A stretch of DNA of 62,772 bases from Chloroflexota bacterium. Lineage in GTDB: Bacteria > Chloroflexota > Anaerolineae > Anaerolineales > Anaerolineaceae. Positions 1-62,772 of the stretch are shown here, one piece after another (positions within the stretch are counted from its first letter, which is position 1; every line of letters starts with the position of its first letter). Both the position numbers and the translations under genes were made by a program. The DNA is taken from the NCBI GenBank assembly GCA_021789855.1, contig JAJYIW010000001.1, forward strand, positions 1 through 62,772. Reading direction: 5' to 3'. A model generated the notes under the pieces. That model saw only the letters and a program-made list of their open reading frames with translations, was not told where the DNA came from and did no database searches.

Positions 1-1
1 C

Positions 2-1258
2 AATTCCACCCGTTACTACGCCGAGGCGCCGGGGGGGATGGCATCTGCCCTGCCGTTACTGGCAGTTCCGCTTTTCATATTTACGCCTGGCTTAAAACGA
101 TCCACTAAGGTCATTGGGCTGGGATTGCTGGCTGCCAGCGGGGTGACCGTGGCTTTAATGTTCTTTACTAACAGCGCATTGCTGCGGTATGCCCTGCCCA
201 TTTTTCCCTGGCTGGCGGTCTGCGCCGCGCTCAATGTGGAGGAAATTTATGGGTGGATCACCGATCAGAACAGCAGTTGGGGCGGATCGGTGCTTTTCCT
301 GATGGTCCTGGTCTATTTGTTTTCGACCCGCCTGCCCTTGATTGTCCGCCCGGCCGATAACCTGGCGCAGCGTTTCCCGGTCAACTACTTCCTGGGGCGT
401 GAGAGCCGCGAGGCTTACCTGTCCAGGACGCTGGCGGTGTACGATGCGTTCCGTTTCATCGACTCCCAACCGGGTGGGCCACACCGCGTCCTTTCGATTG
501 GCAACGAGTTCCGCCTCTATTCCCAGGCCCGCATCGATGGGGTGTATGATGTTCCAGGCGCTGGCGCCATGCTCTCTACCGCGCAAACACCGGCTGCCCT
601 GGCCCAATCCCTGGCGCAGGCCGGTTATGATTTCATTTTGCTGAACCAACCGGAGGTGGACTTCAGGCCGTGGAAGTACAGTGATCCCTACCCAATCCTC
701 AAGAATACTGATTTCCTTAACCTGTATGGGGTTTTAGCCTTCGCCCAAAATGGGATGTATGTTTATCGCTTCGAAGCACGCGGGGCTAACCTGCCTCCTG
801 CGCAAAATCTTCTCCAAAACCCAGGCTTCGAGGATACTTCAGGGAGCAATCACTTCACCGGTTGGCAAAGTGAAGGGGCTGTCCAGGCATCCAGCGATGC
901 CTATCAAGGGAAACATTCCACCCTTGTGGATGCGCCGCTATCGCCCCAAGGGGCAGGCGATGTATATCAGAAGGTGACGGTTGAAGAAAATCAATTGTAT
1001 ACCCTGGGGTACTGGTTAAAATCCGATCAACCAGCGGTCTTTCTTGAACAGGTGCGATGGATGGACAGTCAGGGGAATATCTTGCGGACAGATGAGAACT
1101 GGAAGAACACGGGGCCGCAGTGGCAGTGGAATTACCTGTTCAGCCGGTCACCGGTGGGCGCGCGGTTTGCAGAAGTGTATGCCTCAGCCGGCGGATCTGA
1201 GAATGTCCTGGTAGATAACGTCTGCCTGGCGAAAGGACAACGTTGCCCCAACCCGTAG
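2..1258 (+). CDS. C-terminal part of a membrane protein (probable GT-C-type glycosyltransferase) with a C-terminal CBM4_9-like sugar-binding beta-sandwich; the 5' end runs off the window
   Basis: The frame is open from nt 2 with no stop before the first ATG at 38. The N-terminal part has hydrophobic helices. The C-terminal ~150 aa read 'NLLQNPGFEDTSG..FTGWQSEG...GKHSTLV...VYQKVTVEENQLYTLGYWLK...VLVDNVCL', typical of CBM4_9/galactose-binding-like modules. Confidence 0.55.
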   Translation, partial: NSTRYYAEAPGGMASALPLLAVPLFIFTPGLKRSTKVIGLGLLAASGVTVALMFFTNSALLRYALPIFPWLAVCAALNVEEIYGWITDQNSSWGGSVLFLMVLVYLFSTRLPLIVRPADNLAQRFPVNYFLGRESREAYLSRTLAVYDAFRFIDSQPGGPHRVLSIGNEFRLYSQARIDGVYDVPGAGAMLSTAQTPAALAQSLAQAGYDFILLNQPEVDFRPWKYSDPYPILKNTDFLNLYGVLAFAQNGMYVYRFEARGANLPPAQNLLQNPGFEDTSGSNHFTGWQSEGAVQASSDAYQGKHSTLVDAPLSPQGAGDVYQKVTVEENQLYTLGYWLKSDQPAVFLEQVRWMDSQGNILRTDENWKNTGPQWQWNYLFSRSPVGARFAEVYASAGGSENVLVDNVCLAKGQRCPNP

Positions 1259-1259
1259 A

Positions 1260-2516
1260 TCACGCGGCTGGAAGGGTGTGTATCCGTTGAAGAATATCCT
1301 CCGCGCGGCTTTCCCAGGTGTTTTGTTGAGCCACTCTTTTGATTTTTTCGATATAAGCCGGGTCATGACGAAGCGTTAAGGCCCGGTCGATCTGAGCGGC
1401 AAACTCCTCTGGAGACCCCCCAACCAGCACGCCCTCATATTGCTTGCTCTCCCACATGGGGGTAATCACGACCGGCTTACCCCCTGCCATGTATTCGAAC
1501 AACTTCAAAGGGGAAGTGGCATGGGTAATGTCACTGACAATAAATGGGATGGTTGCCACGTCAAAAAAATGCAGGTAAGCAGGCAGATCGATATAGGGTT
1601 TAACGCCCAGGCAGTGAATATTTGATATTTTGAAAATGTCGGCCGGTTCTACTGTTCCATCATAGTCCGGGCCGATCAACACGAACTGGTAAGTGGGGCG
1701 CAAAGATGCCACAGATTTTAGCAAATCGTAATCGAACCAGCGCGCCAGGGCGCCATAATAACCAATCACTGGCCCGGATTTAGCCAGTACAGGCAGCATA
1801 TCCGCTGGGGGCGATATGGACTCCTGGGTGATATAGGCAAAATGGCTATAGACTACGCCATTTGGAGAGTAAATAACATCCGGGCGGAGCACTCTGGCTT
1901 CATCCACCAGCTTTCGCGCGGTCGCAAGCACGATGGCGGCATTGTGTAATAAATAATCATGGCCCTTGACAATTTTTTGATGATCGCCATAAAAGACATT
2001 GACATCATCGACGAAATCGTACAGGATGCGTGGGCTGCGAAAGCGGGAAGCGTAATCGCTGTTCCAGGTGAGGAGGTAGATCAACGGGGATGGTAAAATC
2101 TGAAAAACGTCCACATGAACGTTGCACAGGTATATCCTGTCGCTGATGAGTTGAAACGGGGGTTTGCTGCGGTCCGGCTTGGACTGGAGATAAAACACGA
2201 GCGCCCCTTGCCGGGCCAAAGCTAGCGCCAGTTGTTGCGGCCGTTGAAAGAGCTGCACGTCCCATTGGAGGCTGGGTGGGAAAACAATGATGGAGCGATA
2301 ATCCTTGCCCGGTTGGACACTTTGAAGGATCTGTTTTAAGAGCTCCTGGTGCTGAGCGATGATCTTTCGTTCTCCGTAATGAAAGAGGCGAAGAATCAGC
2401 TTTTTCAGAGAAGCAGGCAGGAAGCGACGCCCAACCTGATAGGTCACAAATTTCCCATATCGAACCGCACGAAGTAGAAAGGATTTTAATTTATTGAAGT
2501 AATACATTATCAACAA
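1260..2516 (-). CDS. GT-B fold glycosyltransferase (GT1/GT4 family, TuaH-like)
   Basis: 418-aa ORF with a C-terminal 'SPLKLFEYMAGGKPVVITP' nucleotide-sugar-binding motif of GT-B retaining transferases. It is convergent with the upstream gene. Confidence 0.8.
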   Translation of the reverse strand: MLIMYYFNKLKSFLLRAVRYGKFVTYQVGRRFLPASLKKLILRLFHYGERKIIAQHQELLKQILQSVQPGKDYRSIIVFPPSLQWDVQLFQRPQQLALALARQGALVFYLQSKPDRSKPPFQLISDRIYLCNVHVDVFQILPSPLIYLLTWNSDYASRFRSPRILYDFVDDVNVFYGDHQKIVKGHDYLLHNAAIVLATARKLVDEARVLRPDVIYSPNGVVYSHFAYITQESISPPADMLPVLAKSGPVIGYYGALARWFDYDLLKSVASLRPTYQFVLIGPDYDGTVEPADIFKISNIHCLGVKPYIDLPAYLHFFDVATIPFIVSDITHATSPLKLFEYMAGGKPVVITPMWESKQYEGVLVGGSPEEFAAQIDRALTLRHDPAYIEKIKRVAQQNTWESRAEDILQRIHTLPAA

Positions 2517-2689
2517 GCCAAATTCATTTGGGGAAATTTACCTAAAGATAAATTATAAACGATGATTAGGCTGATAGGTTATCGAATATTTCTAATCACT
2601 GTTTGATATAATGGGTATTGGTATCCAGGTCGTTTAAATTTATCCAATTGCTTTTACCAATCTCATAAGGAGATCCCCAGGATTATATT

Positions 2690-3790
2690 ATGAAAAGTCG
2701 ATCCGTTATATATAATGTAGTATCGGTTTGGCTATGTGGAATTCTTATCATAGGTTTATCGGCTTCCAAGCCTTCTCTTGTAAGAACAACTGAACAGCCG
2801 CTAAATGAAAATTCAACATCGACCATATTCCTCCCTCTTGTCACCTGGGACTACGGAGTTGCATTAGGTGTATATACGCATGGATACCTTGGAAGCCAAT
2901 ATACTATCAATACAGAGGTTAAATCCCTTGATACTTGGGCGGCAGTAACTGGGGGCAAACGTCTCTCAATTTTAGGAACTTTTATCCAAATAGAAGATCC
3001 AACCACAATCGTTGAACAATTAGAAGTTCCCTGGGAAAATGGGTATATTGTTTTTGTTAATATGGGTTCTACCCATACTTCATATGAAATTGCCAACGGA
3101 TCGGTGGATAGCCTAATTAAAAGATGGGCCGCTTATTATAAAATATGGCTCTCTAAAGGTGGAGGGCGTTGGGCCATTATTGCACCACTCCAGGAGATGA
3201 ATGGATACTGGACCCCTTATGGTTTAAATCCAACGAATTTTAAACTGGCTTATCAACGTATTCAAAACATATTCAAGGAATCTGGAATATCCGATAATTC
3301 TGTCCGATGGGCATTTGCCCCAAATGGATATCAAGATCCTGGCGATCCACCTTTTGAGGATTATTATCCTGGCGATCAGTTCGTTAGTATCGTTGCTTTT
3401 AGTAGCTACAATTTTGGTTTATGCCCCGTAGCAATAAAGTCAACTTTGAATCCACAATGGCAAACTGCTGAAACAATATTTTCCGATTACCTGAGTCGGA
3501 TGAAGAAAATGGCTCCCAATAAACCCATTTATATCGCAGAAACTGGTTCCACATCTTATACCAAACCCAATTATCCGGACCAATCAACCAAAAACCAATG
3601 GCTTATTGATACGTATCTATACCTGGCTAAAGAGGGGGTAAAAGGCATACTGTACTTAAATTTTGATTCTGAATGCGATTTTGCGTTTTACCAACCTGAA
3701 GGAAGACAACTTGATGGCTATCGACAGGCTGTGTCGGCGCCTTATTTCGATTACTTCAGTCCAAGCGAACTATTAAGAATAATAAGATAG
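2690..3790 (+). CDS. Secreted GH26-like glycoside hydrolase (beta-mannanase-like)
   Basis: N-terminal signal/anchor. Motifs: 'WENGYIVFVNMG', 'APLQEMNGYW' (HEMNG-type acid/base Glu), 'YYPGDQFVSIVAFSSYN', 'IYIAETGS' (nucleophile Glu). AAGGAG lies upstream. The region is AT-rich. Confidence 0.7.
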   Translation: MKSRSVIYNVVSVWLCGILIIGLSASKPSLVRTTEQPLNENSTSTIFLPLVTWDYGVALGVYTHGYLGSQYTINTEVKSLDTWAAVTGGKRLSILGTFIQIEDPTTIVEQLEVPWENGYIVFVNMGSTHTSYEIANGSVDSLIKRWAAYYKIWLSKGGGRWAIIAPLQEMNGYWTPYGLNPTNFKLAYQRIQNIFKESGISDNSVRWAFAPNGYQDPGDPPFEDYYPGDQFVSIVAFSSYNFGLCPVAIKSTLNPQWQTAETIFSDYLSRMKKMAPNKPIYIAETGSTSYTKPNYPDQSTKNQWLIDTYLYLAKEGVKGILYLNFDSECDFAFYQPEGRQLDGYRQAVSAPYFDYFSPSELLRIIR

Positions 3791-3808
3791 TAAAAACCAA
3801 AGTTAAGC

Positions 3809-4963
3809 CTAAGGAGCGGATAATAAATTCATCGTTGATAAACTAGCCGGGTCGTAGTATTTAAATACCTGATTAGCGACTGCAGTTTTATACCCGTTAT
3901 ATTGGTAAGGGCCATTATATATTTCATAATCACATTCACCTTCGGATTGCCCATCTATGTCAAAATAGATAAGGGCCATTACCCCTGGCTCATTCGCCAC
4001 GTAATTGTATGCATCTTCTATCCAGCTATTTTTCATATCTGTGTTATATACACCAGCGCTAGGATACTGCGCAGATGTTCCTGACTGGGCAATAATAATG
4101 GGTTTCAACGGCGCCATTATACGCATTCGATCGACATACGGTTTGAGTACGACACTGTAATCAACCCATTTATGCCAATCGGGATTACCTACAGGACAGA
4201 AGCCAAAATTAAATGAGCTAAACGCCACAATATCCACCTTGTTATCACCGGGATAATATTGTTCAAATGGGGGATCGCTTGGATCTGAATAACCGTTAGG
4301 TGCAAAAACCCACCATATCTGTGAAGAGGAAATTCCCGATTTATAAAAGATCTGTTGTATTACGTCATAAGCCAGTTTAAAATTTGTCGGATCCAGCCCA
4401 TATGTTACCCAATAGCCATTCATTTCTTGAAGAGGAGCGATAAATGCACGCCTTCCACCCCCCTTTCTTATCCATTTTACATAGGCATTGGCAATTGCCT
4501 GGATGTATGAGTCGTATTTATGTTGGGCGATATCACTAGCAGTTAGACCACCTGCCCCCATATTGATAAAAGATGTATAACCATTCTCCCATAAGTTCTC
4601 CAATTGCCAATAAAAATTATAATCTGGTCCTTGTTCTCTAAGATCCCAAAACCAACCCACTATGCTATGCTTTTTTCCAGACCAACTATCCAGTCCTTTG
4701 AGCATTGTATTGACATCATTAGTTGTTATTCCCCAATAACCTTTTGCTATGACACCAAGCATTTTAGGTGTATGGATGCCTCCACTATCCTTCATCGCCA
4801 AGGGTAAAAAGACCGTCTTATTCACATCTGTAGCTGCGGATACGGATATCGTTAATCGGGTAGATGGAATAACAATACCACTTATCATCGTTAGAGCGAT
4901 AATTAAATTCATCAAAAAATGTAAAATATATCTACTGTTTAGATTAAAGTTTATCATTTTCAT
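3809..4963 (-). CDS. Secreted GH26-like glycoside hydrolase, paralog of 2690..3790
   Basis: It has the same motif set ('WENGYTSFINMG', 'APLQEMNGYW', 'YYPGDNKVDIVAFSSFN', 'IIIAQSGT'). The core is roughly two-thirds identical by eye to the neighbouring gene. The pair is arranged tail-to-tail. Confidence 0.7.
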   Translation of the reverse strand: MKMINFNLNSRYILHFLMNLIIALTMISGIVIPSTRLTISVSAATDVNKTVFLPLAMKDSGGIHTPKMLGVIAKGYWGITTNDVNTMLKGLDSWSGKKHSIVGWFWDLREQGPDYNFYWQLENLWENGYTSFINMGAGGLTASDIAQHKYDSYIQAIANAYVKWIRKGGGRRAFIAPLQEMNGYWVTYGLDPTNFKLAYDVIQQIFYKSGISSSQIWWVFAPNGYSDPSDPPFEQYYPGDNKVDIVAFSSFNFGFCPVGNPDWHKWVDYSVVLKPYVDRMRIMAPLKPIIIAQSGTSAQYPSAGVYNTDMKNSWIEDAYNYVANEPGVMALIYFDIDGQSEGECDYEIYNGPYQYNGYKTAVANQVFKYYDPASLSTMNLLSAP

Positions 4964-5167
4964 GTATTGTTCAAGAGGTAACTGATGCTATGGGTTTCAG
5001 GCGTAAACAATAACAGGTATATGTAATTGGATCATCAATTCGATTCTATAGTAATTGCTAACAAAATCAATTAACAAAATTGAAAACTCTTATCCGAAAG
5101 TATCCCCCCATCTTCTTGTTATACGTTTGATATATACTTATTTCCATAAATTTAACCACTAATTGCA

Positions 5168-6682
5168 TTAAGACGATAAAAAATTTTTTAGAGCTAACGA
5201 GATATTATGAGGAGAAGTTAGTAATTCAGCAATATAGCCTGGAAGAATGCCGCACGCCAATGAAATTACCGGAAGTACCACGTGATGATAACGAGGTTGA
5301 ACTTCAAAAAAAATATAGGGGATAGAAGTCAATACAAAAAAGACAACTAAAATGTAAAAGAATGGGTACTTTTTAAATCCAGTAATAAGAGTAGTTAAAG
5401 CAGTACCAATAATAGCCAGAAAATACCACGACTGAGATATTACATCGATCCACTTTAGTAAAGAGAACAATTGTTGATTAGAAAGCGGTAGCTTTACTGT
5501 GTAAAATGCCCAAAGCGATCCATATCTATTATCTGCCAGGTAATATCTCATCTTTTCACCAATAAAATAGATGAATTGGTTAAGCGATAGATTTGTTAAC
5601 CGATTTACAGCCGTATTAAACACTTTAATATTACGTTGATCAGGAGGCCAGGAATAATATAACTTCACATCGTCAAGGTTATAACGTCCGTTATTTCCTA
5701 TATTTGTCCCAGATAAAAGCGGATAGCTATCATAAAATAAACTTTGCACCGATAATTTCTTTGCATTAATCGATTGCCAACCAATTATAAAGACAAGTAT
5801 TATTGAGAGACCACCAAATAACGACAATAATAACTTAAGTCGATTTTTATCCTTGTTCTTGAACCATATCAAACCAGCCAATAGAATTACATAAAGAATT
5901 GACGTTGGCCGAATAACCACAGCTATACCCAATATCAATCCGGTAACTAAGGGTATTAAGGAGTTCACTTTTTCTTTACGAAAATAATATATTCCAAGCG
6001 AAAGCGAAGCAAAAACGAATGTTGATGTGACAACCTCAGTACCTAACACACTAGACATGAAAATTTCCGAAGGCGATATTGCCATCCAGCTAGCAGCAAA
6101 TAAGCCAGCAGTTTCACCGCCTAATAATTTCCCTGCTGTATAAACAAGAAATACAGTTATTACGCCCAGAATGACATTTAAAATTCTACCTGATATGGGA
6201 TTTGGGGAAATAAAATAAGCAATTGACAATATTAATGGATACCCTAATGGTTTACTCGGGGAAGGCATTTTGCCACTTACAATACTCATAGCCATTTGAT
6301 GATAAACTTGAAAATCGGAATTGGGTTGGGTAGGTATTGCAATAATCCATACAAGTCGAATAATAAATGAAAAAAGCAAAATTATTATCAATAAATATCT
6401 TTGAGACAATTTATAACGTTTTGTAATATAGCTTATGAGTAGAAAAGTTACCCCTAAAATGATAGCAATCGATGGAAAGATAATAGCTCTTTTTGTTAAA
6501 TTCCCGGTTATTTCAGAAGTAAATGTTTGAAATAAGATACTCCAAACTTCCAAACAGATCAGAAATAATAAAACAACGATGATCGAAAATGTGGACCAAT
6601 AAAGTAATGAACCTTTTAATAATTTTTGTGGAAGTTTAATATTGCGTAATAAGAAAGCGATGTATTTTTTATAGATTTTCAT
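5168..6682 (-). CDS. Polytopic membrane GT-C glycosyltransferase (GT39/ArnT/PMT_2-like)
   Basis: 504 aa with more than 10 predicted TM helices. The first extracytoplasmic loop reads 'PTQPNSDFQVYHQMAMSI', like the Asp-containing loop of ArnT/PMT-type enzymes. Very low GC (about 27-30% in sampled 60-mers). Confidence 0.65.
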   Translation of the reverse strand: MKIYKKYIAFLLRNIKLPQKLLKGSLLYWSTFSIIVVLLFLICLEVWSILFQTFTSEITGNLTKRAIIFPSIAIILGVTFLLISYITKRYKLSQRYLLIIILLFSFIIRLVWIIAIPTQPNSDFQVYHQMAMSIVSGKMPSPSKPLGYPLILSIAYFISPNPISGRILNVILGVITVFLVYTAGKLLGGETAGLFAASWMAISPSEIFMSSVLGTEVVTSTFVFASLSLGIYYFRKEKVNSLIPLVTGLILGIAVVIRPTSILYVILLAGLIWFKNKDKNRLKLLLSLFGGLSIILVFIIGWQSINAKKLSVQSLFYDSYPLLSGTNIGNNGRYNLDDVKLYYSWPPDQRNIKVFNTAVNRLTNLSLNQFIYFIGEKMRYYLADNRYGSLWAFYTVKLPLSNQQLFSLLKWIDVISQSWYFLAIIGTALTTLITGFKKYPFFYILVVFFVLTSIPYIFFEVQPRYHHVVLPVISLACGILPGYIAELLTSPHNISLALKNFLSS

Positions 6683-6866
6683 AATACATACGGTTATTTC
6701 TTTTGATGCAATTGAATGGACTTGAGATAGCGTTGTATTGTATCACGAAAGAAATGACATTTTAAAATATGCGGCCTGCTGGTCCTATCTTATACACAGG
6801 ATGATCATGACCTTATGGTATTATTGACGGGTATGTTTTATCTTAGGAAACATTCCACTTAGCTTC

Positions 6867-7979
6867 ATGCGCATCCTCATCCTCCGTTCCAACCCTATCG
6901 CACCCGACCCGCGGGTAGAAAAAATTGCCAGGGCCCTCTCCACCCACGGCTACCCGGTTGCCTGCCTTGGCTGGGACCGCTCCGCAACCCTACCTGAGCA
7001 GGATATCAAAAATGGGGTTAAGATTACCCGCCTGTTAATCAAAGCCAATTACGGCAATGGCCTGGGAAACCTGCCCCAACTGCTGCGCTGGCAATTCGGG
7101 CTTTTGTTTTGGTTAATCCGTCATCGCAAAGAATTCGATAGCATCCATGCCTGCGATTTCGATACCATCCTGCCAGCCTTACTTCTTAAATGGCTTTGGA
7201 AGAAAAAGGTCGTTTACGATATCTTCGATTTCTACGCCGATCATCTACGACGAACCCCGCAGTTGATAAAAAACCTGATCCGGAAAGTGGATTTGTGGGC
7301 CATCGATCGGGCCGAAGCGGTCATCCTGGTGGATGATGCCCGGCGGGAGCAAATCCAGGGGGCCCATCCCCAAAAGTGCATTTCTATTTATAACAGCCCT
7401 GAAGATGTCGGTTGGAGACCACCGGAAGACACTGAGCGAAAGGAAGTTTTTAGTATCGCTTATGTGGGCCTCCTCCAGTTTGAACGGGGAATCAAACTGG
7501 TCCTGGATTTAATGCCTTCCCACCCAAATTGGAGGCTGGAGCTGGCTGGCTTTGGAGGGGACGAGCAGCCTATTTGTGAACAGGCAGCAAAAATCCCTGG
7601 CGTACGGTTCTACGGCCGCGTCGCTTATGATGAGGCGATAAAATTAAGCGCAGAAGCCGACGTCTTATTTGCAACCTACGATCCATCCATTGCGAACCAC
7701 CGCTATTCGAGTCCCAACAAGGTCTTCGAGGGGATGATGCTGGGAAAACCCATCGTCGTCGCGAGAAACACCAATATGGATCGGATTATCATGGCAGCCG
7801 GTTGTGGCATCGTGGTAGATTACGGCGATCGGGAAGGTCTAGAACAGGCATTGATGACCTTGCAGAATTCACCTGAAAAGAGAAAGCAGCTCGGGGAAAA
7901 TGGAAGGCGGTCTTATGAACAAGATTATAGTTGGGGCCAGATGAGCAAAAGGTTGCTTGATCTTTATGCCGATCTGTAA
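6867..7979 (+). CDS. GT4-family glycosyltransferase
   Basis: 370 aa. 'MRILILRSNP...DPRVEK' N-terminal GT-B half and 'SPNKVFEGMMLGKPIVVARNT' C-terminal motif. Confidence 0.85.
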   Translation: MRILILRSNPIAPDPRVEKIARALSTHGYPVACLGWDRSATLPEQDIKNGVKITRLLIKANYGNGLGNLPQLLRWQFGLLFWLIRHRKEFDSIHACDFDTILPALLLKWLWKKKVVYDIFDFYADHLRRTPQLIKNLIRKVDLWAIDRAEAVILVDDARREQIQGAHPQKCISIYNSPEDVGWRPPEDTERKEVFSIAYVGLLQFERGIKLVLDLMPSHPNWRLELAGFGGDEQPICEQAAKIPGVRFYGRVAYDEAIKLSAEADVLFATYDPSIANHRYSSPNKVFEGMMLGKPIVVARNTNMDRIIMAAGCGIVVDYGDREGLEQALMTLQNSPEKRKQLGENGRRSYEQDYSWGQMSKRLLDLYADL

Positions 7980-9139
7980 TGGCCATCCCGTATAATGCTC
8001 CCCCATATCTAGAGATGAAAAAAGTATTGCTGGTGGCCAATACCGACTGGTATCTCTATAATTTCCGCTTGAGCTTTGCTCAATATTTGCAGGGCAAAGG
8101 TCTGTCGATCGGGCTGGTCTCTCCCCCCGGAAAGTATGCTCAAGAACTGGCCAGCGCAGGCTTTCACTGGATCCCATGGACCGTCGACCGGCGTTCGATC
8201 GCGGTTTGGGCAGAGTTTTTCGCATGGCTTAAGCTCGTCGCAATCTATCGCAGGGAAAAACCCGACCTGGTCCACCATTTCACGGTGAAGCCGGTGCTGT
8301 ACGGCTCCATCGCCACATCCTTGCTCCATGTTCCCGGGACGATCAATTCGATCACAGGCCTGGGGTATCTATTCCTCCAGAACAGCAAGACCGCCAGGTT
8401 TCTGCGAATGATGACAAAAATGGCTTACCGGCGCATCTTTTCTCGCCAGGGCCTGGCCGTAATCTTCGAAAATGAGAGCGATCGCAGCTTTTTCCTGAAC
8501 GAAGCGCTCGTCTCAGCGGAGAAGAGTTTTTTAATCCAGGGAGTTGGCGTCGATACCGACTATTTCCTGCCCACCCCTGAGCCTGATGGCCAGCCCGCGG
8601 TGGTGCTGCCGGCCCGGCTGTTATGGGATAAAGGGGTAGGTGTCCTGGTGGAAGCAGCCCGGTTGATCCGCCAGCGGTGTGACGCTCGCATCGCCCTGGT
8701 GGGGGAACCCGACCCTGGCAACCCGGTCTCCATTGACCCGGAGATCATTCAGCGCTGGGTACAAGAAGGATCGGTGGAATGGTGGGGTTGGAAGAGCGAC
8801 ATGCGCCAGGTTTATCAAGACAGTACGATTGTCACCTTACCCTCTATGGGCGAGGGCCTGCCTACGGCGTTGATTGAAGCTTGCGCCAGCGGCCGGCCGA
8901 TTGTGACCACCGACGTACCCGGCTGCCGCGACGTGGTGATAGATGGCGTCAATGGGATTCTTGTTCGACCTAATGACCCTGAAGCATTAGCCCAGGGGAT
9001 CATCACGCTACTGGAAAACCCAGATTTACGCACAAAGATGGGAAAAATGGGGCGGGAAATCGCCTTGAAGCGTTTTGGGAATGCCACCATTTTCGAACAA
9101 AACTGGCAGGTTTACGCAAAGCATCTCAAGCTTCAATAA
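7979..9139 (+). CDS. GT4-family glycosyltransferase
   Basis: 386 aa. 'KKVLLVANTDWYLYNFR' and 'EGLPTALIEACASGRPIVTTDVPGCRDVV'. The start overlaps the upstream stop (TAATG). An alternative start is ATG 8015. Confidence 0.85.
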   Translation: MAIPYNAPPYLEMKKVLLVANTDWYLYNFRLSFAQYLQGKGLSIGLVSPPGKYAQELASAGFHWIPWTVDRRSIAVWAEFFAWLKLVAIYRREKPDLVHHFTVKPVLYGSIATSLLHVPGTINSITGLGYLFLQNSKTARFLRMMTKMAYRRIFSRQGLAVIFENESDRSFFLNEALVSAEKSFLIQGVGVDTDYFLPTPEPDGQPAVVLPARLLWDKGVGVLVEAARLIRQRCDARIALVGEPDPGNPVSIDPEIIQRWVQEGSVEWWGWKSDMRQVYQDSTIVTLPSMGEGLPTALIEACASGRPIVTTDVPGCRDVVIDGVNGILVRPNDPEALAQGIITLLENPDLRTKMGKMGREIALKRFGNATIFEQNWQVYAKHLKLQ

Positions 9140-9150
9140 ACCGAGGCTCT

Positions 9151-10143
9151 TCAACGCGATTCAGCGGGATTGCCCCGATTTTTATCTTCCCTCACCATAT
9201 AAATCGGCCTCTGCTTCACTTCCTGCAGAATAAATGCGATATACGTCCCCACGATGCCGATGTTCACCAGCACCAGCCCCCCGTTGATCAGCGACACGAA
9301 CATCAGCGAAGCCCAGCCGGGCGCCAGCAGATACTGCTTGCCCTGGAGATAGATGATGGCCACGTTGACCCCCTCGAACAGCGCCAGGATGAAGAACAGG
9401 GCGCCGGAAATCAGCGCAATGCGCAGCGGCAGCAACGAAAAAGAGAAGATCGCGTCTTCTGCCAGCTTGCTCATCTTCCGCAAAGAGTACTTCGACTGGC
9501 CGGCCAGCCGTTCGGTGGGCGTGAAAGGCAGGATGACGGTCTTGAAGCCCATCCAGGGGATCATCCCGCGCAGGAAACGGTGGTATTCGCGCATGCGCTT
9601 GAGCCCTTCCACCGCCTCGCGCGACATCAAGCGAAAGTCGGCCGTCCCCGGTTGGATCGGTGTGTTGGACATCTTTTGGATCAGCCAGTAAAAGCCGCGG
9701 GAGGTCAGCTTTTTGAAGAGCCCCACGCGTTCGTCGTCCAGGCGTTGCGTCTGGACGATAGCGTACCCCGCCCGGTAGAGAGTTAATAGCTGCGGGATCA
9801 ACGCCGGTGGGTGCTGGCCGTCACCATCCATGGAGATCACCACGTCCCCTTCGGCGGCGTCCAGCCCGGCGGTGAGGGCCGCCTGGTGGCCGAAGTTGCG
9901 CACCAGGGTCAGCACACGGATGCGCGGGTCGGATTGGGAGAGCGCTGCCAGCTTATCCGCGGTGCCATCGGTGGAGCCGTCATCGACATAATAGATAAAA
10001 AAACGCTCGAGCAGGGGATCGATCGTTCCGCGCAGCAAGGCATGGAACGCCTCGATGCCTTCGGCCTCGTTGTAGACCGGCACCACGACGCCGACGAACA
10101 GAGGAGCATTCTGAGGCAAGGAGCGATCACTGGTCTCCGGCAT
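9151..10143 (-). CDS. GT2 polyprenyl-phosphate sugar synthase (DPM1/ArnC/GtrB-like) with C-terminal TM helices
   Basis: 'VVVPVYNEAEGI', 'YVDDGSTDGT', 'ISMDGDGQHPP', and two C-terminal hydrophobic helices. Confidence 0.85.
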   Translation of the reverse strand: MPETSDRSLPQNAPLFVGVVVPVYNEAEGIEAFHALLRGTIDPLLERFFIYYVDDGSTDGTADKLAALSQSDPRIRVLTLVRNFGHQAALTAGLDAAEGDVVISMDGDGQHPPALIPQLLTLYRAGYAIVQTQRLDDERVGLFKKLTSRGFYWLIQKMSNTPIQPGTADFRLMSREAVEGLKRMREYHRFLRGMIPWMGFKTVILPFTPTERLAGQSKYSLRKMSKLAEDAIFSFSLLPLRIALISGALFFILALFEGVNVAIIYLQGKQYLLAPGWASLMFVSLINGGLVLVNIGIVGTYIAFILQEVKQRPIYMVREDKNRGNPAESR

Positions 10144-10169
10144 AACCCCTCACCTATCCTCCAGCTCCT

Positions 10170-10260
10170 TCCCTCTCTCAAGCCCGGGAGAGGGAAAGAG
10201 AGCCACAAGCCAGGACACCCCTCTCCGAAAGTTGGGAGAGGGGCCGCGCAACAGTTGCGC
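10170..10260. repeat. Three consecutive GC-rich hairpins (REP-like element) between gmd and the GT2 gene
   Basis: TCCCTCTC-N10-GAGAGGGA (10170-10195). CCCCTCTCC-N8-GGAGAGGGG (10218-10243). GCGCAA-CAG-TTGCGC (10246-10260). The first two share the CCCTCTC/GAGAGGG arm. Confidence 0.6.
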
Positions 10261-10307
10261 CTGGGATGAGGGCTCAAGGAGGACAATGAATCGCTTCAAA
10301 GTGGCCG

Positions 10308-11297
<990 letters not shown>

Positions 11298-11330
11298 TTA
11301 ATGGTCGATCAATCCTTTTTTGATCTGAAC

Positions 11331-11406
11331 GTCATTGCGAGGCCTGTACTTTGGGCCGAAGCAATCTACCTATTAATCCAGATTGCTTCGCTTCGCTTGC
11401 AATGAC
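11331..11406. repeat. 76-nt nested inverted-repeat element (MITE/REP-like)
   Basis: Outer arms are GTCATTGC (11331-11338) / GCAATGAC (11399-11406). Inner arms are CGAAGCAATCT (11357-11367) / AGATTGCTTCG (11380-11390) around a 12-nt loop. It generates the spurious 'CFASLAMT' ORF 11351..11569. Confidence 0.6.
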
Positions 11407-11660
11407 ATTTTTCTCATTTTGCGTGGACTACGTCCGTGCGAGCGACTTGCCGGTGGCAAAACACCTGGATCGAACCTATGCGAATATTTGTGGATGGATC
11501 ACAAATGGGGGTGGTCGTTTCAGAGCAATCTTTGATTGGCACCCATCCGTAGAACAGGCCTTATTATAACATCCATGGATTAGAAAATTATCCGCTATAA
11601 TAGGATCAGGCTGGTAGATCGGTTCGATAGCCCATTCTATAGACCAAAGGTAACCTTCCC

Positions 11661-12641
11661 ATGGCTCAAAAAGCGCTCATTACCGGCATCTCCGGTCAAG
11701 ACGGATCCTACCTGGCGGAATTGCTCCTTTCTAAAAATTATGAAGTCCATGGGACGGTGCTGCGCACCGAGTTAGACGACCCCAGGCGCAGCCTGTGGCG
11801 CATTTATTCCATCCTGGATCAGGTCACGCTTCACCCGGTGTCCATTGAATCCTTTCCTTCCATCTTCCGCCTCATCGAGCGCGTCCAGCCGGATGAATGT
11901 TATCACCTGGCTGCCCTATCGTTCGTCTCCTATTCGCTCGATGACGAGTTTGCCATTTTTAATACCAACCTCAACGGCACGCATTATATGATTTCAACCC
12001 TGAAGGAGCTGGCGCCCAGGTGCCGCTTTTTGTTTGCCGCGTCGGCCGAGGTGTTCGGCCTGGCCCAAACCAGCCCGCAGAACGAGCAGACTCCGTTTCA
12101 CCCGCGCTCGCCCTATGGCATCACCAAGGTGGCCGGCTACCACCTGACCAATTATTACCGCGAAAACCACAAGCTCTACGCATGCAGCGCCATTCTCTAC
12201 AACCACGAGTCCCCTCGCCGCGGCTATGAATTCGTGACGCGCAAGATCACCCGCGGGGCCGCCCAAATTAAGCTCGGGTTGATCAAGACCCTGCCCATGG
12301 GCAACCTGGATGCTATCCGCGATTGGGGTTTTGCTGGCGATTACGTCGAAGCAGAGTGGCGCATGTTGCAGCAAGAACAGCCTAAAGATTACGTCATTGC
12401 CAGCGGCCAGGGCCATAGCGTGCGCGAGCTGTGCGAGCTGGCATTCTCCCAGCTCGGGTTGGATTATCATGATTATGTGGTGTTCGACCAGCGTTTTTAC
12501 AAGCCCGCCGAGACTATCCCCCTGGTCGGCGATGCGACGCGCGCGCACCAGGAATTGGGCTGGTCGCCCAAGGTCTCGTTCGAAGAAATGGTTAAAATGA
12601 TGGTCGACGTGGACCTGGCAGAGCTTCAGGGCAGAAGCTAA
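11661..12641 (+). CDS. GDP-mannose 4,6-dehydratase paralog (SDR, Gmd family)
   Basis: '[25 protein letters not shown]', 'SPYGITKVAGYH' (YxxxK), 'NHESPRRG', 'GNLDAIRDWGFAGDYV'. It is divergent from gmd across a 378-nt spacer. Confidence 0.8.
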   Translation: MAQKALITGISGQDGSYLAELLLSKNYEVHGTVLRTELDDPRRSLWRIYSILDQVTLHPVSIESFPSIFRLIERVQPDECYHLAALSFVSYSLDDEFAIFNTNLNGTHYMISTLKELAPRCRFLFAASAEVFGLAQTSPQNEQTPFHPRSPYGITKVAGYHLTNYYRENHKLYACSAILYNHESPRRGYEFVTRKITRGAAQIKLGLIKTLPMGNLDAIRDWGFAGDYVEAEWRMLQQEQPKDYVIASGQGHSVRELCELAFSQLGLDYHDYVVFDQRFYKPAETIPLVGDATRAHQELGWSPKVSFEEMVKMMVDVDLAELQGRS

Positions 12642-15139
12642 GCCAGTTTCTCCGTCACTTTTTGAATCACGCGAATGAACACATCCACCAGGGCGGGGTC
12701 AAACTGCGTGCCGGCGCAACGGGTCAGCTCGTTGATGGCCTCCTCACGCCCATAAGCCCGGCGGTACACCCGTTCATCGGTCATGGCGCCATAAGCATCG
12801 ACTATCGCCAGCACCCGCGCGCCAAAGGGAATCTGCTCCCCTTTCAGCCCATCCGGGTACCCGGATCCATCGAAATGTTCCTGGTGGGCGCGGATAATCG
12901 GGGCAACGTTGGAGAGCTTTTTAATCGGCGCCACGATCTTTGCCCCTATTTCAGGGTGCAGCTTCATGGTGGTCCACTCTTCCGCACTGAGCGGCCCAGG
13001 CTTACGGAGAATTTCGTCCGGCACGCCTATTTTACCGATATCATGCAGCAGAGCCGCCCAGCGGATGGCTTGCAGGGTCTCATCATTGCAATTCAATTCG
13101 CAGCAGACGGCTTCGACCATCTTCGCCAAGGCATCGCTATGATTATGGATGTAGGTATCCCGGGCATCCATGGCATTGGCCAGGGCCAGGATAGTTTCCA
13201 GGAAGGAATTTTCCATCTGCTCGTGCAAGCGCGCTCGCTGGAGAGCGCTGGCAGCCTGATCGGCAATAGCCGTGATCATCCGCATCTTATTATCATCAAA
13301 CGGCTCACGTCCCACATCACGGCGCTCACCCAGCACCAGCAGCCCCACGGTTTGCTCTCCAATCTGTAGTGGACTCAGGCAAAGGGTCACCGCAAAATCC
13401 AGCATCAAGTCGTGGCGGATCTCGTTGCTCATGGTCTGGTTGTTCCGGTAGAACAGCATCGCCTTCTTCTGCTGGATCACCCGCTGGTAATAGCGACTCA
13501 AGGAAGGGGGTTCAACCCGTCCCAACCCCAGGTCATATCCCAGGGCGCGAATCGGGAAGGCTGCCCGGCACAGGTAGGAGCCATCCTCTTCGATGGTTAA
13601 CACCCGCGCGAAGGTCACCCGCACACTTTTGACCACGTGATGAACCGTGCTTTGGATCACCGCATCCACTTCATCCGTCACCACCAACTGGCGAGCCAGC
13701 TGGAACAGCGTGTCCAATTCCTCTCGCCTGGATTGCTCCGCCGAATAGAGACGAGCATTTTCAATCGACACCGCGGTCTGGTTGGCCAGGGTCATTAACA
13801 AGAGCTCATCATCCTCGGTGTAAGTTTCTTCTGATAATTTTGGGCCCAAAATGAAGATGCCAACCAGCTCATCCTGCACTTTCAATGGAATCAGCAATTC
13901 AGCACCCATCCGGATAAGCGCAGAACGTTCTTCTTCCCACAACGCCTGAAATTGCGGGTTAACGCTCAAATCGTGCCGGGTTAATGGGTGGTCGAGGCCG
14001 GTTAATACCTGGACAATGGGGTGGCTTTTATCCCACCGCATGGCTGGCGCCATTTTAAAACCCACGTGAGCAATCAGGTAAAACTCATCGGTTTCCTGGT
14101 GTTTCAAGAAAAAGGCGGCTTTGCCAATGTGCAACGTGGAGGTGACTTCAGCCAGGAGCATGTGGGTTAGCTTATCCAGGTCCAACACATAGGCGGCTGT
14201 CTGGCTCACCCGTTGGAGCATCAACCTCGCATCATATTTTTCCCTGAAAAACAAACGGTCAATCCAGGACTGGGCTTTATCTCTTACCGGCTGCATCACC
14301 AGGGCCATGATCACCGCCAGGGTCAATGACAAAAGGAAAATTTGGATACCCTTTGGGGGGAAAATATACAAAGCCAATAAAATAACCAGGTAATAACTGG
14401 CGCCGATCACCACGGTTGGGATCGAATAGAGCAACCCCTTGCGCACGACAAAGCTGATATCCAGCAGGCGGTGACGTAAAATGGCAATCGCAATGAGAAA
14501 AGCCGAAATAATATTAAACCCCACATCGGTAGGAAACTGGCTGAGGGGGTAAAACAAGTTACTCATCGTACCGGCCAGAATAAACATCACCACCAGGAAC
14601 AGGTAACGCAACCGGTTTCGATAGAACGAATCCTTGGTACGTCGGTATTCATTGACCAGGTCATAGGCTGAATAAAACACAAAAAAGACCCAGATCAGGC
14701 CGGTGATAACGACCGTCGGACCAAAATGGCTTCCTTGTGGACCATATTGGTTGATCAATAACCCATTCGATACATAGGCAGAGGTGACTTCCAGGCCCAA
14801 GGCATTAAGCACCTGGACGATCGCGTACGTCAGGTAGCCAACGAACAGAATCACCCGGCGATCAATCCCCAGGAATGCCTCTACAAACCCAAAGAGGGCG
14901 ATCGGCATGGCAATCGAGCCGATTAGAAGGAAGCGGTTCCAAAATAGCACCGCCCCGATATCCGGGGTGGTAAATATCATCAGGGACGAAAAGCTCCAGA
15001 TGATCATCGACGCCAGGTAAAGGCCAAAAAAGAACCTTACCTTGCTGCGAATATTCTGTCTTAAAAGAATAAACAATAAGCCGCTATAAACAATTAGCGC
15101 AATAAAAGAAATGACGGTCGAAGCATAAGTCACGATCAT
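12638..15139 (-). CDS. Membrane sensor: 7TM N-terminus, two GAF domains, HD-GYP c-di-GMP phosphodiesterase
   Basis: The N-terminal ~290 aa are polytopic. GAF C-terminal signatures are 'LANQTAVSIENARLY' and 'IADQAASALQRARLH'. HD-GYP motifs are 'ALLHDIGKIGVPDEIL' and 'HQEHFDGSGYPDGLKG'. Confidence 0.9.
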   Translation of the reverse strand: MIVTYASTVISFIALIVYSGLLFILLRQNIRSKVRFFFGLYLASMIIWSFSSLMIFTTPDIGAVLFWNRFLLIGSIAMPIALFGFVEAFLGIDRRVILFVGYLTYAIVQVLNALGLEVTSAYVSNGLLINQYGPQGSHFGPTVVITGLIWVFFVFYSAYDLVNEYRRTKDSFYRNRLRYLFLVVMFILAGTMSNLFYPLSQFPTDVGFNIISAFLIAIAILRHRLLDISFVVRKGLLYSIPTVVIGASYYLVILLALYIFPPKGIQIFLLSLTLAVIMALVMQPVRDKAQSWIDRLFFREKYDARLMLQRVSQTAAYVLDLDKLTHMLLAEVTSTLHIGKAAFFLKHQETDEFYLIAHVGFKMAPAMRWDKSHPIVQVLTGLDHPLTRHDLSVNPQFQALWEEERSALIRMGAELLIPLKVQDELVGIFILGPKLSEETYTEDDELLLMTLANQTAVSIENARLYSAEQSRREELDTLFQLARQLVVTDEVDAVIQSTVHHVVKSVRVTFARVLTIEEDGSYLCRAAFPIRALGYDLGLGRVEPPSLSRYYQRVIQQKKAMLFYRNNQTMSNEIRHDLMLDFAVTLCLSPLQIGEQTVGLLVLGERRDVGREPFDDNKMRMITAIADQAASALQRARLHEQMENSFLETILALANAMDARDTYIHNHSDALAKMVEAVCCELNCNDETLQAIRWAALLHDIGKIGVPDEILRKPGPLSAEEWTTMKLHPEIGAKIVAPIKKLSNVAPIIRAHQEHFDGSGYPDGLKGEQIPFGARVLAIVDAYGAMTDERVYRRAYGREEAINELTRCAGTQFDPALVDVFIRVIQKVTEKLA

Positions 15140-15164
15140 CTGGGGCGCTCAGCATACGGATATA

Positions 15165-16763
15165 TTATCCATGGCGATGGTGGTTGATCTCTAACAACTG
15201 ACTGATCGTGTCATCCGATGGATTCATGTGGGGCGGTTTTAAATGTGCAAGATCTGCGCCAGCCCGTTGCTTTTCAATCATATAAGTCTGGAATGTACCA
15301 GGTTCAAGCACCGTCACCTGCAGCGCTTCTTTTTGGATCATCTTTTCATAATCGGCGTAATAGGAATTTAAACCTTTGAGGGCCTCGTGGACATTCCGTT
15401 GGATAGTATGCTGATCGGTCGCCCCTGAAGGCTCGATATAGAGCCTTAATACTGGCTCGCCGTCCCGGGCCTCTTTGCGGATAGCCCATTCTTTGTATGG
15501 GATACCGGCGTTATGGATGGCTTTCCACACCATCTTTTCATCAATCATACCAGTGAACCCGGCCAGGTCGATGAACTCATCCGAACGACCCACAAAAGAC
15601 ATTTGGGGCAACCGGACGCCGGTTTCTTTATCTTCCAATTCAGGGAATTGGACAATATCATACGTGCGGTAACGAAGCAGCGGCTTTCCATAAAAATTGG
15701 TCAACACAACCTCGTACTTCTTGCCCGGCACGATCTGGCTCATCAGCACCGTTTGAGGGCGGTAGGAGGCATCTTGCTTGTTTCGTTCCAGCTCTTCTTC
15801 TGGGATAAATTCAAGGAATACGCCATCCGGGAAGAAAGTCATATACTTTTTATTCCAGGCCTGGGTCGCAATGGCGCCTTCTTCTGTGCTGCCGTATTGT
15901 TCATACGGTTGTACTCCCCAATAATAAGCAATTTTATCCCGGTACAGCGAGGTATCCGCGCCACCGCAGGGCAAAGCCTTGATATCCCATAAATCCCTGG
16001 GGAGCATCGGGCGTCGTTGGATTTTGCTGCGCATGAACCCTCTGGCCAGGCGATAGAGCACCCTGGGACGGAGCATCGACTTGCTAAGCTTGACCGACCG
16101 CGCGCCTTCGGCGAACTGCTCGCCCATTTTGACCAGCACCGCCGACATGGATCCCAGGATATCAATGCCGGTTTCCATCCCCTGGCTGAATCCAACCTCG
16201 ATCCTTTTCTGAAAATCCATCTCTTCCGTCTCATCCTGGGGCGGAATAAAGTGAAAGTTGAACTGGTCGGCCAGGGAATACAGGACCACCCCGCTGACGT
16301 AGGGACGGGGCGGGGTATTGTAGACCAGGATATCGTGTTCTTTCAGGCGAATCTCCCCCTTCTCCCTGGCTTCTGCCAGGATAATACCCGCCATCACGCG
16401 TTCTCCTAACCGCTTGTAAGCCTGGTAAGTGTAAGGAATCCACTTCATTTCACCCGATCGACCAGACGTATGAGACCAGATATACGTGTCAGGATAATTT
16501 CTCTCGCCATTATCAAAAAAAATCTTGTAATCCTCATAGGTGGTCATCGGTACCCGGCTGCGAAACTCTTCCATATCACCCGGTTTCTGATCGCCCAAGA
16601 AATATCGACCGACGTCATTCCTTGAAATTAACTCTATCTCCTCCATCAGTAATCGCTCTTGAATCAGCATGAATTCATCAATGGTTAGATCTAAAAAACC
16701 ACAATATTTGGTCCAGATCTGGTCTTTATGACCCTGGCGTAAGAGATCTATCGCGATGGACAT
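15165..16763 (-). CDS. GH3-family (auxin-responsive-promoter family) adenylate-forming enzyme
   Basis: 'FRSRVPMTTYEDY' followed by 'HTSGRSGEMKWIPYT' (the TSGTTG-like adenylation loop of GH3 proteins). Size is about 530 aa. I chose ATG 16763 (GAGAGGAA upstream) over the track's TTG start at 16799. Confidence 0.7.
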   Translation of the reverse strand: MSIAIDLLRQGHKDQIWTKYCGFLDLTIDEFMLIQERLLMEEIELISRNDVGRYFLGDQKPGDMEEFRSRVPMTTYEDYKIFFDNGERNYPDTYIWSHTSGRSGEMKWIPYTYQAYKRLGERVMAGIILAEAREKGEIRLKEHDILVYNTPPRPYVSGVVLYSLADQFNFHFIPPQDETEEMDFQKRIEVGFSQGMETGIDILGSMSAVLVKMGEQFAEGARSVKLSKSMLRPRVLYRLARGFMRSKIQRRPMLPRDLWDIKALPCGGADTSLYRDKIAYYWGVQPYEQYGSTEEGAIATQAWNKKYMTFFPDGVFLEFIPEEELERNKQDASYRPQTVLMSQIVPGKKYEVVLTNFYGKPLLRYRTYDIVQFPELEDKETGVRLPQMSFVGRSDEFIDLAGFTGMIDEKMVWKAIHNAGIPYKEWAIRKEARDGEPVLRLYIEPSGATDQHTIQRNVHEALKGLNSYYADYEKMIQKEALQVTVLEPGTFQTYMIEKQRAGADLAHLKPPHMNPSDDTISQLLEINHHRHG

Positions 16764-16825
16764 ACCATTCCTCTCAAAATCAATCTGAGCTAATTCCAAT
16801 AAAACTGGAATCGATGACGATTGGT

Positions 16826-17551
16826 TTACCCAAGCCCTTTCCTCGCAGCCATAACGAGAGGCGCAGGCGCCCAGTTATGGCTTTTGGGTAGCCGGGTAAT
16901 ATCAATCTGGGTGAATTCATAGTCTGCCAGTTTCGTTCTCCACTCTTCAGGGGTTAATACGTGAGATAAGGCCCCGGCCTCGGATCTGGCCCGGGCAAAA
17001 CCCTCCTTTGGCCAAAAATACAGGAATGTTCCCAACCGGATCAACGTCCGGATGCCTGGCAGGCGCCAATTGGCCGCGCCTCCCACGTCTGCAATGGTCA
17101 GCCGTCCACCGGGTTTCAGAATTCGCCTCATTTCGGCCAAAACAACTGGAACGTCCAGGTGATGGGTGGCCAGGCCACATAATATGACGTCAAAATAATT
17201 ATCCTTAAACGGCATAGCCATGGCTGAGCCACAGGTCAATGCGATACAAGTCGGTTTTCCAAGGGCGGCAATCCTTTGCTGGCCCCGCTTCAACATCGCC
17301 TGGGTGATGTCCAGGCCGACCACCTGTCCCTTGATCTTTCCCTGTTCAACCAGCTTGATCGGGATGACGGACGTGCCGGTGGCCACATCCAGCACCACGT
17401 CTTCTTCAGCCATTGGCGTCATCGCAATCAGGTTTTCAATAAATCCGTCGTAACTCCAGCCCCAAAATCTCTTTAATTCGCCATCGACTACTTTCTCGTA
17501 GCGAGGGGCCAGGTCAGTAAAAGCTGAGATAATGGCTTGTTTTTCACTCAT
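16826..17551 (-). CDS. Class I SAM-dependent methyltransferase (Methyltransf_11/UbiE-like)
   Basis: 'VLDVATGTSVIP' motif I, 'FDVILCGLATHHL' and 'LKPGGRLTIADV'. Confidence 0.85.
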   Translation of the reverse strand: MSEKQAIISAFTDLAPRYEKVVDGELKRFWGWSYDGFIENLIAMTPMAEEDVVLDVATGTSVIPIKLVEQGKIKGQVVGLDITQAMLKRGQQRIAALGKPTCIALTCGSAMAMPFKDNYFDVILCGLATHHLDVPVVLAEMRRILKPGGRLTIADVGGAANWRLPGIRTLIRLGTFLYFWPKEGFARARSEAGALSHVLTPEEWRTKLADYEFTQIDITRLPKSHNWAPAPLVMAARKGLG

Positions 17552-17560
17552 GCGTCGTGT

Positions 17561-19810
17561 CTATTGATCTTCCTCCTTAAATACGCAGACCTTATTCCCA
17601 CCGTCCTTCTTCGCCAGGTGGACGGCGTAATCCGCACTATCGACCAGTTTAGCAATGTTGGGGCTTTCGCTGGATAAGCTGGCAGTTCCCAGGCTGACCG
17701 TGATATGGATCGGACCGGCTGTGGTCGTAATCGGCATCCGGGCAATGTGTTTTCGTAGCCGCTCAGCAATTAACTGTGCTTCCTCCGGCCCGGCTTCTGG
17801 TGATATGATGGCAAATTCTTCACCGCCATATCGTCCTAAAACATCCACTTCCCGTATGTTGGCTTTACACCGTTCCGCGACAACCCGCAGCACCTGGTCG
17901 CCGACTGCCATTCCGTAAGTTTCGTTAATCCGCCTGAAAGAATCCAGGTCGAGAACGATAACCGATAAGGGCCGGTTATACCGCTGTGCACGGTTAAACT
18001 CTCGCGTTGCCAGGTCCAGTAAATAGCGCCGGCTAAAGAGACCTGTCAGGTCATCAATGATCGCCAGTTGCTGGTTTTCACTCCATAAACGCGCGTTCTC
18101 GAGGGCCAGGGCCGCCTGGCCAGCAAAAATAACGAGCCCTTCAGCGTGGCTGCGTTCGTAAAAACCTGCTTCCAGTTTCGATAGAGAAAAGCAGGCCACC
18201 ACTTTTCCTTTTACCACGATCGGTGCCCCGACCCATGAGCCGATCGGCGCCGGGCTTTGCAGCCAGTCCGAGCCTGCAGGAACCACTGAAAGGGCCAACG
18301 GTTGGGCCGAATCCAGCATGTAATAAATATGCGATGAAGCTGAAATATTGAAGGGAGAGCTTTTCAATAACAGCGCTGTTTCAGGGGCTAACGACTCATG
18401 ATAACGGGTCCGCACAATGCGCAAGCGCCCGCCTTCAACCAGCAGGATATTGGCAATATCATACGGCACCACCCTCCCAATCTGATCGAGCAACAGATCC
18501 AGAATGTTATCGAAATCCTGGGTCGTGCTGAGCACAGTACCGATATCTCTCAGGGCGCCAGCTAACTGGTGCTGCTCTCGTTCAACCACAAAAAGGCGGG
18601 CATTTTCTATCATCACGGCTGCATGGCTGGCAAATACCTGCGCCATTCTGGCGTATTCCCCTTTCCCATAAACACCAGCTTCCAGGTTCCCCATGGTCAG
18701 GCAACCAATCGTCACACCCCTGGTGATTAACGGGACACCCATCCAGCTCCGAGTATCCGCATTGACCCCATAGCCCTTATACCGGTAATCCTTTTTCGCA
18801 TCGTCCAGGGTTAAGGGGCAACGGGTTTGCTTCAGCTCAAGGAATAATTCATCCTCTTCAATTGGCACCTTGAAATTAATCACGTCATTGGGGTTGGTTA
18901 TCCCCTGGGTGGCTACAACGACCAGGGCATTATCCTTTACCAAAAAAACAGATGCAGAATCGTAGGGGACGACATTTTCCAGGCGAGTTAAGATATTTTC
19001 AAGAACCGGGTGTAAATCCAGGTCTGAGGTTAATTCGGCCAGCGCTTTCTGTAAAGTATCGGCTTCATAACGGCGCTGCGCTTCATAAGTCAAGAGCAAT
19101 GTATTTTCAATCGCCACAGCCATCTGGCTGGCCAGGATGGCCAGGGTTTGCCGGTCAGCGCGGGTATAGCGGGACGCGGGGCTTTTAGGGCCAAGCGCCA
19201 AAATGCCTACCAGCTTGCCCATCGTTTTCAAGGGAATATATAAACTGGCCCCAATCTGGTCCAAATCTTCGCTCTCCTGTTGCCAGAGGGCGCGAAATTG
19301 CGGCATTAACGCCAGGTCTGAATGGGTGATCGGCTCATCCCGGTGAGTAAAATAATAAACCATGGGATGCTGAGAGTTAATCCGGATGGGATCAGAGGTT
19401 ATCCCAATTTTTTCGGTCAGGATGAAATCATCCGTCTCTGCCTTTTTGAGGAAGAGAGCTGCCCGCTGGATTTGAAACATAGCAGTGATTTCAGTGATAA
19501 AGGCCATCGCTATCTCATCCAGATCCGTCTTGAACGCATTTGAGGTATTGAGCCGTTTCAGCGCCTGGCTCACATCGCGCCGTTCTCTCAATAATAATCG
19601 GCCTATCTTATGGCGTAAGTGCACAGCCAAAATCAGCACAGCCACCCCAAAAGCGATCAAGAGGGCTACCGTCCAGGAATGAAAGATCACCGGATCGACT
19701 CCGCCGCCATCCAGTAATATTTCGCTCCTGAACAGGGGTATCGGATGGCTCAGATGAGGGAAGGCTATTACAGAAATCAAAACTTCATGGGGCATCATTA
19801 GAATCGGCAT
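17561..19810 (-). CDS. Membrane-anchored triple-GAF diguanylate cyclase (GGDEF) with intact I-site
   Basis: Three GAF ends: 'ASQMAVAIENTLLL', 'ASHAAVMIENARLF', 'AGQAALALENARLW'. 'REVDVLGRYGGEEFAII' equals RxxD-x5-GGEEF. Confidence 0.9.
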   Translation of the reverse strand: MPILMMPHEVLISVIAFPHLSHPIPLFRSEILLDGGGVDPVIFHSWTVALLIAFGVAVLILAVHLRHKIGRLLLRERRDVSQALKRLNTSNAFKTDLDEIAMAFITEITAMFQIQRAALFLKKAETDDFILTEKIGITSDPIRINSQHPMVYYFTHRDEPITHSDLALMPQFRALWQQESEDLDQIGASLYIPLKTMGKLVGILALGPKSPASRYTRADRQTLAILASQMAVAIENTLLLTYEAQRRYEADTLQKALAELTSDLDLHPVLENILTRLENVVPYDSASVFLVKDNALVVVATQGITNPNDVINFKVPIEEDELFLELKQTRCPLTLDDAKKDYRYKGYGVNADTRSWMGVPLITRGVTIGCLTMGNLEAGVYGKGEYARMAQVFASHAAVMIENARLFVVEREQHQLAGALRDIGTVLSTTQDFDNILDLLLDQIGRVVPYDIANILLVEGGRLRIVRTRYHESLAPETALLLKSSPFNISASSHIYYMLDSAQPLALSVVPAGSDWLQSPAPIGSWVGAPIVVKGKVVACFSLSKLEAGFYERSHAEGLVIFAGQAALALENARLWSENQQLAIIDDLTGLFSRRYLLDLATREFNRAQRYNRPLSVIVLDLDSFRRINETYGMAVGDQVLRVVAERCKANIREVDVLGRYGGEEFAIISPEAGPEEAQLIAERLRKHIARMPITTTAGPIHITVSLGTASLSSESPNIAKLVDSADYAVHLAKKDGGNKVCVFKEEDQ

Positions 19811-20027
19811 AAGCTCTCATCTGAAAATTAAACGATGAGGTCAGGCATTTAAAAATTTCTTGTAATGGGCACGCTTACGGAAAATCCTTATAATCATAGC
19901 ACGAAAAATGCTGAGAACGTAACCATTCACCCCAAGATCTTAAGGGTTTCCAGAATTTTAGCGATCATGAGGTTTTCCAGGTAACCTGGGGTAGCCGTAA
20001 AAATATCTGGCAGGCAGATCGGCTATA

Positions 20028-21302
20028 ATGGAGATGATGATCAAAGCCTTCCAGGAGCCAACCCGGCCCGTTTCAATTAAATTTCAATTATCGTTTGGAC
20101 TGGCGAACGCCGGCGCCTCTATCGCCTTGCTGCCCGTCCTGAATATCCTCATTCCGGCCCAGGTCGCACAGCTTGATCCAGCTCATTCAGCCACGAACCT
20201 GGCTATTGTCCTGGCCACCGGCGCCGCCGGCGCCCTCATAAGCAGTCCTCTCTCTGGCGCACTAAGCGACCGGACCACCTCTCGCCTGGGCCGGCGCACC
20301 CCCTGGATTTTGATCGGAATGGTCACAACCACCCTGGGATTGGGCATCCTTGCCATACAACAAAGCATCTTTGTGCTTGCGGCCGGCTGGTTTATGACCC
20401 AATTCTTCGGGAATATCCTTCTTTCTTCGTATAACGCGATCATTCCTGACCGCGTTCCAGTTTACCAGCGCGGTACCACCCAGGCTATCGTTGGCCTTTC
20501 TACGCCCCTCATTATGGCATTCAGTATCTATTACCTGGGAAAATTGGGGCATCTCGCCACCGGTTATCTCACCCTCTCCATCCTGCTCGTGTTATTAACG
20601 ATCGTCTTCCTGTCCTTTTTTCGCGAGCCCCAACTGCCCGCAGGCATCTTGCCACCTTTAAGTCTCAAAGCCTTCATTAAATCTCTATGGATAAACCCAC
20701 GCCAAAACCCAGACTTTGGAATGGCCTGGATATTTTGGTTCATGATCTGGTCTGCTTATGCCCTCAGCGCCGGGGGCTTCCAATACCTTTTTCTGCAAAA
20801 TGCCATTCATTATTCCACTCTTTTTCCAGGGCATTCTCCTCAAGAAGGCGTGGCGACGATTCAGATACTCTATATCATCGCGGGTATCCCCCTCATGACC
20901 CTGGCGGGGGTTCTTTCAGATCGGATGAAATCGCGGAAAATTTTCGTAACGATTGGCGCATCCTTACTCGCTTGTGGATTATTTTTGCTGGGAATCGCGC
21001 CAGCCTGGGGATGGGTAAAACTTGCCGGCGCCTTCATCGGCGCTGGATTTTGGATCTACTACACCATCGGGCTGGCCATGATCTCGCAGTTGTTGCCGGC
21101 TGCATCCGATCGGGGAAAGGACCTGGGGGTAGTCAATATCGCTGCTACTTTACCCCAAATGATCATGCCCTGGATCGGCGCCTGGATCATCAATACCATC
21201 GGCATCGAAAAGCGGGCCAGTTACCTGGTCATGTTCTGCTCGGGGGCTGCCATTGCTCTCGGTGCGGTCCTATTCTTGCAGCGGATAAAAAAAGTTCCCT
21301 GA
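20028..21302 (+). CDS. MFS transporter
   Basis: 424 aa with about 12 TM helices. 'SGALSDRTTSRLGRRTPW' is the MFS loop 2-3 motif. Confidence 0.8.
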   Translation: MEMMIKAFQEPTRPVSIKFQLSFGLANAGASIALLPVLNILIPAQVAQLDPAHSATNLAIVLATGAAGALISSPLSGALSDRTTSRLGRRTPWILIGMVTTTLGLGILAIQQSIFVLAAGWFMTQFFGNILLSSYNAIIPDRVPVYQRGTTQAIVGLSTPLIMAFSIYYLGKLGHLATGYLTLSILLVLLTIVFLSFFREPQLPAGILPPLSLKAFIKSLWINPRQNPDFGMAWIFWFMIWSAYALSAGGFQYLFLQNAIHYSTLFPGHSPQEGVATIQILYIIAGIPLMTLAGVLSDRMKSRKIFVTIGASLLACGLFLLGIAPAWGWVKLAGAFIGAGFWIYYTIGLAMISQLLPAASDRGKDLGVVNIAATLPQMIMPWIGAWIINTIGIEKRASYLVMFCSGAAIALGAVLFLQRIKKVP

Positions 21303-21330
21303 GTGATTAATTAAACTTCTGGAGGTAGCC

Positions 21331-22008
21331 ATGAATACACCCAACCCCGAATTTGATCCTCAAATGGCCGATTTCGCTGATAACCCTGAGCCACGCTGCC
21401 CGTGTATTTTGCTCCTGGATACATCGGGCTCGATGGCGGGAAAAGCCATCGAACAGCTCAACGCGGGCCTGCACGCTTTCCAGGACGCCCTCAAACAGGA
21501 TAAACTGGCCTCGCTACGGGTTGAAGTCGCTATCCTCAAGTTCGGTTCTCAACCCACTCTACTCCAGGACTTCATCACGGCGGACAGGTTTACTGCGCCT
21601 GCTTTAACCGCCGGGGGAGCCACCCCCATGGGGGCAGCCATTAACATGGCGCTGGATCAGCTTGAGCAAAGAAAACAGCTCTACAAAAAAACCGGAACGA
21701 CTTATTATCGCCCCTGGGTCTTCCTGATTACCGACGGTGAGCCAACCGATGAATGGCAAACGGCTGCACAGCGGGTCCAGGCTGCCGAGGCCAGCAAAGG
21801 AGTGGCTTTTTTTGCCGTCGGCGTTGAGAAGGCAGACATGGCCAAATTAGCCCAAATTGCCCCCCAAGAACGGCCCCCAAAACCGCTGATCGGCCTCGAC
21901 TTCACCACCCTGTTCCTCTGGCTATCCAAGAGCTTAACCAACGTCTCCCATTCCAAAGTGGGCGAACAGGTGCCCCTGGCGCCCGTCGATGGCTGGTCAG
22001 CCGTGTAA
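21331..22008 (+). CDS. vWA-domain protein (TerY-like)
   Basis: MIDAS 'CILLLDTSGSMAGKAIEQLN', 'GGATPMGAAINMA', 'VFLITDGEPTD'. GGAGG RBS. It lies 28 nt after the MFS gene. Confidence 0.8.
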   Translation: MNTPNPEFDPQMADFADNPEPRCPCILLLDTSGSMAGKAIEQLNAGLHAFQDALKQDKLASLRVEVAILKFGSQPTLLQDFITADRFTAPALTAGGATPMGAAINMALDQLEQRKQLYKKTGTTYYRPWVFLITDGEPTDEWQTAAQRVQAAEASKGVAFFAVGVEKADMAKLAQIAPQERPPKPLIGLDFTTLFLWLSKSLTNVSHSKVGEQVPLAPVDGWSAV

Positions 22009-22011
22009 TTC

Positions 22012-22827
22012 ATGGACATTGCGTATCAATCCCTTTCGGCAGGCCATTGGATTGCCCTGGGAGCTTCAGCCCAGGGCGCCCATCACCTTCAGGAAGGGCT
22101 GCCCTGCCAGGATGCTTTTGGCTTCCGCCTGGTAGGGGATGCCACCCTGATCCTGGCAGTGGCTGATGGCCTGGGCTCTGCTCCCCGGTCAGCCACCGGC
22201 GCCTCTCTGGCCGTTGCCACTACCCTGGATTGGATTGAGGCGCAGCTTACCCTGACTATCCCCACGCAGCCCGCCGGGTGGGAGACCCTGGTTCTAGAGG
22301 CCTTCATGGAAGCCCGTGCTGGCCTGGAGCAAGAGGCCGCTTTAGAGTCCTTAGCCATCAGTGAATTAGCCACCACCTTGCTTATAGCGGCAGTCACCCC
22401 CGATCTTTTGGTCACCGGGCAAGTAGGCGATGGCGCCATAGTGGCGATGGAACAGGATGGCCCGCTCTTAACCATCAGTCCCCCACAAAATGGCGAATAC
22501 ATTAATGAGACATTTTCCATCACATCGCCCCACCCGGAAGATTACGCCCAAATCGTGATCACCCCATTGAAGGTGGACGGCCTGGCATTGTTCTCAGATG
22601 GGATGCAACGCCTGGCCCTCCACCTCCAGGACCTCTCTCCTCACCCACCTTTTTTCTTACCCCTTTTCCAGCAGCTCGCCGGCATACAAAATGGAACCGA
22701 GGCGTCCATTACCCTGGCAAACTTTTTATCCTCAGAGCGCGTCAACGCACTCACATCCGACGATAAAACCCTGGTGCTTGCTAAATATACAGGTCCAGCG
22801 ATCACCCCCAGGGATGAACCAGGATGA
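22012..22827 (+). CDS. PP2C-family Ser/Thr protein phosphatase
   Basis: 'GAHHLQEGLPCQDAFGF', 'LAVADGLGSA', 'GQVGDGAIVA', 'LALFSDGMQ'. It starts 4 nt after the vWA stop. Confidence 0.75.
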   Translation: MDIAYQSLSAGHWIALGASAQGAHHLQEGLPCQDAFGFRLVGDATLILAVADGLGSAPRSATGASLAVATTLDWIEAQLTLTIPTQPAGWETLVLEAFMEARAGLEQEAALESLAISELATTLLIAAVTPDLLVTGQVGDGAIVAMEQDGPLLTISPPQNGEYINETFSITSPHPEDYAQIVITPLKVDGLALFSDGMQRLALHLQDLSPHPPFFLPLFQQLAGIQNGTEASITLANFLSSERVNALTSDDKTLVLAKYTGPAITPRDEPG

Positions 22828-24539
22828 ACTCTCAATTTACGACCCAAACCAGGCAATCCATTCTCCTGGGCGAGCTCCTCGCGCAGGGAGGCGAAGGCAG
22901 CGTGTGGAGCGTAGTGGGTCGCCCCGAAGTGGCCAAAATTTATCATCCCACCATGGTGAGAAATGACCAGGAAGCCAAGCTGTCCATTATGGTGGCCAAC
23001 CCACCCAGCGACGCGATGCGAAGTAAGTATCATCATGTCTCGATCGCCTGGCCCACGGCGCTGCTTTACCAGGACTCAAAATTTAACGGCTTTTTGATGC
23101 CGCAATTGGGGGAAAGCTTTAAAATCCTCGAGGTCTATAATCCCAGGCTGCGTAAAGCACGCTACCCAGGATTTAACTGGAAATACCTGGTGCATACCGC
23201 GTTCAATCTTTCGATTGCTATGAATGCTATTCACGCCAGGGGCTATGTCATTGGAGATATCAACGAAAGCAACATCATGGTCACCCGGCAGGCGCTGGTC
23301 AGCCTGATCGACACCGATTCTTTTCAGGTGCAGGATCATGCCGGAAGAATTTTTCGCTGCCCGGTGGGGCGGGAAGAATTTACCCCGCCCGAATTACAGG
23401 GAGTCCAGTTTAATTCGGTGAACCGGCTCCCAGAGCATGACTATTTTGGCCTGGCCGTCATGATTTTTTTATTATTGATGGAAGGTAACCACCCTTTTGC
23501 AGGTATCCTTAAGAAACCCAACCCGGGTACGGATCCAAATAATGTATACTGCCTGAAGCAGGGGTCATTCCCTTACGCCAATAACTCATTGTCCATCCCA
23601 CGGCCCACAGCACCCCCGCTAAAACTTCTCCCGCCGGAAATTCAACAGTTAATGGTGAAGTGCTTTGTGGAAGGGTATGCCACCCCCAAGGCCCGGCCGC
23701 CAACCGCCGAATGGGTGCAGGCTCTGGAAAAGACCGAGTCTTGCCTGGTTCAATGCCACAACGACCCAGACCATTGGTACTCCGATCACCTGCACCACTG
23801 CCCCTGGTGTCCGGCTGACTCGACCAGGCTCCAGAAACCCCTTCCACCCATCAGGGCGGCGGGTACCGGGCTCAATGTTTCTGCTCCATCTTCAAGGGGT
23901 GCCCCTCAAGCCTATCCAACCAGCCAGCCAGCTCGCTCCCCCATGCCGACCAATCCGCCAGGCTCAACAATAAGCCAGGCGGGCTTAAAGCCCTTCGGCT
24001 ACCGAAGTGGTTCAACGCCTCGCTCCACAATGAAACGGTGGGGGCAGAAAGCGGGCTTTAGCCTCCTGGGAGGAATGCTCAGCGGCGTGGGATTATCTTA
24101 CCTGTTTGAGCTGATGTTTCATTACCCGGCCACAACCAGTTGGGTGCTCGCCATCGTGTCGGGAGTAATCACCTTTAGTGCATTAGTACTTTTTACCCGT
24201 CTCGTATATAATCAACTTTTAAAGCCAGATCATCCATTTAAAAACGAAATTGGCCTTCTATTGTCTTTGCTCAGCTTCCTTTCTGCCTTTGCAATCGGGT
24301 ATCTGATGCAGCAACTGGCAGGAAGCTTTTTGGTCACATACCAGTTGCGTTTCGACTGGCTGCTGCTAGAGAGCTGCTTGCTTGGATTGGGGAGCGGCGC
24401 GGCGCTCGGCACTTACCGCTTTTATTCCAGGCCAAGGCAAAAATGGCAGGTGGTCTTCTGGCCGGCCTTAATCGTCCTTTTGACCTTGCTGATTGTGGGT
24501 TTGGTCAGCTCACAACTCAACCCATTTCAGCCCGTCTGA
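22824..24539 (+). CDS. Ser/Thr protein kinase-like protein with Cys/His cluster and C-terminal multi-TM region
   Basis: 'GGEGSVWSV...VAKIY' (G-loop/Lys), '[13 protein letters not shown]' (catalytic loop), 'LIDTDSFQ' (DFG-like), 'FTPPEL' (APE-like). '[24 protein letters not shown]' lies at nt 23742-23813. A Pro/Ser-rich linker follows, then 4-5 TM helices. The ATGA start overlaps the PP2C stop. Confidence 0.75.
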
Positions 24540-24595
24540 AAGAGAGACCGGACCTCTCATGGCTCATTGAAATTAAGAAGAATTGGAGAAACCTC

Positions 24596-27040
24596 ATGCG
24601 CTTCGGATATTTTGACGATGAAAACCGCGAATATGTCATCACCCGGCCGGACACTCCCCTCCCCTGGATTAATTACCTGGGGTGTGAAGCCTACTTTGGC
24701 ATCATTTCCAACACCGCCGGCGGTTACTCATTTTACAAAGATGCTCGCCTGCGCCGGCTGACACGCTACCGTTACAATGACGTCCCCCTGGACTCCAATG
24801 GTCGCTATCTTTACCTCCGCGATCGCGACTCAGCCGCCTACTGGTCTCCCACCTGGCAGCCCACTCGCCAGCCGCTGGATCACTATACCTGCCGGCACGG
24901 ACTCGGCTATACGACCATCGACTCAACTAAAAATGGGATTGCAGCAAGAATCCGTTATTTCGTCCCTATGGGGCAAAACCTCGAAATCTGGCAGGTTCAA
25001 CTGACCAACCTTCGCCAATCCACAGCCAAACTATCCCTCTTTTCAAGTATCGAATTTTGCCTTTGGGATGCCCAGGACGATACCACCAATTTCCAGCGCA
25101 ATTTCAGCACCGGCGAGGTGGAAGTCGAAGATGGCGTTATTTACCACAAGACAGAATACCGGGAACGGCGCAACCACTTTGCCTACTTTGCCTGTTCCGA
25201 TCCCGTGATTGGCTATGATACCCAGCGAGAATCCTTCTTGGGCGCTTATGGCAGTTGGGAGCGACCGGGCGTGGTTGAAAAGGGCCAATCACAAAATTCA
25301 ATCGCCCATGGCTGGGCGCCAATTGGATCGCACCACGTGCAAATAGACCTCCAGCCGGGTGAAACACACCAGGTGATCTTCCTGTTGGGCTACCATGAAA
25401 ACCCCCAGGATGCTAAGTTTGACCCGCCGAATACCACAGTCATCAATAAAAAACAGGTTAAGCCGGTGATAGCCCATTTCCTGAAACCTGACACCGTCGA
25501 GCAGGCCTTCCAGGGGCTGAAAAAATATTGGCAGGGCCTTTTGAATGTGATGCAGGCTGAGACCCCCGACGAGCATACCAACCGCATGGTTAATATCTGG
25601 AATGCTTACCAGTGCATGGTCACCTTCAACATGTCCCGTTCAGCCTCCTATTATGAATCGGGCATTGGGCGCGGCATGGGTTTTCGCGACTCAAACCAGG
25701 ACTTGCTGGGGTTTGTCCACATGGTGCCAGAACGCGCCCGGGAACGCATTCTGGACACCGCCGCGACACAACTGGAAAATGGCGGAGCCTACCACCAGTA
25801 CCAGCCGTTAACCAAGCGGGGGAACAACGACGTGGGCAGTAACTTTAACGATGACCCGCTCTGGCTGATCCTGGCAGTCACCACTTACCTCAAGGAAACC
25901 GGCGATTGGAGCATCCTGGATGCACCGGCCGAATACGATAACCAGCCGGGAACAGCCACACCGCTTTATGAACATTTGCAGCGCTCTCTGCGCTACACCA
26001 TGGACCGGTTGGGGCCGCACAATCTGCCATTGATCGGGCGGGCCGATTGGAATGATTGCCTGAACCTCAACTGTTTCTCGGACACGCCGGGGCAATCCTT
26101 CCAGACCACAACGAACAAAGATGGCAAAGTGGCCGAGTCCGTGTTCATCGCCGGGCTCTATATCCTTGCCGCCAAAGAAATGGCAGCTTTAGCCAGTCAC
26201 CTATCTAGAAACGAGGAAGCCAAAAGCTATCTTGCCAATGCCGCTCAGATGGAAACCACTTTGCTGGCGCATGGCTGGGATGGAAAGTGGTTCCGCCGCG
26301 CATACGATGATTTTGGACAGCTCGTAGGATCCGCCGCGTGCGCTGAAGGGCAAATCTTCATTGAGCCCCAGGGCATCGCCATCATGGCGGGCGTCGGGTT
26401 ACAGGATGGCAAAGCCGAGCTAGCCCTGGATTCCGTCAGGGAACGCCTGGCTACCCCCCATGGGATTATTCTGCAACAGCCTGCCTTCTCGCATTATTAC
26501 CTGAATTTAGGCGAAATATCCTCCTATCCACCTGGTTACAAGGAAAACGCCGGGATCTTCTGCCACACCAACCCCTGGATCATGATCGCCGAAACCATCG
26601 TTGGGCGGGGCGACGCCGCTTACGATTACTACCTGCGTATCAATCCATCTGCTCGTGAATCAATCAGCGAAATTCACCGCTGCGAACCCTACGTGTACGC
26701 GCAGATGATCGCCGGAAAAGATGCTCCCAGTTTCGGGGAAGCCAAAAATTCCTGGCTTAGCGGCACCGCCGCCTGGAATTACATTGCCATCACCCAATGG
26801 ATCCTGGGCATCCGTCCCAGCCTGGATGGGCTGGAGATCGCCCCGGTCATTCCTGCCGCCTGGACGGGGTTTAAGGCCACCCGCATCTTCCGGGGGATCA
26901 CCTATCATATCACCGTCGAAAGAAAAGGACCTGGCAATGCCCTGGCCTTGTGGGTCAACGGCCAGCCAGCCAAAAGCCATGTCGTCCCGCTCCCAACCGA
27001 TGGAAAGAAGGAAGTCCAAGTTCTGATCCATTTATCATAA
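24596..27040 (+). CDS. GH94 glycoside phosphorylase (cellobiose phosphorylase-like)
   Basis: '[29 protein letters not shown]', 'GFRDSNQD', '[12 protein letters not shown]'. 815 aa from ATG 24596. The track ORF start at 24443 overlaps the kinase gene. Confidence 0.9.
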
Positions 27041-27060
27041 ATCGTAACAGGAGGGCACAG

Positions 27061-29475
27061 ATGTCAGCCTACGGTTACTTTGACGATCGCCGGCGCGAGT
27101 ATATCATCACCAATCCCCAAACGCCGGTGACATGGATCAATTACATCGGCACCCTGGCCTTCGGTGGTTTCGTCGATGCGACCGGTGGTGCCTTAATCTG
27201 CAAAGGCGATCCAGCGCTCAATCGCATCACCAAATATATCTCCCAGCTTCCCGCTTCGGACTTCAAAGGTGAAACGCTCTACCTCCGCATCAAGCGTGAC
27301 AAAGGTTACCAGGTGTTCTCCCCATTCTTTGTTCCCTGCCTGGTGCCTTATGATGCTTATGAATGTGCGGTTGGGCTGGGATACTCGCGGATTCGCTCAG
27401 TGGTTTTTGGGATTGAAACCGAAATCACCATTTTCGTCCCGCCCGGCGAGGCGGCAGAAATCCGCGATATCCACGTGACCAACCTGTCCGGCGAGCCGGT
27501 CGAAGTCGATGCGATCCCGGTGGTGGAATACACCCATTTTGACGCCCTCAAGCAATTAACCAATGCCGACTGGGTACCCCAGACCATGCAGAGTGATGCT
27601 TTCCGTGAAGCCGGTGGATTGACCACCCTGGCTCAGTACGCCTTCATGAATAAGGCTACGCGAGTCAACTTTTTTACATCCAACCTGCCTGCAGCCTCAT
27701 TTGAAACCGACCGGCGTCATTTCCTGGGCCACCAGGGTTATGGAACCTGGGCTAACCCGGCCAGCCTCCAGGCGGATGAATTATCCAATCGTGAAGCCAG
27801 GAGGGGCGACAACATCGGCGCCCTGCTGCACCACCTGGGGGTGTTAAAAAGCGGTGAGACCCGCCGGCTGATTACCCAGCTTCGCCAGGAGGCCAGCTGG
27901 GAGCAGGCGCTGCCAGCCCTACAGCGTTATCGCCAGGTCGAAACGGTGGACCAGGCGCGGCTGGATCTCGAGCACTTTTGGGATAACTACCTGGCCCGGC
28001 AACAGGTAGAGACGCCCGATGCAGCCTTAAATTCAATGCTGAACATCCACAACCCCCACCAATGCTACATCACCTTCAACTGGTCGCGCTACCTCTCTTT
28101 ATACCAGCTTGGCTATGGCGCCCGCGGCATCGGCATGCGCGACAGCTCGCAAGATGTGATGGGAGTCCTGCCATCTGCGCCAGGCCAGGCGAAGGAGCTA
28201 CTGCGTAAACTGCTCCAGGTCCAAAAACGAGATGGTTCGGGAATGCACCAATTTAACCCGTTAACGATGATCGGCAGCGAAGGCGACTCCCTGGAAAGGG
28301 AAGATCGTCCCCACTATTACTCCGACGATCACCTGTGGATCGTCCTGGCGGTCACTGCTTATCTCAAGGAGACCGGCGATTTTGGTTTCCTCGATGAGGT
28401 GATTCCCTATTACGATAAAGATCGCCATGAGCAGCCTATCGAGGCCGGCTCTGTTTTAACGCACCTCGATCGCGCCATTGAATTTACCCGCCAGGATACA
28501 GGCCAGCATGGCCTGCCCTTTCTGGGGTTTGCCGATTGGAACGACACGATGAACCTCCCCAAGGGGGCCGAATCGCTTTTCACTGCCAGCCTGTACGGCG
28601 CCGCCTTGAAAGAGCTGATCGACCTGGCCAGTTTCCGCCAGGATACTACACGCCGGGCCAAATTCCAGGCCTATTATGAACAAATGCGAGAAGCCGTCAA
28701 CACCAACGGCTGGGATGGCGAATGGTACATCAGTTATTTCGACCAAGCGGGGTCCCCAATGGGCTCCAAACAAAACGCCGCCGGGCAGATCTATGCCTAT
28801 GGCCAGGCCTGGCCCGTCATCTCCGGCTTTGCTTCTCCCGATCAGGCCAGGCGAGCCCTGGAGTCGGTTTTCCAAAAACTCAACACGCGCAACGGGATCA
28901 AGCTCAGCGCACCCGGTTTCAACGGCTTCGACCCGGCCAAAGGCGGCATCACCACCTATCCGCCTGGAGCTAAGGAGAATGGCGGGATTTTCCTCCATGT
29001 CAACCCCTGGATCATCATCGCTGAGACCCGGCTGGGAAATGGCGACCGGGCCTACCAATACTACACTCAAATTAACCCCGCCATGAAAAATGAGAAAATA
29101 GACGAGTATGAGTGTGAGCCTTACGTCTATCCACAAAACATCCTGGGAAACGAACATCCCCAGTTTGGCCTGGCGCGCAATAGCTGGTTATCCGGCACGG
29201 CATCCTGGGCTTACCAGGCCGGCACCCGGTATATCCTGGGCATCCAACCTGATTACCAGGGGCTGAAAATTGAGCCTTGCATCCCTTCCGCCTGGGATGA
29301 ATATCATGTGACCCGCATCTATCGCGGCGCGACCTATACCATCGAGGTCAAAAACCCCCACCATCTCAACGGGGGTGTAGCCCGCATGCGGATCAATGGC
29401 AACGTCATCCAGGGAAATAGCATCCCGCCCCACCAACCGGGCGAGCAGGTGTCTGTCGAAGTGATTTTAGGGTAA
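27061..29475 (+). CDS. GH94 glycoside phosphorylase paralog (cellobiose/cellodextrin/chitobiose phosphorylase family)
   Basis: 'MSAYGYFDDRRREYIITNPQTPVTWINYIG', 'GMRDSSQD', 'GFADWNDTMNL'. AGGAGG lies before ATG 27061. 804 aa. Confidence 0.85.
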   Translation: MSAYGYFDDRRREYIITNPQTPVTWINYIGTLAFGGFVDATGGALICKGDPALNRITKYISQLPASDFKGETLYLRIKRDKGYQVFSPFFVPCLVPYDAYECAVGLGYSRIRSVVFGIETEITIFVPPGEAAEIRDIHVTNLSGEPVEVDAIPVVEYTHFDALKQLTNADWVPQTMQSDAFREAGGLTTLAQYAFMNKATRVNFFTSNLPAASFETDRRHFLGHQGYGTWANPASLQADELSNREARRGDNIGALLHHLGVLKSGETRRLITQLRQEASWEQALPALQRYRQVETVDQARLDLEHFWDNYLARQQVETPDAALNSMLNIHNPHQCYITFNWSRYLSLYQLGYGARGIGMRDSSQDVMGVLPSAPGQAKELLRKLLQVQKRDGSGMHQFNPLTMIGSEGDSLEREDRPHYYSDDHLWIVLAVTAYLKETGDFGFLDEVIPYYDKDRHEQPIEAGSVLTHLDRAIEFTRQDTGQHGLPFLGFADWNDTMNLPKGAESLFTASLYGAALKELIDLASFRQDTTRRAKFQAYYEQMREAVNTNGWDGEWYISYFDQAGSPMGSKQNAAGQIYAYGQAWPVISGFASPDQARRALESVFQKLNTRNGIKLSAPGFNGFDPAKGGITTYPPGAKENGGIFLHVNPWIIIAETRLGNGDRAYQYYTQINPAMKNEKIDEYECEPYVYPQNILGNEHPQFGLARNSWLSGTASWAYQAGTRYILGIQPDYQGLKIEPCIPSAWDEYHVTRIYRGATYTIEVKNPHHLNGGVARMRINGNVIQGNSIPPHQPGEQVSVEVILG

Positions 29476-31764
29476 CGGCTCGGACGGCACAGCCGGAGGG
29501 AAAAACAACGGCAGGGCTTTCGAGGCGGGAATCCGCCAGGGAGCACACGAATAGCCGGCACTGGCGGTAATCCACTCGCGGATATTCGTTTCACGAATGC
29601 CCAGCGGCTGGAGAATCGCGCTGGCTGCCCGGATCAACAGCACTTCATACCGCTGGATGTCCAAGGCTTTTCTATTCGGGGCTGCCGGCAAATCCCACGC
29701 CCACACGCCGGGATCGCCCAGCATATAGAGAAAGCGCACACGTTGGCCCGGCCGGGTATTCTTTCCAATCCGTTCAAGCTGAGCAGCCGCTCGCGCGGCC
29801 GGCGACAGCGTGCGGTATTCGGCCAATGCACGGCTCACCTTTTGAGACACCAGCAATTGTTCGAGCGGAATTTCCCCCGTGTGGAGCCGGCGCCAGGCGC
29901 GGCGGAAGGTTACCGCCACGGCTTCCAGTTTTAACGGCAGCTCATCCACCGTGAGCGCCTCCGATAACACGCCCAGGAGAGTCTCCTGGGTATCGGCTAT
30001 AAACGGACAGGTATCCCCCCGGCGCAGCTCGATGCCGCGCACCTTGGTCGAGCCATCCTGGAAAACTCCAAAATAACGGTTCGCCACCGGGACGCGCTCA
30101 TCCAGGCGTGAGGGCAGGAAAGCCACCCACCGGTAAATCCCATCCAGGGAAATGGGAATGCCGGTGCGCTGGATAATTTCGTCCAGCAGAGGCCGGTAAT
30201 CCTCTACCCGGGTCGCCCCCGGCTTGTGAACAAATAAACTGTCCACGTATAAATGCAGCACAGTAAACCCCATGTCCTCAGCGGCCTCTTTCGCGCGCAG
30301 CAAGACCTCGCGGCCATAAGCCGTGACCGCCTGGTGCGATTCAATCCGGCCAAAGCGGGCATTTTTAAACCCCAGGTAGCCAAAACACACCACCAACAAC
30401 CACTTCAAGGCCGTCACCCGCGCTTTATACACTTTATAACGACAATCGCGCGCGTCCAGCTTCAACAGCCATTCCTTCAGCATATACCGTTTCTTAAGTA
30501 AAGGGGCCAGCGTCTCAGGGACAAAGCCACGCTTACTCTGGTCTACGGCAATGCCAAGCGCCGGGATGGTGACTCCCTCCCCTTCAATCGCGCCCACCGT
30601 CTCCGGCGACAGGTTGAAGTGTTCCATGATTTGGGGATACATCGAAAAAAAGTCGATCGCCCCCACGTCGCGGTGCAGGCCGGTCACCGGTTGGTACACC
30701 AGGCCGCCCTGGTCTGCATTAATTAATTCTGCCGCCGACTTGAAACTTTCGGCTTGCTGTTTTTGATAAGGCACCAGAATGCCCTTCTGCAAAGCCATGA
30801 TCATCTGCATGGCCGTAATGCCTGAGCCGGGAGAATTCCTGGCAATCGTTTGGACCGGCAGCCCGGTCACCCGCGCCTGTTCCAACACGCCTTCCAGGCC
30901 ATAATCGCCAAACATCATTGCGTTACAGGCATCCACGTGCCAGCGGCCGAACAATTGAACCTGCCGGCCGCGATAAACGATTTGCCCGTATGTGAAGAAG
31001 GATTTCTCTTTGCGCTGCAGCACCTCGCACTTTGGATCGCGGTTAGGGTTAAAAGCGATATGGTGCTTTTCGGACAGCTCGAGGAGCCAGGGCAAAAGCC
31101 AGGTATCGCCCCAGTGAGTCAGGATCAGGTCTGGATCATATCCCTGCAGCACCGCATTCAGGCCGATCAACACGGCGCGCGCATTACCGAGAGGCAAGCG
31201 GCTCTTAGCCCGGCCAGCATGCAGGGTAAGGTAAGCCGGGCGGCCATGGGCTGGATCGCAGTCAGGCTCAATGGCCAACACTCTAATCGGGGCCGGCTCA
31301 GGATCAAGATCCCACGGTGTGTCCAGCACCTCCAACTGCTGCAGCCGGTTTGCCTCGTTGGCCTGGAGGTGGCAGCGCGCCAGGGGAAAAGTGTGGTACC
31401 AGGCCGAAAAACGGAGTGGGAAAGCGATATCCGCATCATAATAATCGAGCTGTGGGAATTGCCGCGCCAGGTTGCGAAACAAGCGCGGCTGGTCCGCCGC
31501 CCCTGGCACTGTGATCTGCATGACCTCCAACGGCCCCTTGAACAGGTCCTGCCGGGTCGTGCGCGCCAGCCCGACTCGGAGGGGCTGTTGTTTCAAATAT
31601 TGCCACGCGCTGCGCAGCTCTGCATGAGAGCCAGCCGCGTAAAAAACCACCGGGAAGGGCTGGTAAAAACGGCGTCGCTCGCCGTCATCTCCCAGCAGCC
31701 AGACTACCGCTCCCTGTTCGGAATCCGGATAAACATCCAACAGCCAACCCGAATAATCAATCAT
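29467..31764 (-). CDS. polB: Family B DNA polymerase (archaeal-type layout) with degenerate 3'-5' exonuclease motifs
   Basis: Motif A is 'AIDFFSMYPQIMEHFNLSPET', motif B 'KWLLVVCFGYLGFKNARFG', motif C 'VLHLYVDSLFV', and 'NRYFGV...VRGIELRRGD'. The exonuclease positions read 'RVLAIEPD' (vs FDIE) and 'DPDLILTHWGDTWLLPWL' (vs NGDxFDxPYL). I chose start ATG 31764 ('MIDYSGWLLDVY'), which overlaps the upstream stop (ATGATTGA). Confidence 0.85.
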   Translation of the reverse strand: MIDYSGWLLDVYPDSEQGAVVWLLGDDGERRRFYQPFPVVFYAAGSHAELRSAWQYLKQQPLRVGLARTTRQDLFKGPLEVMQITVPGAADQPRLFRNLARQFPQLDYYDADIAFPLRFSAWYHTFPLARCHLQANEANRLQQLEVLDTPWDLDPEPAPIRVLAIEPDCDPAHGRPAYLTLHAGRAKSRLPLGNARAVLIGLNAVLQGYDPDLILTHWGDTWLLPWLLELSEKHHIAFNPNRDPKCEVLQRKEKSFFTYGQIVYRGRQVQLFGRWHVDACNAMMFGDYGLEGVLEQARVTGLPVQTIARNSPGSGITAMQMIMALQKGILVPYQKQQAESFKSAAELINADQGGLVYQPVTGLHRDVGAIDFFSMYPQIMEHFNLSPETVGAIEGEGVTIPALGIAVDQSKRGFVPETLAPLLKKRYMLKEWLLKLDARDCRYKVYKARVTALKWLLVVCFGYLGFKNARFGRIESHQAVTAYGREVLLRAKEAAEDMGFTVLHLYVDSLFVHKPGATRVEDYRPLLDEIIQRTGIPISLDGIYRWVAFLPSRLDERVPVANRYFGVFQDGSTKVRGIELRRGDTCPFIADTQETLLGVLSEALTVDELPLKLEAVAVTFRRAWRRLHTGEIPLEQLLVSQKVSRALAEYRTLSPAARAAAQLERIGKNTRPGQRVRFLYMLGDPGVWAWDLPAAPNRKALDIQRYEVLLIRAASAILQPLGIRETNIREWITASAGYSCAPWRIPASKALPLFFPPAVPSEPLP

Positions 31765-32020
31765 CCCGGACTCCAAGCCGCTCGACCAGGGTTCGCAGGT
31801 GCAGCACTTCTTTATGTTCCTCCAGCAGCATTGCCAGCAAAAATATTTCCATGGGTAGGGCATGCGACGCATACGCTGCCGCAGCGAGATGTTTTTGAGC
31901 CGAGACAAACAGGTCATCCAGGATCACCTGATCGCTGCGCCGCAATGCCCGGCGGAAGCGGGCCAGGGCTCCTTGTTCCTGGTAAAAAAACTGTGTAATC
32001 GATGGCAGTGTACGTCCCAT
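31757..32020 (-). CDS. Small (87 aa) helical protein of unknown function, translationally coupled to the polymerase
   Basis: ATG 32020 lies 20 nt after the upstream stop. Its stop overlaps the polymerase ATG by 8 nt. No recognisable motif. Confidence 0.5.
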   Translation of the reverse strand: MGRTLPSITQFFYQEQGALARFRRALRRSDQVILDDLFVSAQKHLAAAAYASHALPMEIFLLAMLLEEHKEVLHLRTLVERLGVRDD

Positions 32021-32040
32021 GGGCACCTTGAAAAAACCAA

Positions 32041-32619
32041 CTACCACCAGGGCTGCGGTGATGGCGGGGCAAGGACCCCCTCTTGCTCCCACACTTCATC
32101 AGCAGCAGCCCGTAACAGTTCCACTAAACAGGCGCGATCCGCATGGCGGGGTCCCGCCGGGCGGAGGCTGATCACCACCGGCGCCTGGTGACTCAGGCGC
32201 CGGATCGCTGCCAGGCACAATCCCAGGAGCCGCTGGCTTTCTTCCAGCCGGATCGCTTCATCATAGAAGTTGGAAAGCAAGTCAAGCAAACAGGTAGGGG
32301 TCGCATCCAGCGGCGTTTCCTCCAAGAGGGTCACCATCTGGTAGCAGGTGAACGCGCGGGAAAGGTGAATCCGTCGGAGCGCTTCACCCAAAGACAGGCT
32401 GTCGTATCCTGGCCCTCTCTCAGCTTGTGCCATCTGGCGGCCGATGGAACGCGCCACGGTATACGCATTAAACTGGTTGCCACCATCCATGACGCGGACG
32501 GAACAGGCGTCCCCAGGCTTCTTAAGCGACAGCCGGGCGATCAGCTCCAGCATGGCACCGGCATTGGCACCGACGACTAACCACAAACGGTTTGTAAGCG
32601 GTTTGGATAGGGTGTTCAT
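32041..32619 (-). CDS. RecA/RadB/KaiC-like core protein lacking the Walker A Lys/Thr (ImuA-like in concept)
   Basis: 'RLWLVVGANAGAMLELIARL' sits at the P-loop position (GxxxxGKT becomes GANAGAML). Other elements: 'VRVMDGGNQFNAY', 'RIHLSRAFTCYQMVTLLEE', the Walker-B-like 'TCLLDLLSNFYDEA', and 'QAPVVISL'. The fold assignment comes from motif order only. Confidence 0.45.
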   Translation of the reverse strand: MNTLSKPLTNRLWLVVGANAGAMLELIARLSLKKPGDACSVRVMDGGNQFNAYTVARSIGRQMAQAERGPGYDSLSLGEALRRIHLSRAFTCYQMVTLLEETPLDATPTCLLDLLSNFYDEAIRLEESQRLLGLCLAAIRRLSHQAPVVISLRPAGPRHADRACLVELLRAAADEVWEQEGVLAPPSPQPWW

Positions 32620-32625
32620 ACTACA

Positions 32626-32654
32626 AGATTAACCACCGCCGGTGGAAAATACAA
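32626..32654 (-). promoter_or_regulatory. Putative promoter giving a leaderless mRNA, with a perfect 6-1-6 palindrome in the spacer
   Basis: Read on the minus strand: TTGTAT (32654-32649), a 17-nt spacer containing CCACCG-G-CGGTGG (32645-32633), TAATCT (32631-32626), 6 nt, then ATG at 32619. Confidence 0.3.
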
Positions 32655-32664
32655 TCACAGATGG

Positions 32665-32699
32665 GGGGATAAAAGGGGAGAAACAGGGGTTACCCCCTG
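32665..32699 (-). terminator. Possible intrinsic terminator after the acyl-AMP ligase gene
   Basis: Minus-strand stem CAGGGG-GTAA-CCCCTG (32699-32684) followed by TTTCTCCCCTTTTATCC. The stem is short and the tail is C-interrupted. Confidence 0.35.
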
Positions 32700-32708
32700 G
32701 GGGGATGC

Positions 32709-34400
32709 CTATTCAGGCAACGTGTTGGCGGCCATAACCGCCAGGAATTTTTCCCGGTTAGCCGGGCGTGCAATTTTCCCACTGCTGGTTTTGATAATCC
32801 ACCGGGGTCCCACCACCAGCACCTGCCGCAGAGCCACAGCCGAGCTGCGCGTCACTCGCTGGCGTATAGCATCGGCAATCTGTTCGCGCGCTTCTTCGTC
32901 ATCGGTATCCACCTCTGCCACCATGGCCACATCTTCCGTCCCTGTTTCCGGGTTAAAAACGCCAAAAGCGACAACCCGGCCTGGATGCACACCGGGGACC
33001 TGGTTGGCGATGGCCTCCAGGTCCTGAGGATAGATATTTTTTCCCCCCACGATGATCAGGTCCTTTTTCCGCCCAACCACATACACTTCTCCCCCGGCCA
33101 TATATCCCAGATCACCCGTCAGGTACCAGCCATCCATAAAAGCCTTGTGTGTCAAATCGTCTCGCCGGTAATACCCGGTGAGCATACAATGGCTGCGGAT
33201 GGCAAGCTCGCCAACCTGGCGGTCTGCGAGCGCCCGGCCATGATCATCGACGACCTTAACCCGGGTTTCTGCAATGGGCTTCCCGGCAGATAACATCTTC
33301 AACGTCTCCCCCACTTGATCGGAAGGCCGGGCAACCCGCTCGGTGACAAAACTCTTCTGGTCGATTTCATCCACGGTTACAACCCCATCAAAACCGCCCT
33401 GGGACACCGCAAAGACGTTTTCGGCCATGGCATAACACGTCTTTAAAGCCTCAGAACGCAGGCCGAAAGGCTGGAAGCGATCGATGAAAAGCTGGTGGCT
33501 CTCCCAGCGCATCGGTTCAGAGCAATTGATCACCCCGCGCAGACTGGACAGGTCGACGCCGGCCAGGTCGCGAGCGCGAATCTTCTGGCTACAGAAGTTG
33601 TAGGCAAAATTTGGGAGCCAGGTTAAAGTCCCCTGGTACCTGGATATGGCCTGCATCAAGCGATAAGGCGCCCTGACCCAATCAAATGGCGACATCATCA
33701 CCAGGGGGATGCCCCATAGAACAGGCATGATGAAGCCGGCGATCAGCCCCATGTCATGGTAAAGCGGCAACCAGCTAACCACCACATCATCCGGCTGCAG
33801 GTGGATGGCCTGGCTATAGCTCTCAAGCTGGTTGAGCACCGCCTGGTGAGAAAGGGCTACCCCTTTTTGTAGGCCCGTCGTGCCCGAGGAATGCTGCAGC
33901 AAGACAATGTCTTCCGGCCGGCGGGTAAATCCGGACAAGCCCGGCAGATCGATGCCGGTTTTAGGCTGAATAGCACTGGTCACTAAAACTGCCCTCACCG
34001 AATCGCCGGCATGCAGGGTCTCCATCACCACCGGGTAGAATTCGGGGTAGGTGACCAGGGCAGCCGGTTGGGTGATCTTCAGCAAGGCAGCCATATCTTC
34101 CTGGTACCGCTCAGGGGATAATTTCTCGGTCAAGAAGGGCATGATCGACGGTATGGCCCCGTGCAGGATCGCTCCCCAAAAGCTATAGATCAAATCCACG
34201 CCATGCTGCAGCACCAGGATCACCACATCTCCGGGCTGGATCCCGGCCTCGGCCAGGGCCTGAGAATAACTCGCGGCTCCCCGGATAAACTCCGCGTAAG
34301 ATAGGGCCTGGTCTGGCTGCCCGGCGGAAAGCAGACGAAAGATGGTTTTATCGGGATGCCTGGCCAGATTCTGATCCAGGAGCTGGCATAACGTTGGCAT
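32709..34400 (-). CDS. Acyl-AMP ligase (ANL superfamily, FAAL/DltA-like)
   Basis: 563 aa. 'HSSGTTGLQKGVALSH' adenylation P-loop, 'YLTGDLGY', 'GRKKDLIIVGGKNIYPQDLE', 'SSGKIAR'. Confidence 0.85.
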   Translation of the reverse strand: MPTLCQLLDQNLARHPDKTIFRLLSAGQPDQALSYAEFIRGAASYSQALAEAGIQPGDVVILVLQHGVDLIYSFWGAILHGAIPSIMPFLTEKLSPERYQEDMAALLKITQPAALVTYPEFYPVVMETLHAGDSVRAVLVTSAIQPKTGIDLPGLSGFTRRPEDIVLLQHSSGTTGLQKGVALSHQAVLNQLESYSQAIHLQPDDVVVSWLPLYHDMGLIAGFIMPVLWGIPLVMMSPFDWVRAPYRLMQAISRYQGTLTWLPNFAYNFCSQKIRARDLAGVDLSSLRGVINCSEPMRWESHQLFIDRFQPFGLRSEALKTCYAMAENVFAVSQGGFDGVVTVDEIDQKSFVTERVARPSDQVGETLKMLSAGKPIAETRVKVVDDHGRALADRQVGELAIRSHCMLTGYYRRDDLTHKAFMDGWYLTGDLGYMAGGEVYVVGRKKDLIIVGGKNIYPQDLEAIANQVPGVHPGRVVAFGVFNPETGTEDVAMVAEVDTDDEEAREQIADAIRQRVTRSSAVALRQVLVVGPRWIIKTSSGKIARPANREKFLAVMAANTLPE

Positions 34401-34406
34401 GGTCGA

Positions 34407-34655
34407 TCAGGATTGCCTTTCACGAATCAAAGCGGCTAACTGCGACAGGGAATCAAACGTATCGGCATTGAGCTCTGTATCGTCCAGATGAACACCAAAA
34501 TGTTCCTCGATGTACATCGCCAGATCGACCAGGTGGAAAGAGTCGATGATACCGCTCGAGATAAGGGCATCATTCTCTCCAACCCTTTTCTTGGGTTGTT
34601 TCAAGATATCGTTCGCGATGTAGGCTGATAACTCATTAATAATATCGTCTGTCAT
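34407..34655 (-). CDS. Acyl/peptidyl carrier protein (DltC-like)
   Basis: 82 aa. 'SSGIIDSFHLVDLAMYIEE' is a phosphopantetheine Ser motif. It lies 6 nt upstream of the ligase. Confidence 0.85.
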   Translation of the reverse strand: MTDDIINELSAYIANDILKQPKKRVGENDALISSGIIDSFHLVDLAMYIEEHFGVHLDDTELNADTFDSLSQLAALIRERQS

Positions 34656-34676
34656 AGGTATCCTTTAGGAAGCAAT

Positions 34677-35735
34677 TTACCGGCTATTCACGGCCTGCCA
34701 GACGGCATTTAACGCTTCGAGGGCCGTCAGGTTACGCACTGGCCAGGCCGTTAGCATCATCTTCGGGTCGTCAAAATCATTTTTCGAGTCCAGGCCTGTC
34801 AGGTGAAAATGGTCAGGGTCTTCTGGGGTCAATCCATGATAGGGCAAAGGTTGAACTGCCCGCCAAAAATTCCACAACGGAATATGGTCGTCGTACGCTA
34901 CCTGCGCGATGCTGGCGTTGATGGACTCATCCCCCTCCAGGTTATCTGCTTTGGTAGCCAGGATGGGCAGCGTTCCCTGTTGGATAGAAAAATCGACAAT
35001 CTGGCGCAGGTACTTTTCGTAGATTGACGCGGGTCGCTTAGCCCACCAGGTTTCCATGCTGATGATCACAATCGAGGGCTTGTGCAGGCGGAACTCGCAG
35101 GCCAGGGGCGTCTCATTTTTGTTACATACGGAGGGATCCGCATAAATGGGGTTCAACACAGCCGCCACGTTAAACCCGCCTTTAACTGCCAGGCTGTTTC
35201 GTGAAAAGCTTCCCTTGAACTGGTCAATGACCGGCTGAAGTGAGCTATAGGGGCCCAGGCGGTATTTTTGGGGGTCATCAAAAATGCCCAGGAAATAGTT
35301 GGTGATATTCTGGCAATCACCAACTTTAGAAAAAGCTGTGGGGTCGTTGCCCATGGCCAGCCCTTTCTGATAGATAGCCACGGCCTCCTGGCTTACAACT
35401 GGGGTGACCGGCCAGTTTTTCCAATCAGAAGGCGGCAATGCGGGCGCCGGTGAAGGCATAGGGGTGGAGGAAGTGGTTAAAACCATGACCGGTTGCTCTG
35501 CCGGGGGGGTCGCCGGTAGGCTGAGCTTACCGTCCTGGGTTGGCTGTTTCAATGGCGTGTGGATTAAGGTTGGAGTCGCCTGGCTGGCAGGCTGGCTCAC
35601 CTGATCGACCGTGGGACTGGCCTGGCCAGTCGATGGGCTGTTAATGGATACGGAAGGAGGAGCCCCACAAGCCGCTAATACCCATATCCAGGCGAGCAAG
35701 AACAACCAATAAATAAGGGCTCTCAAGGTTTTCAT
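34677..35735 (-). CDS. Lipoprotein with Pro/Thr-rich linker and an SGNH-like domain carrying GDC in place of GDS
   Basis: Lipobox 'WVLAACGAP'. 'FSKVGDCQNI' sits at block I and 'DPDHFHLTG' at block V (DxxH). ATG 35735 with AGGAG 5 nt upstream lies directly after the upstream TAA. Confidence 0.5.
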   Translation of the reverse strand: MKTLRALIYWLFLLAWIWVLAACGAPPSVSINSPSTGQASPTVDQVSQPASQATPTLIHTPLKQPTQDGKLSLPATPPAEQPVMVLTTSSTPMPSPAPALPPSDWKNWPVTPVVSQEAVAIYQKGLAMGNDPTAFSKVGDCQNITNYFLGIFDDPQKYRLGPYSSLQPVIDQFKGSFSRNSLAVKGGFNVAAVLNPIYADPSVCNKNETPLACEFRLHKPSIVIISMETWWAKRPASIYEKYLRQIVDFSIQQGTLPILATKADNLEGDESINASIAQVAYDDHIPLWNFWRAVQPLPYHGLTPEDPDHFHLTGLDSKNDFDDPKMMLTAWPVRNLTALEALNAVWQAVNSR

Positions 35736-35736
35736 T

Positions 35737-36876
35737 TTACTCCTGGGGCTTAGGCCCAACCAGGTTCATCATCATCGTCTCGACTTGACCGGCCAGGATC
35801 GTCTCTCCCTTAGGGGTGAGGTGAATAGCGCTGTTGGTGAATTCGGACGGTTGGACCAGATTCCATAAATCGAGATAATGCCAGCCCTGGCTCTGCGCGT
35901 TGGATGCGAGAATCTGGCGATAATCGTCATATGCCCAGCGAGGGTAATAGAAATTATACCGGATATTACTGTTCTGCCCATTGCTAATAAACATCGGCTC
36001 GTTGACAATGAGCACCGGAATCGCAGAGTAAAGGGAGAGGCCAGCTTTCAGCACATCCAGGGACAGGTCCTGGGTTAGCAAATGAGGGGGCTTTAGCCCT
36101 TCAAAAGTGGGATCGGCCGCGAGGTCATTCGCCCTTAACTCATAACTGGAAGGGTAATACTGGTCAATACCCGTGGCCGCCCAGGGAATGCCATAGAATT
36201 GTAGTCTGAAAAGATCTGCCAGGTCACGCCGGCGACCTATGATGGTATTCTGCCAGAAGGAAAGATCCACCAATTGGGGATCCTGCGGGTTCAGGTTAAG
36301 ATGGTCCTCCCGAATCAAACGACGCACCGCCTGAGGGTTATGCTGCAATAAGGGAGAGCTCAGCTGCCGGGACACCGGGAAAGATTCAAGGGTTACCATC
36401 CACACGATCATATCGGGGTGATATGGCTTGACCAGGGTCAGGAAAAGCAGGTCTTTGGTGAGGGAAAGCGTCGGATACCCCAGGTTAAACGCCCGGATGG
36501 TCCGCCCGTCTGCAGTTTTCAAGCTGGCCGCATTGATCTGGCCCACCAGGGTCTGCGCTGGCGTAAGCAACGTGCCCCACACAGACGAGTCGCCCACCAC
36601 CACCACCCGATAATCCCGGCTCGATGGCGCGATCCGGTCGATCGCACTGATCTCGTGGGAAGACAGCATAGCCTCCAGCGAATAAAGGCTAAAGTTATAG
36701 GCCTGGTCCGGCGTCTCGCCAAACGGTAACCGCGGCCTTCCTGGAAAAAAGACATTATAGGCTGAGATGCGAGCCAAAGCCGGCACCGGTTGGACAACGG
36801 CAAAGAGCAAGTTCGCCAGGATGAACAGCAAGGACGCCTTTATCAGCACGTTGCGGATGAAATGGGTATCGGCCAT
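35737..36876 (-). CDS. Membrane-anchored SGNH-fold protein (DltD/AlgJ-like O-acyltransferase partner)
   Basis: N-terminal TM helix. 'YRVVVVGDSSVWG' (GDS block I). 'NSAIHLTPKGE' lies near the C-terminus. It sits between the MBOAT gene and the lipoprotein gene. Confidence 0.6.
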   Translation of the reverse strand: MADTHFIRNVLIKASLLFILANLLFAVVQPVPALARISAYNVFFPGRPRLPFGETPDQAYNFSLYSLEAMLSSHEISAIDRIAPSSRDYRVVVVGDSSVWGTLLTPAQTLVGQINAASLKTADGRTIRAFNLGYPTLSLTKDLLFLTLVKPYHPDMIVWMVTLESFPVSRQLSSPLLQHNPQAVRRLIREDHLNLNPQDPQLVDLSFWQNTIIGRRRDLADLFRLQFYGIPWAATGIDQYYPSSYELRANDLAADPTFEGLKPPHLLTQDLSLDVLKAGLSLYSAIPVLIVNEPMFISNGQNSNIRYNFYYPRWAYDDYRQILASNAQSQGWHYLDLWNLVQPSEFTNSAIHLTPKGETILAGQVETMMMNLVGPKPQE

Positions 36877-36879
36877 GGC

Positions 36880-38331
36880 TTAGAGTCCTAGCAATTTATG
36901 AAACACTGCCAGGGATTGAGCTGGTTCTGGCAAGGCAAACCAGACCCAGCCCAGGGTCACATAATTGAAGGTGATAAAGGTGCTCAAGAAGGCCAGGCTT
37001 CGTTCGAGCCAGTGCGGGGGCGTCCAATCCCCCAGGTGCGTCCGGTAGAAATCCAACCAGCGGTTATGCAAGAATAGGCCTATTGCATGCCAGGCGCCCC
37101 AAAAAAGAAAATTCCAGGTGACGCCATGCCACAGGCCAATCAGAACCATCGTACAAAATTGTCCTAACAGGATCACGGCCGTGGCTGGCAACGGTTTTTT
37201 CATCGAACGCAGAGCGCGCACCAGCGGGTTAAAAAAATAGGCCCTGAACCACAGCGCCAGGGTGATATGCCAGCTATTCCAAAAAGCGGTCATGTTTTGC
37301 TTCAGGTAGGGGCGATCGAAGTTTTCGGGCAATTTGATCCCCACCCATCGCCCCAGGCCGATCGCAATATCCGTATAGCCCGAGAAGTCAAAATAAATCC
37401 GGAAAGCATACGCATATACCATCACCCACAGCCAGAGGGATGAGGTCACCTGAGAAGCGCTGGCCGGGCTGAGAGCCATCAGGGCCAGCGAATCAGCCAG
37501 CACAAATTTCTTAAAAAGACCCATCGTGACCCGCTCGCCCCCATCCATGAAAACCTCTGATAGGCTACGCCGTGGGCTGGAAAGATCTTTGGAGAACCGC
37601 TCAACCCGGTCGATAGGCCCTGCGGGTAAAGACGGGAAAAAGATGACATAAGTGACGTAATTGCGGAGGGACAAAAGCGGCAACCGGCCGGCCTGGCGGT
37701 CTCTCAAGGTATGGATGAGCCGAAAGGCTATGTACGAATAACCCAACCAGCTGATATCGCTGACGCGGGCCAGCGTGGTTTCCTGGCCTGCCAGGGCGCG
37801 AAACCAGGCGCTGGCTGCCTGGGTCAGGTGATTGGTCTTTAGAATGATGAATATACCCAGGAGGATCGCAATACCGGCGAATGAAAAAAGCTTTGTGGAG
37901 GGCGACCATTTCACCAGGGCAACGACGGACACCAGGATCAACGCCGCAGCCAGGCCAATCTGGGTCAGTTCAGGTGGAGTCGTCGGGATGATGCAGCAGG
38001 CAGGCCCCAGGTACCGGGTCAGCCCGATGCTCACCATGACCAGCAGGATGGCTAACCCGGCTAATCCGTCACCCATAAAGGTATGCTGAAAGCTTGCAGG
38101 GTTTGATTGGATTGGATGAGGCGGGCGGGTGATGGCCCAGCTCAAGAGGACCAGCCCCAGGGTCGCTGTAGGCAGCCAAAAATCCAGGTGGCGAATAGGG
38201 GAAGCCGGCTGGAGCCAATAAACTGCCAGAATACTGGTAAGAAATAATAGCCAACCCTGCCAGCTTTTATTTCGCAATAAACCTATGGCCAACGCTATTG
38301 CGCTGAGGGCCAGGATATTCGTAATTGTCAT
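36880..38331 (-). CDS. MBOAT-family membrane O-acyltransferase (DltB/AlgI-like)
   Basis: 483 aa, polytopic. 'FWNSWHITLALWFRAYFFNPL' and 'GLWHGVTWNFLFWGAWH' carry the conserved MBOAT His motifs. Confidence 0.9.
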   Translation of the reverse strand: MTITNILALSAIALAIGLLRNKSWQGWLLFLTSILAVYWLQPASPIRHLDFWLPTATLGLVLLSWAITRPPHPIQSNPASFQHTFMGDGLAGLAILLVMVSIGLTRYLGPACCIIPTTPPELTQIGLAAALILVSVVALVKWSPSTKLFSFAGIAILLGIFIILKTNHLTQAASAWFRALAGQETTLARVSDISWLGYSYIAFRLIHTLRDRQAGRLPLLSLRNYVTYVIFFPSLPAGPIDRVERFSKDLSSPRRSLSEVFMDGGERVTMGLFKKFVLADSLALMALSPASASQVTSSLWLWVMVYAYAFRIYFDFSGYTDIAIGLGRWVGIKLPENFDRPYLKQNMTAFWNSWHITLALWFRAYFFNPLVRALRSMKKPLPATAVILLGQFCTMVLIGLWHGVTWNFLFWGAWHAIGLFLHNRWLDFYRTHLGDWTPPHWLERSLAFLSTFITFNYVTLGWVWFALPEPAQSLAVFHKLLGL

Positions 38332-38471
38332 GGAAATATTGGCTAAAATCCCTGGTAAATCCAGGCTGGGGATTGGTCAGATGTCAAAATGATTAAAAGA
38401 ATAATAATCAAGCACAAAAGCAGCGCCCACAGGTTTTCTCGCCGAAAGAGCCGGGACAGAAAGGGCTTCAC

Positions 38472-38864
38472 TTATTTATAACCGCACATCCGCCATTGAT
38501 TATCTTCTTGGACCGCCACATAGGTGCGTGAGGATAAATCGATATCCTGGTTCTCGTTGTTGTAGGTAGTCACAATTTTCCCGGTGCAACTCACCAGGGT
38601 TTGGTTACCGTTCTTCCCGGTTTCCTTGCACGACATATTATCCAGGCGAGCCGTGACTGCTCCGAAAGAGTCCACTTCGGTTTGGGCCTGGCTTTCCCAA
38701 CTGGCGCAGGATAAGCTGACCACTTTATCCGGATTCTTGGCTACCAGCGCCTGCAGGTATCCTTCGATAGCCTGGGCAGCCCCGTTTTTCGGAGCGGCGC
38801 AGGCGGTGAGAAGAGTAGATAAGACAAAAATGCATAACAAGGCACCAATCATTTTTCGTTGCAT
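38472..38864 (-). CDS. Small lipoprotein of unknown function
   Basis: Signal peptide with lipobox 'LLTACAAP'. 130 aa. Confidence 0.55.
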   Translation of the reverse strand: MQRKMIGALLCIFVLSTLLTACAAPKNGAAQAIEGYLQALVAKNPDKVVSLSCASWESQAQTEVDSFGAVTARLDNMSCKETGKNGNQTLVSCTGKIVTTYNNENQDIDLSSRTYVAVQEDNQWRMCGYK

Positions 38865-39223
38865 AGATATCCCTTCGATATTTCTGTGGGTAACCGCTCA
38901 GACCCGTTTGAAAGACTCATACCAATATATTTTTCGATTATAAATCCCTGCTGCCAAAACGTAAACATGAAGAACCTCCTATTTATCTTACGGTTCTTCA
39001 GCCATCACCTTACCCTGCCCCAGTTGCTGGAATACGAGAAAACACATCCCTCCGGTCGGGGGAGAGTGGAAATTCAAGGGGCGGAGCGCCCAGGAACGGC
39101 CATGTCCGCAGGGGTATCGGCCAACCTCGGGCCTTTACTCGAAAGGTTTTGGCATATAATAGGTAGAGGGTGATTAACATCCTGTATGGGCTATTTAAAC
39201 ACAACACTTGACCGGAGGATTCT

Positions 39224-40327
39224 ATGAGCATTTATCTCTATTACCGCGTAGAAGAACTAGATGATTATATAATCCGTTTCTTTGAAAAGCTGGGGGTATC
39301 ACACGCGGATGCAGCCATTGCATCCGAGGTGCTCCTGTCCGCGGACCTTCGCGGGGTCGAATCGCACGGATTAATCCGGTTACATACGTATTATGGCAGC
39401 CGGCTACAAAAAGGAACGATCGATCCTACTTCCCCCATCACAGTAATCAATGAAACGCCTGCCACCCTGATATTGGATGGAGGTAAAGGCCTGGGTCAGG
39501 TGGTCGCGCGCACAGCCATGACCCGCTGCATTGAAAAGGCCAAAGAGAGTGGGATGGCCATGGTATCCGTGCGGAACAGCAATCATTATGGCATTGCCGG
39601 TTATTACGCCATGATGGCGCTTCCTCACAACATGATCGGTATCAGCCTCACCAATGCTCAACCCCTGGTGGCCCCCACGCACGGGCGAACCCCCCTGTTA
39701 GGCACCAATCCGATTTCCATTGCCGTCCCAACAGAGACGCAACGCCCGTTCGTGCTGGATATGGCAACCAGCATTGTCCCGATTGGTAAAGTCACCGTTT
39801 ATGATAAAGCGAAAAAATCTATCCCGGCTGGCTGGGGAATCAACCAGGCCGGGGTAGTGACCCAAAACCCTGCAGAAGTACTCAATGGGGGCGCCTTGCT
39901 GCCACTGGGCGGCACCGATGAGATGCGCGGTTACAAGGGGTATGGGTTGGCGATGATGGTGGACATTCTTTCGGGTGTGCTTTCTGGCGCAGCCTTTGGC
40001 GGCACCGTCGGGCGTCCCCGTGAAAATAAAGGCGCTAATGTAGGCCATTTCTTTGCCGCGATCAACGTCGAGGCCTTCCGCCCGGTGGAAGAATTTAAAA
40101 AGGATATGGACGAGTTTCTACTACAAATGAAAAACGCGCCCAAAGCAGTGGGTGAGGATCGGATTTATGTCGCTGGCGAAAAGGAATTTGAGCTGGCCGA
40201 ATATCATCGCCAGAATGGGGTACCCCTCATGGATGAAGTGGTCAAATCCCTGAAAGAGGCCGGCGACAAGATCGGAGTCGAGTTTACATTAAAGCCCCTT
40301 CGTGAAACAGAAGGGAACGAGATGTAG
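39224..40327 (+). CDS. Ldh_2-family (malate/L-lactate/sulfolactate/ureidoglycolate-type) NAD(P)H dehydrogenase
   Basis: 'ADLRGVESHGLIRL', 'NSNHYGIAGYYA', 'GTNPISIAVP', 'GYKGYGLAMMVDILSG'. Confidence 0.85.
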   Translation: MSIYLYYRVEELDDYIIRFFEKLGVSHADAAIASEVLLSADLRGVESHGLIRLHTYYGSRLQKGTIDPTSPITVINETPATLILDGGKGLGQVVARTAMTRCIEKAKESGMAMVSVRNSNHYGIAGYYAMMALPHNMIGISLTNAQPLVAPTHGRTPLLGTNPISIAVPTETQRPFVLDMATSIVPIGKVTVYDKAKKSIPAGWGINQAGVVTQNPAEVLNGGALLPLGGTDEMRGYKGYGLAMMVDILSGVLSGAAFGGTVGRPRENKGANVGHFFAAINVEAFRPVEEFKKDMDEFLLQMKNAPKAVGEDRIYVAGEKEFELAEYHRQNGVPLMDEVVKSLKEAGDKIGVEFTLKPLRETEGNEM

Positions 40328-40424
40328 ACCATACATTTGACCTATCATTTGCAGGATAAATGTCTCCTGTTTTAGGATGATCGCCACTACAAAGCGGCCA
40401 ATCCATCCGTTAATATAAACGCAA

Positions 40425-40916
40425 ATGTATGGTCAACAATTGTCGCAGCTTACCCTCTTTCACGATTTAACCGCTGAACAACTGGATTTGATCCAGTCTT
40501 TCGGGGAAGTTTGTGATTTTTCTAAGGGTATCATCATCTTCGACCAGGGAGATCAAGCCGAGCACCTGTATATCGTCATTCATGGTGAGGTCATCATCCG
40601 GTATAAGCCTTATGATGGGCCTGATATCACGGTGTCTCACATTGGCGAGGGAGGGGTGTTCGGCTGGTCGGCGGCTCTTGGGCGCACCATCTATACGTCT
40701 GCAGCCATGACCACCATGCCCAGTAAGTTTTATCGCTTCAAGTCGGAAAACTTACGCGAACTTTGCGAAAAGAGCCCAGAAACCGGCCATATCGTCCTGG
40801 ATCGCCTGGCCACTGCCATCGCTGAAAGGCTCCGGAGCACTCACAACCAGGTTCTGACCATATTGACACAAGCAGTGGGTTCTGAATTGGTTACCGAGGA
40901 GAATAAGAGTGAATAG
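40425..40916 (+). CDS. Stand-alone cyclic-nucleotide-binding domain protein (no HTH)
   Basis: 'LFHDLTAEQLDLI', 'IIFDQGDQAEHLYIVIHGEV', 'GEGGVFGWSAAL..RTIYTSAAM'. Only 163 aa. Confidence 0.8.
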   Translation: MYGQQLSQLTLFHDLTAEQLDLIQSFGEVCDFSKGIIIFDQGDQAEHLYIVIHGEVIIRYKPYDGPDITVSHIGEGGVFGWSAALGRTIYTSAAMTTMPSKFYRFKSENLRELCEKSPETGHIVLDRLATAIAERLRSTHNQVLTILTQAVGSELVTEENKSE

Positions 40917-41169
40917 CAGCGATAACAACCTGGCGAATTACACCACTGAAGATAAGCTCAATGCGCTTATCGAACAGCTGGATGCCTATATCACTCACTT
41001 TCATGGTGGGTCGGTCGAGCTCGTGTCCTTCGACGGTAAGCATCTCAAGATACACCTGGGCGGTGCATGCCTGGGTTGCCCGCTTTCCCCAGCAACCGTT
41101 CATGGATGGGTTGCTGGGACGGTAAAACAATTTTTCCCCGAAATCGAGTCGATCGAATCGGTTGACTGA
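40909..41169 (+). CDS. NifU C-terminal-domain-like Fe-S scaffold protein
   Basis: 'HGGSVELVSFDGKHLKIHLGGACLGCPLSPATV' (CxxC). GTG start with GAGGAG 8 nt upstream. It overlaps the upstream gene by 8 nt. Confidence 0.8.
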   Translation: MNSSDNNLANYTTEDKLNALIEQLDAYITHFHGGSVELVSFDGKHLKIHLGGACLGCPLSPATVHGWVAGTVKQFFPEIESIESVD

Positions 41170-41209
41170 TACACTCCCCAATAAGAACAGGTAGAACCGG
41201 CCGAGACAT

Positions 41210-42073
41210 TTATCGGCCGGTCTTCACGGTTGATGAGGGGATTTGATTAATTTCATTCCGAACGGTCTGATATAAATTCTCTGCTTTTAATTCGCTCAGG
41301 GTATAGCAGGGCGATTTTAAATGATCGGCCAGCGCCTGGGCCAGGCCCTGGTCAAACGCGGCATGTTCCATGTTGATCACGACGGAACGAATGCGATCAT
41401 CAGCAATCTCATCGGAGATTTGGTGGGCTTCTTCCTGTGGTGGCACGCGGGTGATAGCCACATTGCCGGCCCCATCCGTGAGGATGATTAACAGCGGCTC
41501 GACATCCGGGTGCAAGAGTCGCTCGCGCAGCAGGACTTCGTGAGCCATTTGCAAGCCGGCCGACAGCGGGGTTTTGCCCCCAACCGGAATATCGGCTAAG
41601 GCTTGCTGAGCCAGAAGCACCGAGTTGGTGGGCGGGAGTACCAGGGTGGCACGGTCTTTTTGAAAGACAATTAATCCCACCCGATCACGCCGCTGGTAGG
41701 CATCCGTTAATAAAGACAGGATAGCGCCTTTGGTAGCTGCCATGCGTTCAGCCACGGCCATGGACCAGGAAGCGTCAACCAGGAAAAGGATCAGGTTGGC
41801 AGAGCGACGCACGCGCACTTTCCGTTGAAAGTCGGCCGGCCGGATCGCAAAAGCAACCCGTTGGCGGAGCTCGGTTCTTTCCTTTTGGAAGGGAGCCGCC
41901 GCGCGCATCGTCGCATCAAAGGCCAGATCGTCCGCCTTGCCTGGAGTTGGCCGGGCCTGAATATAGCGGCCTCGTTTACGGTCGGTGTGAGAACGCGAGC
42001 GACGACCAGAATTGCGCCGCACCATTTTATCCAGAGGGGTATCCAGCCGGCGAGGCGTAAAGGATTCTCCCAC
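41210..42073 (-). CDS. chlD: ChlD/BchD/CobT-type vWA domain (C-terminal half of a chelatase medium subunit); the frame stays open upstream to 42220
   Basis: 'DLAFDATMRAAAPFQKER', 'LILFLVDASWSMAVAERMAATKGAILSLLTDAYQRRDRVGLIVF', 'LPPTNSV', 'GGKTPLSAGL', 'LIILTDGAGN'. The only in-frame start is GTG 42073, but the frame has no stop back to the A-run at 42194-42203 (see findings). Confidence 0.85.
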   Translation of the reverse strand: MGESFTPRRLDTPLDKMVRRNSGRRSRSHTDRKRGRYIQARPTPGKADDLAFDATMRAAAPFQKERTELRQRVAFAIRPADFQRKVRVRRSANLILFLVDASWSMAVAERMAATKGAILSLLTDAYQRRDRVGLIVFQKDRATLVLPPTNSVLLAQQALADIPVGGKTPLSAGLQMAHEVLLRERLLHPDVEPLLIILTDGAGNVAITRVPPQEEAHQISDEIADDRIRSVVINMEHAAFDQGLAQALADHLKSPCYTLSELKAENLYQTVRNEINQIPSSTVKTGR

Positions 42074-42186
42074 CTGGACCTTCCGCCCACCTTCCCACCA
42101 GCGTGCATTTTTATCATCAAAAACGCTCTGGGGGCTGGGCTCCGGGGTACCGGCGTCAGGGGGCCTGTCGCTCGGCTCAGACCCGT

Positions 42187-43290
42187 TCAGCTCTTTTTTT
42201 TTTGCCCGGCTGCCTCTTCCTCAGGTGCCTCTTCAACCGCCTCGGACTCCCCTGAGCTGACGGATTGCCCCTGAAGCTGGGCAATATGTTCTTGAAGTTG
42301 TTCAGTGGTGATCTCAGATTGCTGGAAGGGCCCGCGTTTAATCCGGTGGGGTAGCGCCAGCTCAGCCGCAAGGGCGATATCATGATCGGAAATCTTCACC
42401 CGGCCTTCAAAGGCCGCCTGGGCGCGCGCTGCCTTGAGAATCACCAGGTCAGCTCGATGCCCTTCCACATTGAGCGAAGCAGTCAGGTCAGCGATGACCA
42501 GTAAGTCCCGCCGGGTATAGCTGACTTTATCGACCAGCTGGCGGGCACGCTCAATCTGGCGGGATAACTCCTGTTCTTTTTGCGCCCAATCCTGGTAAAA
42601 CGCTTCTGGATCAGCCTCGAAGGCCAGGTTTCGCTCCATAATCAACACCCGCTGACGGGCATCATGCAATCCCCGGATGTCCACTGAGAGAGCAAAACGA
42701 TCCAACAATTGTGGGCGTAAATCCCCTTCCTCTGGATTCATCGTCCCAACCAGGATAAAACGCGCCGGGTGGGTGAATGAAATTCCTTCCCTTTCCACAA
42801 TGTTCATTCCCATCGCCGCTGAGTCAAGTAAGACATCCACGACATGGTCATCCAGGAGGTTGACCTCATCGATATACAGCAAGCCGCGGTTGGCCGCCGC
42901 CAGGACGCCGGGCTCAAAGTGGCGCTCCCCTTTCTGAATAGCCTTCTCAATATCCAGGGTGCCTACTACCCGATCTTCCGTCGCTGAGACAGGCAGGTTG
43001 ATAAAGGCCGTGGTGCGAGCCGTTACCGGCAAATCTTCGCCCCGACCATGGCGTTCCCGGCATTCCGTGCACCAGGTGTTGGGAGAATCGGGGTCACAAC
43101 CAAATCGGCAATCACTGACGACATTCACTTTAGGCAGCAAGGCCGCCAGGGCACGCGCAGCCGTCGACTTGGCCGTGCCGCGCTCACCTCGGATCAGCAC
43201 CCCGCCAATCCGGGCGTTGACCGCATTGAGTATGAGAGCGCGACACATGCGTTCCTGTCCAACTATAGCAGTGAAGGGAAAGATGTACAT
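42187..43290 (-). CDS. chlI: ChlI/BchI-type AAA+ chelatase ATPase subunit (zero-frame product)
   Basis: 'FPFTAIVGQERMCRALILNAVNARIGGVLIRGERGTAKST' (Walker A), 'LLYIDEVNLLDDHVVDVLLD' (Walker B), 'FILVGTMNPEEGDLRPQLLDRF'. The acidic tail is 'GESEAVEEAPEEEAAGQKKKS'. Confidence 0.9.
   Translation of the reverse strand: MYIFPFTAIVGQERMCRALILNAVNARIGGVLIRGERGTAKSTAARALAALLPKVNVVSDCRFGCDPDSPNTWCTECRERHGRGEDLPVTARTTAFINLPVSATEDRVVGTLDIEKAIQKGERHFEPGVLAAANRGLLYIDEVNLLDDHVVDVLLDSAAMGMNIVEREGISFTHPARFILVGTMNPEEGDLRPQLLDRFALSVDIRGLHDARQRVLIMERNLAFEADPEAFYQDWAQKEQELSRQIERARQLVDKVSYTRRDLLVIADLTASLNVEGHRADLVILKAARAQAAFEGRVKISDHDIALAAELALPHRIKRGPFQQSEITTEQLQEHIAQLQGQSVSSGESEAVEEAPEEEAAGQKKKS
42193..42199 (-). 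promoter_or_regulatory. Candidate -1 programmed ribosomal frameshift heptamer A_AAA_AAG
   Basis: The zero-frame reading is CAA AAA AAA AAG AGC TGA. The heptamer matches the dnaX-type X_XXY_YYZ pattern. A downstream 7-bp stem GGGUCUG/CAGGCCC (42184-42161) starts 8 nt after the heptamer. Confidence 0.6.
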
Positions 43291-43496
43291 GGAAATAAGT
43301 TTACCACTAGTAGAGTTGAGCGTAAATCCTTGTAGTTTCCACCGGACTCAGGATGTAGTTAACCTATTTTGATTGACCAGGCGCTATTCCCAATCCGCAG
43401 AAAAAGGTATTTTTAATCTTTTTATTAAGGGTTGCAAATAAGACGATTCCCTCTTATAATGTACCTTAAACCTTATATCCGGAGTACAAAAACAGT

Positions 43497-44762
43497 ATGG
43501 ATAATCAAGATACTCAACTCGAGCAGGGGGCGACGCCCGAGAATAATCAAACTGCTGAAAATCATAATATGGAATCTCTGCTGGAGCAAGAAGGGCTGGG
43601 GATTGATTTTCCGGCCCAGGGAGAGATCCGCACAGGCATGATCGCCAGTATCAGCGCAGGACAAATCCTGGTCAGTGTCGGCACAAAATCGGAAGGCGTC
43701 ATCACCGGGAAAGAATTAGAAGCGATACCTGCCGAAGAACTGGCTACCCTGCAAGTTGGGCAGGAGATACCTGTGTACGTGGTCAACCCGGAAGACCAGG
43801 GCGGCAACCTGGTGCTTTCGTATGTCCGCGCCCGTGAAGAAGTGAGCTGGCTCGATGCAGAGAAAATGATGACCTCGGCAGAAACCTTCCACGGCAATAT
43901 CATTGGATACAACAAGGGTGGGTTGATTGTCCCAATGGGCAGTCTCCGGGGTTTTGTCCCAGCATCGCAAATCAGCCTTTCTCGGCGCATCTCATTAAGC
44001 GGCGACACTCCAGAACAACGCTGGAGTAAAATGGTCGGCCAGCCGATCGATGTGCGCGTGATTGAAGTCGACCGCGAACGCCGGCGATTAATCCTCTCCG
44101 AAAGGGCTGCCAGCACCGAAACGCGCGAGACCCTTAAAGAACGCGTCATCGAGGAGCTTAAAGAAGGCGAAATTCGCACGGGGCGGGTAACCAGCCTGGC
44201 GGATTTTGGCGCATTCGTCAATATCAGCGGCGCCGATGGCCTGGTTCACCTTTCCGAAATATCGTGGGAACGTATCCAGCATCCTAACGAAGTGCTCAAG
44301 GTTGGACAGGAAGTCAAGGTTAAAGTCATCAGCATTGATCGGGAAAAGAAACGCATTGGCCTCTCCATCCGGCAGCTTTTAGAGGATCCCTGGGCGCAGC
44401 AGGTGGCGCATCTCCAGGTAGGCCAGCTGGTTGAAGGAAAAATCACCCGGTTAACCAAGTTCGGCGCGTTTGCCCGTCTTGAGGGCGATGTAGAAGGTCT
44501 CATCCATATCTCCGAGATCAGCGAAAAACGGATCGAGCACCCGAAAGAAGTTTTACACGAAGGGGATACCATCACCCTGCGCGTGATCAAGATCGATGCA
44601 GAAAATCATCGCATTGGCCTCAGCCTACGCCGGGTGGATTCACCGGCTTATGCCGACATGGACTGGAAAGCCCTGGCAGATGAAATGGGCACCACGCCCA
44701 CCCCCCCTGCCCCATCCACGCCTGAGGCTCCAGAAGCAAGCAACGACGATCCACAGGCTTAG
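43497..44762 (+). CDS. rpsA: 30S ribosomal protein S1 (four S1 domains)
   Basis: It has repeated S1 OB-fold signatures: 'GMIASIS..GQILVSVG.KSEGVI', 'FHGNIIGYNKGGLIVPMGSLRGFVPASQ', 'RTGRVTSLADFGAFVNISGADGLVHLSEIS', 'VEGKITRLTKFGAFARLEGDVEGLIHISEIS'. Confidence 0.9.
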   Translation: MDNQDTQLEQGATPENNQTAENHNMESLLEQEGLGIDFPAQGEIRTGMIASISAGQILVSVGTKSEGVITGKELEAIPAEELATLQVGQEIPVYVVNPEDQGGNLVLSYVRAREEVSWLDAEKMMTSAETFHGNIIGYNKGGLIVPMGSLRGFVPASQISLSRRISLSGDTPEQRWSKMVGQPIDVRVIEVDRERRRLILSERAASTETRETLKERVIEELKEGEIRTGRVTSLADFGAFVNISGADGLVHLSEISWERIQHPNEVLKVGQEVKVKVISIDREKKRIGLSIRQLLEDPWAQQVAHLQVGQLVEGKITRLTKFGAFARLEGDVEGLIHISEISEKRIEHPKEVLHEGDTITLRVIKIDAENHRIGLSLRRVDSPAYADMDWKALADEMGTTPTPPAPSTPEAPEASNDDPQA

Positions 44763-44775
44763 TTGAGTAGAAAAG

Positions 44776-44805
44776 AGCGCACCCGACCCAGGTGCGCTTT
44801 TCATT
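44776..44805 (+). terminator. Intrinsic terminator after rpsA
   Basis: Stem AGCGCACC (44776-44783) / GGTGCGCT (44791-44798) with a 7-nt loop, followed by TTTTCATTACTTT. Confidence 0.7.
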
Positions 44806-44821
44806 ACTTTACTTCTCGAGC

Positions 44822-45301
44822 ATGAGTGAATCTCTTCCATCTTCTGATCCCTTGAACCCTGAGCCCAGGCCAGGAGCCCCCCAGGCGTTTTCTTACTCCA
44901 CCACGCGCGTCCGCATAGGCCTTTTAATTACACTGATTGGTTTTGTGCTTGCGATCCTGGGAATCCGGCCGGCAATTTTCGGCCTTGATCGGAGTCCCTT
45001 GATCGGATTTGTCCAGCTTGCCGTTTTCTTAGTCGGCCTGGCTATCATCTGCATTGGGGGCTATCTCAGCCTGGCATCTTTCTGGCGCCGTTCGCCTACC
45101 AGCATCGCGGCGGAGATCGGGCTTCGCCTGGTCGCGACCGGCTATGTGATTTGCGTTTTTTCCGGCATGGCAGACATCTTTGGCTTCGGCAGCCAGTTGC
45201 TCCCAGCCGTTCCCTATTTTGGCCCCCTCCAGGCGCTCGGCGTGGAAGTGGGTGAAACGATCATCGCGGTGGGTTTTCTGCTCATCATCCCTTACCATTA
45301 A
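44822..45301 (+). CDS. Small integral membrane protein of unknown function
   Basis: Four hydrophobic helices. I prefer ATG 44822 because the track's GTG start at 44792 lies inside the rpsA terminator stem. Confidence 0.5.
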   Translation: MSESLPSSDPLNPEPRPGAPQAFSYSTTRVRIGLLITLIGFVLAILGIRPAIFGLDRSPLIGFVQLAVFLVGLAIICIGGYLSLASFWRRSPTSIAAEIGLRLVATGYVICVFSGMADIFGFGSQLLPAVPYFGPLQALGVEVGETIIAVGFLLIIPYH

Positions 45302-45307
45302 TTCAAT

Positions 45308-46684
45308 TTAAGCGGAAATCACCTTGTTCAGGCCAGCCGCCTTGAGCATTTCCTCATTGCTGGCGAATTTAAATTCATCCCATCCCCTCTCAATCGCTTC
45401 CGCCTTTTCTGCTGCCTCCAACCGCTCAAGATCCAATTTTGTGACCACCGGCCTGGTCATTTTCCTCAAATTTCGGTGAATTTCTTCCAGCGGTAACCGG
45501 CTCAGCGCAGGTAACGTCTGCAAATAGGCCAGTACCGCGCGCGCCCCATTGATACCGTCCTTCCTGGCTACTCCCACCAGGCCAGTGCTGGCTTTTCTTG
45601 ACCACCCGGCCATAAACGTCCCTTCCAAAGCGCACCCTGAAACGTGGTCACATAATTCGTAGGACAGGCCCTCCACAGGAAAACTCGGGTTGGGGTTTTT
45701 TAAGTACTCATTCCCATCCAGGGGCAGGCCAATATGGGTATCGACCCGATCGCCAATCGCAAAAATAACCGTATCCACATCGATGGTTTGGGTGGTTCCC
45801 AGGCCGCATGCCTTAATTTCTCCATCCACCTTCACCAGGGTATTATTTTCCAGCACAATCCCACACACGCGACCCATTGAATCGCCTAATATCCGTCGTG
45901 GGGAGACAAGGAATTTGAAGGTCAGGTGGGTCTTATATGGGACCTCCGGCGCTTTTTGCAATGCTGCGTTAACCAACTCTTTTAAGTGAATAGACGATTG
46001 ATCATTCGCGTGGGCTACGGATGAGGCATGCTCCAGCTCTTTTTCCAGGCTCAGAAGATCCAGGCTAGGGACGACGTACGCCAGTTCCTCCTTAGTGAAT
46101 TTAACCTCGCTTGGCCCGCGACGTGCCACGGCCATTATTTCATGGACGTGCTTTTCATAGATCAGCCAGTGGGCAATGTCCAGCATCACATTGCCCATCC
46201 CCACCATCAATACCCGCCGGCCGATGTTAAACGTTTCCTGGCTGAAAGGGGGTAACTGGTTGTAGTGATACACAAGATCTTTCGCATGGTAAACGCCTTC
46301 CATGGCTTCACCCGGTAAGCCCAACCATTTCGTTCCCTGGGCTCCGGCCGTTACCAGGATAGCCTGAAAACCCATTTCACGCAGCTCTTCCAGGCTCAGG
46401 TCACTGGTGTTGCCAACCAGGACATTGCCATAATATTCAACTTGCGGGAGGCCTAGAATCTGGTGAAATTGTGCGCGCAATCCTTCTTTCATCTTGTGCT
46501 TATCCGGGTAGATGCCATATTCCGCCAGGCCGCCCGGTTTAATATCCCGGTTAAACAGAAATACATAAGCGCCTTCACTGGCCAGGTGCCTGGCCGCATA
46601 GAGGCCGGCCGGGCCGGCGCCAACCACAGCGACTAAATAATGAGGGTGAACTGTCTCGTCCAATAGTATTTCTCCTGTAAACAA
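45308..46684 (-). CDS. FAD/NAD(P)-dependent oxidoreductase (adrenodoxin-reductase/FprA or GltD-like)
   Basis: 'VAVVGAGPAGLYAARHLASEG' is a dinucleotide fold, 'RVLMVGMGNVMLDIA' a second Rossmann motif, and 'PGGLAEYGIYPDKHKMK' is also present. TTG start. Confidence 0.7.
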   Translation of the reverse strand: MFTGEILLDETVHPHYLVAVVGAGPAGLYAARHLASEGAYVFLFNRDIKPGGLAEYGIYPDKHKMKEGLRAQFHQILGLPQVEYYGNVLVGNTSDLSLEELREMGFQAILVTAGAQGTKWLGLPGEAMEGVYHAKDLVYHYNQLPPFSQETFNIGRRVLMVGMGNVMLDIAHWLIYEKHVHEIMAVARRGPSEVKFTKEELAYVVPSLDLLSLEKELEHASSVAHANDQSSIHLKELVNAALQKAPEVPYKTHLTFKFLVSPRRILGDSMGRVCGIVLENNTLVKVDGEIKACGLGTTQTIDVDTVIFAIGDRVDTHIGLPLDGNEYLKNPNPSFPVEGLSYELCDHVSGCALEGTFMAGWSRKASTGLVGVARKDGINGARAVLAYLQTLPALSRLPLEEIHRNLRKMTRPVVTKLDLERLEAAEKAEAIERGWDEFKFASNEEMLKAAGLNKVISA

Positions 46685-46828
46685 GGAAAATTATACTGAA
46701 TCGATTTTCCAAAATCCAGGCTCTATGCTATAGTCTAGGCATTGAAGATACCTTTTTTACGAATGGTAACCACCAATGAATAAGCAGAATCCAATCCTCG
46801 ATGCCACGAGCCACTCCTATTCGCTGGA

Positions 46829-48130
46829 ATGACCTGGAGAAAAATCATGCCTGAACCTGTTACGCAAGTAAAGTTGGGCAACGGGCTTATTGTTCAATTG
46901 AAAGAAATTCACACCTCGCCGATCATCAGCCATTGGATCTGGTACCGGGTGGGTTCCCGGGATGAGCTTCCGGGGAAAACTGGCCTATCCCATTGGGTCG
47001 AGCACATGCAATTTAAAGGGACACGCCAGTTTCCCCCCACTGTGCTCGATAAAGCCATTTCCCGCGAGGGCGGCACATGGAATGCCTTCACCTATCTGGA
47101 TTGGACAGCCTACTACGAGACCCTGCCAGCGGAGAAAATTGACCTTGCCTTACGCCTGGAATCCGATCGCATGACCAACAGCTTGTTTGCCCCCGGCGAG
47201 GTCGAGTCCGAGCGAACCGTTATCCTGTCCGAGCGGGAAGGGAGCGAGAACGAGCCCCTGTTTCGCCTTAGCGAGGCGGTTCAATCCAGTGCATTTGCGA
47301 TCCATCCTTACCGCCACGAGATCATCGGGGAAAAAGACGACCTGCTAAAGATCACCCGCGACGACTTATACAACCATTACCGCGCTTACTACTTGCCGGT
47401 AAACGCGGTCCTCTCCATCGCCGGTGATTTCGACATGCAGGCCATGCTGGAACGGGTGACAGAATTATATTCTCCCCTTGCTTCCGGCCCGCAGCCCCCT
47501 CACCCTGCCCAGCCAGAGCCCGCACCGGCGGAGGAAAAATACATCACGCTGCATGGCCCAGGTGAGACCACCTATATCCAGGTAGCCTTCCATGCGCCTT
47601 GCGCCTCTGATCCAGATTTCTTCGCCTTCATGGTCATGGATAGCCTTTTATCTGGCCCTTCTGGATTGAGCATCTTTGGCGGGGGAGGAATATCCAACAA
47701 GACCAGCCGCCTGTACCGTGCACTGGTGGATAAAGAGCTGGCTATCAGCGTGAATGGGGGTTTCCAACCCACCATCGATCCTTTCCTATACGACATCACC
47801 CTGACCGCTCATCCCGAAAAAGCCCCACAAGATACCATCGCTGCCCTCGACGCGGAAATTCAATGGCTACAAGAAAAGCCAGTGCCCGAACAGGAGATTG
47901 CCCGGGCTATCAAACAGGCCCGTGCTCTGTTTGCTTATGGCAGTGAGAACATTACCAGCCAGGCCTTATGGCTGGGTTACACAGAGATGTTCGCCAGTTA
48001 CGAGTGGTTCACCCGTTACGTCGAAAACCTGGCTAAGGTCACTCCATCCGATATTCAATCGATCGCTAAAAAATATCTGCAGCCCGATCATCGCCTGGTT
48101 GGCGTTTATCTTCCTGGCGAGGGGAGTTAA
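46829..48130 (+). CDS. M16-family zinc peptidase (active subunit)
   Basis: 'GLSHWVEHMQFKGT' is the inverted zinc motif HxxEH. An alternative start is ATG 46847. Confidence 0.85.
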   Translation: MTWRKIMPEPVTQVKLGNGLIVQLKEIHTSPIISHWIWYRVGSRDELPGKTGLSHWVEHMQFKGTRQFPPTVLDKAISREGGTWNAFTYLDWTAYYETLPAEKIDLALRLESDRMTNSLFAPGEVESERTVILSEREGSENEPLFRLSEAVQSSAFAIHPYRHEIIGEKDDLLKITRDDLYNHYRAYYLPVNAVLSIAGDFDMQAMLERVTELYSPLASGPQPPHPAQPEPAPAEEKYITLHGPGETTYIQVAFHAPCASDPDFFAFMVMDSLLSGPSGLSIFGGGGISNKTSRLYRALVDKELAISVNGGFQPTIDPFLYDITLTAHPEKAPQDTIAALDAEIQWLQEKPVPEQEIARAIKQARALFAYGSENITSQALWLGYTEMFASYEWFTRYVENLAKVTPSDIQSIAKKYLQPDHRLVGVYLPGEGS

Positions 48131-48135
48131 TCAAG

Positions 48136-49449
48136 ATGCCCATGAAATCCAAAAGGCGCAGCCACCAGATAGCATCCACTGCGTATGCCACCCTGCCTGG
48201 GGCGGATGACATCACCCGGGTAGAATTTTCAAACGGCCTGATCTTGCTCACCCGGCCTAATTTTAATAGCCAATCGGTGGTGATCGGCGGTTATCTACCG
48301 GCTGGAAGCCTGTATGAGCCGGATGAAAAGCTGGGGCTGGCCCACTTTACCGCTTCTGCTTTGATGCGCGGCACCCGGGAGCATGCTTTCCAGGCGATTT
48401 ATGACTCGCTCGAATCGGTCGGCGCCAGCCTTGGGTTTGGAGCCGGCATGCATAACACGGGCTTTACCGGGCGGGCGTTGGCCGAGGACCTGACCATGCT
48501 GCTCAAGTTACTGGTAGAAGTGTTGCAGCAGCCCTCTTTCCCTGCCGACCAGGTCGAACGCTTGCGCGCGCAAATCTTGACCGGCCTTGATATCCGCGCT
48601 CAGGACACCGGCGAAATGGCTTCATTGACCTTCGATAAAATAATCTTTAGCGGCCATCCTTACAGTCGCCCTGAAGATGGTTATCCTGAAACGATCCGGT
48701 CTATTACGATTGAAGACCTGGCCCACTTCCACCAGGACTTTTATGGGCCACAACGAATGGTGCTGGCAATCGTTGGCGCGATTACCCCTTCCCAGGCGGT
48801 TGATGAGGTGGGGCAGACATTGGGAAAGTGGTACAATCCGCGCCAGCCAGGTCCTGTCACCCTCCCTGACCTGGCCACTATGGATAGAACCACAAGGGAA
48901 CATGTGAATATCGCCGGGAAAAGCCAGACAGACCTGATGATCGGGGCTATTGGCCCGGCGCGTAAATCCCCCGAGTTTATATCCGCTTCACTGGGGAATA
49001 ACATCCTTGGGCAGTTTGGCATGTACGGGCGGATTGGAGACGTGGTAAGGGAGCAATCGGGGCTGGCCTATTATGCCTATACCAACTTAAATGCCGGGAT
49101 AGGGCCGGGCTCGTGGGAAGTTTCTGCTGGGGTAAATCCTAAAAACCTGGAAAAAACGATCGCTCTCATCATTTCTGAAATATCCCGGTTTATCCGCGAG
49201 CCGGTAACGGCGGGTGAGCTGGCAGATAGCCAGGCCAATTATGTCGGCCGGCTGCCCCTTTCACTCGAATCGAACATGGGCATGGCCGGTGCGTTAATTA
49301 ACCTCGAACGGTTTAACCTGGGCCTGGATTATTACCGCCACTACCCGGACCGGGTCTACCAGGCTACCCCCGAATCCGTCCTGGAAACAGCGCGGGCTTA
49401 TCTTAATCCTGAAAAGCTGGCAATTGTCAGCGCGGGTTCATTGGAATGA
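48136..49449 (+). CDS. M16-family peptidase, non-catalytic partner subunit
   Basis: It has the same fold signature, but HxxEH is replaced ('GLAHFTASALMRGT'). It lies 5 nt downstream of the active subunit. Confidence 0.8.
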   Translation: MPMKSKRRSHQIASTAYATLPGADDITRVEFSNGLILLTRPNFNSQSVVIGGYLPAGSLYEPDEKLGLAHFTASALMRGTREHAFQAIYDSLESVGASLGFGAGMHNTGFTGRALAEDLTMLLKLLVEVLQQPSFPADQVERLRAQILTGLDIRAQDTGEMASLTFDKIIFSGHPYSRPEDGYPETIRSITIEDLAHFHQDFYGPQRMVLAIVGAITPSQAVDEVGQTLGKWYNPRQPGPVTLPDLATMDRTTREHVNIAGKSQTDLMIGAIGPARKSPEFISASLGNNILGQFGMYGRIGDVVREQSGLAYYAYTNLNAGIGPGSWEVSAGVNPKNLEKTIALIISEISRFIREPVTAGELADSQANYVGRLPLSLESNMGMAGALINLERFNLGLDYYRHYPDRVYQATPESVLETARAYLNPEKLAIVSAGSLE

Positions 49450-49817
49450 TTCTTAGAACAGGAATCGATATGATTGAGATCAACCGGCTGGAGCGACTCA
49501 GCCCCGCGATCAAAGACCGTTTTCTGAACCGGGTTTATACCCCTCTTGAACTGGCCGAAGTGGGACCGGTGACAGCCTCCCTGGCAGGACGCTTTGCTGC
49601 CAAGGAGGCCGTCGCCAAAGCGCTTGGAAGCGGCATCGGCGCTATTCACTGGAAGGATATCGAAATCAGGCGCGGCTCAGCCGGTGAGCCTATCCTGACG
49701 TTATATGGAGCGGCTGCCGCCCTGGCGAAGGAACAAGGCCTCCTGGATTGGTCGGTTAGCATCAGTCATAACAACACCCAGGCGATCGCGATGGTCGTCG
49801 CAATAGGGCCGGGTTAA
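49446..49817 (+). CDS. acpS: Holo-[acyl-carrier-protein] synthase
   Basis: 'GIDMIEINRLERL', 'FAAKEAVAKALG', 'SISHNNTQAIAMVV'. The ATGA start overlaps the upstream stop. Confidence 0.9.
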   Translation: MILRTGIDMIEINRLERLSPAIKDRFLNRVYTPLELAEVGPVTASLAGRFAAKEAVAKALGSGIGAIHWKDIEIRRGSAGEPILTLYGAAAALAKEQGLLDWSVSISHNNTQAIAMVVAIGPG

Positions 49818-50044
49818 TGGGAAGCGTGCGTGCCAATCCAGAAATGGTTGGGGAGAACAGAGCGATTGGAACGAATCTCAATCTTTCCAGGTTTCGGCGT
49901 GGATTCATTCAGCATACTGGGATGGACATAGCATAAATCCGGCGCCTGCCCGTATTTTTTTTGATAATAGTCCATAGCACGGGCGATCTTGCTGAAAAGA
50001 TCCGCCCTGGGGTCATTGTCAAACCAGAGCATTCCGATATTCAT
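49814..50044 (-). CDS. Small (76 aa) protein of unknown function
   Basis: ATG 50044 is preceded by AGGAGG and lies 16 nt after the upstream stop. 'MNIGMLWFDNDPRADLFSKIARAMDYYQKKYGQAPDLCYVHP'. The track's 164-aa version overlaps the upstream gene. Confidence 0.5.
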   Translation of the reverse strand: MNIGMLWFDNDPRADLFSKIARAMDYYQKKYGQAPDLCYVHPSMLNESTPKPGKIEIRSNRSVLPNHFWIGTHASH

Positions 50045-50060
50045 TATTACCTCCTGGGGA

Positions 50061-50909
50061 TCAATCCCCTGATTCAGGCACCCAATACGACATCCAGGCG
50101 TTATCCAGGCGGGTGCAAAATTCTGAACCTGCCATGAGTTGGCCTGCCTCGAGGTCGGGATAAATAGCCAGTTGCCGGGCAACCTCAGGTGAAGCGATGC
50201 GGCCAAACAGGCGGGTTCGAAACACATCGACCCAATATGGTAAGGATGTTGCCTGTCCGGCCAGCGCACTGGCAACCGGCCAAACGCCAACCTGCGCGCC
50301 ATTCTCAAGGAGCCAATGAAAAGTCATTTGATCGCTGGTCTCCAGGGTTTCGACCTGGGAAAGGTCTTCAATGATTAACAGAACCATCGGCCCATTCCGC
50401 CGGCCGGTAAACCGATCTTCGACCAGGCCTGCCAGGGAGTTAATGAGAGAGCTCAGAGAATCATGGTTCCAGGGATAAATACCCAGGCTGTGCTTCACCC
50501 CCTGGTATGGATCAAAAAGATCGGCCCACTCTTCGGGATGAGCGGTCACCACCCCAATCTGGATTTCGCGAGGCGATGCCAGGCGTAAGGCCGATTCCAC
50601 CATCACCTTAAGCTGGCGAGTCTTTCCACACCTGGCATCCCCTGTCACCAAGACTGGCCCTGAGGCCGGTTGGGCCAGGTCCAACAAAAACGGTAAGCCA
50701 TCTTCACATGCCCCTATCAGGATCGATTGGTAAGGCACAGGTTTTATAGAATAAAGCACCTGGCCTACCGTGGGGAGGCGCATGAGGGGCGTCATGTTCC
50801 AGGGCTCAGCCTCCCCTGACGAAGCCTTCGTGTTGGCTTTTTGTTTTAATTCGGGTAGTAAATGCTGGTAAGCTTCGAGCGCCAGCGCCATCAAACTCGT
50901 ATCGGCCAT
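50061..50909 (-). CDS. Single-domain FtsK/SpoIIIE/HerA-like P-loop ATPase
   Basis: Walker A 'VLVTGDARCGKT', Walker B 'MVLLIIEDLSQ', and the downstream 'RTRLFGRIASPEVARQL', which resembles the FtsK-domain C-terminal motif. There is no TM or DNA-binding gamma domain. Confidence 0.5.
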   Translation of the reverse strand: MADTSLMALALEAYQHLLPELKQKANTKASSGEAEPWNMTPLMRLPTVGQVLYSIKPVPYQSILIGACEDGLPFLLDLAQPASGPVLVTGDARCGKTRQLKVMVESALRLASPREIQIGVVTAHPEEWADLFDPYQGVKHSLGIYPWNHDSLSSLINSLAGLVEDRFTGRRNGPMVLLIIEDLSQVETLETSDQMTFHWLLENGAQVGVWPVASALAGQATSLPYWVDVFRTRLFGRIASPEVARQLAIYPDLEAGQLMAGSEFCTRLDNAWMSYWVPESGD

Positions 50910-51000
50910 GGTTTCACCTGCCTTTTTACAGATATAGAACTAATGTTCTATATCATTATAGACGTTTAAAACCGCCTGTCAAGGGGTTAACCAGGCCAAT

Positions 51001-52008
51001 TTAGGACATTTGTTCTGCTATTATCGACTTAAGCACCTCATCCAGGTAACGAATCACTTCACCGGACGTTTCCAGGGTGAGCAAATGGGTCATCCGCTCC
51101 GTCTCCAGGTGATAGGGAGTCAGGTACTTCTTCAAAAACTTCCGGAATTGGATAACCCCGCGATCCTGCCCATAGAATGCAGTCATTCGTTCCAGGTGTA
51201 AATGGATGGTCAGGCGGACCGTTTCCAGGGGAACTTCTGCGCGATCCAAACGTTGGAAAATCCAGGGGTTCGTGATAGCCGCCCGTCCGATCATCACAGC
51301 ATCACACCCGGTCTGAGCCTTCATGCGCTCAACATCCTCCAAAGTCTGGACATCGCCGTTCCCGATCACCGGGATGTTCAGGGCCGCTTTCACCCGCGTA
51401 ATGGCCTCCCAATCCACCTTGCCGCCATAGGCCTGCTGGCGGGTTCTCGCATGCACAGCCAGGAGCTTGCCCCCATTATCTTCCACGGCATGAGCTACTT
51501 CCAGGTAATTCAAGCTGTTCTCATCCCACCCCAGGCGGATTTTTCCGGTGACAGGAATGTCCAGGGCCTGGCTCAGGGATTTGAATATCGCGGCAATTTT
51601 GCCTGGCTCGCGGAGCAAAGCCGCGCCTGCACCGCGCCCCACCACGGAACGGGCATAACACCCCATGTTAATATCAATGATATCGGGATTCCGCTGGCGC
51701 AGCGCTAACGCCGCCTCTAACAGCCGGCCAGGATCGTTATCCAACAACTGATACACCACCGGCCTTTCCTCCTCGATGAAGGAAAGGCGTTTCTCCAGCA
51801 AGGGGTGTCCATGGATCACATCCACCCCATTGATAAATTCCGTATAACTCATCGCGGATCCCAACGCCCGGGCCAGTTGCCGGAAGGGCAAATCAGAGAT
51901 ACCATCCATTGGCGCTAAAACTAAGTCGCCATAAACAGGTACATTCCCCACATAAAACGTTGGGGTCAGCGCCGTACTGGTTGTAGGCATCCCGCTTTTC
52001 ACTTCCAT
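51001..52008 (-). CDS. tRNA-dihydrouridine synthase
   Basis: 'LAPMDGISDLPFRQLAR', 'DINMGCYARSV', 'TGKIRLGW', 'LAVHARTRQQAYGG', 'VIGNGDV'. Confidence 0.9.
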   Translation of the reverse strand: MEVKSGMPTTSTALTPTFYVGNVPVYGDLVLAPMDGISDLPFRQLARALGSAMSYTEFINGVDVIHGHPLLEKRLSFIEEERPVVYQLLDNDPGRLLEAALALRQRNPDIIDINMGCYARSVVGRGAGAALLREPGKIAAIFKSLSQALDIPVTGKIRLGWDENSLNYLEVAHAVEDNGGKLLAVHARTRQQAYGGKVDWEAITRVKAALNIPVIGNGDVQTLEDVERMKAQTGCDAVMIGRAAITNPWIFQRLDRAEVPLETVRLTIHLHLERMTAFYGQDRGVIQFRKFLKKYLTPYHLETERMTHLLTLETSGEVIRYLDEVLKSIIAEQMS

Positions 52009-52014
52009 AAATGA

Positions 52015-53298
52015 TTAGAGCGGCAAAGCCACAAAAGGCACAAGCATCTCTTCAGGGGTCAATCCGCCATGCCGGCCCAGTAAATGATTCTCCTTTTCAG
52101 CCCACCACAGGTAAGCCTGGCCGGTCGGCAGCACCACCAGGTCGCCCATCCGGTCGAGGGATTTTTCATACGCTGCCTCTGAGCCAAAGATTCCAGAGGC
52201 AACCAATGCTTCCGCCGGCGTTATCCAGAACTCACCCGGCCAGGTGTTCTCGATATAATCCACAACCTGGGCCCGTCTTTCGGGGCGGAGGTAGAAAAAA
52301 GCCAGGCGGTTCTCGCCGGTCGGCATAATATGAAGCCATTGCTTTAAGGCCGGGTGATGGCGCAGGTCGTACCTGGGATCGGCCGGTGTGTCGATCAGCC
52401 CGTGGTCAGCCACCATCAGCAACAAAGTTTTCTGGCCGGCTTTCCCTGAAAGCCGGTTCAAGAAGCCTGCTTCAAGCGACCGGCTAAAGGCGTCAAACTC
52501 CAACGCCACACGCTCATCGCTCGGGCCAAAATGGTGCGACAGCTCATCCAATTCGCCCCAATAGGCATAGGTGTACATCGGTTCACCGGGATGGTTCTCC
52601 ATCAATTGCCGTAGCCCAACCCATAAATCGCCTGGGGAGAGGAAAGCATGTGCCTTGACCTCTGGGAAATGCATGGCCGAAAGCCCCGAGGAAATAATGG
52701 CTTTGTGCATAAACGCATGAACCGATATACCTTTCTGGGTCAAGTAAGGGCCCAGGGTGGGAACCGGTAAAAAGGTTTCAGCCTGGAAGCCGGCTCGTTT
52801 TAGCCCACCGGTATCGCCATTAAAACTCATTGGCGCGTGTAAAATCATATTCGCCACCACCCCGTACTCTTTGAGCCACAGCTCATACCCCAGGATGCCG
52901 TGCTCAATCGGGCTCCGGCCTGTCCAAAGGGTGGTCAACACGGTCGCCGTGGTGCTGGGTGAGACGCTGGTTAACGGTGCTAACAGTCCTTTTGAAATAG
53001 CGCCGGTCCAGAATTGGCCCAGGCCCTGGGCCAGGTAGTTTTTCAACGATAGAAAGCCCAATCCATCCATCACCAGCAGAATAACCTTCTGGTAAGGACC
53101 ACCGCATAATTCAATGAGTTCGTTGCTTATGGGTGCATTTCCCATGGGCGGCACGCCCAGCAACTGGCAAAGGCTATCCGGCAGGTTTTTCAAGGAGTAG
53201 CCCTGGTATAAAGGTAATTGCCAGTGGGAATCAGGCGAGATGCCGGGAAGCCGGGTTGATTTCAGGTGGGGTAATATTCTTTCCGAGATATCGGGCAC
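52015..53298 (-). CDS. Alkaline-phosphatase-superfamily enzyme (type I phosphodiesterase/nucleotide pyrophosphatase-like)
   Basis: 'VILLVMDGLG' (metal Asp), 'SVSPSTTATVLTTLWTG' (Thr nucleophile region), 'LLMVADHGL', 'GRHGGLTPEEMLVPF'. Confidence 0.75.
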   Translation of the reverse strand: MPDISERILPHLKSTRLPGISPDSHWQLPLYQGYSLKNLPDSLCQLLGVPPMGNAPISNELIELCGGPYQKVILLVMDGLGFLSLKNYLAQGLGQFWTGAISKGLLAPLTSVSPSTTATVLTTLWTGRSPIEHGILGYELWLKEYGVVANMILHAPMSFNGDTGGLKRAGFQAETFLPVPTLGPYLTQKGISVHAFMHKAIISSGLSAMHFPEVKAHAFLSPGDLWVGLRQLMENHPGEPMYTYAYWGELDELSHHFGPSDERVALEFDAFSRSLEAGFLNRLSGKAGQKTLLLMVADHGLIDTPADPRYDLRHHPALKQWLHIMPTGENRLAFFYLRPERRAQVVDYIENTWPGEFWITPAEALVASGIFGSEAAYEKSLDRMGDLVVLPTGQAYLWWAEKENHLLGRHGGLTPEEMLVPFVALPL

Positions 53299-53472
53299 GT
53301 CTACCTCCTCAGGTTAAATCTATCCAATCTTACTACAAAAATTCAGGCGCCCAGGCGCTTCACGGTTCACTGTAGAGGTATGGGGCCGGCCTCGCCGCAA
53401 GAGGTCTACTCGCTGAACTTTCCCACATCGTGATAAGATTAGTTAAAACGATCGAGCATATCCAATCCCACG

Positions 53473-54639
53473 ATGGCATCTGTTCACTCTCGAATTTTGA
53501 ACCTGAATCGCCGCTGGCCCGCCGTTTTTATGGCGCTTTTTCTATGGTGCCTGGGGCTTTTGCTGATATTTAGCGCCTGCCAGGCCACCCCCACCCCGCC
53601 CACGCCTATCGCCCCCACCGATAGCCCTGTTCCCAGCCAGACAGCGACACTCCACCCCATTCCCACTTCTCGACCCACGCTCGCCCCCAGCGGGACGCCA
53701 GTGCTATCACCCACCCCCGGCCCCAGCCCTACCAGCACGGCTCTGCCGCCTTTAGTCGCCCATACCTGGCAGCCGGCGCCCGTCCTGGTGCAGGCCGGCT
53801 ATTATGACAAGGATAATTTATCGCCATTTGGCAAAGAGCCTTATCTGGTTTTGTATGCGACCGGCCAGCTCATTATGAAGCAATGCCAGGGAGCCCGCTG
53901 CACTCTGGGCACCCAAACCCTCGACCGGCAAGGAATTTGCTCATTTCTCAACACGATAGATCGCCAGGGCTTTTTCGATTATGACCCGAGTACCTTTCAG
54001 TCGCCGCAAGGAGGCGGCCGTGCCTTTTACCTGGAAGTGAATGCCTGGCGCTCGAAGTCAGTTCAAATCGACGGGCTGGACCAATGGTTGCAAGACCCAT
54101 CCTGGCTCGATAAGCAGCTCCACTGCACTAACTGCGTTGCCCGGCCCGTCGTCCTGGCCGCACTGGCTAACACCTTCGACTTTTTAAACCGGTACCATCC
54201 CACCGGATTGAAAACTTTCCAGGCGGATCGCCTGGCCGTGTGGATCAGCCAGCCATGGCTGGCAGGTACATCCACGCCCTGGCTACTCCAGGGTATCTCG
54301 TTATCCCAAATGTACACGGACTCGCGCTGCAGCGATCCTGCCAATGGGCGGGCTATCGAACTGACCGGGTCAGAGGCAGTCCGCGTGTCCGAATATGTTA
54401 ACCAGATCGTCAGCCTGGGCAACCCGCCGGTATTCACCGAAGGCAATCTGAAGCTGCAAGTGGTGGATCAATGGCTGCTACCCGGCGAAGTCGCGGCTGG
54501 CTGCGGCGAAACGACAGACTCGCTCCCAGCCGTCAGTTATCCTACACCTGATTTCCAGTTGCAATGCCAGCCCTCCGACGGCCTGATCCCCATTCCAACC
54601 CCCACCCTGCCTCCTCCTATACCCCTGCCATTACCCTGA
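53473..54639 (+). CDS. Secreted/anchored protein with Pro/Thr-rich linker, unknown function
   Basis: Signal-anchor 'VFMALFLWCLGLLLIFSAC', then a ~70-aa P/T/S-rich stretch, a Cys-containing globular part and a Pro-rich tail. Confidence 0.5.
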   Translation: MASVHSRILNLNRRWPAVFMALFLWCLGLLLIFSACQATPTPPTPIAPTDSPVPSQTATLHPIPTSRPTLAPSGTPVLSPTPGPSPTSTALPPLVAHTWQPAPVLVQAGYYDKDNLSPFGKEPYLVLYATGQLIMKQCQGARCTLGTQTLDRQGICSFLNTIDRQGFFDYDPSTFQSPQGGGRAFYLEVNAWRSKSVQIDGLDQWLQDPSWLDKQLHCTNCVARPVVLAALANTFDFLNRYHPTGLKTFQADRLAVWISQPWLAGTSTPWLLQGISLSQMYTDSRCSDPANGRAIELTGSEAVRVSEYVNQIVSLGNPPVFTEGNLKLQVVDQWLLPGEVAAGCGETTDSLPAVSYPTPDFQLQCQPSDGLIPIPTPTLPPPIPLPLP

Positions 54640-54696
54640 CGCCGGCTCTTGAAGCTTGATACAGGGGGCCATTAATCTCAAACCCAGCCCTGGATT

Positions 54697-55467
54697 TCAA
54701 CCCATCGCCAGGCACGCTTCGGCGGCCAGCCAGAAGAGTTGTTGGCGGATCGACCCCCGGCTGACCCAGTCACGGGAATCCCAAGCGCCGGGAATGACCA
54801 TATCCCCGCTATACAAGATCTGAGCAAATTCTACCCGCCGGAATTGCGCCACCGCGAAGAAGCTGGCTGCTTCCATTTCAACCGCCAGGCAACCTTCTTG
54901 TTTACGTAAACTGGCGCGCTCCGCCGTCTCGCGATAAATCGCATCGGTGGTCCAGGTTTTGGTCAATAGATAATCCACCTTGCGCCGTTTCAAAACCTGT
55001 TCGATCGCAGCCACACCCTCCGGGCTGGCGCTTACTTCACGTGCGGGAGGGAGGTAATGATACGACGTCCCTTCGTCTCGAACCGCCGAAATGGGAACCA
55101 ATAAATGGCCCACTGCAATCTCCGGAGCCAGAACGCCACATCCACCGCACGCGATGAACTTCCGGCAACCGCGGGCGATGGCCTCCTCCAGGATACCAGC
55201 CGCCAACGGCGCCCCCACACCTGGATGAAAAAAAGCCAGGCGCTGTCCCTGGACTTCCAGCTCATACATGGGATGATCTCCCATTTCAGAGATGAATTTG
55301 GTCACCTCACGCGCCCGGCCTGAAGCCACCAAATCCTGGATGACTTCCTGAAAGAAACAGACCACACAATGCTCGGCGACATCCATGGGCTTGAGGACGT
55401 GAGAGGGCTCGATAATGGCTTCAACGGCAGGATCATATTCAAGGATAGGATAAAACTGGCTATTCAT
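54697..55467 (-). CDS. Nucleoside phosphorylase (PNP_UDP_1 family)
   Basis: 'FFHPGVGAPLAAGILEEAI..FIACGGCG', 'VRDEGTSYHY', 'AVEMEAASFFAVA'. Confidence 0.75.
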   Translation of the reverse strand: MNSQFYPILEYDPAVEAIIEPSHVLKPMDVAEHCVVCFFQEVIQDLVASGRAREVTKFISEMGDHPMYELEVQGQRLAFFHPGVGAPLAAGILEEAIARGCRKFIACGGCGVLAPEIAVGHLLVPISAVRDEGTSYHYLPPAREVSASPEGVAAIEQVLKRRKVDYLLTKTWTTDAIYRETAERASLRKQEGCLAVEMEAASFFAVAQFRRVEFAQILYSGDMVIPGAWDSRDWVSRGSIRQQLFWLAAEACLAMG

Positions 55468-55630
55468 GAGAACTCCAGGAAAAAGCCTAAGGGTGAATGG
55501 CGGTCAAGGGTGCTATCATTCTAACACGAGGCCATGATCCATGGCCGAACTGCGCCAGGAAAGGCGCAAAAGTTTTATAATGATTAAGCTGAAGTGGAAA
55601 CTTACCCATCATTCCATGGACAGGTGCGCT

Positions 55631-57739
55631 ATGTTAACTCAGGCCGGGACAGGCACTCTAAAACCAGATTATATCAACCGCGAAATCAGCTCTCTGTCAT
55701 TTCAAAAAAGGGTTTTTGATGAGGCTCGGGACCGGACCAACCCGCTCCTGGAACGGGTAAAATTCCTGGCAATCCTGGGCTCCAATTTAGATGAGTTCTT
55801 CATGGTGCGGGTAGGCGGGCTGGTCACCCAAAATGCCGATAGTGCAGAATATTTCACCGATGAAATGTCGCCGGCTGAACAACTCAGCGAAATCCATGCG
55901 ATTGCTTCCCGGCTACTGGATGATGCTCAAAATTACCTCCAGACTGCGCTTATTCCGGAGCTCCACCAGGCCGGGATCCATATCCTGAATCTTTCCGAGC
56001 TGGATGACCAGCAACAATCATCCCTCAAGGGGTATTTTGACGAGGTTGTGTTCCCGGTATTGACCCCATTAGCCTTCGACCAGGGCCATCCCTTTCCACA
56101 CATATCCAATTTAAGCATCAACCTGGCCGTCAACATCAAAAACCAGGAGGGTGAATTACGCTTTGCGCGGGTTAAGGTGCCTGATTCGCTGCCATACCTG
56201 GTACCGATCAAATCGCCGGCAGGGAGCGAAGCCCGGATAGGCCCGCACCCTCAGGTATATTTCACCTGGCTGAGCCAGGTGATCAGCGCGAACCTGGGTT
56301 CATTGTTTCCCGGCCTGGAAGTGGTGGAAGCCCACCCATTTCACGTCACCCGGAATGCCGAGATGGACATCCAGGCGTATGAAGATTTGGATTTGTTGGA
56401 AACCATGGAAGCCAGCGTCCGAAAAAGGCGTTTTGGCGCCGTGGTGCGCCTGATGATCAACCCCGGGATGCCGGCCCCTATCCGCGATATCCTGGTCGAA
56501 AACCTGAGAGTCGGGCCAGATTATATCTACACACTCAACGGCCCACTGGTCCTGCGCTACCTGATGCAGCTTTACAAGCTCGACCGGCCCGACTTGAAAT
56601 ACCGCCCTTTTGCCCCGGTCATCATCCCTCAATTTCGCCAGGAGGTGGCCTTGCAGAGCGAGGCGATCTTTGCCGCCATTCGCAAAGAAAACCTCCTGGT
56701 GCACCATCCCTACGAGTCCTTCACCCCGGTGATCGATTTCTTGCTCGCAGCGGCCCAGGATCCGAATGTGCTGGCCATCAAACAAACCCTGTACCGGGTG
56801 GGCAACAATTCTCAAATCGTCAGGGCATTACTGCAAGCCTCACGCGATTATGGAAAACAGGTCGCCGTGCTGGTAGAACTGAAAGCCAGGTTCGACGAGG
56901 AAAGTAACATCGGTTGGGCAAAAATGCTGGAACAGGAAGGCGTTCACGTCACCTACGGGCTATTGGGGCTAAAAACCCATTCTAAAATCGCCCTGGTCAT
57001 CCGCAAAGAGGATGACCATATCCGCCGGTATGTTCACCTGGCCACCGGAAATTACAACCACATCACAGCCCAAATGTATGAGGATTTTGGCCTGTTCACC
57101 TGTGATGATGCCATCGGCGCAGATGCCACAGATTTGTTCAATTACCTCACGGGTTATTCCACCAAAGCCGATTATTGCAAACTGCTGGTCGCGCCGGTTA
57201 ACTTACGCCAGCGGCTGGAGGCCTTAATTCGCCAGGAGATGGAACACAGCCAGCGTGGAGAGCCCGCCCATATCATTTTCAAAACCAATGCGATTGTCGA
57301 CCGGCCGATGATCGATCTGCTCTACGCAGCGTCGCAAGCCGGCGTCAAGATCGACCTGATCGTGCGTGGCATCTGTTCGCTCCGCCCCGGCATCCCTGGC
57401 CTGAGTGACAATATCCGTGTCATCAGCCTGGTTGGGCGCTTCCTGGAGCACAGCCGGATTTATTATTTCCTTAATAACGGCCAGGAAACGATCTTTATGG
57501 GCAGCGCTGATTTGATGCCCCGCAATCTCAACCAGCGGGTCGAGGTGCTTTTCCCCATTGAAGAGCCCAAGATGATCCATCACATTCGCCATGATGTGCT
57601 ACAAACCTATCTGGACGACCGGGTCAAAGCACGCATCATGGAGGCGGATGGCCAATACCACTATCTTCGGCCGGCTGCCGGAGAGCCGGAATTTAACGCC
57701 CAGGAATGGTTTATCAGCCATTCTCTGTCCTCATTCTGA
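55631..57739 (+). CDS. ppk1: Polyphosphate kinase 1
   Basis: 'YINREISSLSFQKRVFDEA', 'FLAILGSNLDEFFMVRV', 'LKTHSKIALVIR', 'HLATGNYN', 'VGRFLEHSRIYYF'. I chose ATG 55631; the track ORF begins at 55541. Confidence 0.93.
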   Translation: MLTQAGTGTLKPDYINREISSLSFQKRVFDEARDRTNPLLERVKFLAILGSNLDEFFMVRVGGLVTQNADSAEYFTDEMSPAEQLSEIHAIASRLLDDAQNYLQTALIPELHQAGIHILNLSELDDQQQSSLKGYFDEVVFPVLTPLAFDQGHPFPHISNLSINLAVNIKNQEGELRFARVKVPDSLPYLVPIKSPAGSEARIGPHPQVYFTWLSQVISANLGSLFPGLEVVEAHPFHVTRNAEMDIQAYEDLDLLETMEASVRKRRFGAVVRLMINPGMPAPIRDILVENLRVGPDYIYTLNGPLVLRYLMQLYKLDRPDLKYRPFAPVIIPQFRQEVALQSEAIFAAIRKENLLVHHPYESFTPVIDFLLAAAQDPNVLAIKQTLYRVGNNSQIVRALLQASRDYGKQVAVLVELKARFDEESNIGWAKMLEQEGVHVTYGLLGLKTHSKIALVIRKEDDHIRRYVHLATGNYNHITAQMYEDFGLFTCDDAIGADATDLFNYLTGYSTKADYCKLLVAPVNLRQRLEALIRQEMEHSQRGEPAHIIFKTNAIVDRPMIDLLYAASQAGVKIDLIVRGICSLRPGIPGLSDNIRVISLVGRFLEHSRIYYFLNNGQETIFMGSADLMPRNLNQRVEVLFPIEEPKMIHHIRHDVLQTYLDDRVKARIMEADGQYHYLRPAAGEPEFNAQEWFISHSLSSF

Positions 57740-59170
57740 GGACGGCAACGGCTCTCTCTGGCGTAAGCCCCAACCATTGATCAGGTAAGCCACGGTCAAT
57801 AAAACAAACAACCCATCGCGCAGAGCGATAAAGAGCATAAATCCTGGATAACCTGGCAAATCCGTCATATTCAAGGTTAATGCGTAGTACCCCGGGTAAA
57901 TGATCAGCGTCAGGAGGGAAATTCCTCCCCACAGGATCCACCATTTGCCATGTCTGGCGCCGCTATAAGCCAGCAATGGGATCAACCAGATAAGATATTG
58001 GGGACTGAACACCTTGCTGGCGGAGAGTAAGATCAACAGGGTGGCGATAGAAGCCTGCACGGCATCCATCTTTTTCTGCCACATCATCGCTAAAATCGAG
58101 ATATACCCGGTTATCATGACAATCGACAGGCCCCGCGAGATACCCACGGTTAATGGGCCCATCAGATTGAGCGAATTTAAGTCCCTGATCCAATAGATAG
58201 GCAATCCGAACAGCGAAATAACCCACTCAATCACGCTCCCGGTGGATTCCGCCTGGAATGAGCGAAAATAAAATGAAGCCAACGAGCTTAAAACCGCATT
58301 TTTAAAATCCCACCACCCAAACAGGCCGGTGATGATCACCATCACACCAAGCCCCACCAACAGGTTTTTATAGGTCCAATGGTGCAATCCCCGTAACGAT
58401 TGCCAGACGTTTCTGGGGAAAGTCCGGATGGTCACCGGAGCATCAGGAAAATAAAAAGCCGGGTTGTTAAGCTGTTCGGCGATAAATACAAAGGGGAACA
58501 ACAAAGCAGGATATACCTTAACCATCGTTCCAAAGGCCAGGGAGATATAAGCCAGCGCCCAATGTTTCTTTTCAGCCCAAATTAAGCTTAATAAAGTCAA
58601 ACCGGCCGGAATCAGGTCAAAACGCGAAAAGGCTGTGCCCCCTGCGCCAATAAGCAGGTACAATGCAAATATCGCGGGGGAACCGCGCGGCCCAAATCTC
58701 AATAAAAGCCAATAAATCAAAGCAGCCGCCAGCGCCATTTCCACGGCAAACTTGATCGCATACGAGAGGTGTGGAACAAGAAGGGGCAGAGAGAAAATCG
58801 CCAGGGTCAGGGGTGGATATTCAATAGGGAAAGTGTGATATTGGATAAACTGGTACATGAACTGGCATTGGTCAGCTGGTAAAAGACCAAAGACCTGGGT
58901 GCCATGCCAGAAAACTGTGGCATAACATTCGTAGCGTGATATATCATTCATTGGGACAAACGATTCGATCAGCGCTGCAATAAGGAGAATGAGTCCGGCG
59001 ACTAACAAAGGGAGATAGGCTAAAAATCCCTTCTTTGCATAGAGAATCTTCCCCACCCAATCTGAGCTCTCATGTTTCCAATGGATCTCCTGGTCCATTT
59101 TTGGCGCACTGTGCATAGTCGATTGTCCTGTACTCGCCAATTTCCCGCGGGTACAATCCGCTACCCGCAA
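57731..59170 (-). CDS. Polytopic membrane protein, tentatively a GT-C-like (DUF2029/GT87-like) glycosyltransferase
   Basis: About 12 TM helices, with an early loop containing 'NDISRYECYATVFW'. The start is uncertain (ATG 59170, 59116 or 59098). The 3' end overlaps ppk1 by 9 nt (convergent). Confidence 0.4.
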   Translation of the reverse strand: MRVADCTRGKLASTGQSTMHSAPKMDQEIHWKHESSDWVGKILYAKKGFLAYLPLLVAGLILLIAALIESFVPMNDISRYECYATVFWHGTQVFGLLPADQCQFMYQFIQYHTFPIEYPPLTLAIFSLPLLVPHLSYAIKFAVEMALAAALIYWLLLRFGPRGSPAIFALYLLIGAGGTAFSRFDLIPAGLTLLSLIWAEKKHWALAYISLAFGTMVKVYPALLFPFVFIAEQLNNPAFYFPDAPVTIRTFPRNVWQSLRGLHHWTYKNLLVGLGVMVIITGLFGWWDFKNAVLSSLASFYFRSFQAESTGSVIEWVISLFGLPIYWIRDLNSLNLMGPLTVGISRGLSIVMITGYISILAMMWQKKMDAVQASIATLLILLSASKVFSPQYLIWLIPLLAYSGARHGKWWILWGGISLLTLIIYPGYYALTLNMTDLPGYPGFMLFIALRDGLFVLLTVAYLINGWGLRQREPLPSSE

Positions 59171-59394
59171 AGATTGTTATTGGAAGATACCTGCCCCCCC
59201 CAAAGTATAACAGAGGTCAAGCCGTTAAAAGACCCCAAAATGAAGAACAGGGAGATTATTCACCCGAAAGCCTGATATCTTTATAGCCCATCGCGGGTTA
59301 TCAATTATAATAGCTGGCATAACCAGCCTAGGTTTCGTTTCATCTTATAGCCCCAGCATCACGATATCCATTTATTCTAAAGGAGAACTAATCG

Positions 59395-60657
59395 ATGCCT
59401 GAGACCCCCTATAAAACTTACCCGTATCGTTGGGTTGTCCTGGCAGTATTCATGGGGATCAACCTGACCATTCAGATCCTGTGGATTTGTTTTGCTCCGA
59501 TCACCGGCCCGGCTGCCAAATTCTATGGGGTCTCAGACCTGCAAATAGGTCTCCTGGCCATGCTGTTCATGATCGTTTATGTTCCTTTATCCATGCCCAT
59601 CTCATGGATGATTGATACTATTGGCTACCGGAAATCGGTGAGCCTGGGGGCGATCTTGATGGGCATTTTTGGCGTCCTGCGAGGGGCGTTTGCCGGAAAC
59701 TACACCCTGGTGATGCTCTCCACCATCGGTATCGCCGCCGCACAGCCCTTCATGCTTAATTCGATCAGCACCGTGGCGGCTAAATGGTTCCCCATCCAGG
59801 AACGGGCGACCGCGGCTGGCCTGGCGCTTGTAGCCGGTTTCATCGGGATTGCCATCGGGCAGGTCACCTCACCGCTGCTCCTCGAGCAGGTCGGCATGAG
59901 CTGGATGCTGCTCATTTTCGGATCGGTGGCGGCTTTCTCGTCAGTCCTGTTTTTGATATTCACCCGGGAGGCGCCGCCCACCCCACCCTGCCCTGAGGGC
60001 CAGGAGACCCGCGCCTTAATGCTGACCGGGTTAAAATCCATGTTAAAAATGAGGGGGGTGTGGTTCCTGCTGGTGATCTTCCTCTTTGGGATGGGCGTCT
60101 TCAACGGCGTCACTACCTGGATCGAAGATATCGTCCGCCCCAAGGGATTTTCACCTACCCAGGCAGGCGACTTCGGGGGCATATTGCTCATTGGGGGCAT
60201 CATCGGCGCAATTGTCATTCCCGCTCTTTCCGACAAATTCCGTATGCGCAAGATCTTCTTATTAGTGGGGATGGCTTTTGCCATTCCTGGCATGGTAGGG
60301 ATCGCCTTTGTCTCGACCTACCCCCTCATGGCTGCCTCAATGTTCATCCTGGGCTTCTTCTTGATGAGCCTGGCCCCCATCGGCTACCAGTATGGCGCTG
60401 AGATCACTTTCCCCGCTCCCGAAGGCACCTCGAATGGATTATTAAACCTGGCCGGCCAGGTCTCGGTGGTTTTCATTTATGCCATGGAAGCCTTCAAGAA
60501 CGCCGACGGTAGCTTTACCAATTCATTATTGATCCTCGCGGGGCTGATGGTCATCAATGTGCTTTTAATATTAGGGCTGAAAGAGTCGACCCTGATCAAC
60601 CTGCAAACCGCGCCTGAGCTGCCCACCGAGCCCGGCTCTGTTCATATCAGTGATTAG
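59395..60657 (+). CDS. MFS transporter
   Basis: 420 aa, 12 TM helices. GGAG upstream of the ATG. Confidence 0.8.
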   Translation: MPETPYKTYPYRWVVLAVFMGINLTIQILWICFAPITGPAAKFYGVSDLQIGLLAMLFMIVYVPLSMPISWMIDTIGYRKSVSLGAILMGIFGVLRGAFAGNYTLVMLSTIGIAAAQPFMLNSISTVAAKWFPIQERATAAGLALVAGFIGIAIGQVTSPLLLEQVGMSWMLLIFGSVAAFSSVLFLIFTREAPPTPPCPEGQETRALMLTGLKSMLKMRGVWFLLVIFLFGMGVFNGVTTWIEDIVRPKGFSPTQAGDFGGILLIGGIIGAIVIPALSDKFRMRKIFLLVGMAFAIPGMVGIAFVSTYPLMAASMFILGFFLMSLAPIGYQYGAEITFPAPEGTSNGLLNLAGQVSVVFIYAMEAFKNADGSFTNSLLILAGLMVINVLLILGLKESTLINLQTAPELPTEPGSVHISD

Positions 60658-60684
60658 GCTATTTGAACCTGAAAGCCCAGCATT

Positions 60685-61776
60685 ATGCAACCCCTGACCG
60701 GTCTCGAGCGTATCAGCAACATCCTTCAACGTAAGCCCGTTGACCGCATCGGCGTCTTTGAGCATTTTTGGAATGATACCTATAAAAAATGGCAGGATGA
60801 CGGCTTTATCCAGCCCGGCGAGCTTTACGAGGATCATTTCAACTACGACCTGCAGCTATTTTGGCCGTTCAACCTCGTGGCTGACCTGGACTTCATCCCG
60901 CAGACCATAGAAGAAACCGAGGAGACCATCCTCCAACGCGATGGCAACGGCGCTCTTCTGCGCCGGCATAAGCTGCACGATAGCACACCTGAGCATATTG
61001 ACTTCCTGGTAAAAGACCGGGAAGGATGGGAAAAATATGTCAAGCCGCTACTCGTTCCGGACCGCCGGCGGATTAACTTCGAAGGCTACCGCCTGGCCAA
61101 ACGCCAGGCAGCCGAAGCTCACCGCTTCTTCGCCTGGTCCGGAATCAATGTCTTCGAATCGATGCATCCGATGTGCGGCCACGAATACATGCTGATGGGC
61201 ATGGCGCTCGATCCGGGTTGGGTTAAAGACATGGCAGATACCTACTCGCGGCTCACGATTGCGCTCCAGGAAATCTTGTTCGCCGAGGAAGGTTACCCGG
61301 ATGGCATCTGGTACTATGAAGATATGGGCTATAAGCTACATCCCTTCATGTCCCCGGCCATGTACCGCGAGATCATTCAGCCCGCCCACCAACGCACGAT
61401 CGCATGGGCTCACAGCCATCACCTGCCCGTGATCATGCATTCGTGCGGTTACGTTGAGCCGCTCGTCCCGGGAATGATGCAAGCGGGCATCGATTGCCTG
61501 CAAGTGATCGAGGTAAAAGCCGGGATGGATCTGCTGCGCCTTTACCAGACCTATGGGGATCGGCTATCGTTTATGGGGGGAATCGATGTGCGGGTGTTGT
61601 ACAACAACGACACACGCGAAATTGACGCCGAGCTCGAAGCAAAAATTCCACTGGTGAAAGGTCATTATGGCTACGTCCTGCACAGCGACCATTCCATCCC
61701 CAGCAACGTGCATCATGATGTCTACCAGTATTTCATTCAAAAGGGGTTAACGCTGGGGAGCTACAACAACCACTGA
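60685..61776 (+). CDS. Uroporphyrinogen-decarboxylase (URO-D) family protein, MtaA/methyltransferase-like subgroup
   Basis: 'ERISNILQRKPVDRIGVFEHFW' N-terminus, 'MHSCGYVEPLVPGMMQAGIDCLQVIE', 'FMGGIDVRVL', 'VLHSDHSIP'. Confidence 0.65.
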   Translation: MQPLTGLERISNILQRKPVDRIGVFEHFWNDTYKKWQDDGFIQPGELYEDHFNYDLQLFWPFNLVADLDFIPQTIEETEETILQRDGNGALLRRHKLHDSTPEHIDFLVKDREGWEKYVKPLLVPDRRRINFEGYRLAKRQAAEAHRFFAWSGINVFESMHPMCGHEYMLMGMALDPGWVKDMADTYSRLTIALQEILFAEEGYPDGIWYYEDMGYKLHPFMSPAMYREIIQPAHQRTIAWAHSHHLPVIMHSCGYVEPLVPGMMQAGIDCLQVIEVKAGMDLLRLYQTYGDRLSFMGGIDVRVLYNNDTREIDAELEAKIPLVKGHYGYVLHSDHSIPSNVHHDVYQYFIQKGLTLGSYNNH

Positions 61777-61803
61777 CTGCTTTCCAAGAGCCATGATGCT
61801 ATA

Positions 61804-62622
61804 ATGGATCGTATGAGATACGAGATAGTACATGACCTGCAAATCCCCAAGATTGGCTTTGGAACCTGGACGATCGGGGGCCGGGGTGCTCCAGACCCCT
61901 CGTCGGATGAATCATCCCGGGCAGCGCTGCGTTCGGCCCTGGCATTAGGCTACACCCACTTCGACACGGCCGAAAGTTACGCCGCCGGCCACGCTGAAGA
62001 GCTCCTGGGCCAGGTCCTCCATGACCTGCGCATACCCCGCGAGTCGGTCTTTGTCACTTCTAAGGTAGCGCCCGAGCACCTCCAGTACGACGACGTGCTG
62101 CGCCGTTGTGAAGCCAGCCTGCGTCGCCTGGGCTTGGATTATCTTGACCTGTACCTGATCCACTGGCCTAGAGTGGGGATGAAGCTGGAAGAGACCTTCC
62201 GCGCACTCAACCAGCTGGTGCGGGAAGGAAAGGTGCGCCACCTGGGCGTCAGCAACTTCAACCTGAGATTGCTCAAAAAAGCCGCGTCTCTCTCAGAAAC
62301 CCCTTTGCTCACCGATCAGGTTTCATACAGCCTTCCCGACCGGACTTACGTAAAGAACGGCGTGCTGGATTTTTGCCAGCAAAACGATATCCTGCTCACC
62401 GCCTACAGCCCGGTCAAACGCCGCAATATCCGGGGCAATAAAACCCTCCAGTCCATCGCCCAGGCGCGTGGAGTCACCAGCGAGCAAGTTGCCCTGGCCT
62501 GGCTGACGATGCAACCGCGGGTCATCACCATCCCGATGTCATCCAACCCCCAGCACCAGGCACAGAACCTTGCGGCAGCAGACCTGGTTCTGAGCCCGGA
62601 GGAGGTAGAGCGTCTTAAATGA
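61804..62622 (+). CDS. Aldo/keto reductase
   Basis: 'IPKIGFGTW', 'GYTHFDTAESY', 'VTSKV', 'LDYLDLYLIHWP', 'VRHLGVSNF'. Confidence 0.9.
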   Translation: MDRMRYEIVHDLQIPKIGFGTWTIGGRGAPDPSSDESSRAALRSALALGYTHFDTAESYAAGHAEELLGQVLHDLRIPRESVFVTSKVAPEHLQYDDVLRRCEASLRRLGLDYLDLYLIHWPRVGMKLEETFRALNQLVREGKVRHLGVSNFNLRLLKKAASLSETPLLTDQVSYSLPDRTYVKNGVLDFCQQNDILLTAYSPVKRRNIRGNKTLQSIAQARGVTSEQVALAWLTMQPRVITIPMSSNPQHQAQNLAAADLVLSPEEVERLK

Positions 62623-62772
62623 TGTTGACTCCCCAGGTCCAGGTCATCCCTAAACCGGATGTTGAGCCGGCCCAGGAGACTCTTCTGGAGCCGATGTACC
62701 GGGTCATTATCCACAATGACGATGTCACCCCGATGGACTTTGTCGTTATCATCCTCGAACGCATCTTTTTCA
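62619..62772 (+). CDS. clpS: ATP-dependent Clp protease adaptor ClpS (3' end cut by the window)
   Basis: It is not in the ORF track because there is no stop in the window. Reading from ATG 62619 (ATGA overlap with the AKR stop) gives 'MMLTPQVQVIPKPDVEPAQETLLEPMYRVIIHNDDVTPMDFVVIILERIFF', the ClpS core signature. Confidence 0.8.
   Translation, partial: MMLTPQVQVIPKPDVEPAQETLLEPMYRVIIHNDDVTPMDFVVIILERIFF

Follow-up and report, generated by a model that had tools for sequence, protein, structure and literature searches.

A very probable chromosomal copy of the PolB2 mutasome operon iRadA-PPB2-PolB2 in a Chloroflexota bacterium

Results

Gene content and conservation of the operon

The window analysed here is a 62,772-nt stretch of DNA from a Chloroflexota bacterium (assembly GCA_021789855.1, contig JAJYIW010000001.1). 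On its minus strand, we confirmed three open reading frames that run in the same direction and encode proteins of 192, 87, and 765 amino acids. The first gene, iRadA (32041..32619, minus strand), encodes a RadA/Rad51-core protein; the second, PPB2 (31757..32020, minus strand), encodes a helical protein of the Pfam family DUF8156 with an MGRT arm; and the third, PolB2 (29467..31764, minus strand), encodes a family B DNA polymerase in which the exonuclease domain is degenerate and motif C reads YVD. The genes are closely packed, with a gap of 20 nt between iRadA and PPB2, and an overlap of 8 nt between PPB2 and PolB2, where the ATG of PolB2 overlaps the stop codon of PPB2 within ATGATTGA. Both the tight linkage of the three genes and this stop/start overlap had been described in a sequence-only reading of the same DNA, and both were verified. 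PPB2 is preceded by an AAGGTG Shine-Dalgarno sequence (32024-32029). The start codons used here were preferred over those of longer, mechanically called open reading frames because the N-termini of the three families read MxExTGWLLD, MGRTLPS, and MNxLxxP, respectively. Downstream of PolB2, a consensus scan weakly suggests a terminator-like hairpin (29424..29445, minus strand), which lies within the 3' end of a convergent GH94 gene.

The conservation of the operon was evaluated in 80 species-level loci of related genomes, each with about 6 kb of flank on either side if the contig was long enough. In 72 of these loci PPB2 precedes PolB2, and in 68 iRadA precedes the PPB2-PolB2 pair, with constant order and strand, so that the neighbourhood survey proposed by the sequence-only reading found all three genes conserved together. 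In the closest relative, L083, PPB2 is joined in frame to PolB2 as one protein, a fusion that indirectly supports physical contact between PPB2 and PolB2. The flanks of the cassette in the window (22.8-40.9 kb examined) hold ordinary metabolic genes, among them a Dlt-like operon and GH94 phosphorylases, and the GC content of the cassette is equal to that of its surroundings. In Anaerolineae, the cassette is vertically widespread and is found with differing neighbour genes.

The polymerase and its active sites

The family B assignment of the 765-aa protein was confirmed by a match to Pfam DNA_pol_B (PF00136, 1.2e-29). In an alignment of 23 relatives, D371 of motif A, K454 of motif B, and Y506-V507-D508 of motif C are invariant or nearly so, in agreement with the earlier observation that the motif A Asp and the second Asp of the DTD motif are kept while the first is replaced by Tyr. 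Relatives that are 54-78% identical to the window protein show no variation in D371, K454, or D508, nor in dozens of residues of the palm and fingers. The PolB2 of Brevefilum fermentans (WP_087862516) is 48% identical over 391 aa (E 3e-136, 1 gap), and a haloarchaeal PolB2 (WP_004516399) is 29% identical over 238 residues (E 2e-33) with only 6 gap positions, the latter being collinear with the window protein through the region in which ExoIII is deleted. A match to E. coli Pol II is weak (E 2.5e-8) and limited to the polymerase domain. The protein scores below the curated cut-off of every NCBIfam PolB model, and far below those of the Pol II models. Its best match in the PDB is the 5mdn polymerase, which we take to be a PolB3-type enzyme. 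PolB3 is the outgroup in PMC11791011.

The exonuclease site was compared using the equivalents of Pol II D156, E158, D229, Y331, and D335 as reference. A HMMER alignment to 5mdn sets the FDIE of ExoI against I165-E166-P167-D168, and both positions are thus acidic, with the two residues swapped (E166 and D168). Their equivalents vary among the 23 relatives, with E166 present in 16 and position 168 being either D or N. The catalytic Asp of ExoII (Pfu D215) stands opposite an invariant L223, and the ExoIII segment around Pfu Y311/D315 is absent, Pfu residues ~281-332 having no counterpart. A MAFFT alignment with the Pfu polymerase gave a weaker, alternative register for ExoIII, with D278 as its Asp, and misplaced ExoI; this register was rejected because the pairwise alignment equates 273-GRWHVD with Pfu 254-GRIHFD. 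The earlier claim that the exonuclease carboxylates are lost is therefore borne out for ExoII and ExoIII, but has to be revised for ExoI, which reads IEPD rather than 'LAIE' and keeps swapped acidic residues. As judged from these alignments, the exonuclease domain is without an intact active site. Since D371, K454, and D508 are invariant while the exonuclease residues vary or are lost, the protein is probably active as a polymerase. An invariant N241 and R242 were found in the loop 235-IAFNPNRDPK-245; the conserved D(K/R) loop motif of PolB2 mutasomes was not located with confidence in the window PolB2.

The C-terminal tail of PolB2 carries a candidate beta-clamp-binding motif, KALPLFF (residues 749-755; 29500..29520, minus strand), recognised by sequence likeness. 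Similar (A/T)LPL(F/W/L) motifs, including LPLW and LPLF, are present in other PolB2 tails, and the motif in the window starts with Ala instead of Gln. The C-terminus is ..RLF or QLxLF in most iRadA homologues, but SPQPWW in the window iRadA. In published operons, a beta-clamp-binding motif is found at the C-terminus in a fraction of cases, usually in iRadA or PolB2 and seldom in both (PMC11791011). The clamp motif of this copy is probably ALPLFF of PolB2.

The two accessory proteins

The AlphaFold2 model of iRadA (pLDDT 89.5, pTM 0.85) was compared with known structures by Foldseek, and its top matches are the monomeric RadA ATPase core, RAD51 paralogues, and DMC1 (E 7.5e-8, probability 1.0, TM 0.57-0.65). 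The protein has no N-terminal domain and no Walker A GK[ST], its 192 aa corresponding to the core only; across 44 homologues there is no conservation at the Walker A position, which is GANAGAM in the window protein. The absence of Walker A noted from the sequence alone thus extends to the family. The structure prediction and Foldseek search that had been suggested at that stage gave a RadA/Rad51 fold, and of the earlier description of a RecA/RadB/KaiC-like protein the RecA-superfamily fold stands. In its kinship, the 192-aa protein is nearer to RadA/Rad51 of archaea than to RecA or ImuA of bacteria.

PPB2 of the window begins with MGRTLPSIT. Among 30 homologues, residues G2, R3, and T4 do not vary; MGRTLPS is nearly invariant, and MGRT is present in nearly all loci. 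There are 4608 homologues of PPB2, and PF26485 (DUF8156) is assigned to all 120 among those listed. The AlphaFold2 monomer, of moderate confidence (pLDDT 70), consists of helices throughout apart from a disordered arm (residues 1-7), as expected from the earlier description of an 87-aa helical protein.

Promoter and upstream element

We predict a promoter at 32626..32654 (minus strand), consisting of a -35 hexamer TTGTAT (32649-32654), a 17-nt spacer, and a -10 hexamer TAATCT (32626-32631) placed 6 nt from the ATG of iRadA. A sigma-70 consensus scan found no promoter upstream of iRadA, and the prediction therefore rests on comparative conservation. The layout gGGGA-TTGnnn-17-TAnnnT-6-ATG/GTG was found again in more than 30 diverged loci, and TAnnnT stands 6 nt ahead of an in-frame start in 54 of 68 loci. 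The sequence-only reading had given the cassette a promoter of its own, which has no sigma-70 consensus match but gains support from this shared layout. A distance of 6 nt between the -10 hexamer and the ATG implies a leaderless iRadA mRNA. The spacer palindrome CCACCGGCGGTGG was considered as an operator and rejected, since close relatives do not share it.

In about 20 related PolB2 operons, a Cheo-type LexA box stands between the -35 and -10 hexamers. About 30 loci, including the one in the window, have a conserved upstream element instead and no LexA box. No LexA box is present in the iRadA promoter of the window, where the nearest match to AGAAC-N4-GTTCT (at most 1 mismatch) is about 10 kb away; a perfect LexA box is found elsewhere in the window, at 50936-50949. 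No lexA or SRAP gene adjoins the cassette, and the flanking genes (22.8-40.9 kb) are unrelated to DNA repair. A tblastn search with an approximate E. coli LexA query, which is of low sensitivity, gave no match in the 80 loci or the window.

The upstream element (32655..32706, minus strand) contains four C-tract units, ATCCCCCC, TAACCCC, TCTCCCC, and TATCCCCCC, spaced ~10-15 nt apart, and includes GGGGGTAACCCC, a variant of the palindrome GGGTTAACCC. Its blocks are kept in close relatives with different upstream genes as well as in about 30 diverged loci. The motif GGTTAACC is strongly enriched upstream of iRadA, with 20 of its 30 occurrences falling within 1.8% of the sequence. A structured RNA was rejected as an explanation of the element, for which Rfam gave no match and RNAalifold 0 pairs in 27 sequences. 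The hairpin CAGGGGGTAACCCCTG (32684-32699), which the sequence-only reading took to insulate the cassette from the upstream operon, belongs to this element, and its role as a terminator is not supported because the block persists where the upstream neighbour is divergent or a different gene. A second exact copy of GGTTAACC in the window lies directly against the -35 of a gene with an SOS-box promoter. A role of GGTTAACC as a shared regulon motif is unsupported beyond the PolB2 operon, since this second copy is not conserved before the homologues of that gene and the remaining copies in the loci fall within open reading frames.

Discussion

With high confidence, we assign the cassette to the bacterial PolB2 mutasome operon iRadA-PPB2-PolB2, here in a chromosomal copy. 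The association of the three genes was first noted by Makarova 2014, with PPB2 then known as arCOG07300, as cited in PMC11791011. Timinskas, Timinskas and Venclovas 2025 modelled a PolB2:iRadA:PPB2x3 mutasome and reported iRadA-PPB2-PolB2 as the only gene order in bacteria, the MGRT arm as a hallmark of PPB2, and a substituted first Asp of the motif C DxD in most PolB2 (PMC11791011). Many Anaerolineae operons with this gene order and YVD are listed in the supplement, and the Brevefilum fermentans PolB2 appears in the same source as the modelled example '1a (iRadA-PPB2-PolB2)' (PMC11791011). The exact motif strings of the window gave no match in the portion of that supplement searched. The cassette is an ordinary copy of an already described system. 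The functional picture drawn by the sequence-only reading, in which an inactive RecA-superfamily protein, an accessory protein, and a proofreading-less PolB act as a mutasome, is the one proposed in PMC11791011; its suggestion that the system is new does not hold, as the cassette fits the published operon.

That the trio might instead be a new, undescribed PolB-based mutagenesis cassette, merely analogous to known systems, could be argued from the local copies of Pfam and NCBIfam, in which no model names the 192-aa or the 87-aa protein, and from the polymerase falling under the NCBIfam cut-offs. Against this, the trio, its order, the MGRT arm, YVD, and the inactive RadA partner are all in PMC11791011, which is cited in PMC12926913; PMC11791011 tabulates Anaerolineae operons, and the polymerase is 48% identical to one of its modelled examples; and homologues of PPB2 are already placed under Pfam DUF8156. 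We give this possibility a very slim chance. It is also highly improbable that the operon is a decaying or catalytically dead relic with PolB2 in a structural or regulatory role, as was assumed before 2020. The Tyr in place of the first DxD Asp, the broken exonuclease site, and a promoter without a damage-response signal would fit such a relic, but the catalytic, palm, and finger residues are invariant across relatives, the three open reading frames are intact, and the set is retained in 68 of 80 species. Moreover, Sulfolobus Dpo2, which has a similar substitution (IID), is a robust polymerase (PMC8764526; PMC11791011).

A mobile element of the casposon or pipolin kind, or an anti-phage defence system, is extremely unlikely. 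The single PADLOC match is to a 'homing endonuclease' model. Of the 1671 positions in that profile, just the polymerase part at the C-terminal end is covered, so the match stems from polymerase homology and is no defence signature. The module is inferred to have passed from archaea to bacteria by horizontal transfer (PMC11791011), and two loci, L037 and L071, give the impression of unfamiliar, possibly phage-like open reading frames upstream of PolB2. Near the cassette, however, no integrase, Cas1, or terminal repeat is present, its flanks are metabolic, and the GC content equals that of the surroundings; the cassette is also vertically widespread in Anaerolineae with varying neighbours.

As a copy of the PolB2 mutasome operon, the cassette would act as follows. 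Its own promoter would drive the operon as a leaderless mRNA, PPB2 would be translated from its own Shine-Dalgarno sequence, and PolB2 would be translationally coupled through the ATGATTGA overlap. According to the AlphaFold model in the literature, the complex would consist of one PolB2, one iRadA, and a PPB2 trimer, in which the MGRT arm of one PPB2 is predicted to lodge in the cleft between PolB2 and iRadA, and a Rad51-like oligomerisation motif (beta-alpha) of PolB2, next to the D(K/R) motif, is predicted to bind iRadA. A short C-terminal motif, here probably ALPLFF of PolB2, would tie the complex to the beta clamp. Sulfolobus Dpo2 was found by experiment to be an exo-minus translesion "extender" of mismatches and lesions (PMC8764526), and by homology the proofreading-less PolB2 may extend mismatched or lesion-paired primer ends in translesion synthesis. 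According to the introduction of PMC11791011, targeted mutagenesis depends on Dpo2, and DNA damage induces the three genes in Sulfolobales. No experimental test of a bacterial PolB2 complex is reported in the cited literature.

The regulation of the operon deserves attention. Genes for LexA or SRAP are enriched near bacterial operons, an enrichment that is not a strict criterion (PMC11791011). We tentatively consider, as a possibility with the odds somewhat against it, that in this lineage the PolB2 operon is free of direct LexA control and has a leaderless promoter together with a C-tract/GGTTAACC-type array that binds another regulator, and that the clamp tether has shifted from iRadA to PolB2. 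If so, Anaerolineae would control a mutagenic polymerase by a second route that does not depend on LexA. As a system, the cassette adds little to an operon that is already catalogued from thousands of Anaerolineae sequences and modelled in print. It would serve as a clean example in experimental work on the bacterial PolB2 mutasome, and the comparison of the LexA-box class with the upstream-element class of promoters is a concrete handle on its regulation.

Comparison with known systems

The published iRadA-PPB2-PolB2 operon has the same three families, gene order, MGRT arm, inactive RadA fold, YVD, and dead exonuclease, and occurs in Anaerolineae. Nothing categorical sets the window cassette apart from it; the particulars of this copy are a clamp-type motif that appears to lie in PolB2 (ALPLFF), PQPWW at the end of iRadA, no nearby lexA or SRAP gene, and no LexA box. 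Dpo2 of Sulfolobus islandicus and Saccharolobus solfataricus is placed by the published phylogeny in the same polymerase clade, is exo-minus, has the first DxD Asp replaced, and is encoded alongside iRadA and PPB2 (PMC8764526). Its system differs in the archaeal order PPB2-PolB2-iRadA, in PCNA-type motifs, and in Orc1/Cdc6-linked regulation; the window protein was compared with a haloarchaeal PolB2 instead.

The PolB2 mutasome has been likened to ImuA-ImuB-DnaE2 or Pol V (PMC11791011; cited again in PMC12926913). ImuA-ImuB-DnaE2 follows the same three-part logic, in which an often inactive RecA-superfamily protein and an accessory protein accompany an error-prone, proofreading-less polymerase at the beta clamp. 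However, its polymerase is of the C family, ImuB is a dead Y-family polymerase, and ImuA is RecA-like, whereas the cassette has a B-family polymerase, an 87-aa DUF8156 protein, and a RadA/Rad51-like protein. The resemblance is an analogy and not a homology of modules, and the window cassette is no member of that system. E. coli Pol V (UmuD'2C-RecA) is likewise a multimeric translesion polymerase with a RecA-family subunit held through a filament-like contact, a parallel drawn in PMC11791011, but its catalytic subunit is of the Y family and its RecA is active. The bacterial B-family polymerase Pol II of E. coli carries the clamp motif QLGLF at its C-terminus; it has an intact 3'-5' exonuclease and acts alone, whereas the exonuclease site of the window PolB2 is degenerate.

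Gene organization and linkage

The cassette consists of three back-to-back ORFs on the minus strand, encoding iRadA (192 aa, 32041-32619), PPB2 (87 aa, 31757-32020), and the family B polymerase PolB2 (765 aa, 29467-31764). The 20-nt gap between iRadA and PPB2 contains an AAGGTG ribosome-binding site, and the PPB2 stop is overlapped by the PolB2 ATG in ATGATTGA. A mechanical ORF list also gave longer forms (816 and 111 aa); the shorter starts are supported over these by thousands of homologues, because the N-terminal family patterns of the polymerase (MxExTGWLLD), the small protein (MGRTLPS), and the first protein (MNxLxxP) match them.

The sequence-only reading had proposed a survey of gene neighbourhoods, and a scan with one genome per species yielded 80 loci, almost all from Anaerolineae or other Chloroflexota. 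The PPB2 gene is directly 5' of PolB2 in 72 of these loci and the iRadA gene 5' of PPB2 in 68, always in identical order and strand; the three-gene linkage is thus conserved, and the cassette originally noticed was confirmed, with corrections. Three exceptions are contigs that end at the upstream side. In 7 of the 80 loci (L007, L008, L013, L022, L025, L037, and L046), neither iRadA nor PPB2 lies within about 6 kb of PolB2, and most of these orphan polymerases have a clamp-like motif, LPLW or LPLL, at the C-terminus. The cassette most closely related to that of the window (locus L083, iRadA identity 76%) has PPB2 and PolB2 apparently fused in a single ORF (L083:1067-3328, ...LVERLGVMMSDYTGWLLDVY...). 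Such a fusion would indirectly support physical contact between both proteins; the single ORF may, alternatively, be a sequencing frameshift.

No link to DNA metabolism was found among the genes flanking the cassette. The upstream operon on the same strand (32709-38331, minus) encodes an MBOAT protein, two unknown proteins, an acyl carrier protein, and an AMP-binding enzyme, and is a Dlt-like or O-acylation module; in the relative L081, the genes for the acyl carrier protein and the AMP-binding enzyme are again close to the cassette, but two opposite-strand genes intervene. Two convergent GH94 phosphorylase genes are located 3' of PolB2. The 3' ends of one of them (26950-29475, plus) and of PolB2 (29467-31764, minus) share 9 nt (29467-29475), and the sole terminator-like hairpin for PolB2 (29424-29445) falls within the GH94 coding region. 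The GC content of the cassette is that of its surroundings. Elsewhere, the stretch at 2000-8000 has a low GC content (36-43% vs about 55%) and encodes GT1 and GT4 glycosyltransferases, a PMT_2-type transferase, and two proteins with no Pfam match; it is probably a surface-polysaccharide cluster gained by horizontal transfer.

PolB2 and its degenerate exonuclease site

The assignment of the third gene to family B polymerases with retained polymerase motifs was borne out by a match to Pfam DNA_pol_B (1.2e-29) and by residue conservation, scored in 23 relatives with 54-78% identity to the window PolB2. D371 of motif A, K454 of motif B, and V507-D508 of motif C are invariant or nearly so, and the first position of motif C is Tyr in 22 of the 23. 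Among solved structures, the PolB3-type enzyme 5mdn of Pyrobaculum calidifontis comes closest (E 6e-48) and Thermococcales PolB next; the match to E. coli Pol II is distant (E 2.5e-8).

In ExoII, the catalytic Asp (Pfu D215) is opposite an invariant Leu, L223. For ExoIII, pairwise alignment with the Pfu polymerase (Pfu sequence checked identical to PDB 3a2f) pairs window 273-GRWHVD with Pfu 254-GRIHFD and window 288-YGLEGVLE with Pfu 273-YTLEAVYE, while nothing in the window PolB2 corresponds to Pfu residues ~281-332, which include Y311 and D315. HMMER concurs, setting about 50 window residues against about 95 residues of 5mdn, and the suspected deletion of the ExoIII segment is upheld. The ExoI register is off by two in the sequence-only reading according to the alignment with 5mdn, in which 'PPLRVLAFDIEV' pairs with 'APIRVLAIEPDC'; 5mdn has the same long linker before the ExoI strand as the window PolB2. 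In place of FDIE, PolB2 has I165-E166-P167-D168, whose acidic residues are unconstrained: some relatives have K, R, A, or Q instead of E166, and position 168 varies between D and N. The claimed loss of exonuclease carboxylates stands in that the site is not intact, but not at ExoI, where acidic residues remain in swapped positions. Judging from these alignments, PolB2 is exonuclease-degenerate and probably active as a polymerase.

iRadA and PPB2

The AlphaFold2 model of iRadA, computed with 44 homologues as input (pLDDT 89.5, pTM 0.85), has its best PDB matches in the Pyrococcus RadA monomeric ATPase core, RAD51 paralogues, and DMC1 (E 7.5e-8, probability 1.0, TM 0.57-0.65). Strand 1 and helix 1 are joined by the loop in which Walker A would be expected; its sequence is GANAGAM, which the family does not conserve, and the Walker-B-like Asp, D113, is present in at least 90% of homologues. 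Because of these PDB matches and the unconserved Walker A loop, the predicted identity of the 192-aa protein is that of an inactive RadA/Rad51-core protein, which the model places nearer to the archaeal/eukaryotic branch than to RecA or ImuA. The proposal of a Walker-A-less RecA-like protein was thus right about the fold and the missing Walker A, but the kinship is closer to RadA/Rad51 than to RecA or ImuA.

The protein collection contains 4608 homologues of PPB2, and Pfam PF26485 (DUF8156) was present in 120 of 120 among the matches listed. Across 30 aligned homologues, G2, R3, and T4 do not vary and M1 hardly does, and the MGRT start also occurs in nearly all related genomic loci. The monomer model, of moderate confidence (pLDDT 70), is all-helical, as had been expected, with a floppy N-terminal arm.

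Predicted promoter architecture and LexA boxes

Alignment of the DNA 5' of iRadA from 69 loci revealed a fixed layout: gGGGA-TTGnnn, 17 nt, TAnnnT, 6 nt, and ATG or GTG. In the window, the predicted -35 (TTGTAT, 32649-32654) and -10 (TAATCT, 32626-32631), both on the minus strand, precede the iRadA ATG at 32619. The constant spacing of 6 nt between -10 and start codon suggests that the iRadA mRNA is leaderless and backs the earlier idea of a promoter belonging to the cassette itself, which a simple consensus scan missed.

About 20 loci form a first class with a Gram-positive-type LexA box (AGAAC-N4-GTTCT) between -35 and -10, e.g., TTGACAATAGAACATATATTCTATATAAT. The second class, about 30 loci including the window, is without the LexA box and has a conserved region of up to ~100 nt 5' of the -35, composed of C-tract units and a GGGTTAACCC-type palindrome (32655-32706, minus, in the window); a few loci (L042, L074, L077, and L078) have both. 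This upstream element is kept in close relatives with a different upstream neighbour, and it gave no consensus RNA structure and no Rfam match. GGTTAACC appears strongly tied to the position upstream of iRadA: 20 of its 30 occurrences in 974 kb fall within 260 nt 5' of iRadA, and the remaining ten lie within ORFs. Outside the iRadA promoters, about 1 Mb of sequence yielded a single C-tract array of this kind, a short tandem run of TAACCCC-like units (CTAACCCCTAGCACCTAACCCCTAACACCTAACCCCTAGTAACCCC) about 4 kb 3' of PolB2 in one related locus (L070:9013-9056). The promoter layout and the two regulatory classes go beyond the PolB2 literature consulted, and the class without a LexA box is the only lead worth noting in the cassette.

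The window organism does, by its sequence, use LexA boxes, as a perfect box, AGAACATTAGTTCT, is located at 50936-50949, just 3' of a TTGACA/TATAAT promoter, in the manner of a textbook SOS promoter. The gene behind it encodes a 282-aa FtsK/SpoIIIE/EccC-like P-loop ATPase with no Pfam match at E <= 1e-5 and only sub-threshold P-loop ATPase matches; promoter and gene span 50061-50995 (minus). The arrangement of TATAAT and LexA box recurs in 10 of 10 metagenomic homologues with upstream DNA (29-66% identity), and the ATPase looks like a conserved, apparently uncharacterised LexA regulon member in Anaerolineae-like bacteria.

Relation to the proposed PolB2 mutasome

The cassette is an iRadA-PPB2-PolB2 operon, an ordinary member of a published system. 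Makarova and colleagues (2014, as cited in PMC11791011) associated polB2 with arCOG07300 and a radA homologue, and the introduction of PMC11791011 reports that DNA damage induces all three genes in Sulfolobales and that Dpo2 is needed for targeted mutagenesis. In purified form, Dpo2 from Sulfolobus polymerizes robustly, has no exonuclease activity, and can extend termini that are mismatched or lesion-paired (PMC8764526). Timinskas, Timinskas and Venclovas (2025) renamed arCOG07300 as PPB2, described its MGRT arm, characterized iRadA as a RadA without the N-terminal domain and ATPase residues, modelled a PolB2:iRadA:PPB2x3 heteropentamer, and located clamp-binding motifs in either iRadA or PolB2 (PMC11791011). 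In bacteria, iRadA-PPB2-PolB2 is the only gene order, attributed to a single transfer from archaea (PMC11791011); entries in its supplement include Chloroflexota/Anaerolineae operons of type '1a (iRadA-PPB2-PolB2)' with motif C YVD or FVD and iRadA motifs such as QLVLW. In a 2026 survey of bacterial polymerases, the group is cited as G2/PolB2 with a predicted mutasome (PMC12926913).

Drawing on this literature, PolB2 would be an error-tolerant extender polymerase that works on the sliding clamp, bound to iRadA and a trimer of PPB2. The C-terminus of most iRadA homologues is a clamp-type motif (such as ..PLRLF or QLxLF), whereas that of the window iRadA is SPQPWW; the window PolB2 tail contains KALPLFF (residues 749-755), which resembles the LPLW, LPLL, and LPLF of other PolB2 tails. 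A candidate clamp motif in PolB2 rather than iRadA fits the published 'either/or' pattern.

The sequence-only reading, which knew of no described system of this composition, was right about the mechanism of a PolB-based mutasome, as in the literature, but wrong about its novelty (PMC11791011). The window PolB2 aligns with the modelled Brevefilum fermentans PolB2 at 48% identity (E 3e-136, one gap in 391 residues) and is collinear with a haloarchaeal PolB2 (PMC11791011 table) across the ExoIII-deleted stretch. The window cassette has the family hallmarks of the published iRadA-PPB2-PolB2 operon; its polymerase residues and gene linkage are conserved, and its exonuclease site is broken.

Follow-up and report, generated by a model that had tools for sequence, protein, structure and literature searches.

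An A10 run between ChlI-like and vWA reading frames very probably marks a single recoded chlD-type gene in an uncultured Anaerolineales bacterium

A 62,772-nt stretch of DNA from an uncultured Anaerolineales bacterium, which was analysed as a whole and is referred to here as the window, carries on its minus strand a ChlI/BchI-like AAA+ open reading frame (ORF1) and, overlapping its end in the −1 frame, a second ORF with a vWA domain. The question raised by this locus is whether the two ORFs are two genes or one gene whose frames are joined during expression and, if the latter, which machinery joins them. Public gene calls split the locus into two ORFs, with the start of ORF1 placed at Met15. 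The original prediction was that normal termination would yield a 367-aa I-type subunit, whereas a −1 shift on a slippery heptamer would yield a D-type subunit of about 693 aa. All of its sequence coordinates (the end of ORF1, the A10 run, the heptamer, the stops, and the open −1 frame) proved correct on re-check, and its core reading, in which termination yields the I-type product and a −1 shift on the A run yields the D-type product with AAA+, linker, and vWA, is supported by family matches and by conservation. The two ORFs are very probably one recoded chlD-type gene (fs-chlD) with a short and a long product. The features of the locus are collected in Table 1.

Table 1. Features of the recoded locus, in positions of the window.
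Feature	Position	Strand	Remarks
ORF1, zero frame	42187..43290	−	367 aa, ChlI/BchI-like AAA+; predicted I-type subunit by normal termination
Walker A, GERGTAKS	43188-43165	−	ORF1
Walker B, LLYIDEVN	42882-42859	−	ORF1
TGA closing the −1 frame upstream	42221..42223	−	Bounds the 31-nt overlap 42220-42190
A10 homopolymer	42194..42203	−	Conserved candidate recoding element
Slippery heptamer A_AAA_AAG	42193..42199	−	Zero frame, one codon before the stop, inside A10
Zero-frame stop TGA	42187..42189	−	3 nt past the heptamer
−1-frame CDS after the predicted shift	41210..42193	−	327 codons + stop; Pro/acidic linker, conserved block, vWA
Predicted irregular hairpin	42138..42184	−	Starts 8 nt past the heptamer; possible, unconserved stimulator
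Conserved block QSVF..ARWWEGG..LDTPLDK	42130-42026	−	−1 frame; starts 5′ of GTG 42073
vWA domain of the D-type product	41291..41791	−	PF13519 and PF00092 matches, residues 501-667
MIDAS DxSxS (DASWS)	41776-41762	−	vWA domain

The 3′ end of ORF1 reads ...GCA GCC GGG CAA AAA AAA AAG AGC TGA. Since the TGA at 42223-42221 closes the −1 frame upstream, a shift must fall within the 31-nt overlap of the two frames (42220-42190). From 42220 onwards no stop interrupts the −1 frame, which continues across KKKELNGSEPSDRPPDAGTPEPSPQSVFDDKNARWWEGGRKVQ into the vWA/MIDAS ORF and ends at 41210. When the sequence is translated conceptually with a −1 shift at the heptamer, the product is 693 aa long and its junction reads AAGQKKK|ELNGSEPSDR. 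The frames therefore join in the 367-aa and 693-aa layout that had been predicted, and the joined protein matches NCBIfam TIGR02442 (putative cobaltochelatase) over its full length (positions 1-640 of 641, 780.8 bits, cutoff 779.45), a score that only just exceeds the family cutoff. The fused product also matches TIGR02031 BchD-ChlD (9e-129), and residues 4-326 of ORF1 match TIGR02030 BchI-ChlI (2.3e-124). Among structures in the PDB, ChlI (8osf and 6l8d) and BchI (1g8p) are matched by the N-terminal part with E values of 1e-91 to 1e-99, and the integrin-I domain of BchD (2x31_A) is matched by the C-terminal part (3e-18). The architecture is shared with the Mg-chelatase motor (1g8p, 2x31, 6l8d, and 8osf) and the CobN-ChlI-ChlD cobaltochelatase, in that a ChlI-type AAA+ module carries Walker A and Walker B motifs and the D subunit adds an acidic/Pro linker and a C-terminal integrin-I/vWA domain with the MIDAS motif DxSxS.

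In the proposed mechanism, most ribosomes would translate the ChlI-like AAA+ module and stop at the zero-frame TGA, so that the resulting I-type ATPase subunit would be 367 aa long. On the A10 run, a substantial fraction of translation events would move into −1; the likeliest route would be tandem slippage of two tRNA-Lys on A_AAA_AAG, and RNA polymerase may also play a part by adding one A to some of the transcripts. The shifted ribosomes would then proceed through the Pro/acidic linker into the vWA/MIDAS region and produce a 693-aa D-type subunit, whose N-terminal 366 residues would be shared with the I-type subunit. Both products are thus expected to be made, and they would assemble like the I and D rings of the Mg-chelatase and cobaltochelatase motors. 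The shift efficiency is probably tens of percent by analogy with chlD sites carrying A9-A11, since −1 shifting in E. coli reporters was 63%, 40%, and 10% for chlD sites with A11, A9, and A7, respectively (PMC3711429).

Taken by itself, the A10 run with its heptamer is within chance. No other homopolymer in the window reaches 9 (the next longest is 8), but one A10 compares with 0.35 expected, and 21 of 100 shuffles hold at least one; likewise, AAAAAAG occurs 22 times against 12 expected. The significance of the motif rests instead on its position, on its conservation across species, and on the repetition of A10 in other assemblies. The run falls exactly where two ORFs, which jointly form a full-length TIGR02442 protein, overlap by 31 nt, and A10 is also found in three further assemblies, which are 99.8% identical, come from other sequencing runs, and differ by 5-15 SNPs each.

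For conservation, 80 orthologous loci with 75-84% amino acid identity were compared, each from a different Anaerolineales/Chloroflexota species, which make 81 loci with the window; these orthologues include loci that bear the labels Anaerolinea, Levilinea, Longilinea, and Leptolinea. The −1 layout is kept in 75 of the 80 orthologues, and three of the five exceptions retain the −1 relation at the run and carry a second indel. Without exception, the 76 loci that keep the −1 layout, the window among them, contain an in-frame X_XXY_YYZ heptamer inside the overlap, so that the heptamer and the two-frame layout, whose comparison across orthologues had been proposed as a check, are both kept in 76 of 81 loci. 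The lengths of the A run in these 76 loci are 9 (42 loci), 10 (27), 7 (4), 8 (1), 14 (1), and 5 (1); a run of A9, A10, or A14 stands just before the zero-frame stop in 70, and the stop lies 0-3 nt past the heptamer in 60. Elsewhere in these genes, Lys codons are mixed (58% AAA, 42% AAG) and no A run exceeds 7, which indicates that the A homopolymer is selected at the nucleotide level. This is in agreement with the purifying selection described for A_AAA_AAR (Atkins et al. 2016, PMC5009743). Judged from these alignments, the predicted recoding site is fixed within the order Anaerolineales.

The recoding is that of the published fs-chlD and is already known, including for Anaerolineaceae. The work of Antonov on chlD frameshifting was cited correctly in the original prediction, and the lineage is covered as well: fs-chlD is listed for Anaerolinea, Levilinea, Longilinea, Ornatilinea, and Brevefilum (Kuznetsov, Milenkin, Antonov 2022, PMC9227772). 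It corresponds to the 'magnesium chelatase' cluster of programmed −1 frameshifts (Antonov et al. 2013 NAR, PMC3711429), and it is also published in Antonov 2020 MBE (doi 10.1093/molbev/msaa081) and Atkins et al. 2016 (PMC5009743). For cobalamin producers, an enrichment of genomes without a separate small-subunit gene is reported (Antonov 2013/2020). In the published fs-chlD genes, as in the present locus, a ChlI-like ORF of ~1 kb precedes a vWA ORF that is read in the −1 frame. Their overlap contains A_AAA_AAR as part of a poly-A stretch of 7-11 nt, the counterpart in the window being A_AAA_AAG in A10. Their fusion product is homologous to full-length ChlD, and the production of small and medium subunits from one gene has been proposed for them, as it is here. 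Nothing essential differs from the published cases, although those papers do not name the present uncultured species. The survey of 80 species adds that A9-A10 is the norm for the candidate site in the order and that none of the putative stimulators is conserved.

Other explanations of the split have to be weighed against recoding. Homopolymers are prone to sequencing error, so a true A11 with an uninterrupted chlD could have been miscalled, or the locus could be a frameshifted pseudogene, and extra indels are indeed seen among the orthologues in several nanopore-derived MAGs (L008, L013, L037, and L039). Against such an artefact or decay, A10 is read in the window and in the three other assemblies alike, and the −1 layout recurs in 75 of 80 other species from many groups and many technologies. 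Furthermore, both halves of the orthologues keep 67-84% protein identity, their Walker and MIDAS motifs being intact, and this explanation appears extremely improbable. The A10 run could instead be a contingency tract at the DNA level, at which replication slippage would toggle heritably between an I-only (A10) and a D-only (A11) state, given that poly-A tracts of such length are slippery for DNA polymerase too (PMC3711429). However, the 81 loci include no assembly that is in frame at the run; L013, the one locus with a continuous ORF, owes its frame to a different indel 45 nt upstream. In a D-only state, the I subunit would have to come from a second chlI, of which there is none in the window, and phase variation is atypical for cytoplasmic metabolic complexes, so a contingency tract is to be regarded as highly improbable.

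The gene calls suggest a further possibility, namely two separate genes without recoding, a chlI followed by a vWA gene with its own or a coupled start at or near GTG 42073. The ORF listing contains a 287-aa ORF from this GTG, public gene callers annotate the locus likewise, and separate chlI and chlD genes are common among organisms (PMC9227772); in addition, one orthologue (L075) shows an ATGA stop/start overlap without a long A run. The conservation of the −1 frame (Q.VF....A.WW.GG.KV), however, begins 19 codons upstream of the GTG, and the GTG position itself is variable, being occupied by A, I, T, P, or N codons in other loci. No ATG, GTG, or TTG occurs between the opening of the −1 frame and the conserved block in 42 of 68 scored loci, the window included, and in every case an open −1 frame extends back across the A run. 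Two genes would also leave the selection for an A9-A10 run unexplained, and we consider this arrangement very unlikely. It had been claimed that the vWA ORF has no evident RBS before its GTG; this is so, but it counts for little as evidence, since ORF1 is likewise without an obvious SD. Collectively, the conserved −1 layout and run, the repeated A10, and the conserved peptide upstream of usable starts led us to exclude sequencing error, a pseudogene, and a separate gene.

With recoding as the preferred reading, the question becomes whether the frame is changed by the ribosome or by RNA polymerase. The conserved element is a long A homopolymer, and slippage of RNA polymerase is therefore an alternative that was missed in the original prediction. 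Stutter of the polymerase on the T10 template would generate a subpopulation of A11 mRNA, in which AAA+ and vWA stand in one frame and are decoded normally. Transcriptional slippage on A9/T9 or longer runs is known from Thermus thermophilus dnaX, IS elements, and Shigella mxiE (PMC3711429, PMC5009743), the A9 of T. thermophilus dnaX being an established site (PMC3711429), and the A9-A10 at the present frame junction is similarly conserved as a run. The runs of 9-10 A in 69 of 76 loci, together with the one A14, exceed the 7 nt needed by a ribosomal site, and no SD-like or hairpin stimulator is conserved among the orthologues. One locus with A14 and the −1 layout (L040) and its sister with A10 and a +1 layout (L043) would both be workable with the ladder of run lengths made by a polymerase. 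The excess length, the A14, and the +1-layout sister fit slippage by RNA polymerase at least as well as slippage by the ribosome, and the rise of shift efficiency with run length in the E. coli reporters is compatible with both mechanisms (PMC3711429).

Several observations point in the other direction. Four A7 runs and one C_CCA_AAA site stand in the exact register that is required for ribosomal slippage: the L025 and L064/L067/L073 lineages have A7 only, in register for A_AAA_AAA, and L075 has C_CCA_AAA without a long run. In this respect the few orthologues concerned are unlike the sites of the T. thermophilus dnaX, IS-element, and mxiE type. The −1 layout at the run is kept in all but two loci, the length of the run being altered by substitutions at its ends rather than by indels, and published descriptions class the site as ribosomal (PMC5009743, PMC9227772). 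On balance, we infer that the dominant mechanism is somewhat better than an even bet to be ribosomal, and that transcriptional slippage as the main route is possible but rather unlikely. The predicted junction peptide, QKKKELNG, is the same under ribosomal and transcriptional slippage; since both routes give AAGQKKKELNGSEPSDR, this peptide cannot separate the mechanisms.

The site had been described as dnaX-style, which holds for the heptamer. The A_AAA_AAG sequence is identical to that of E. coli dnaX, where it is decoded by tRNA-Lys, and two AAA+ products with a common N-terminus acting in one complex, as in tau and gamma, are likewise proposed here. The likeness in the window extends to a GAGG 12 nt upstream of the heptamer and a predicted hairpin 8 nt downstream. 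The comparison does not hold for the topology of the products and the conservation of stimulators. The shift in E. coli dnaX leads to a near-immediate stop and a short product, whereas 327 codons more would be read here and the shifted product would be the long one; such a topology, in which shifted ribosomes make the long product and unshifted ribosomes terminate, is of the gag-pol or IS-transposase type. Moreover, the SD-like and stem-loop stimulators of E. coli dnaX are conserved and essential, whereas neither is conserved in the chlD loci.

The upstream GAGG-rich stretch proposed as a stimulator was rejected, given that GGAG or GAGG is located 5-14 nt upstream in just 11 of 76 loci (the background of SD-like motifs elsewhere in ORF1 is 4%) and that the motif is accounted for by the Glu-rich linker. 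As for a proposed 7-bp stem, the complementary 7-mers GGGUCUG (42184-42178) and CAGGCCC (42167-42161) are present 8 nt past the heptamer, but the stem, at −11.6 kcal/mol when taken alone, has a predicted pair probability of 0.002 in its context and was discarded as a likely stimulator. The longer irregular hairpin listed in Table 1, which shares its first base with this stem, is predicted in its place; the region folds (63 nt) with −26.3 kcal/mol and a z of −2.78, or with −22.9 kcal/mol when the first 8 nt are left out. Across the orthologues, downstream folding has a mean z of −0.77 with 18-20% of values below −2, compared with +0.25 to −0.70 for the controls, one of which is similar, and a search by folding revealed no common downstream RNA structure among them.

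The genomic context bears on the biochemical role of the pair. No cobN/chlH and no second chlI/chlD was found in the 62.8-kb window by tblastn and by Pfam on ten larger ORFs, the longest ORF of the window being at most 865 aa, and no large chelatase subunit or tetrapyrrole gene is recurrent within ±4 kb of the orthologues. A search of the whole window against Rfam at the gathering threshold gave 0 matches, and a search of the 5′ region with E up to 1 gave two chance-level matches, SAM-II (17.7 bits, cutoff 44) and an lncRNA fragment; with no real match in Rfam, there is no cobalamin riboswitch. The cobalamin context that had been suggested was therefore not borne out, as cobN/chlH is missing from the window and a B12 riboswitch from the upstream region. 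In the literature, such pathways are reported as absent from the named Anaerolineaceae and Brevefilum species. Unlike the Mg-chelatase and cobaltochelatase systems, the window has no ChlH, CobN, tetrapyrrole gene, or B12 riboswitch, and neither ChlH, CobN, nor a tetrapyrrole gene recurs in the orthologous flanks. Because no cobN, chlH, or tetrapyrrole gene lies near the locus, the chelatase role of the pair is putative. Brevefilum fermentans has been reported to be without chlorophyll and B12 pathways and without the large subunit, the named Anaerolineaceae species have been placed just past the stage of B. fermentans, and some Anaerolineaceae carry a separate chlI (PMC9227772).

A more speculative idea, which we regard as doubtful, is that RNA-polymerase slippage mainly makes the I/D split in Anaerolineales and that the pair is a motor without ChlH/CobN, serving a non-chelatase function. 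Both parts of this idea, the polymerase slippage and the pair without ChlH/CobN, have already been raised as questions (PMC3711429, PMC9227772). If it were true, an AAA+/vWA motor would be active in organisms without chlorophyll and aerobic B12 pathways. The lineage is a candidate for studying a ChlI/ChlD-type pair without an evident large subunit, a question that is already in print and to which the window alone adds nothing. The value of the present analysis is mostly practical, in that two ORFs are to be annotated as one recoded gene, and the 80-species set provides clean data for asking whether long A runs act via the ribosome or via RNA polymerase.

A promoter and terminator scan of 40800-43600 gave no candidate above shuffle expectation and none on the minus strand between the two ORFs. 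The sole recurring neighbour of the orthologues is a divergent S1-domain gene, which is found at 36 of 80 loci; many other recurring 'ORFs' in the flanks are antisense artefacts.

The two chelatase-like reading frames of the locus are very probably connected by programmed -1 recoding at the A10 run that precedes the stop codon of ORF1, the ChlI-like AAA+ frame. Re-examination of the sequence showed that the original prediction was correct in all its statements on the ORFs, the A run, the heptamer, and the stops. When translated conceptually with a -1 shift at the heptamer, the two frames yield a 693-aa fusion whose junction reads AAGQKKK|ELNGSEPSDR. The A10 run is the sole homopolymer of at least 9 nt within the window, against a shuffle expectation of 0.35 A10 runs. 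Counting both strands, the window contains 22 copies of AAAAAAG versus 12.0 ± 3.0 in dinucleotide-preserving shuffles, none of which reaches 22. The A10/heptamer motif by itself is not beyond chance, and its significance is due to its location and conservation.

Coordinates of the features of the recoding locus and of its surroundings in the window
Feature	Position	Strand	Remark
ORF1, 367 aa	43290..42187	minus	3' end CAA AAA AAA AAG AGC TGA
A10 run	42203-42194	minus
A_AAA_AAG heptamer	42199-42193	minus	zero frame, one codon ahead of stop
TGA closing -1 frame	42223-42221	minus	-1 frame open from there to 41210
Four-cysteine insertion CRFGC...CTEC	43110-43060	minus	ORF1 residues 61-77
NifU-like ORF, 86 aa	40909-41169	plus	convergent to chlD 3' end
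cNMP-binding-domain gene	40425-40916	plus	directly precedes NifU-like ORF
ORF with family-B DNA polymerase domain, 816 aa	29467-31917	minus	PF00136, 1.5e-29
GH94 gene, 865 aa	24443-27040	plus	cellobiose/chitobiose-phosphorylase type
GH94 gene, 841 aa	26950-29475	plus	cellobiose/chitobiose-phosphorylase type

An orthologue scan with one genome per species yielded 80 loci, all from Anaerolineales or Chloroflexota MAGs, with 75-84% identity to ORF1. In 75 of the 80 orthologues the vWA part is offset by -1 from the reading frame of the AAA+ part; with the window, this makes 76 loci. In these, the A run ahead of the zero-frame stop is mostly A9 (42 loci) or A10 (27), and more rarely A7 (4), A8 (1), or A14 (1); L075 carries C_CCA_AAA in its place. 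All 76 have an in-frame X_XXY_YYZ heptamer within the overlap (A_AAA_AAA in 39, A_AAA_AAG in 31, and A_AAA_AAC in 4), and the zero-frame stop follows 0-3 nt behind it in 60. The linker codons flanking the run are otherwise highly variable. Outside the run, lysine codons in these genes are 58% AAA and 42% AAG, AAA-AAA accounts for just 22 of 95 Lys-Lys pairs, and no A run is longer than 7 nt, indicating that the homopolymer is selected as a nucleotide sequence.

Independent or coupled initiation of the vWA part was also considered. The aligned orthologue peptides share a conserved -1-frame block, Q.VF....A.WW.GG.KVK.GE.F.PR.LDTPLDK, that begins 19 codons upstream of the window GTG at 42073, and other species have codons for A, I, T, P, or N at the position of this GTG. 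No ATG, GTG, or TTG lies between the -1-frame opening and the block in 42 of the 68 scored loci, the window among them, and, traced backwards, the -1 frame never meets a stop before it has passed the A run. Identical A10 and flanks are found in three further public assemblies (Logan SRR13170410, Logan SRR13170412, and ENA ERZ27233560), which have 99.78-99.85% identity to the window and 5-15 SNPs each. For the window, the A10 of these assemblies, the orthologue conservation, and the -1-frame peptide evidence collectively exclude a sequencing error, a pseudogene, and separate or coupled initiation.

Some loci depart from this pattern. L008 and L037 show the usual -1 layout at the run and a second indel further downstream, and L013 (A9) combines the usual layout with a compensating indel ~45 nt upstream of the run. 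This upstream indel restores the frame to one continuous 687-aa ORF (L013 3991-6052), which may stem from a sequencing error or be a genuine fusion that yields the D-type product only. A +1 layout is found in L039 (A9) and L043 (A10). Four of the five exceptions are 'MFD' MAGs, which are taken to be long-read assemblies; L043 is not. The sister of L043 is L040 (A14, -1 layout), with both runs at about 5070-5095; either the homopolymer is misassembled here, or the pair hints that polymerase stuttering reads through the run length. In L075 (5032-5096) a long A run is missing; its heptamer, C_CCA_AAA, is in register, and the stop and start codons overlap as ATGA. This locus may represent a lineage with a changed strategy, whose vWA part may be expressed via translational coupling or a purely ribosomal shift.

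Anatomy and conservation support the core of the original prediction, in which termination at the zero-frame stop would yield the short I-type product and a -1 shift the D-type fusion, with the first 366 residues in common. The description of the site as dnaX-style holds for the heptamer and fails for the topology, as the shift yields the short product in dnaX, whereas it yields the long product here. The shift could occur by tandem tRNA-Lys slippage on A_AAA_AAG or, alternatively, RNA polymerase could add one extra A to the run, since CAA AAA AAA AAA GAG likewise reads QKKKE; both routes give the same proteins and the same junction peptide. Slippage of the polymerase instead of the ribosome is favored by A9-A10 as the norm, which is more than a ribosomal site requires, by the A14 locus with its sister in another frame, and by the absence of stimulator conservation. 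However, the A7 runs of two independent lineages and C_CCA_AAA keep the exact register that ribosomal slippage requires, the -1 layout is retained almost without exception, and run-length variation arises through substitution at the run ends. We lean moderately toward slippage that is mainly ribosomal, with transcription probably contributing.

The 7-bp stem proposed as a stimulator has -11.6 kcal/mol when folded alone, but its pair probability within 63 nt is 0.002; a longer irregular hairpin (42184-42138) with the same first base, 8 nt behind the heptamer, is predicted instead. The 63-nt fold has -26.3 kcal/mol (z -2.78), and -22.9 kcal/mol without the first 8 nt. Among the orthologues, the 55 nt behind the run have a mean z of -0.77, with 18-20% below -2, compared to +0.25 to -0.70 for six control windows taken from these genes, suggesting at most a weak, non-conserved tendency for downstream folding. 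The suggested upstream GAGG element fared no better: of the 76 loci, 11 have GGAG or GAGG 5-14 nt upstream, versus 4% of control windows, which is explained by the Glu-rich linker.

The fusion covers positions 1-640 of 641 of NCBIfam TIGR02442, 'putative cobaltochelatase', with 780.8 bits (curated cutoff, 779.45 bits), and also matches TIGR02031 BchD-ChlD (9e-129), while its first 326 residues match TIGR02030 BchI-ChlI (2e-124). Pfam assigns Mg_chelatase, AAA_5, and AAA_lid_2 to the AAA+ part and VWA_2 and VWA to the vWA part. Solved structures matching the fusion include ChlI and BchI (8osf, 6l8d, and 1g8p; E 1e-91 to 1e-99) for residues 3-328 and the BchD integrin-I domain 2x31_A (3e-18) for residues 497-630. 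Walker A (GERGTAKS), Walker B (LLYIDEVN), and the MIDAS motif DxSxS (DASWS) are intact. The Walker A motif has Ala in place of the usual Gly, as in MCM proteins, and the AAA+ module carries a four-cysteine insertion; orthologue L013 shares both features. Public databases annotate the locus incorrectly. Gene calls on two loci (L082 1826-2887 and L083 1203-2264, equivalent to ORF1 of the window) start at Met15, giving 353 aa and removing the conserved N-terminus FPFTAIVGQ, and present the vWA part as its own 287-aa gene.

Small and medium subunits were reportedly proposed to derive from one chlD gene by Antonov in 2020 (MBE 37:2268). A 'magnesium chelatase' cluster of -1 frameshifted genes from Pseudomonas, Burkholderia, Delftia, Herpetosiphon, Methanocaldococcus, and Methanococcus was described by Antonov, Coakley, Atkins, Baranov, and Borodovsky in 2013, with reporter efficiencies of 63% for A11, 40% for A9, and 10% for A7 (PMC3711429), and strong purifying selection on A_AAA_AAR in these genes was noted by Atkins et al. 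in 2016 (PMC5009743). The carriers listed by Kuznetsov et al. in 2022 include Anaerolinea thermophila, Ornatilinea apprima, Longilinea arvoryzae, Levilinea saccharolytica, and Brevefilum fermentans (PMC9227772), and our orthologues include loci labelled Anaerolinea, Levilinea, Longilinea, and Leptolinea. The finding is a correct rediscovery of an already known recoding event in a published lineage.

The proposed link to cobalamin is unsupported for this lineage by searches of the window and the orthologue flanks. No second ChlI-like sequence and no cobalamin riboswitch were found in the 62.8-kb window, where no ORF exceeds 865 aa; a Pfam scan of ten larger ORFs revealed no domain of the CobN or ChlH type, and none of the nine ORFs flanking the locus is linked to tetrapyrrole synthesis. 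Across the orthologues just one neighbor recurs, a divergent S1-domain gene found in 36 of 80 loci. According to Kuznetsov et al., Brevefilum fermentans carries fs-chlD, the published recoded gene, but has neither the chlorophyll nor the B12 pathway and no large subunit; the named Anaerolineaceae species were placed just after its stage, and the function of the I and D pair was called unknown (PMC9227772). The NifU-like/cNMP-binding pair next to the window locus adjoins fs-chlD in just 4-5 of the 80 orthologous loci. A family-B polymerase is an unusual find on a Chloroflexota chromosome; this one might belong to a mobile element or be a Pol II-type repair polymerase. The mechanically called ORFs of the tandem GH94 genes overlap by ~90 nt.
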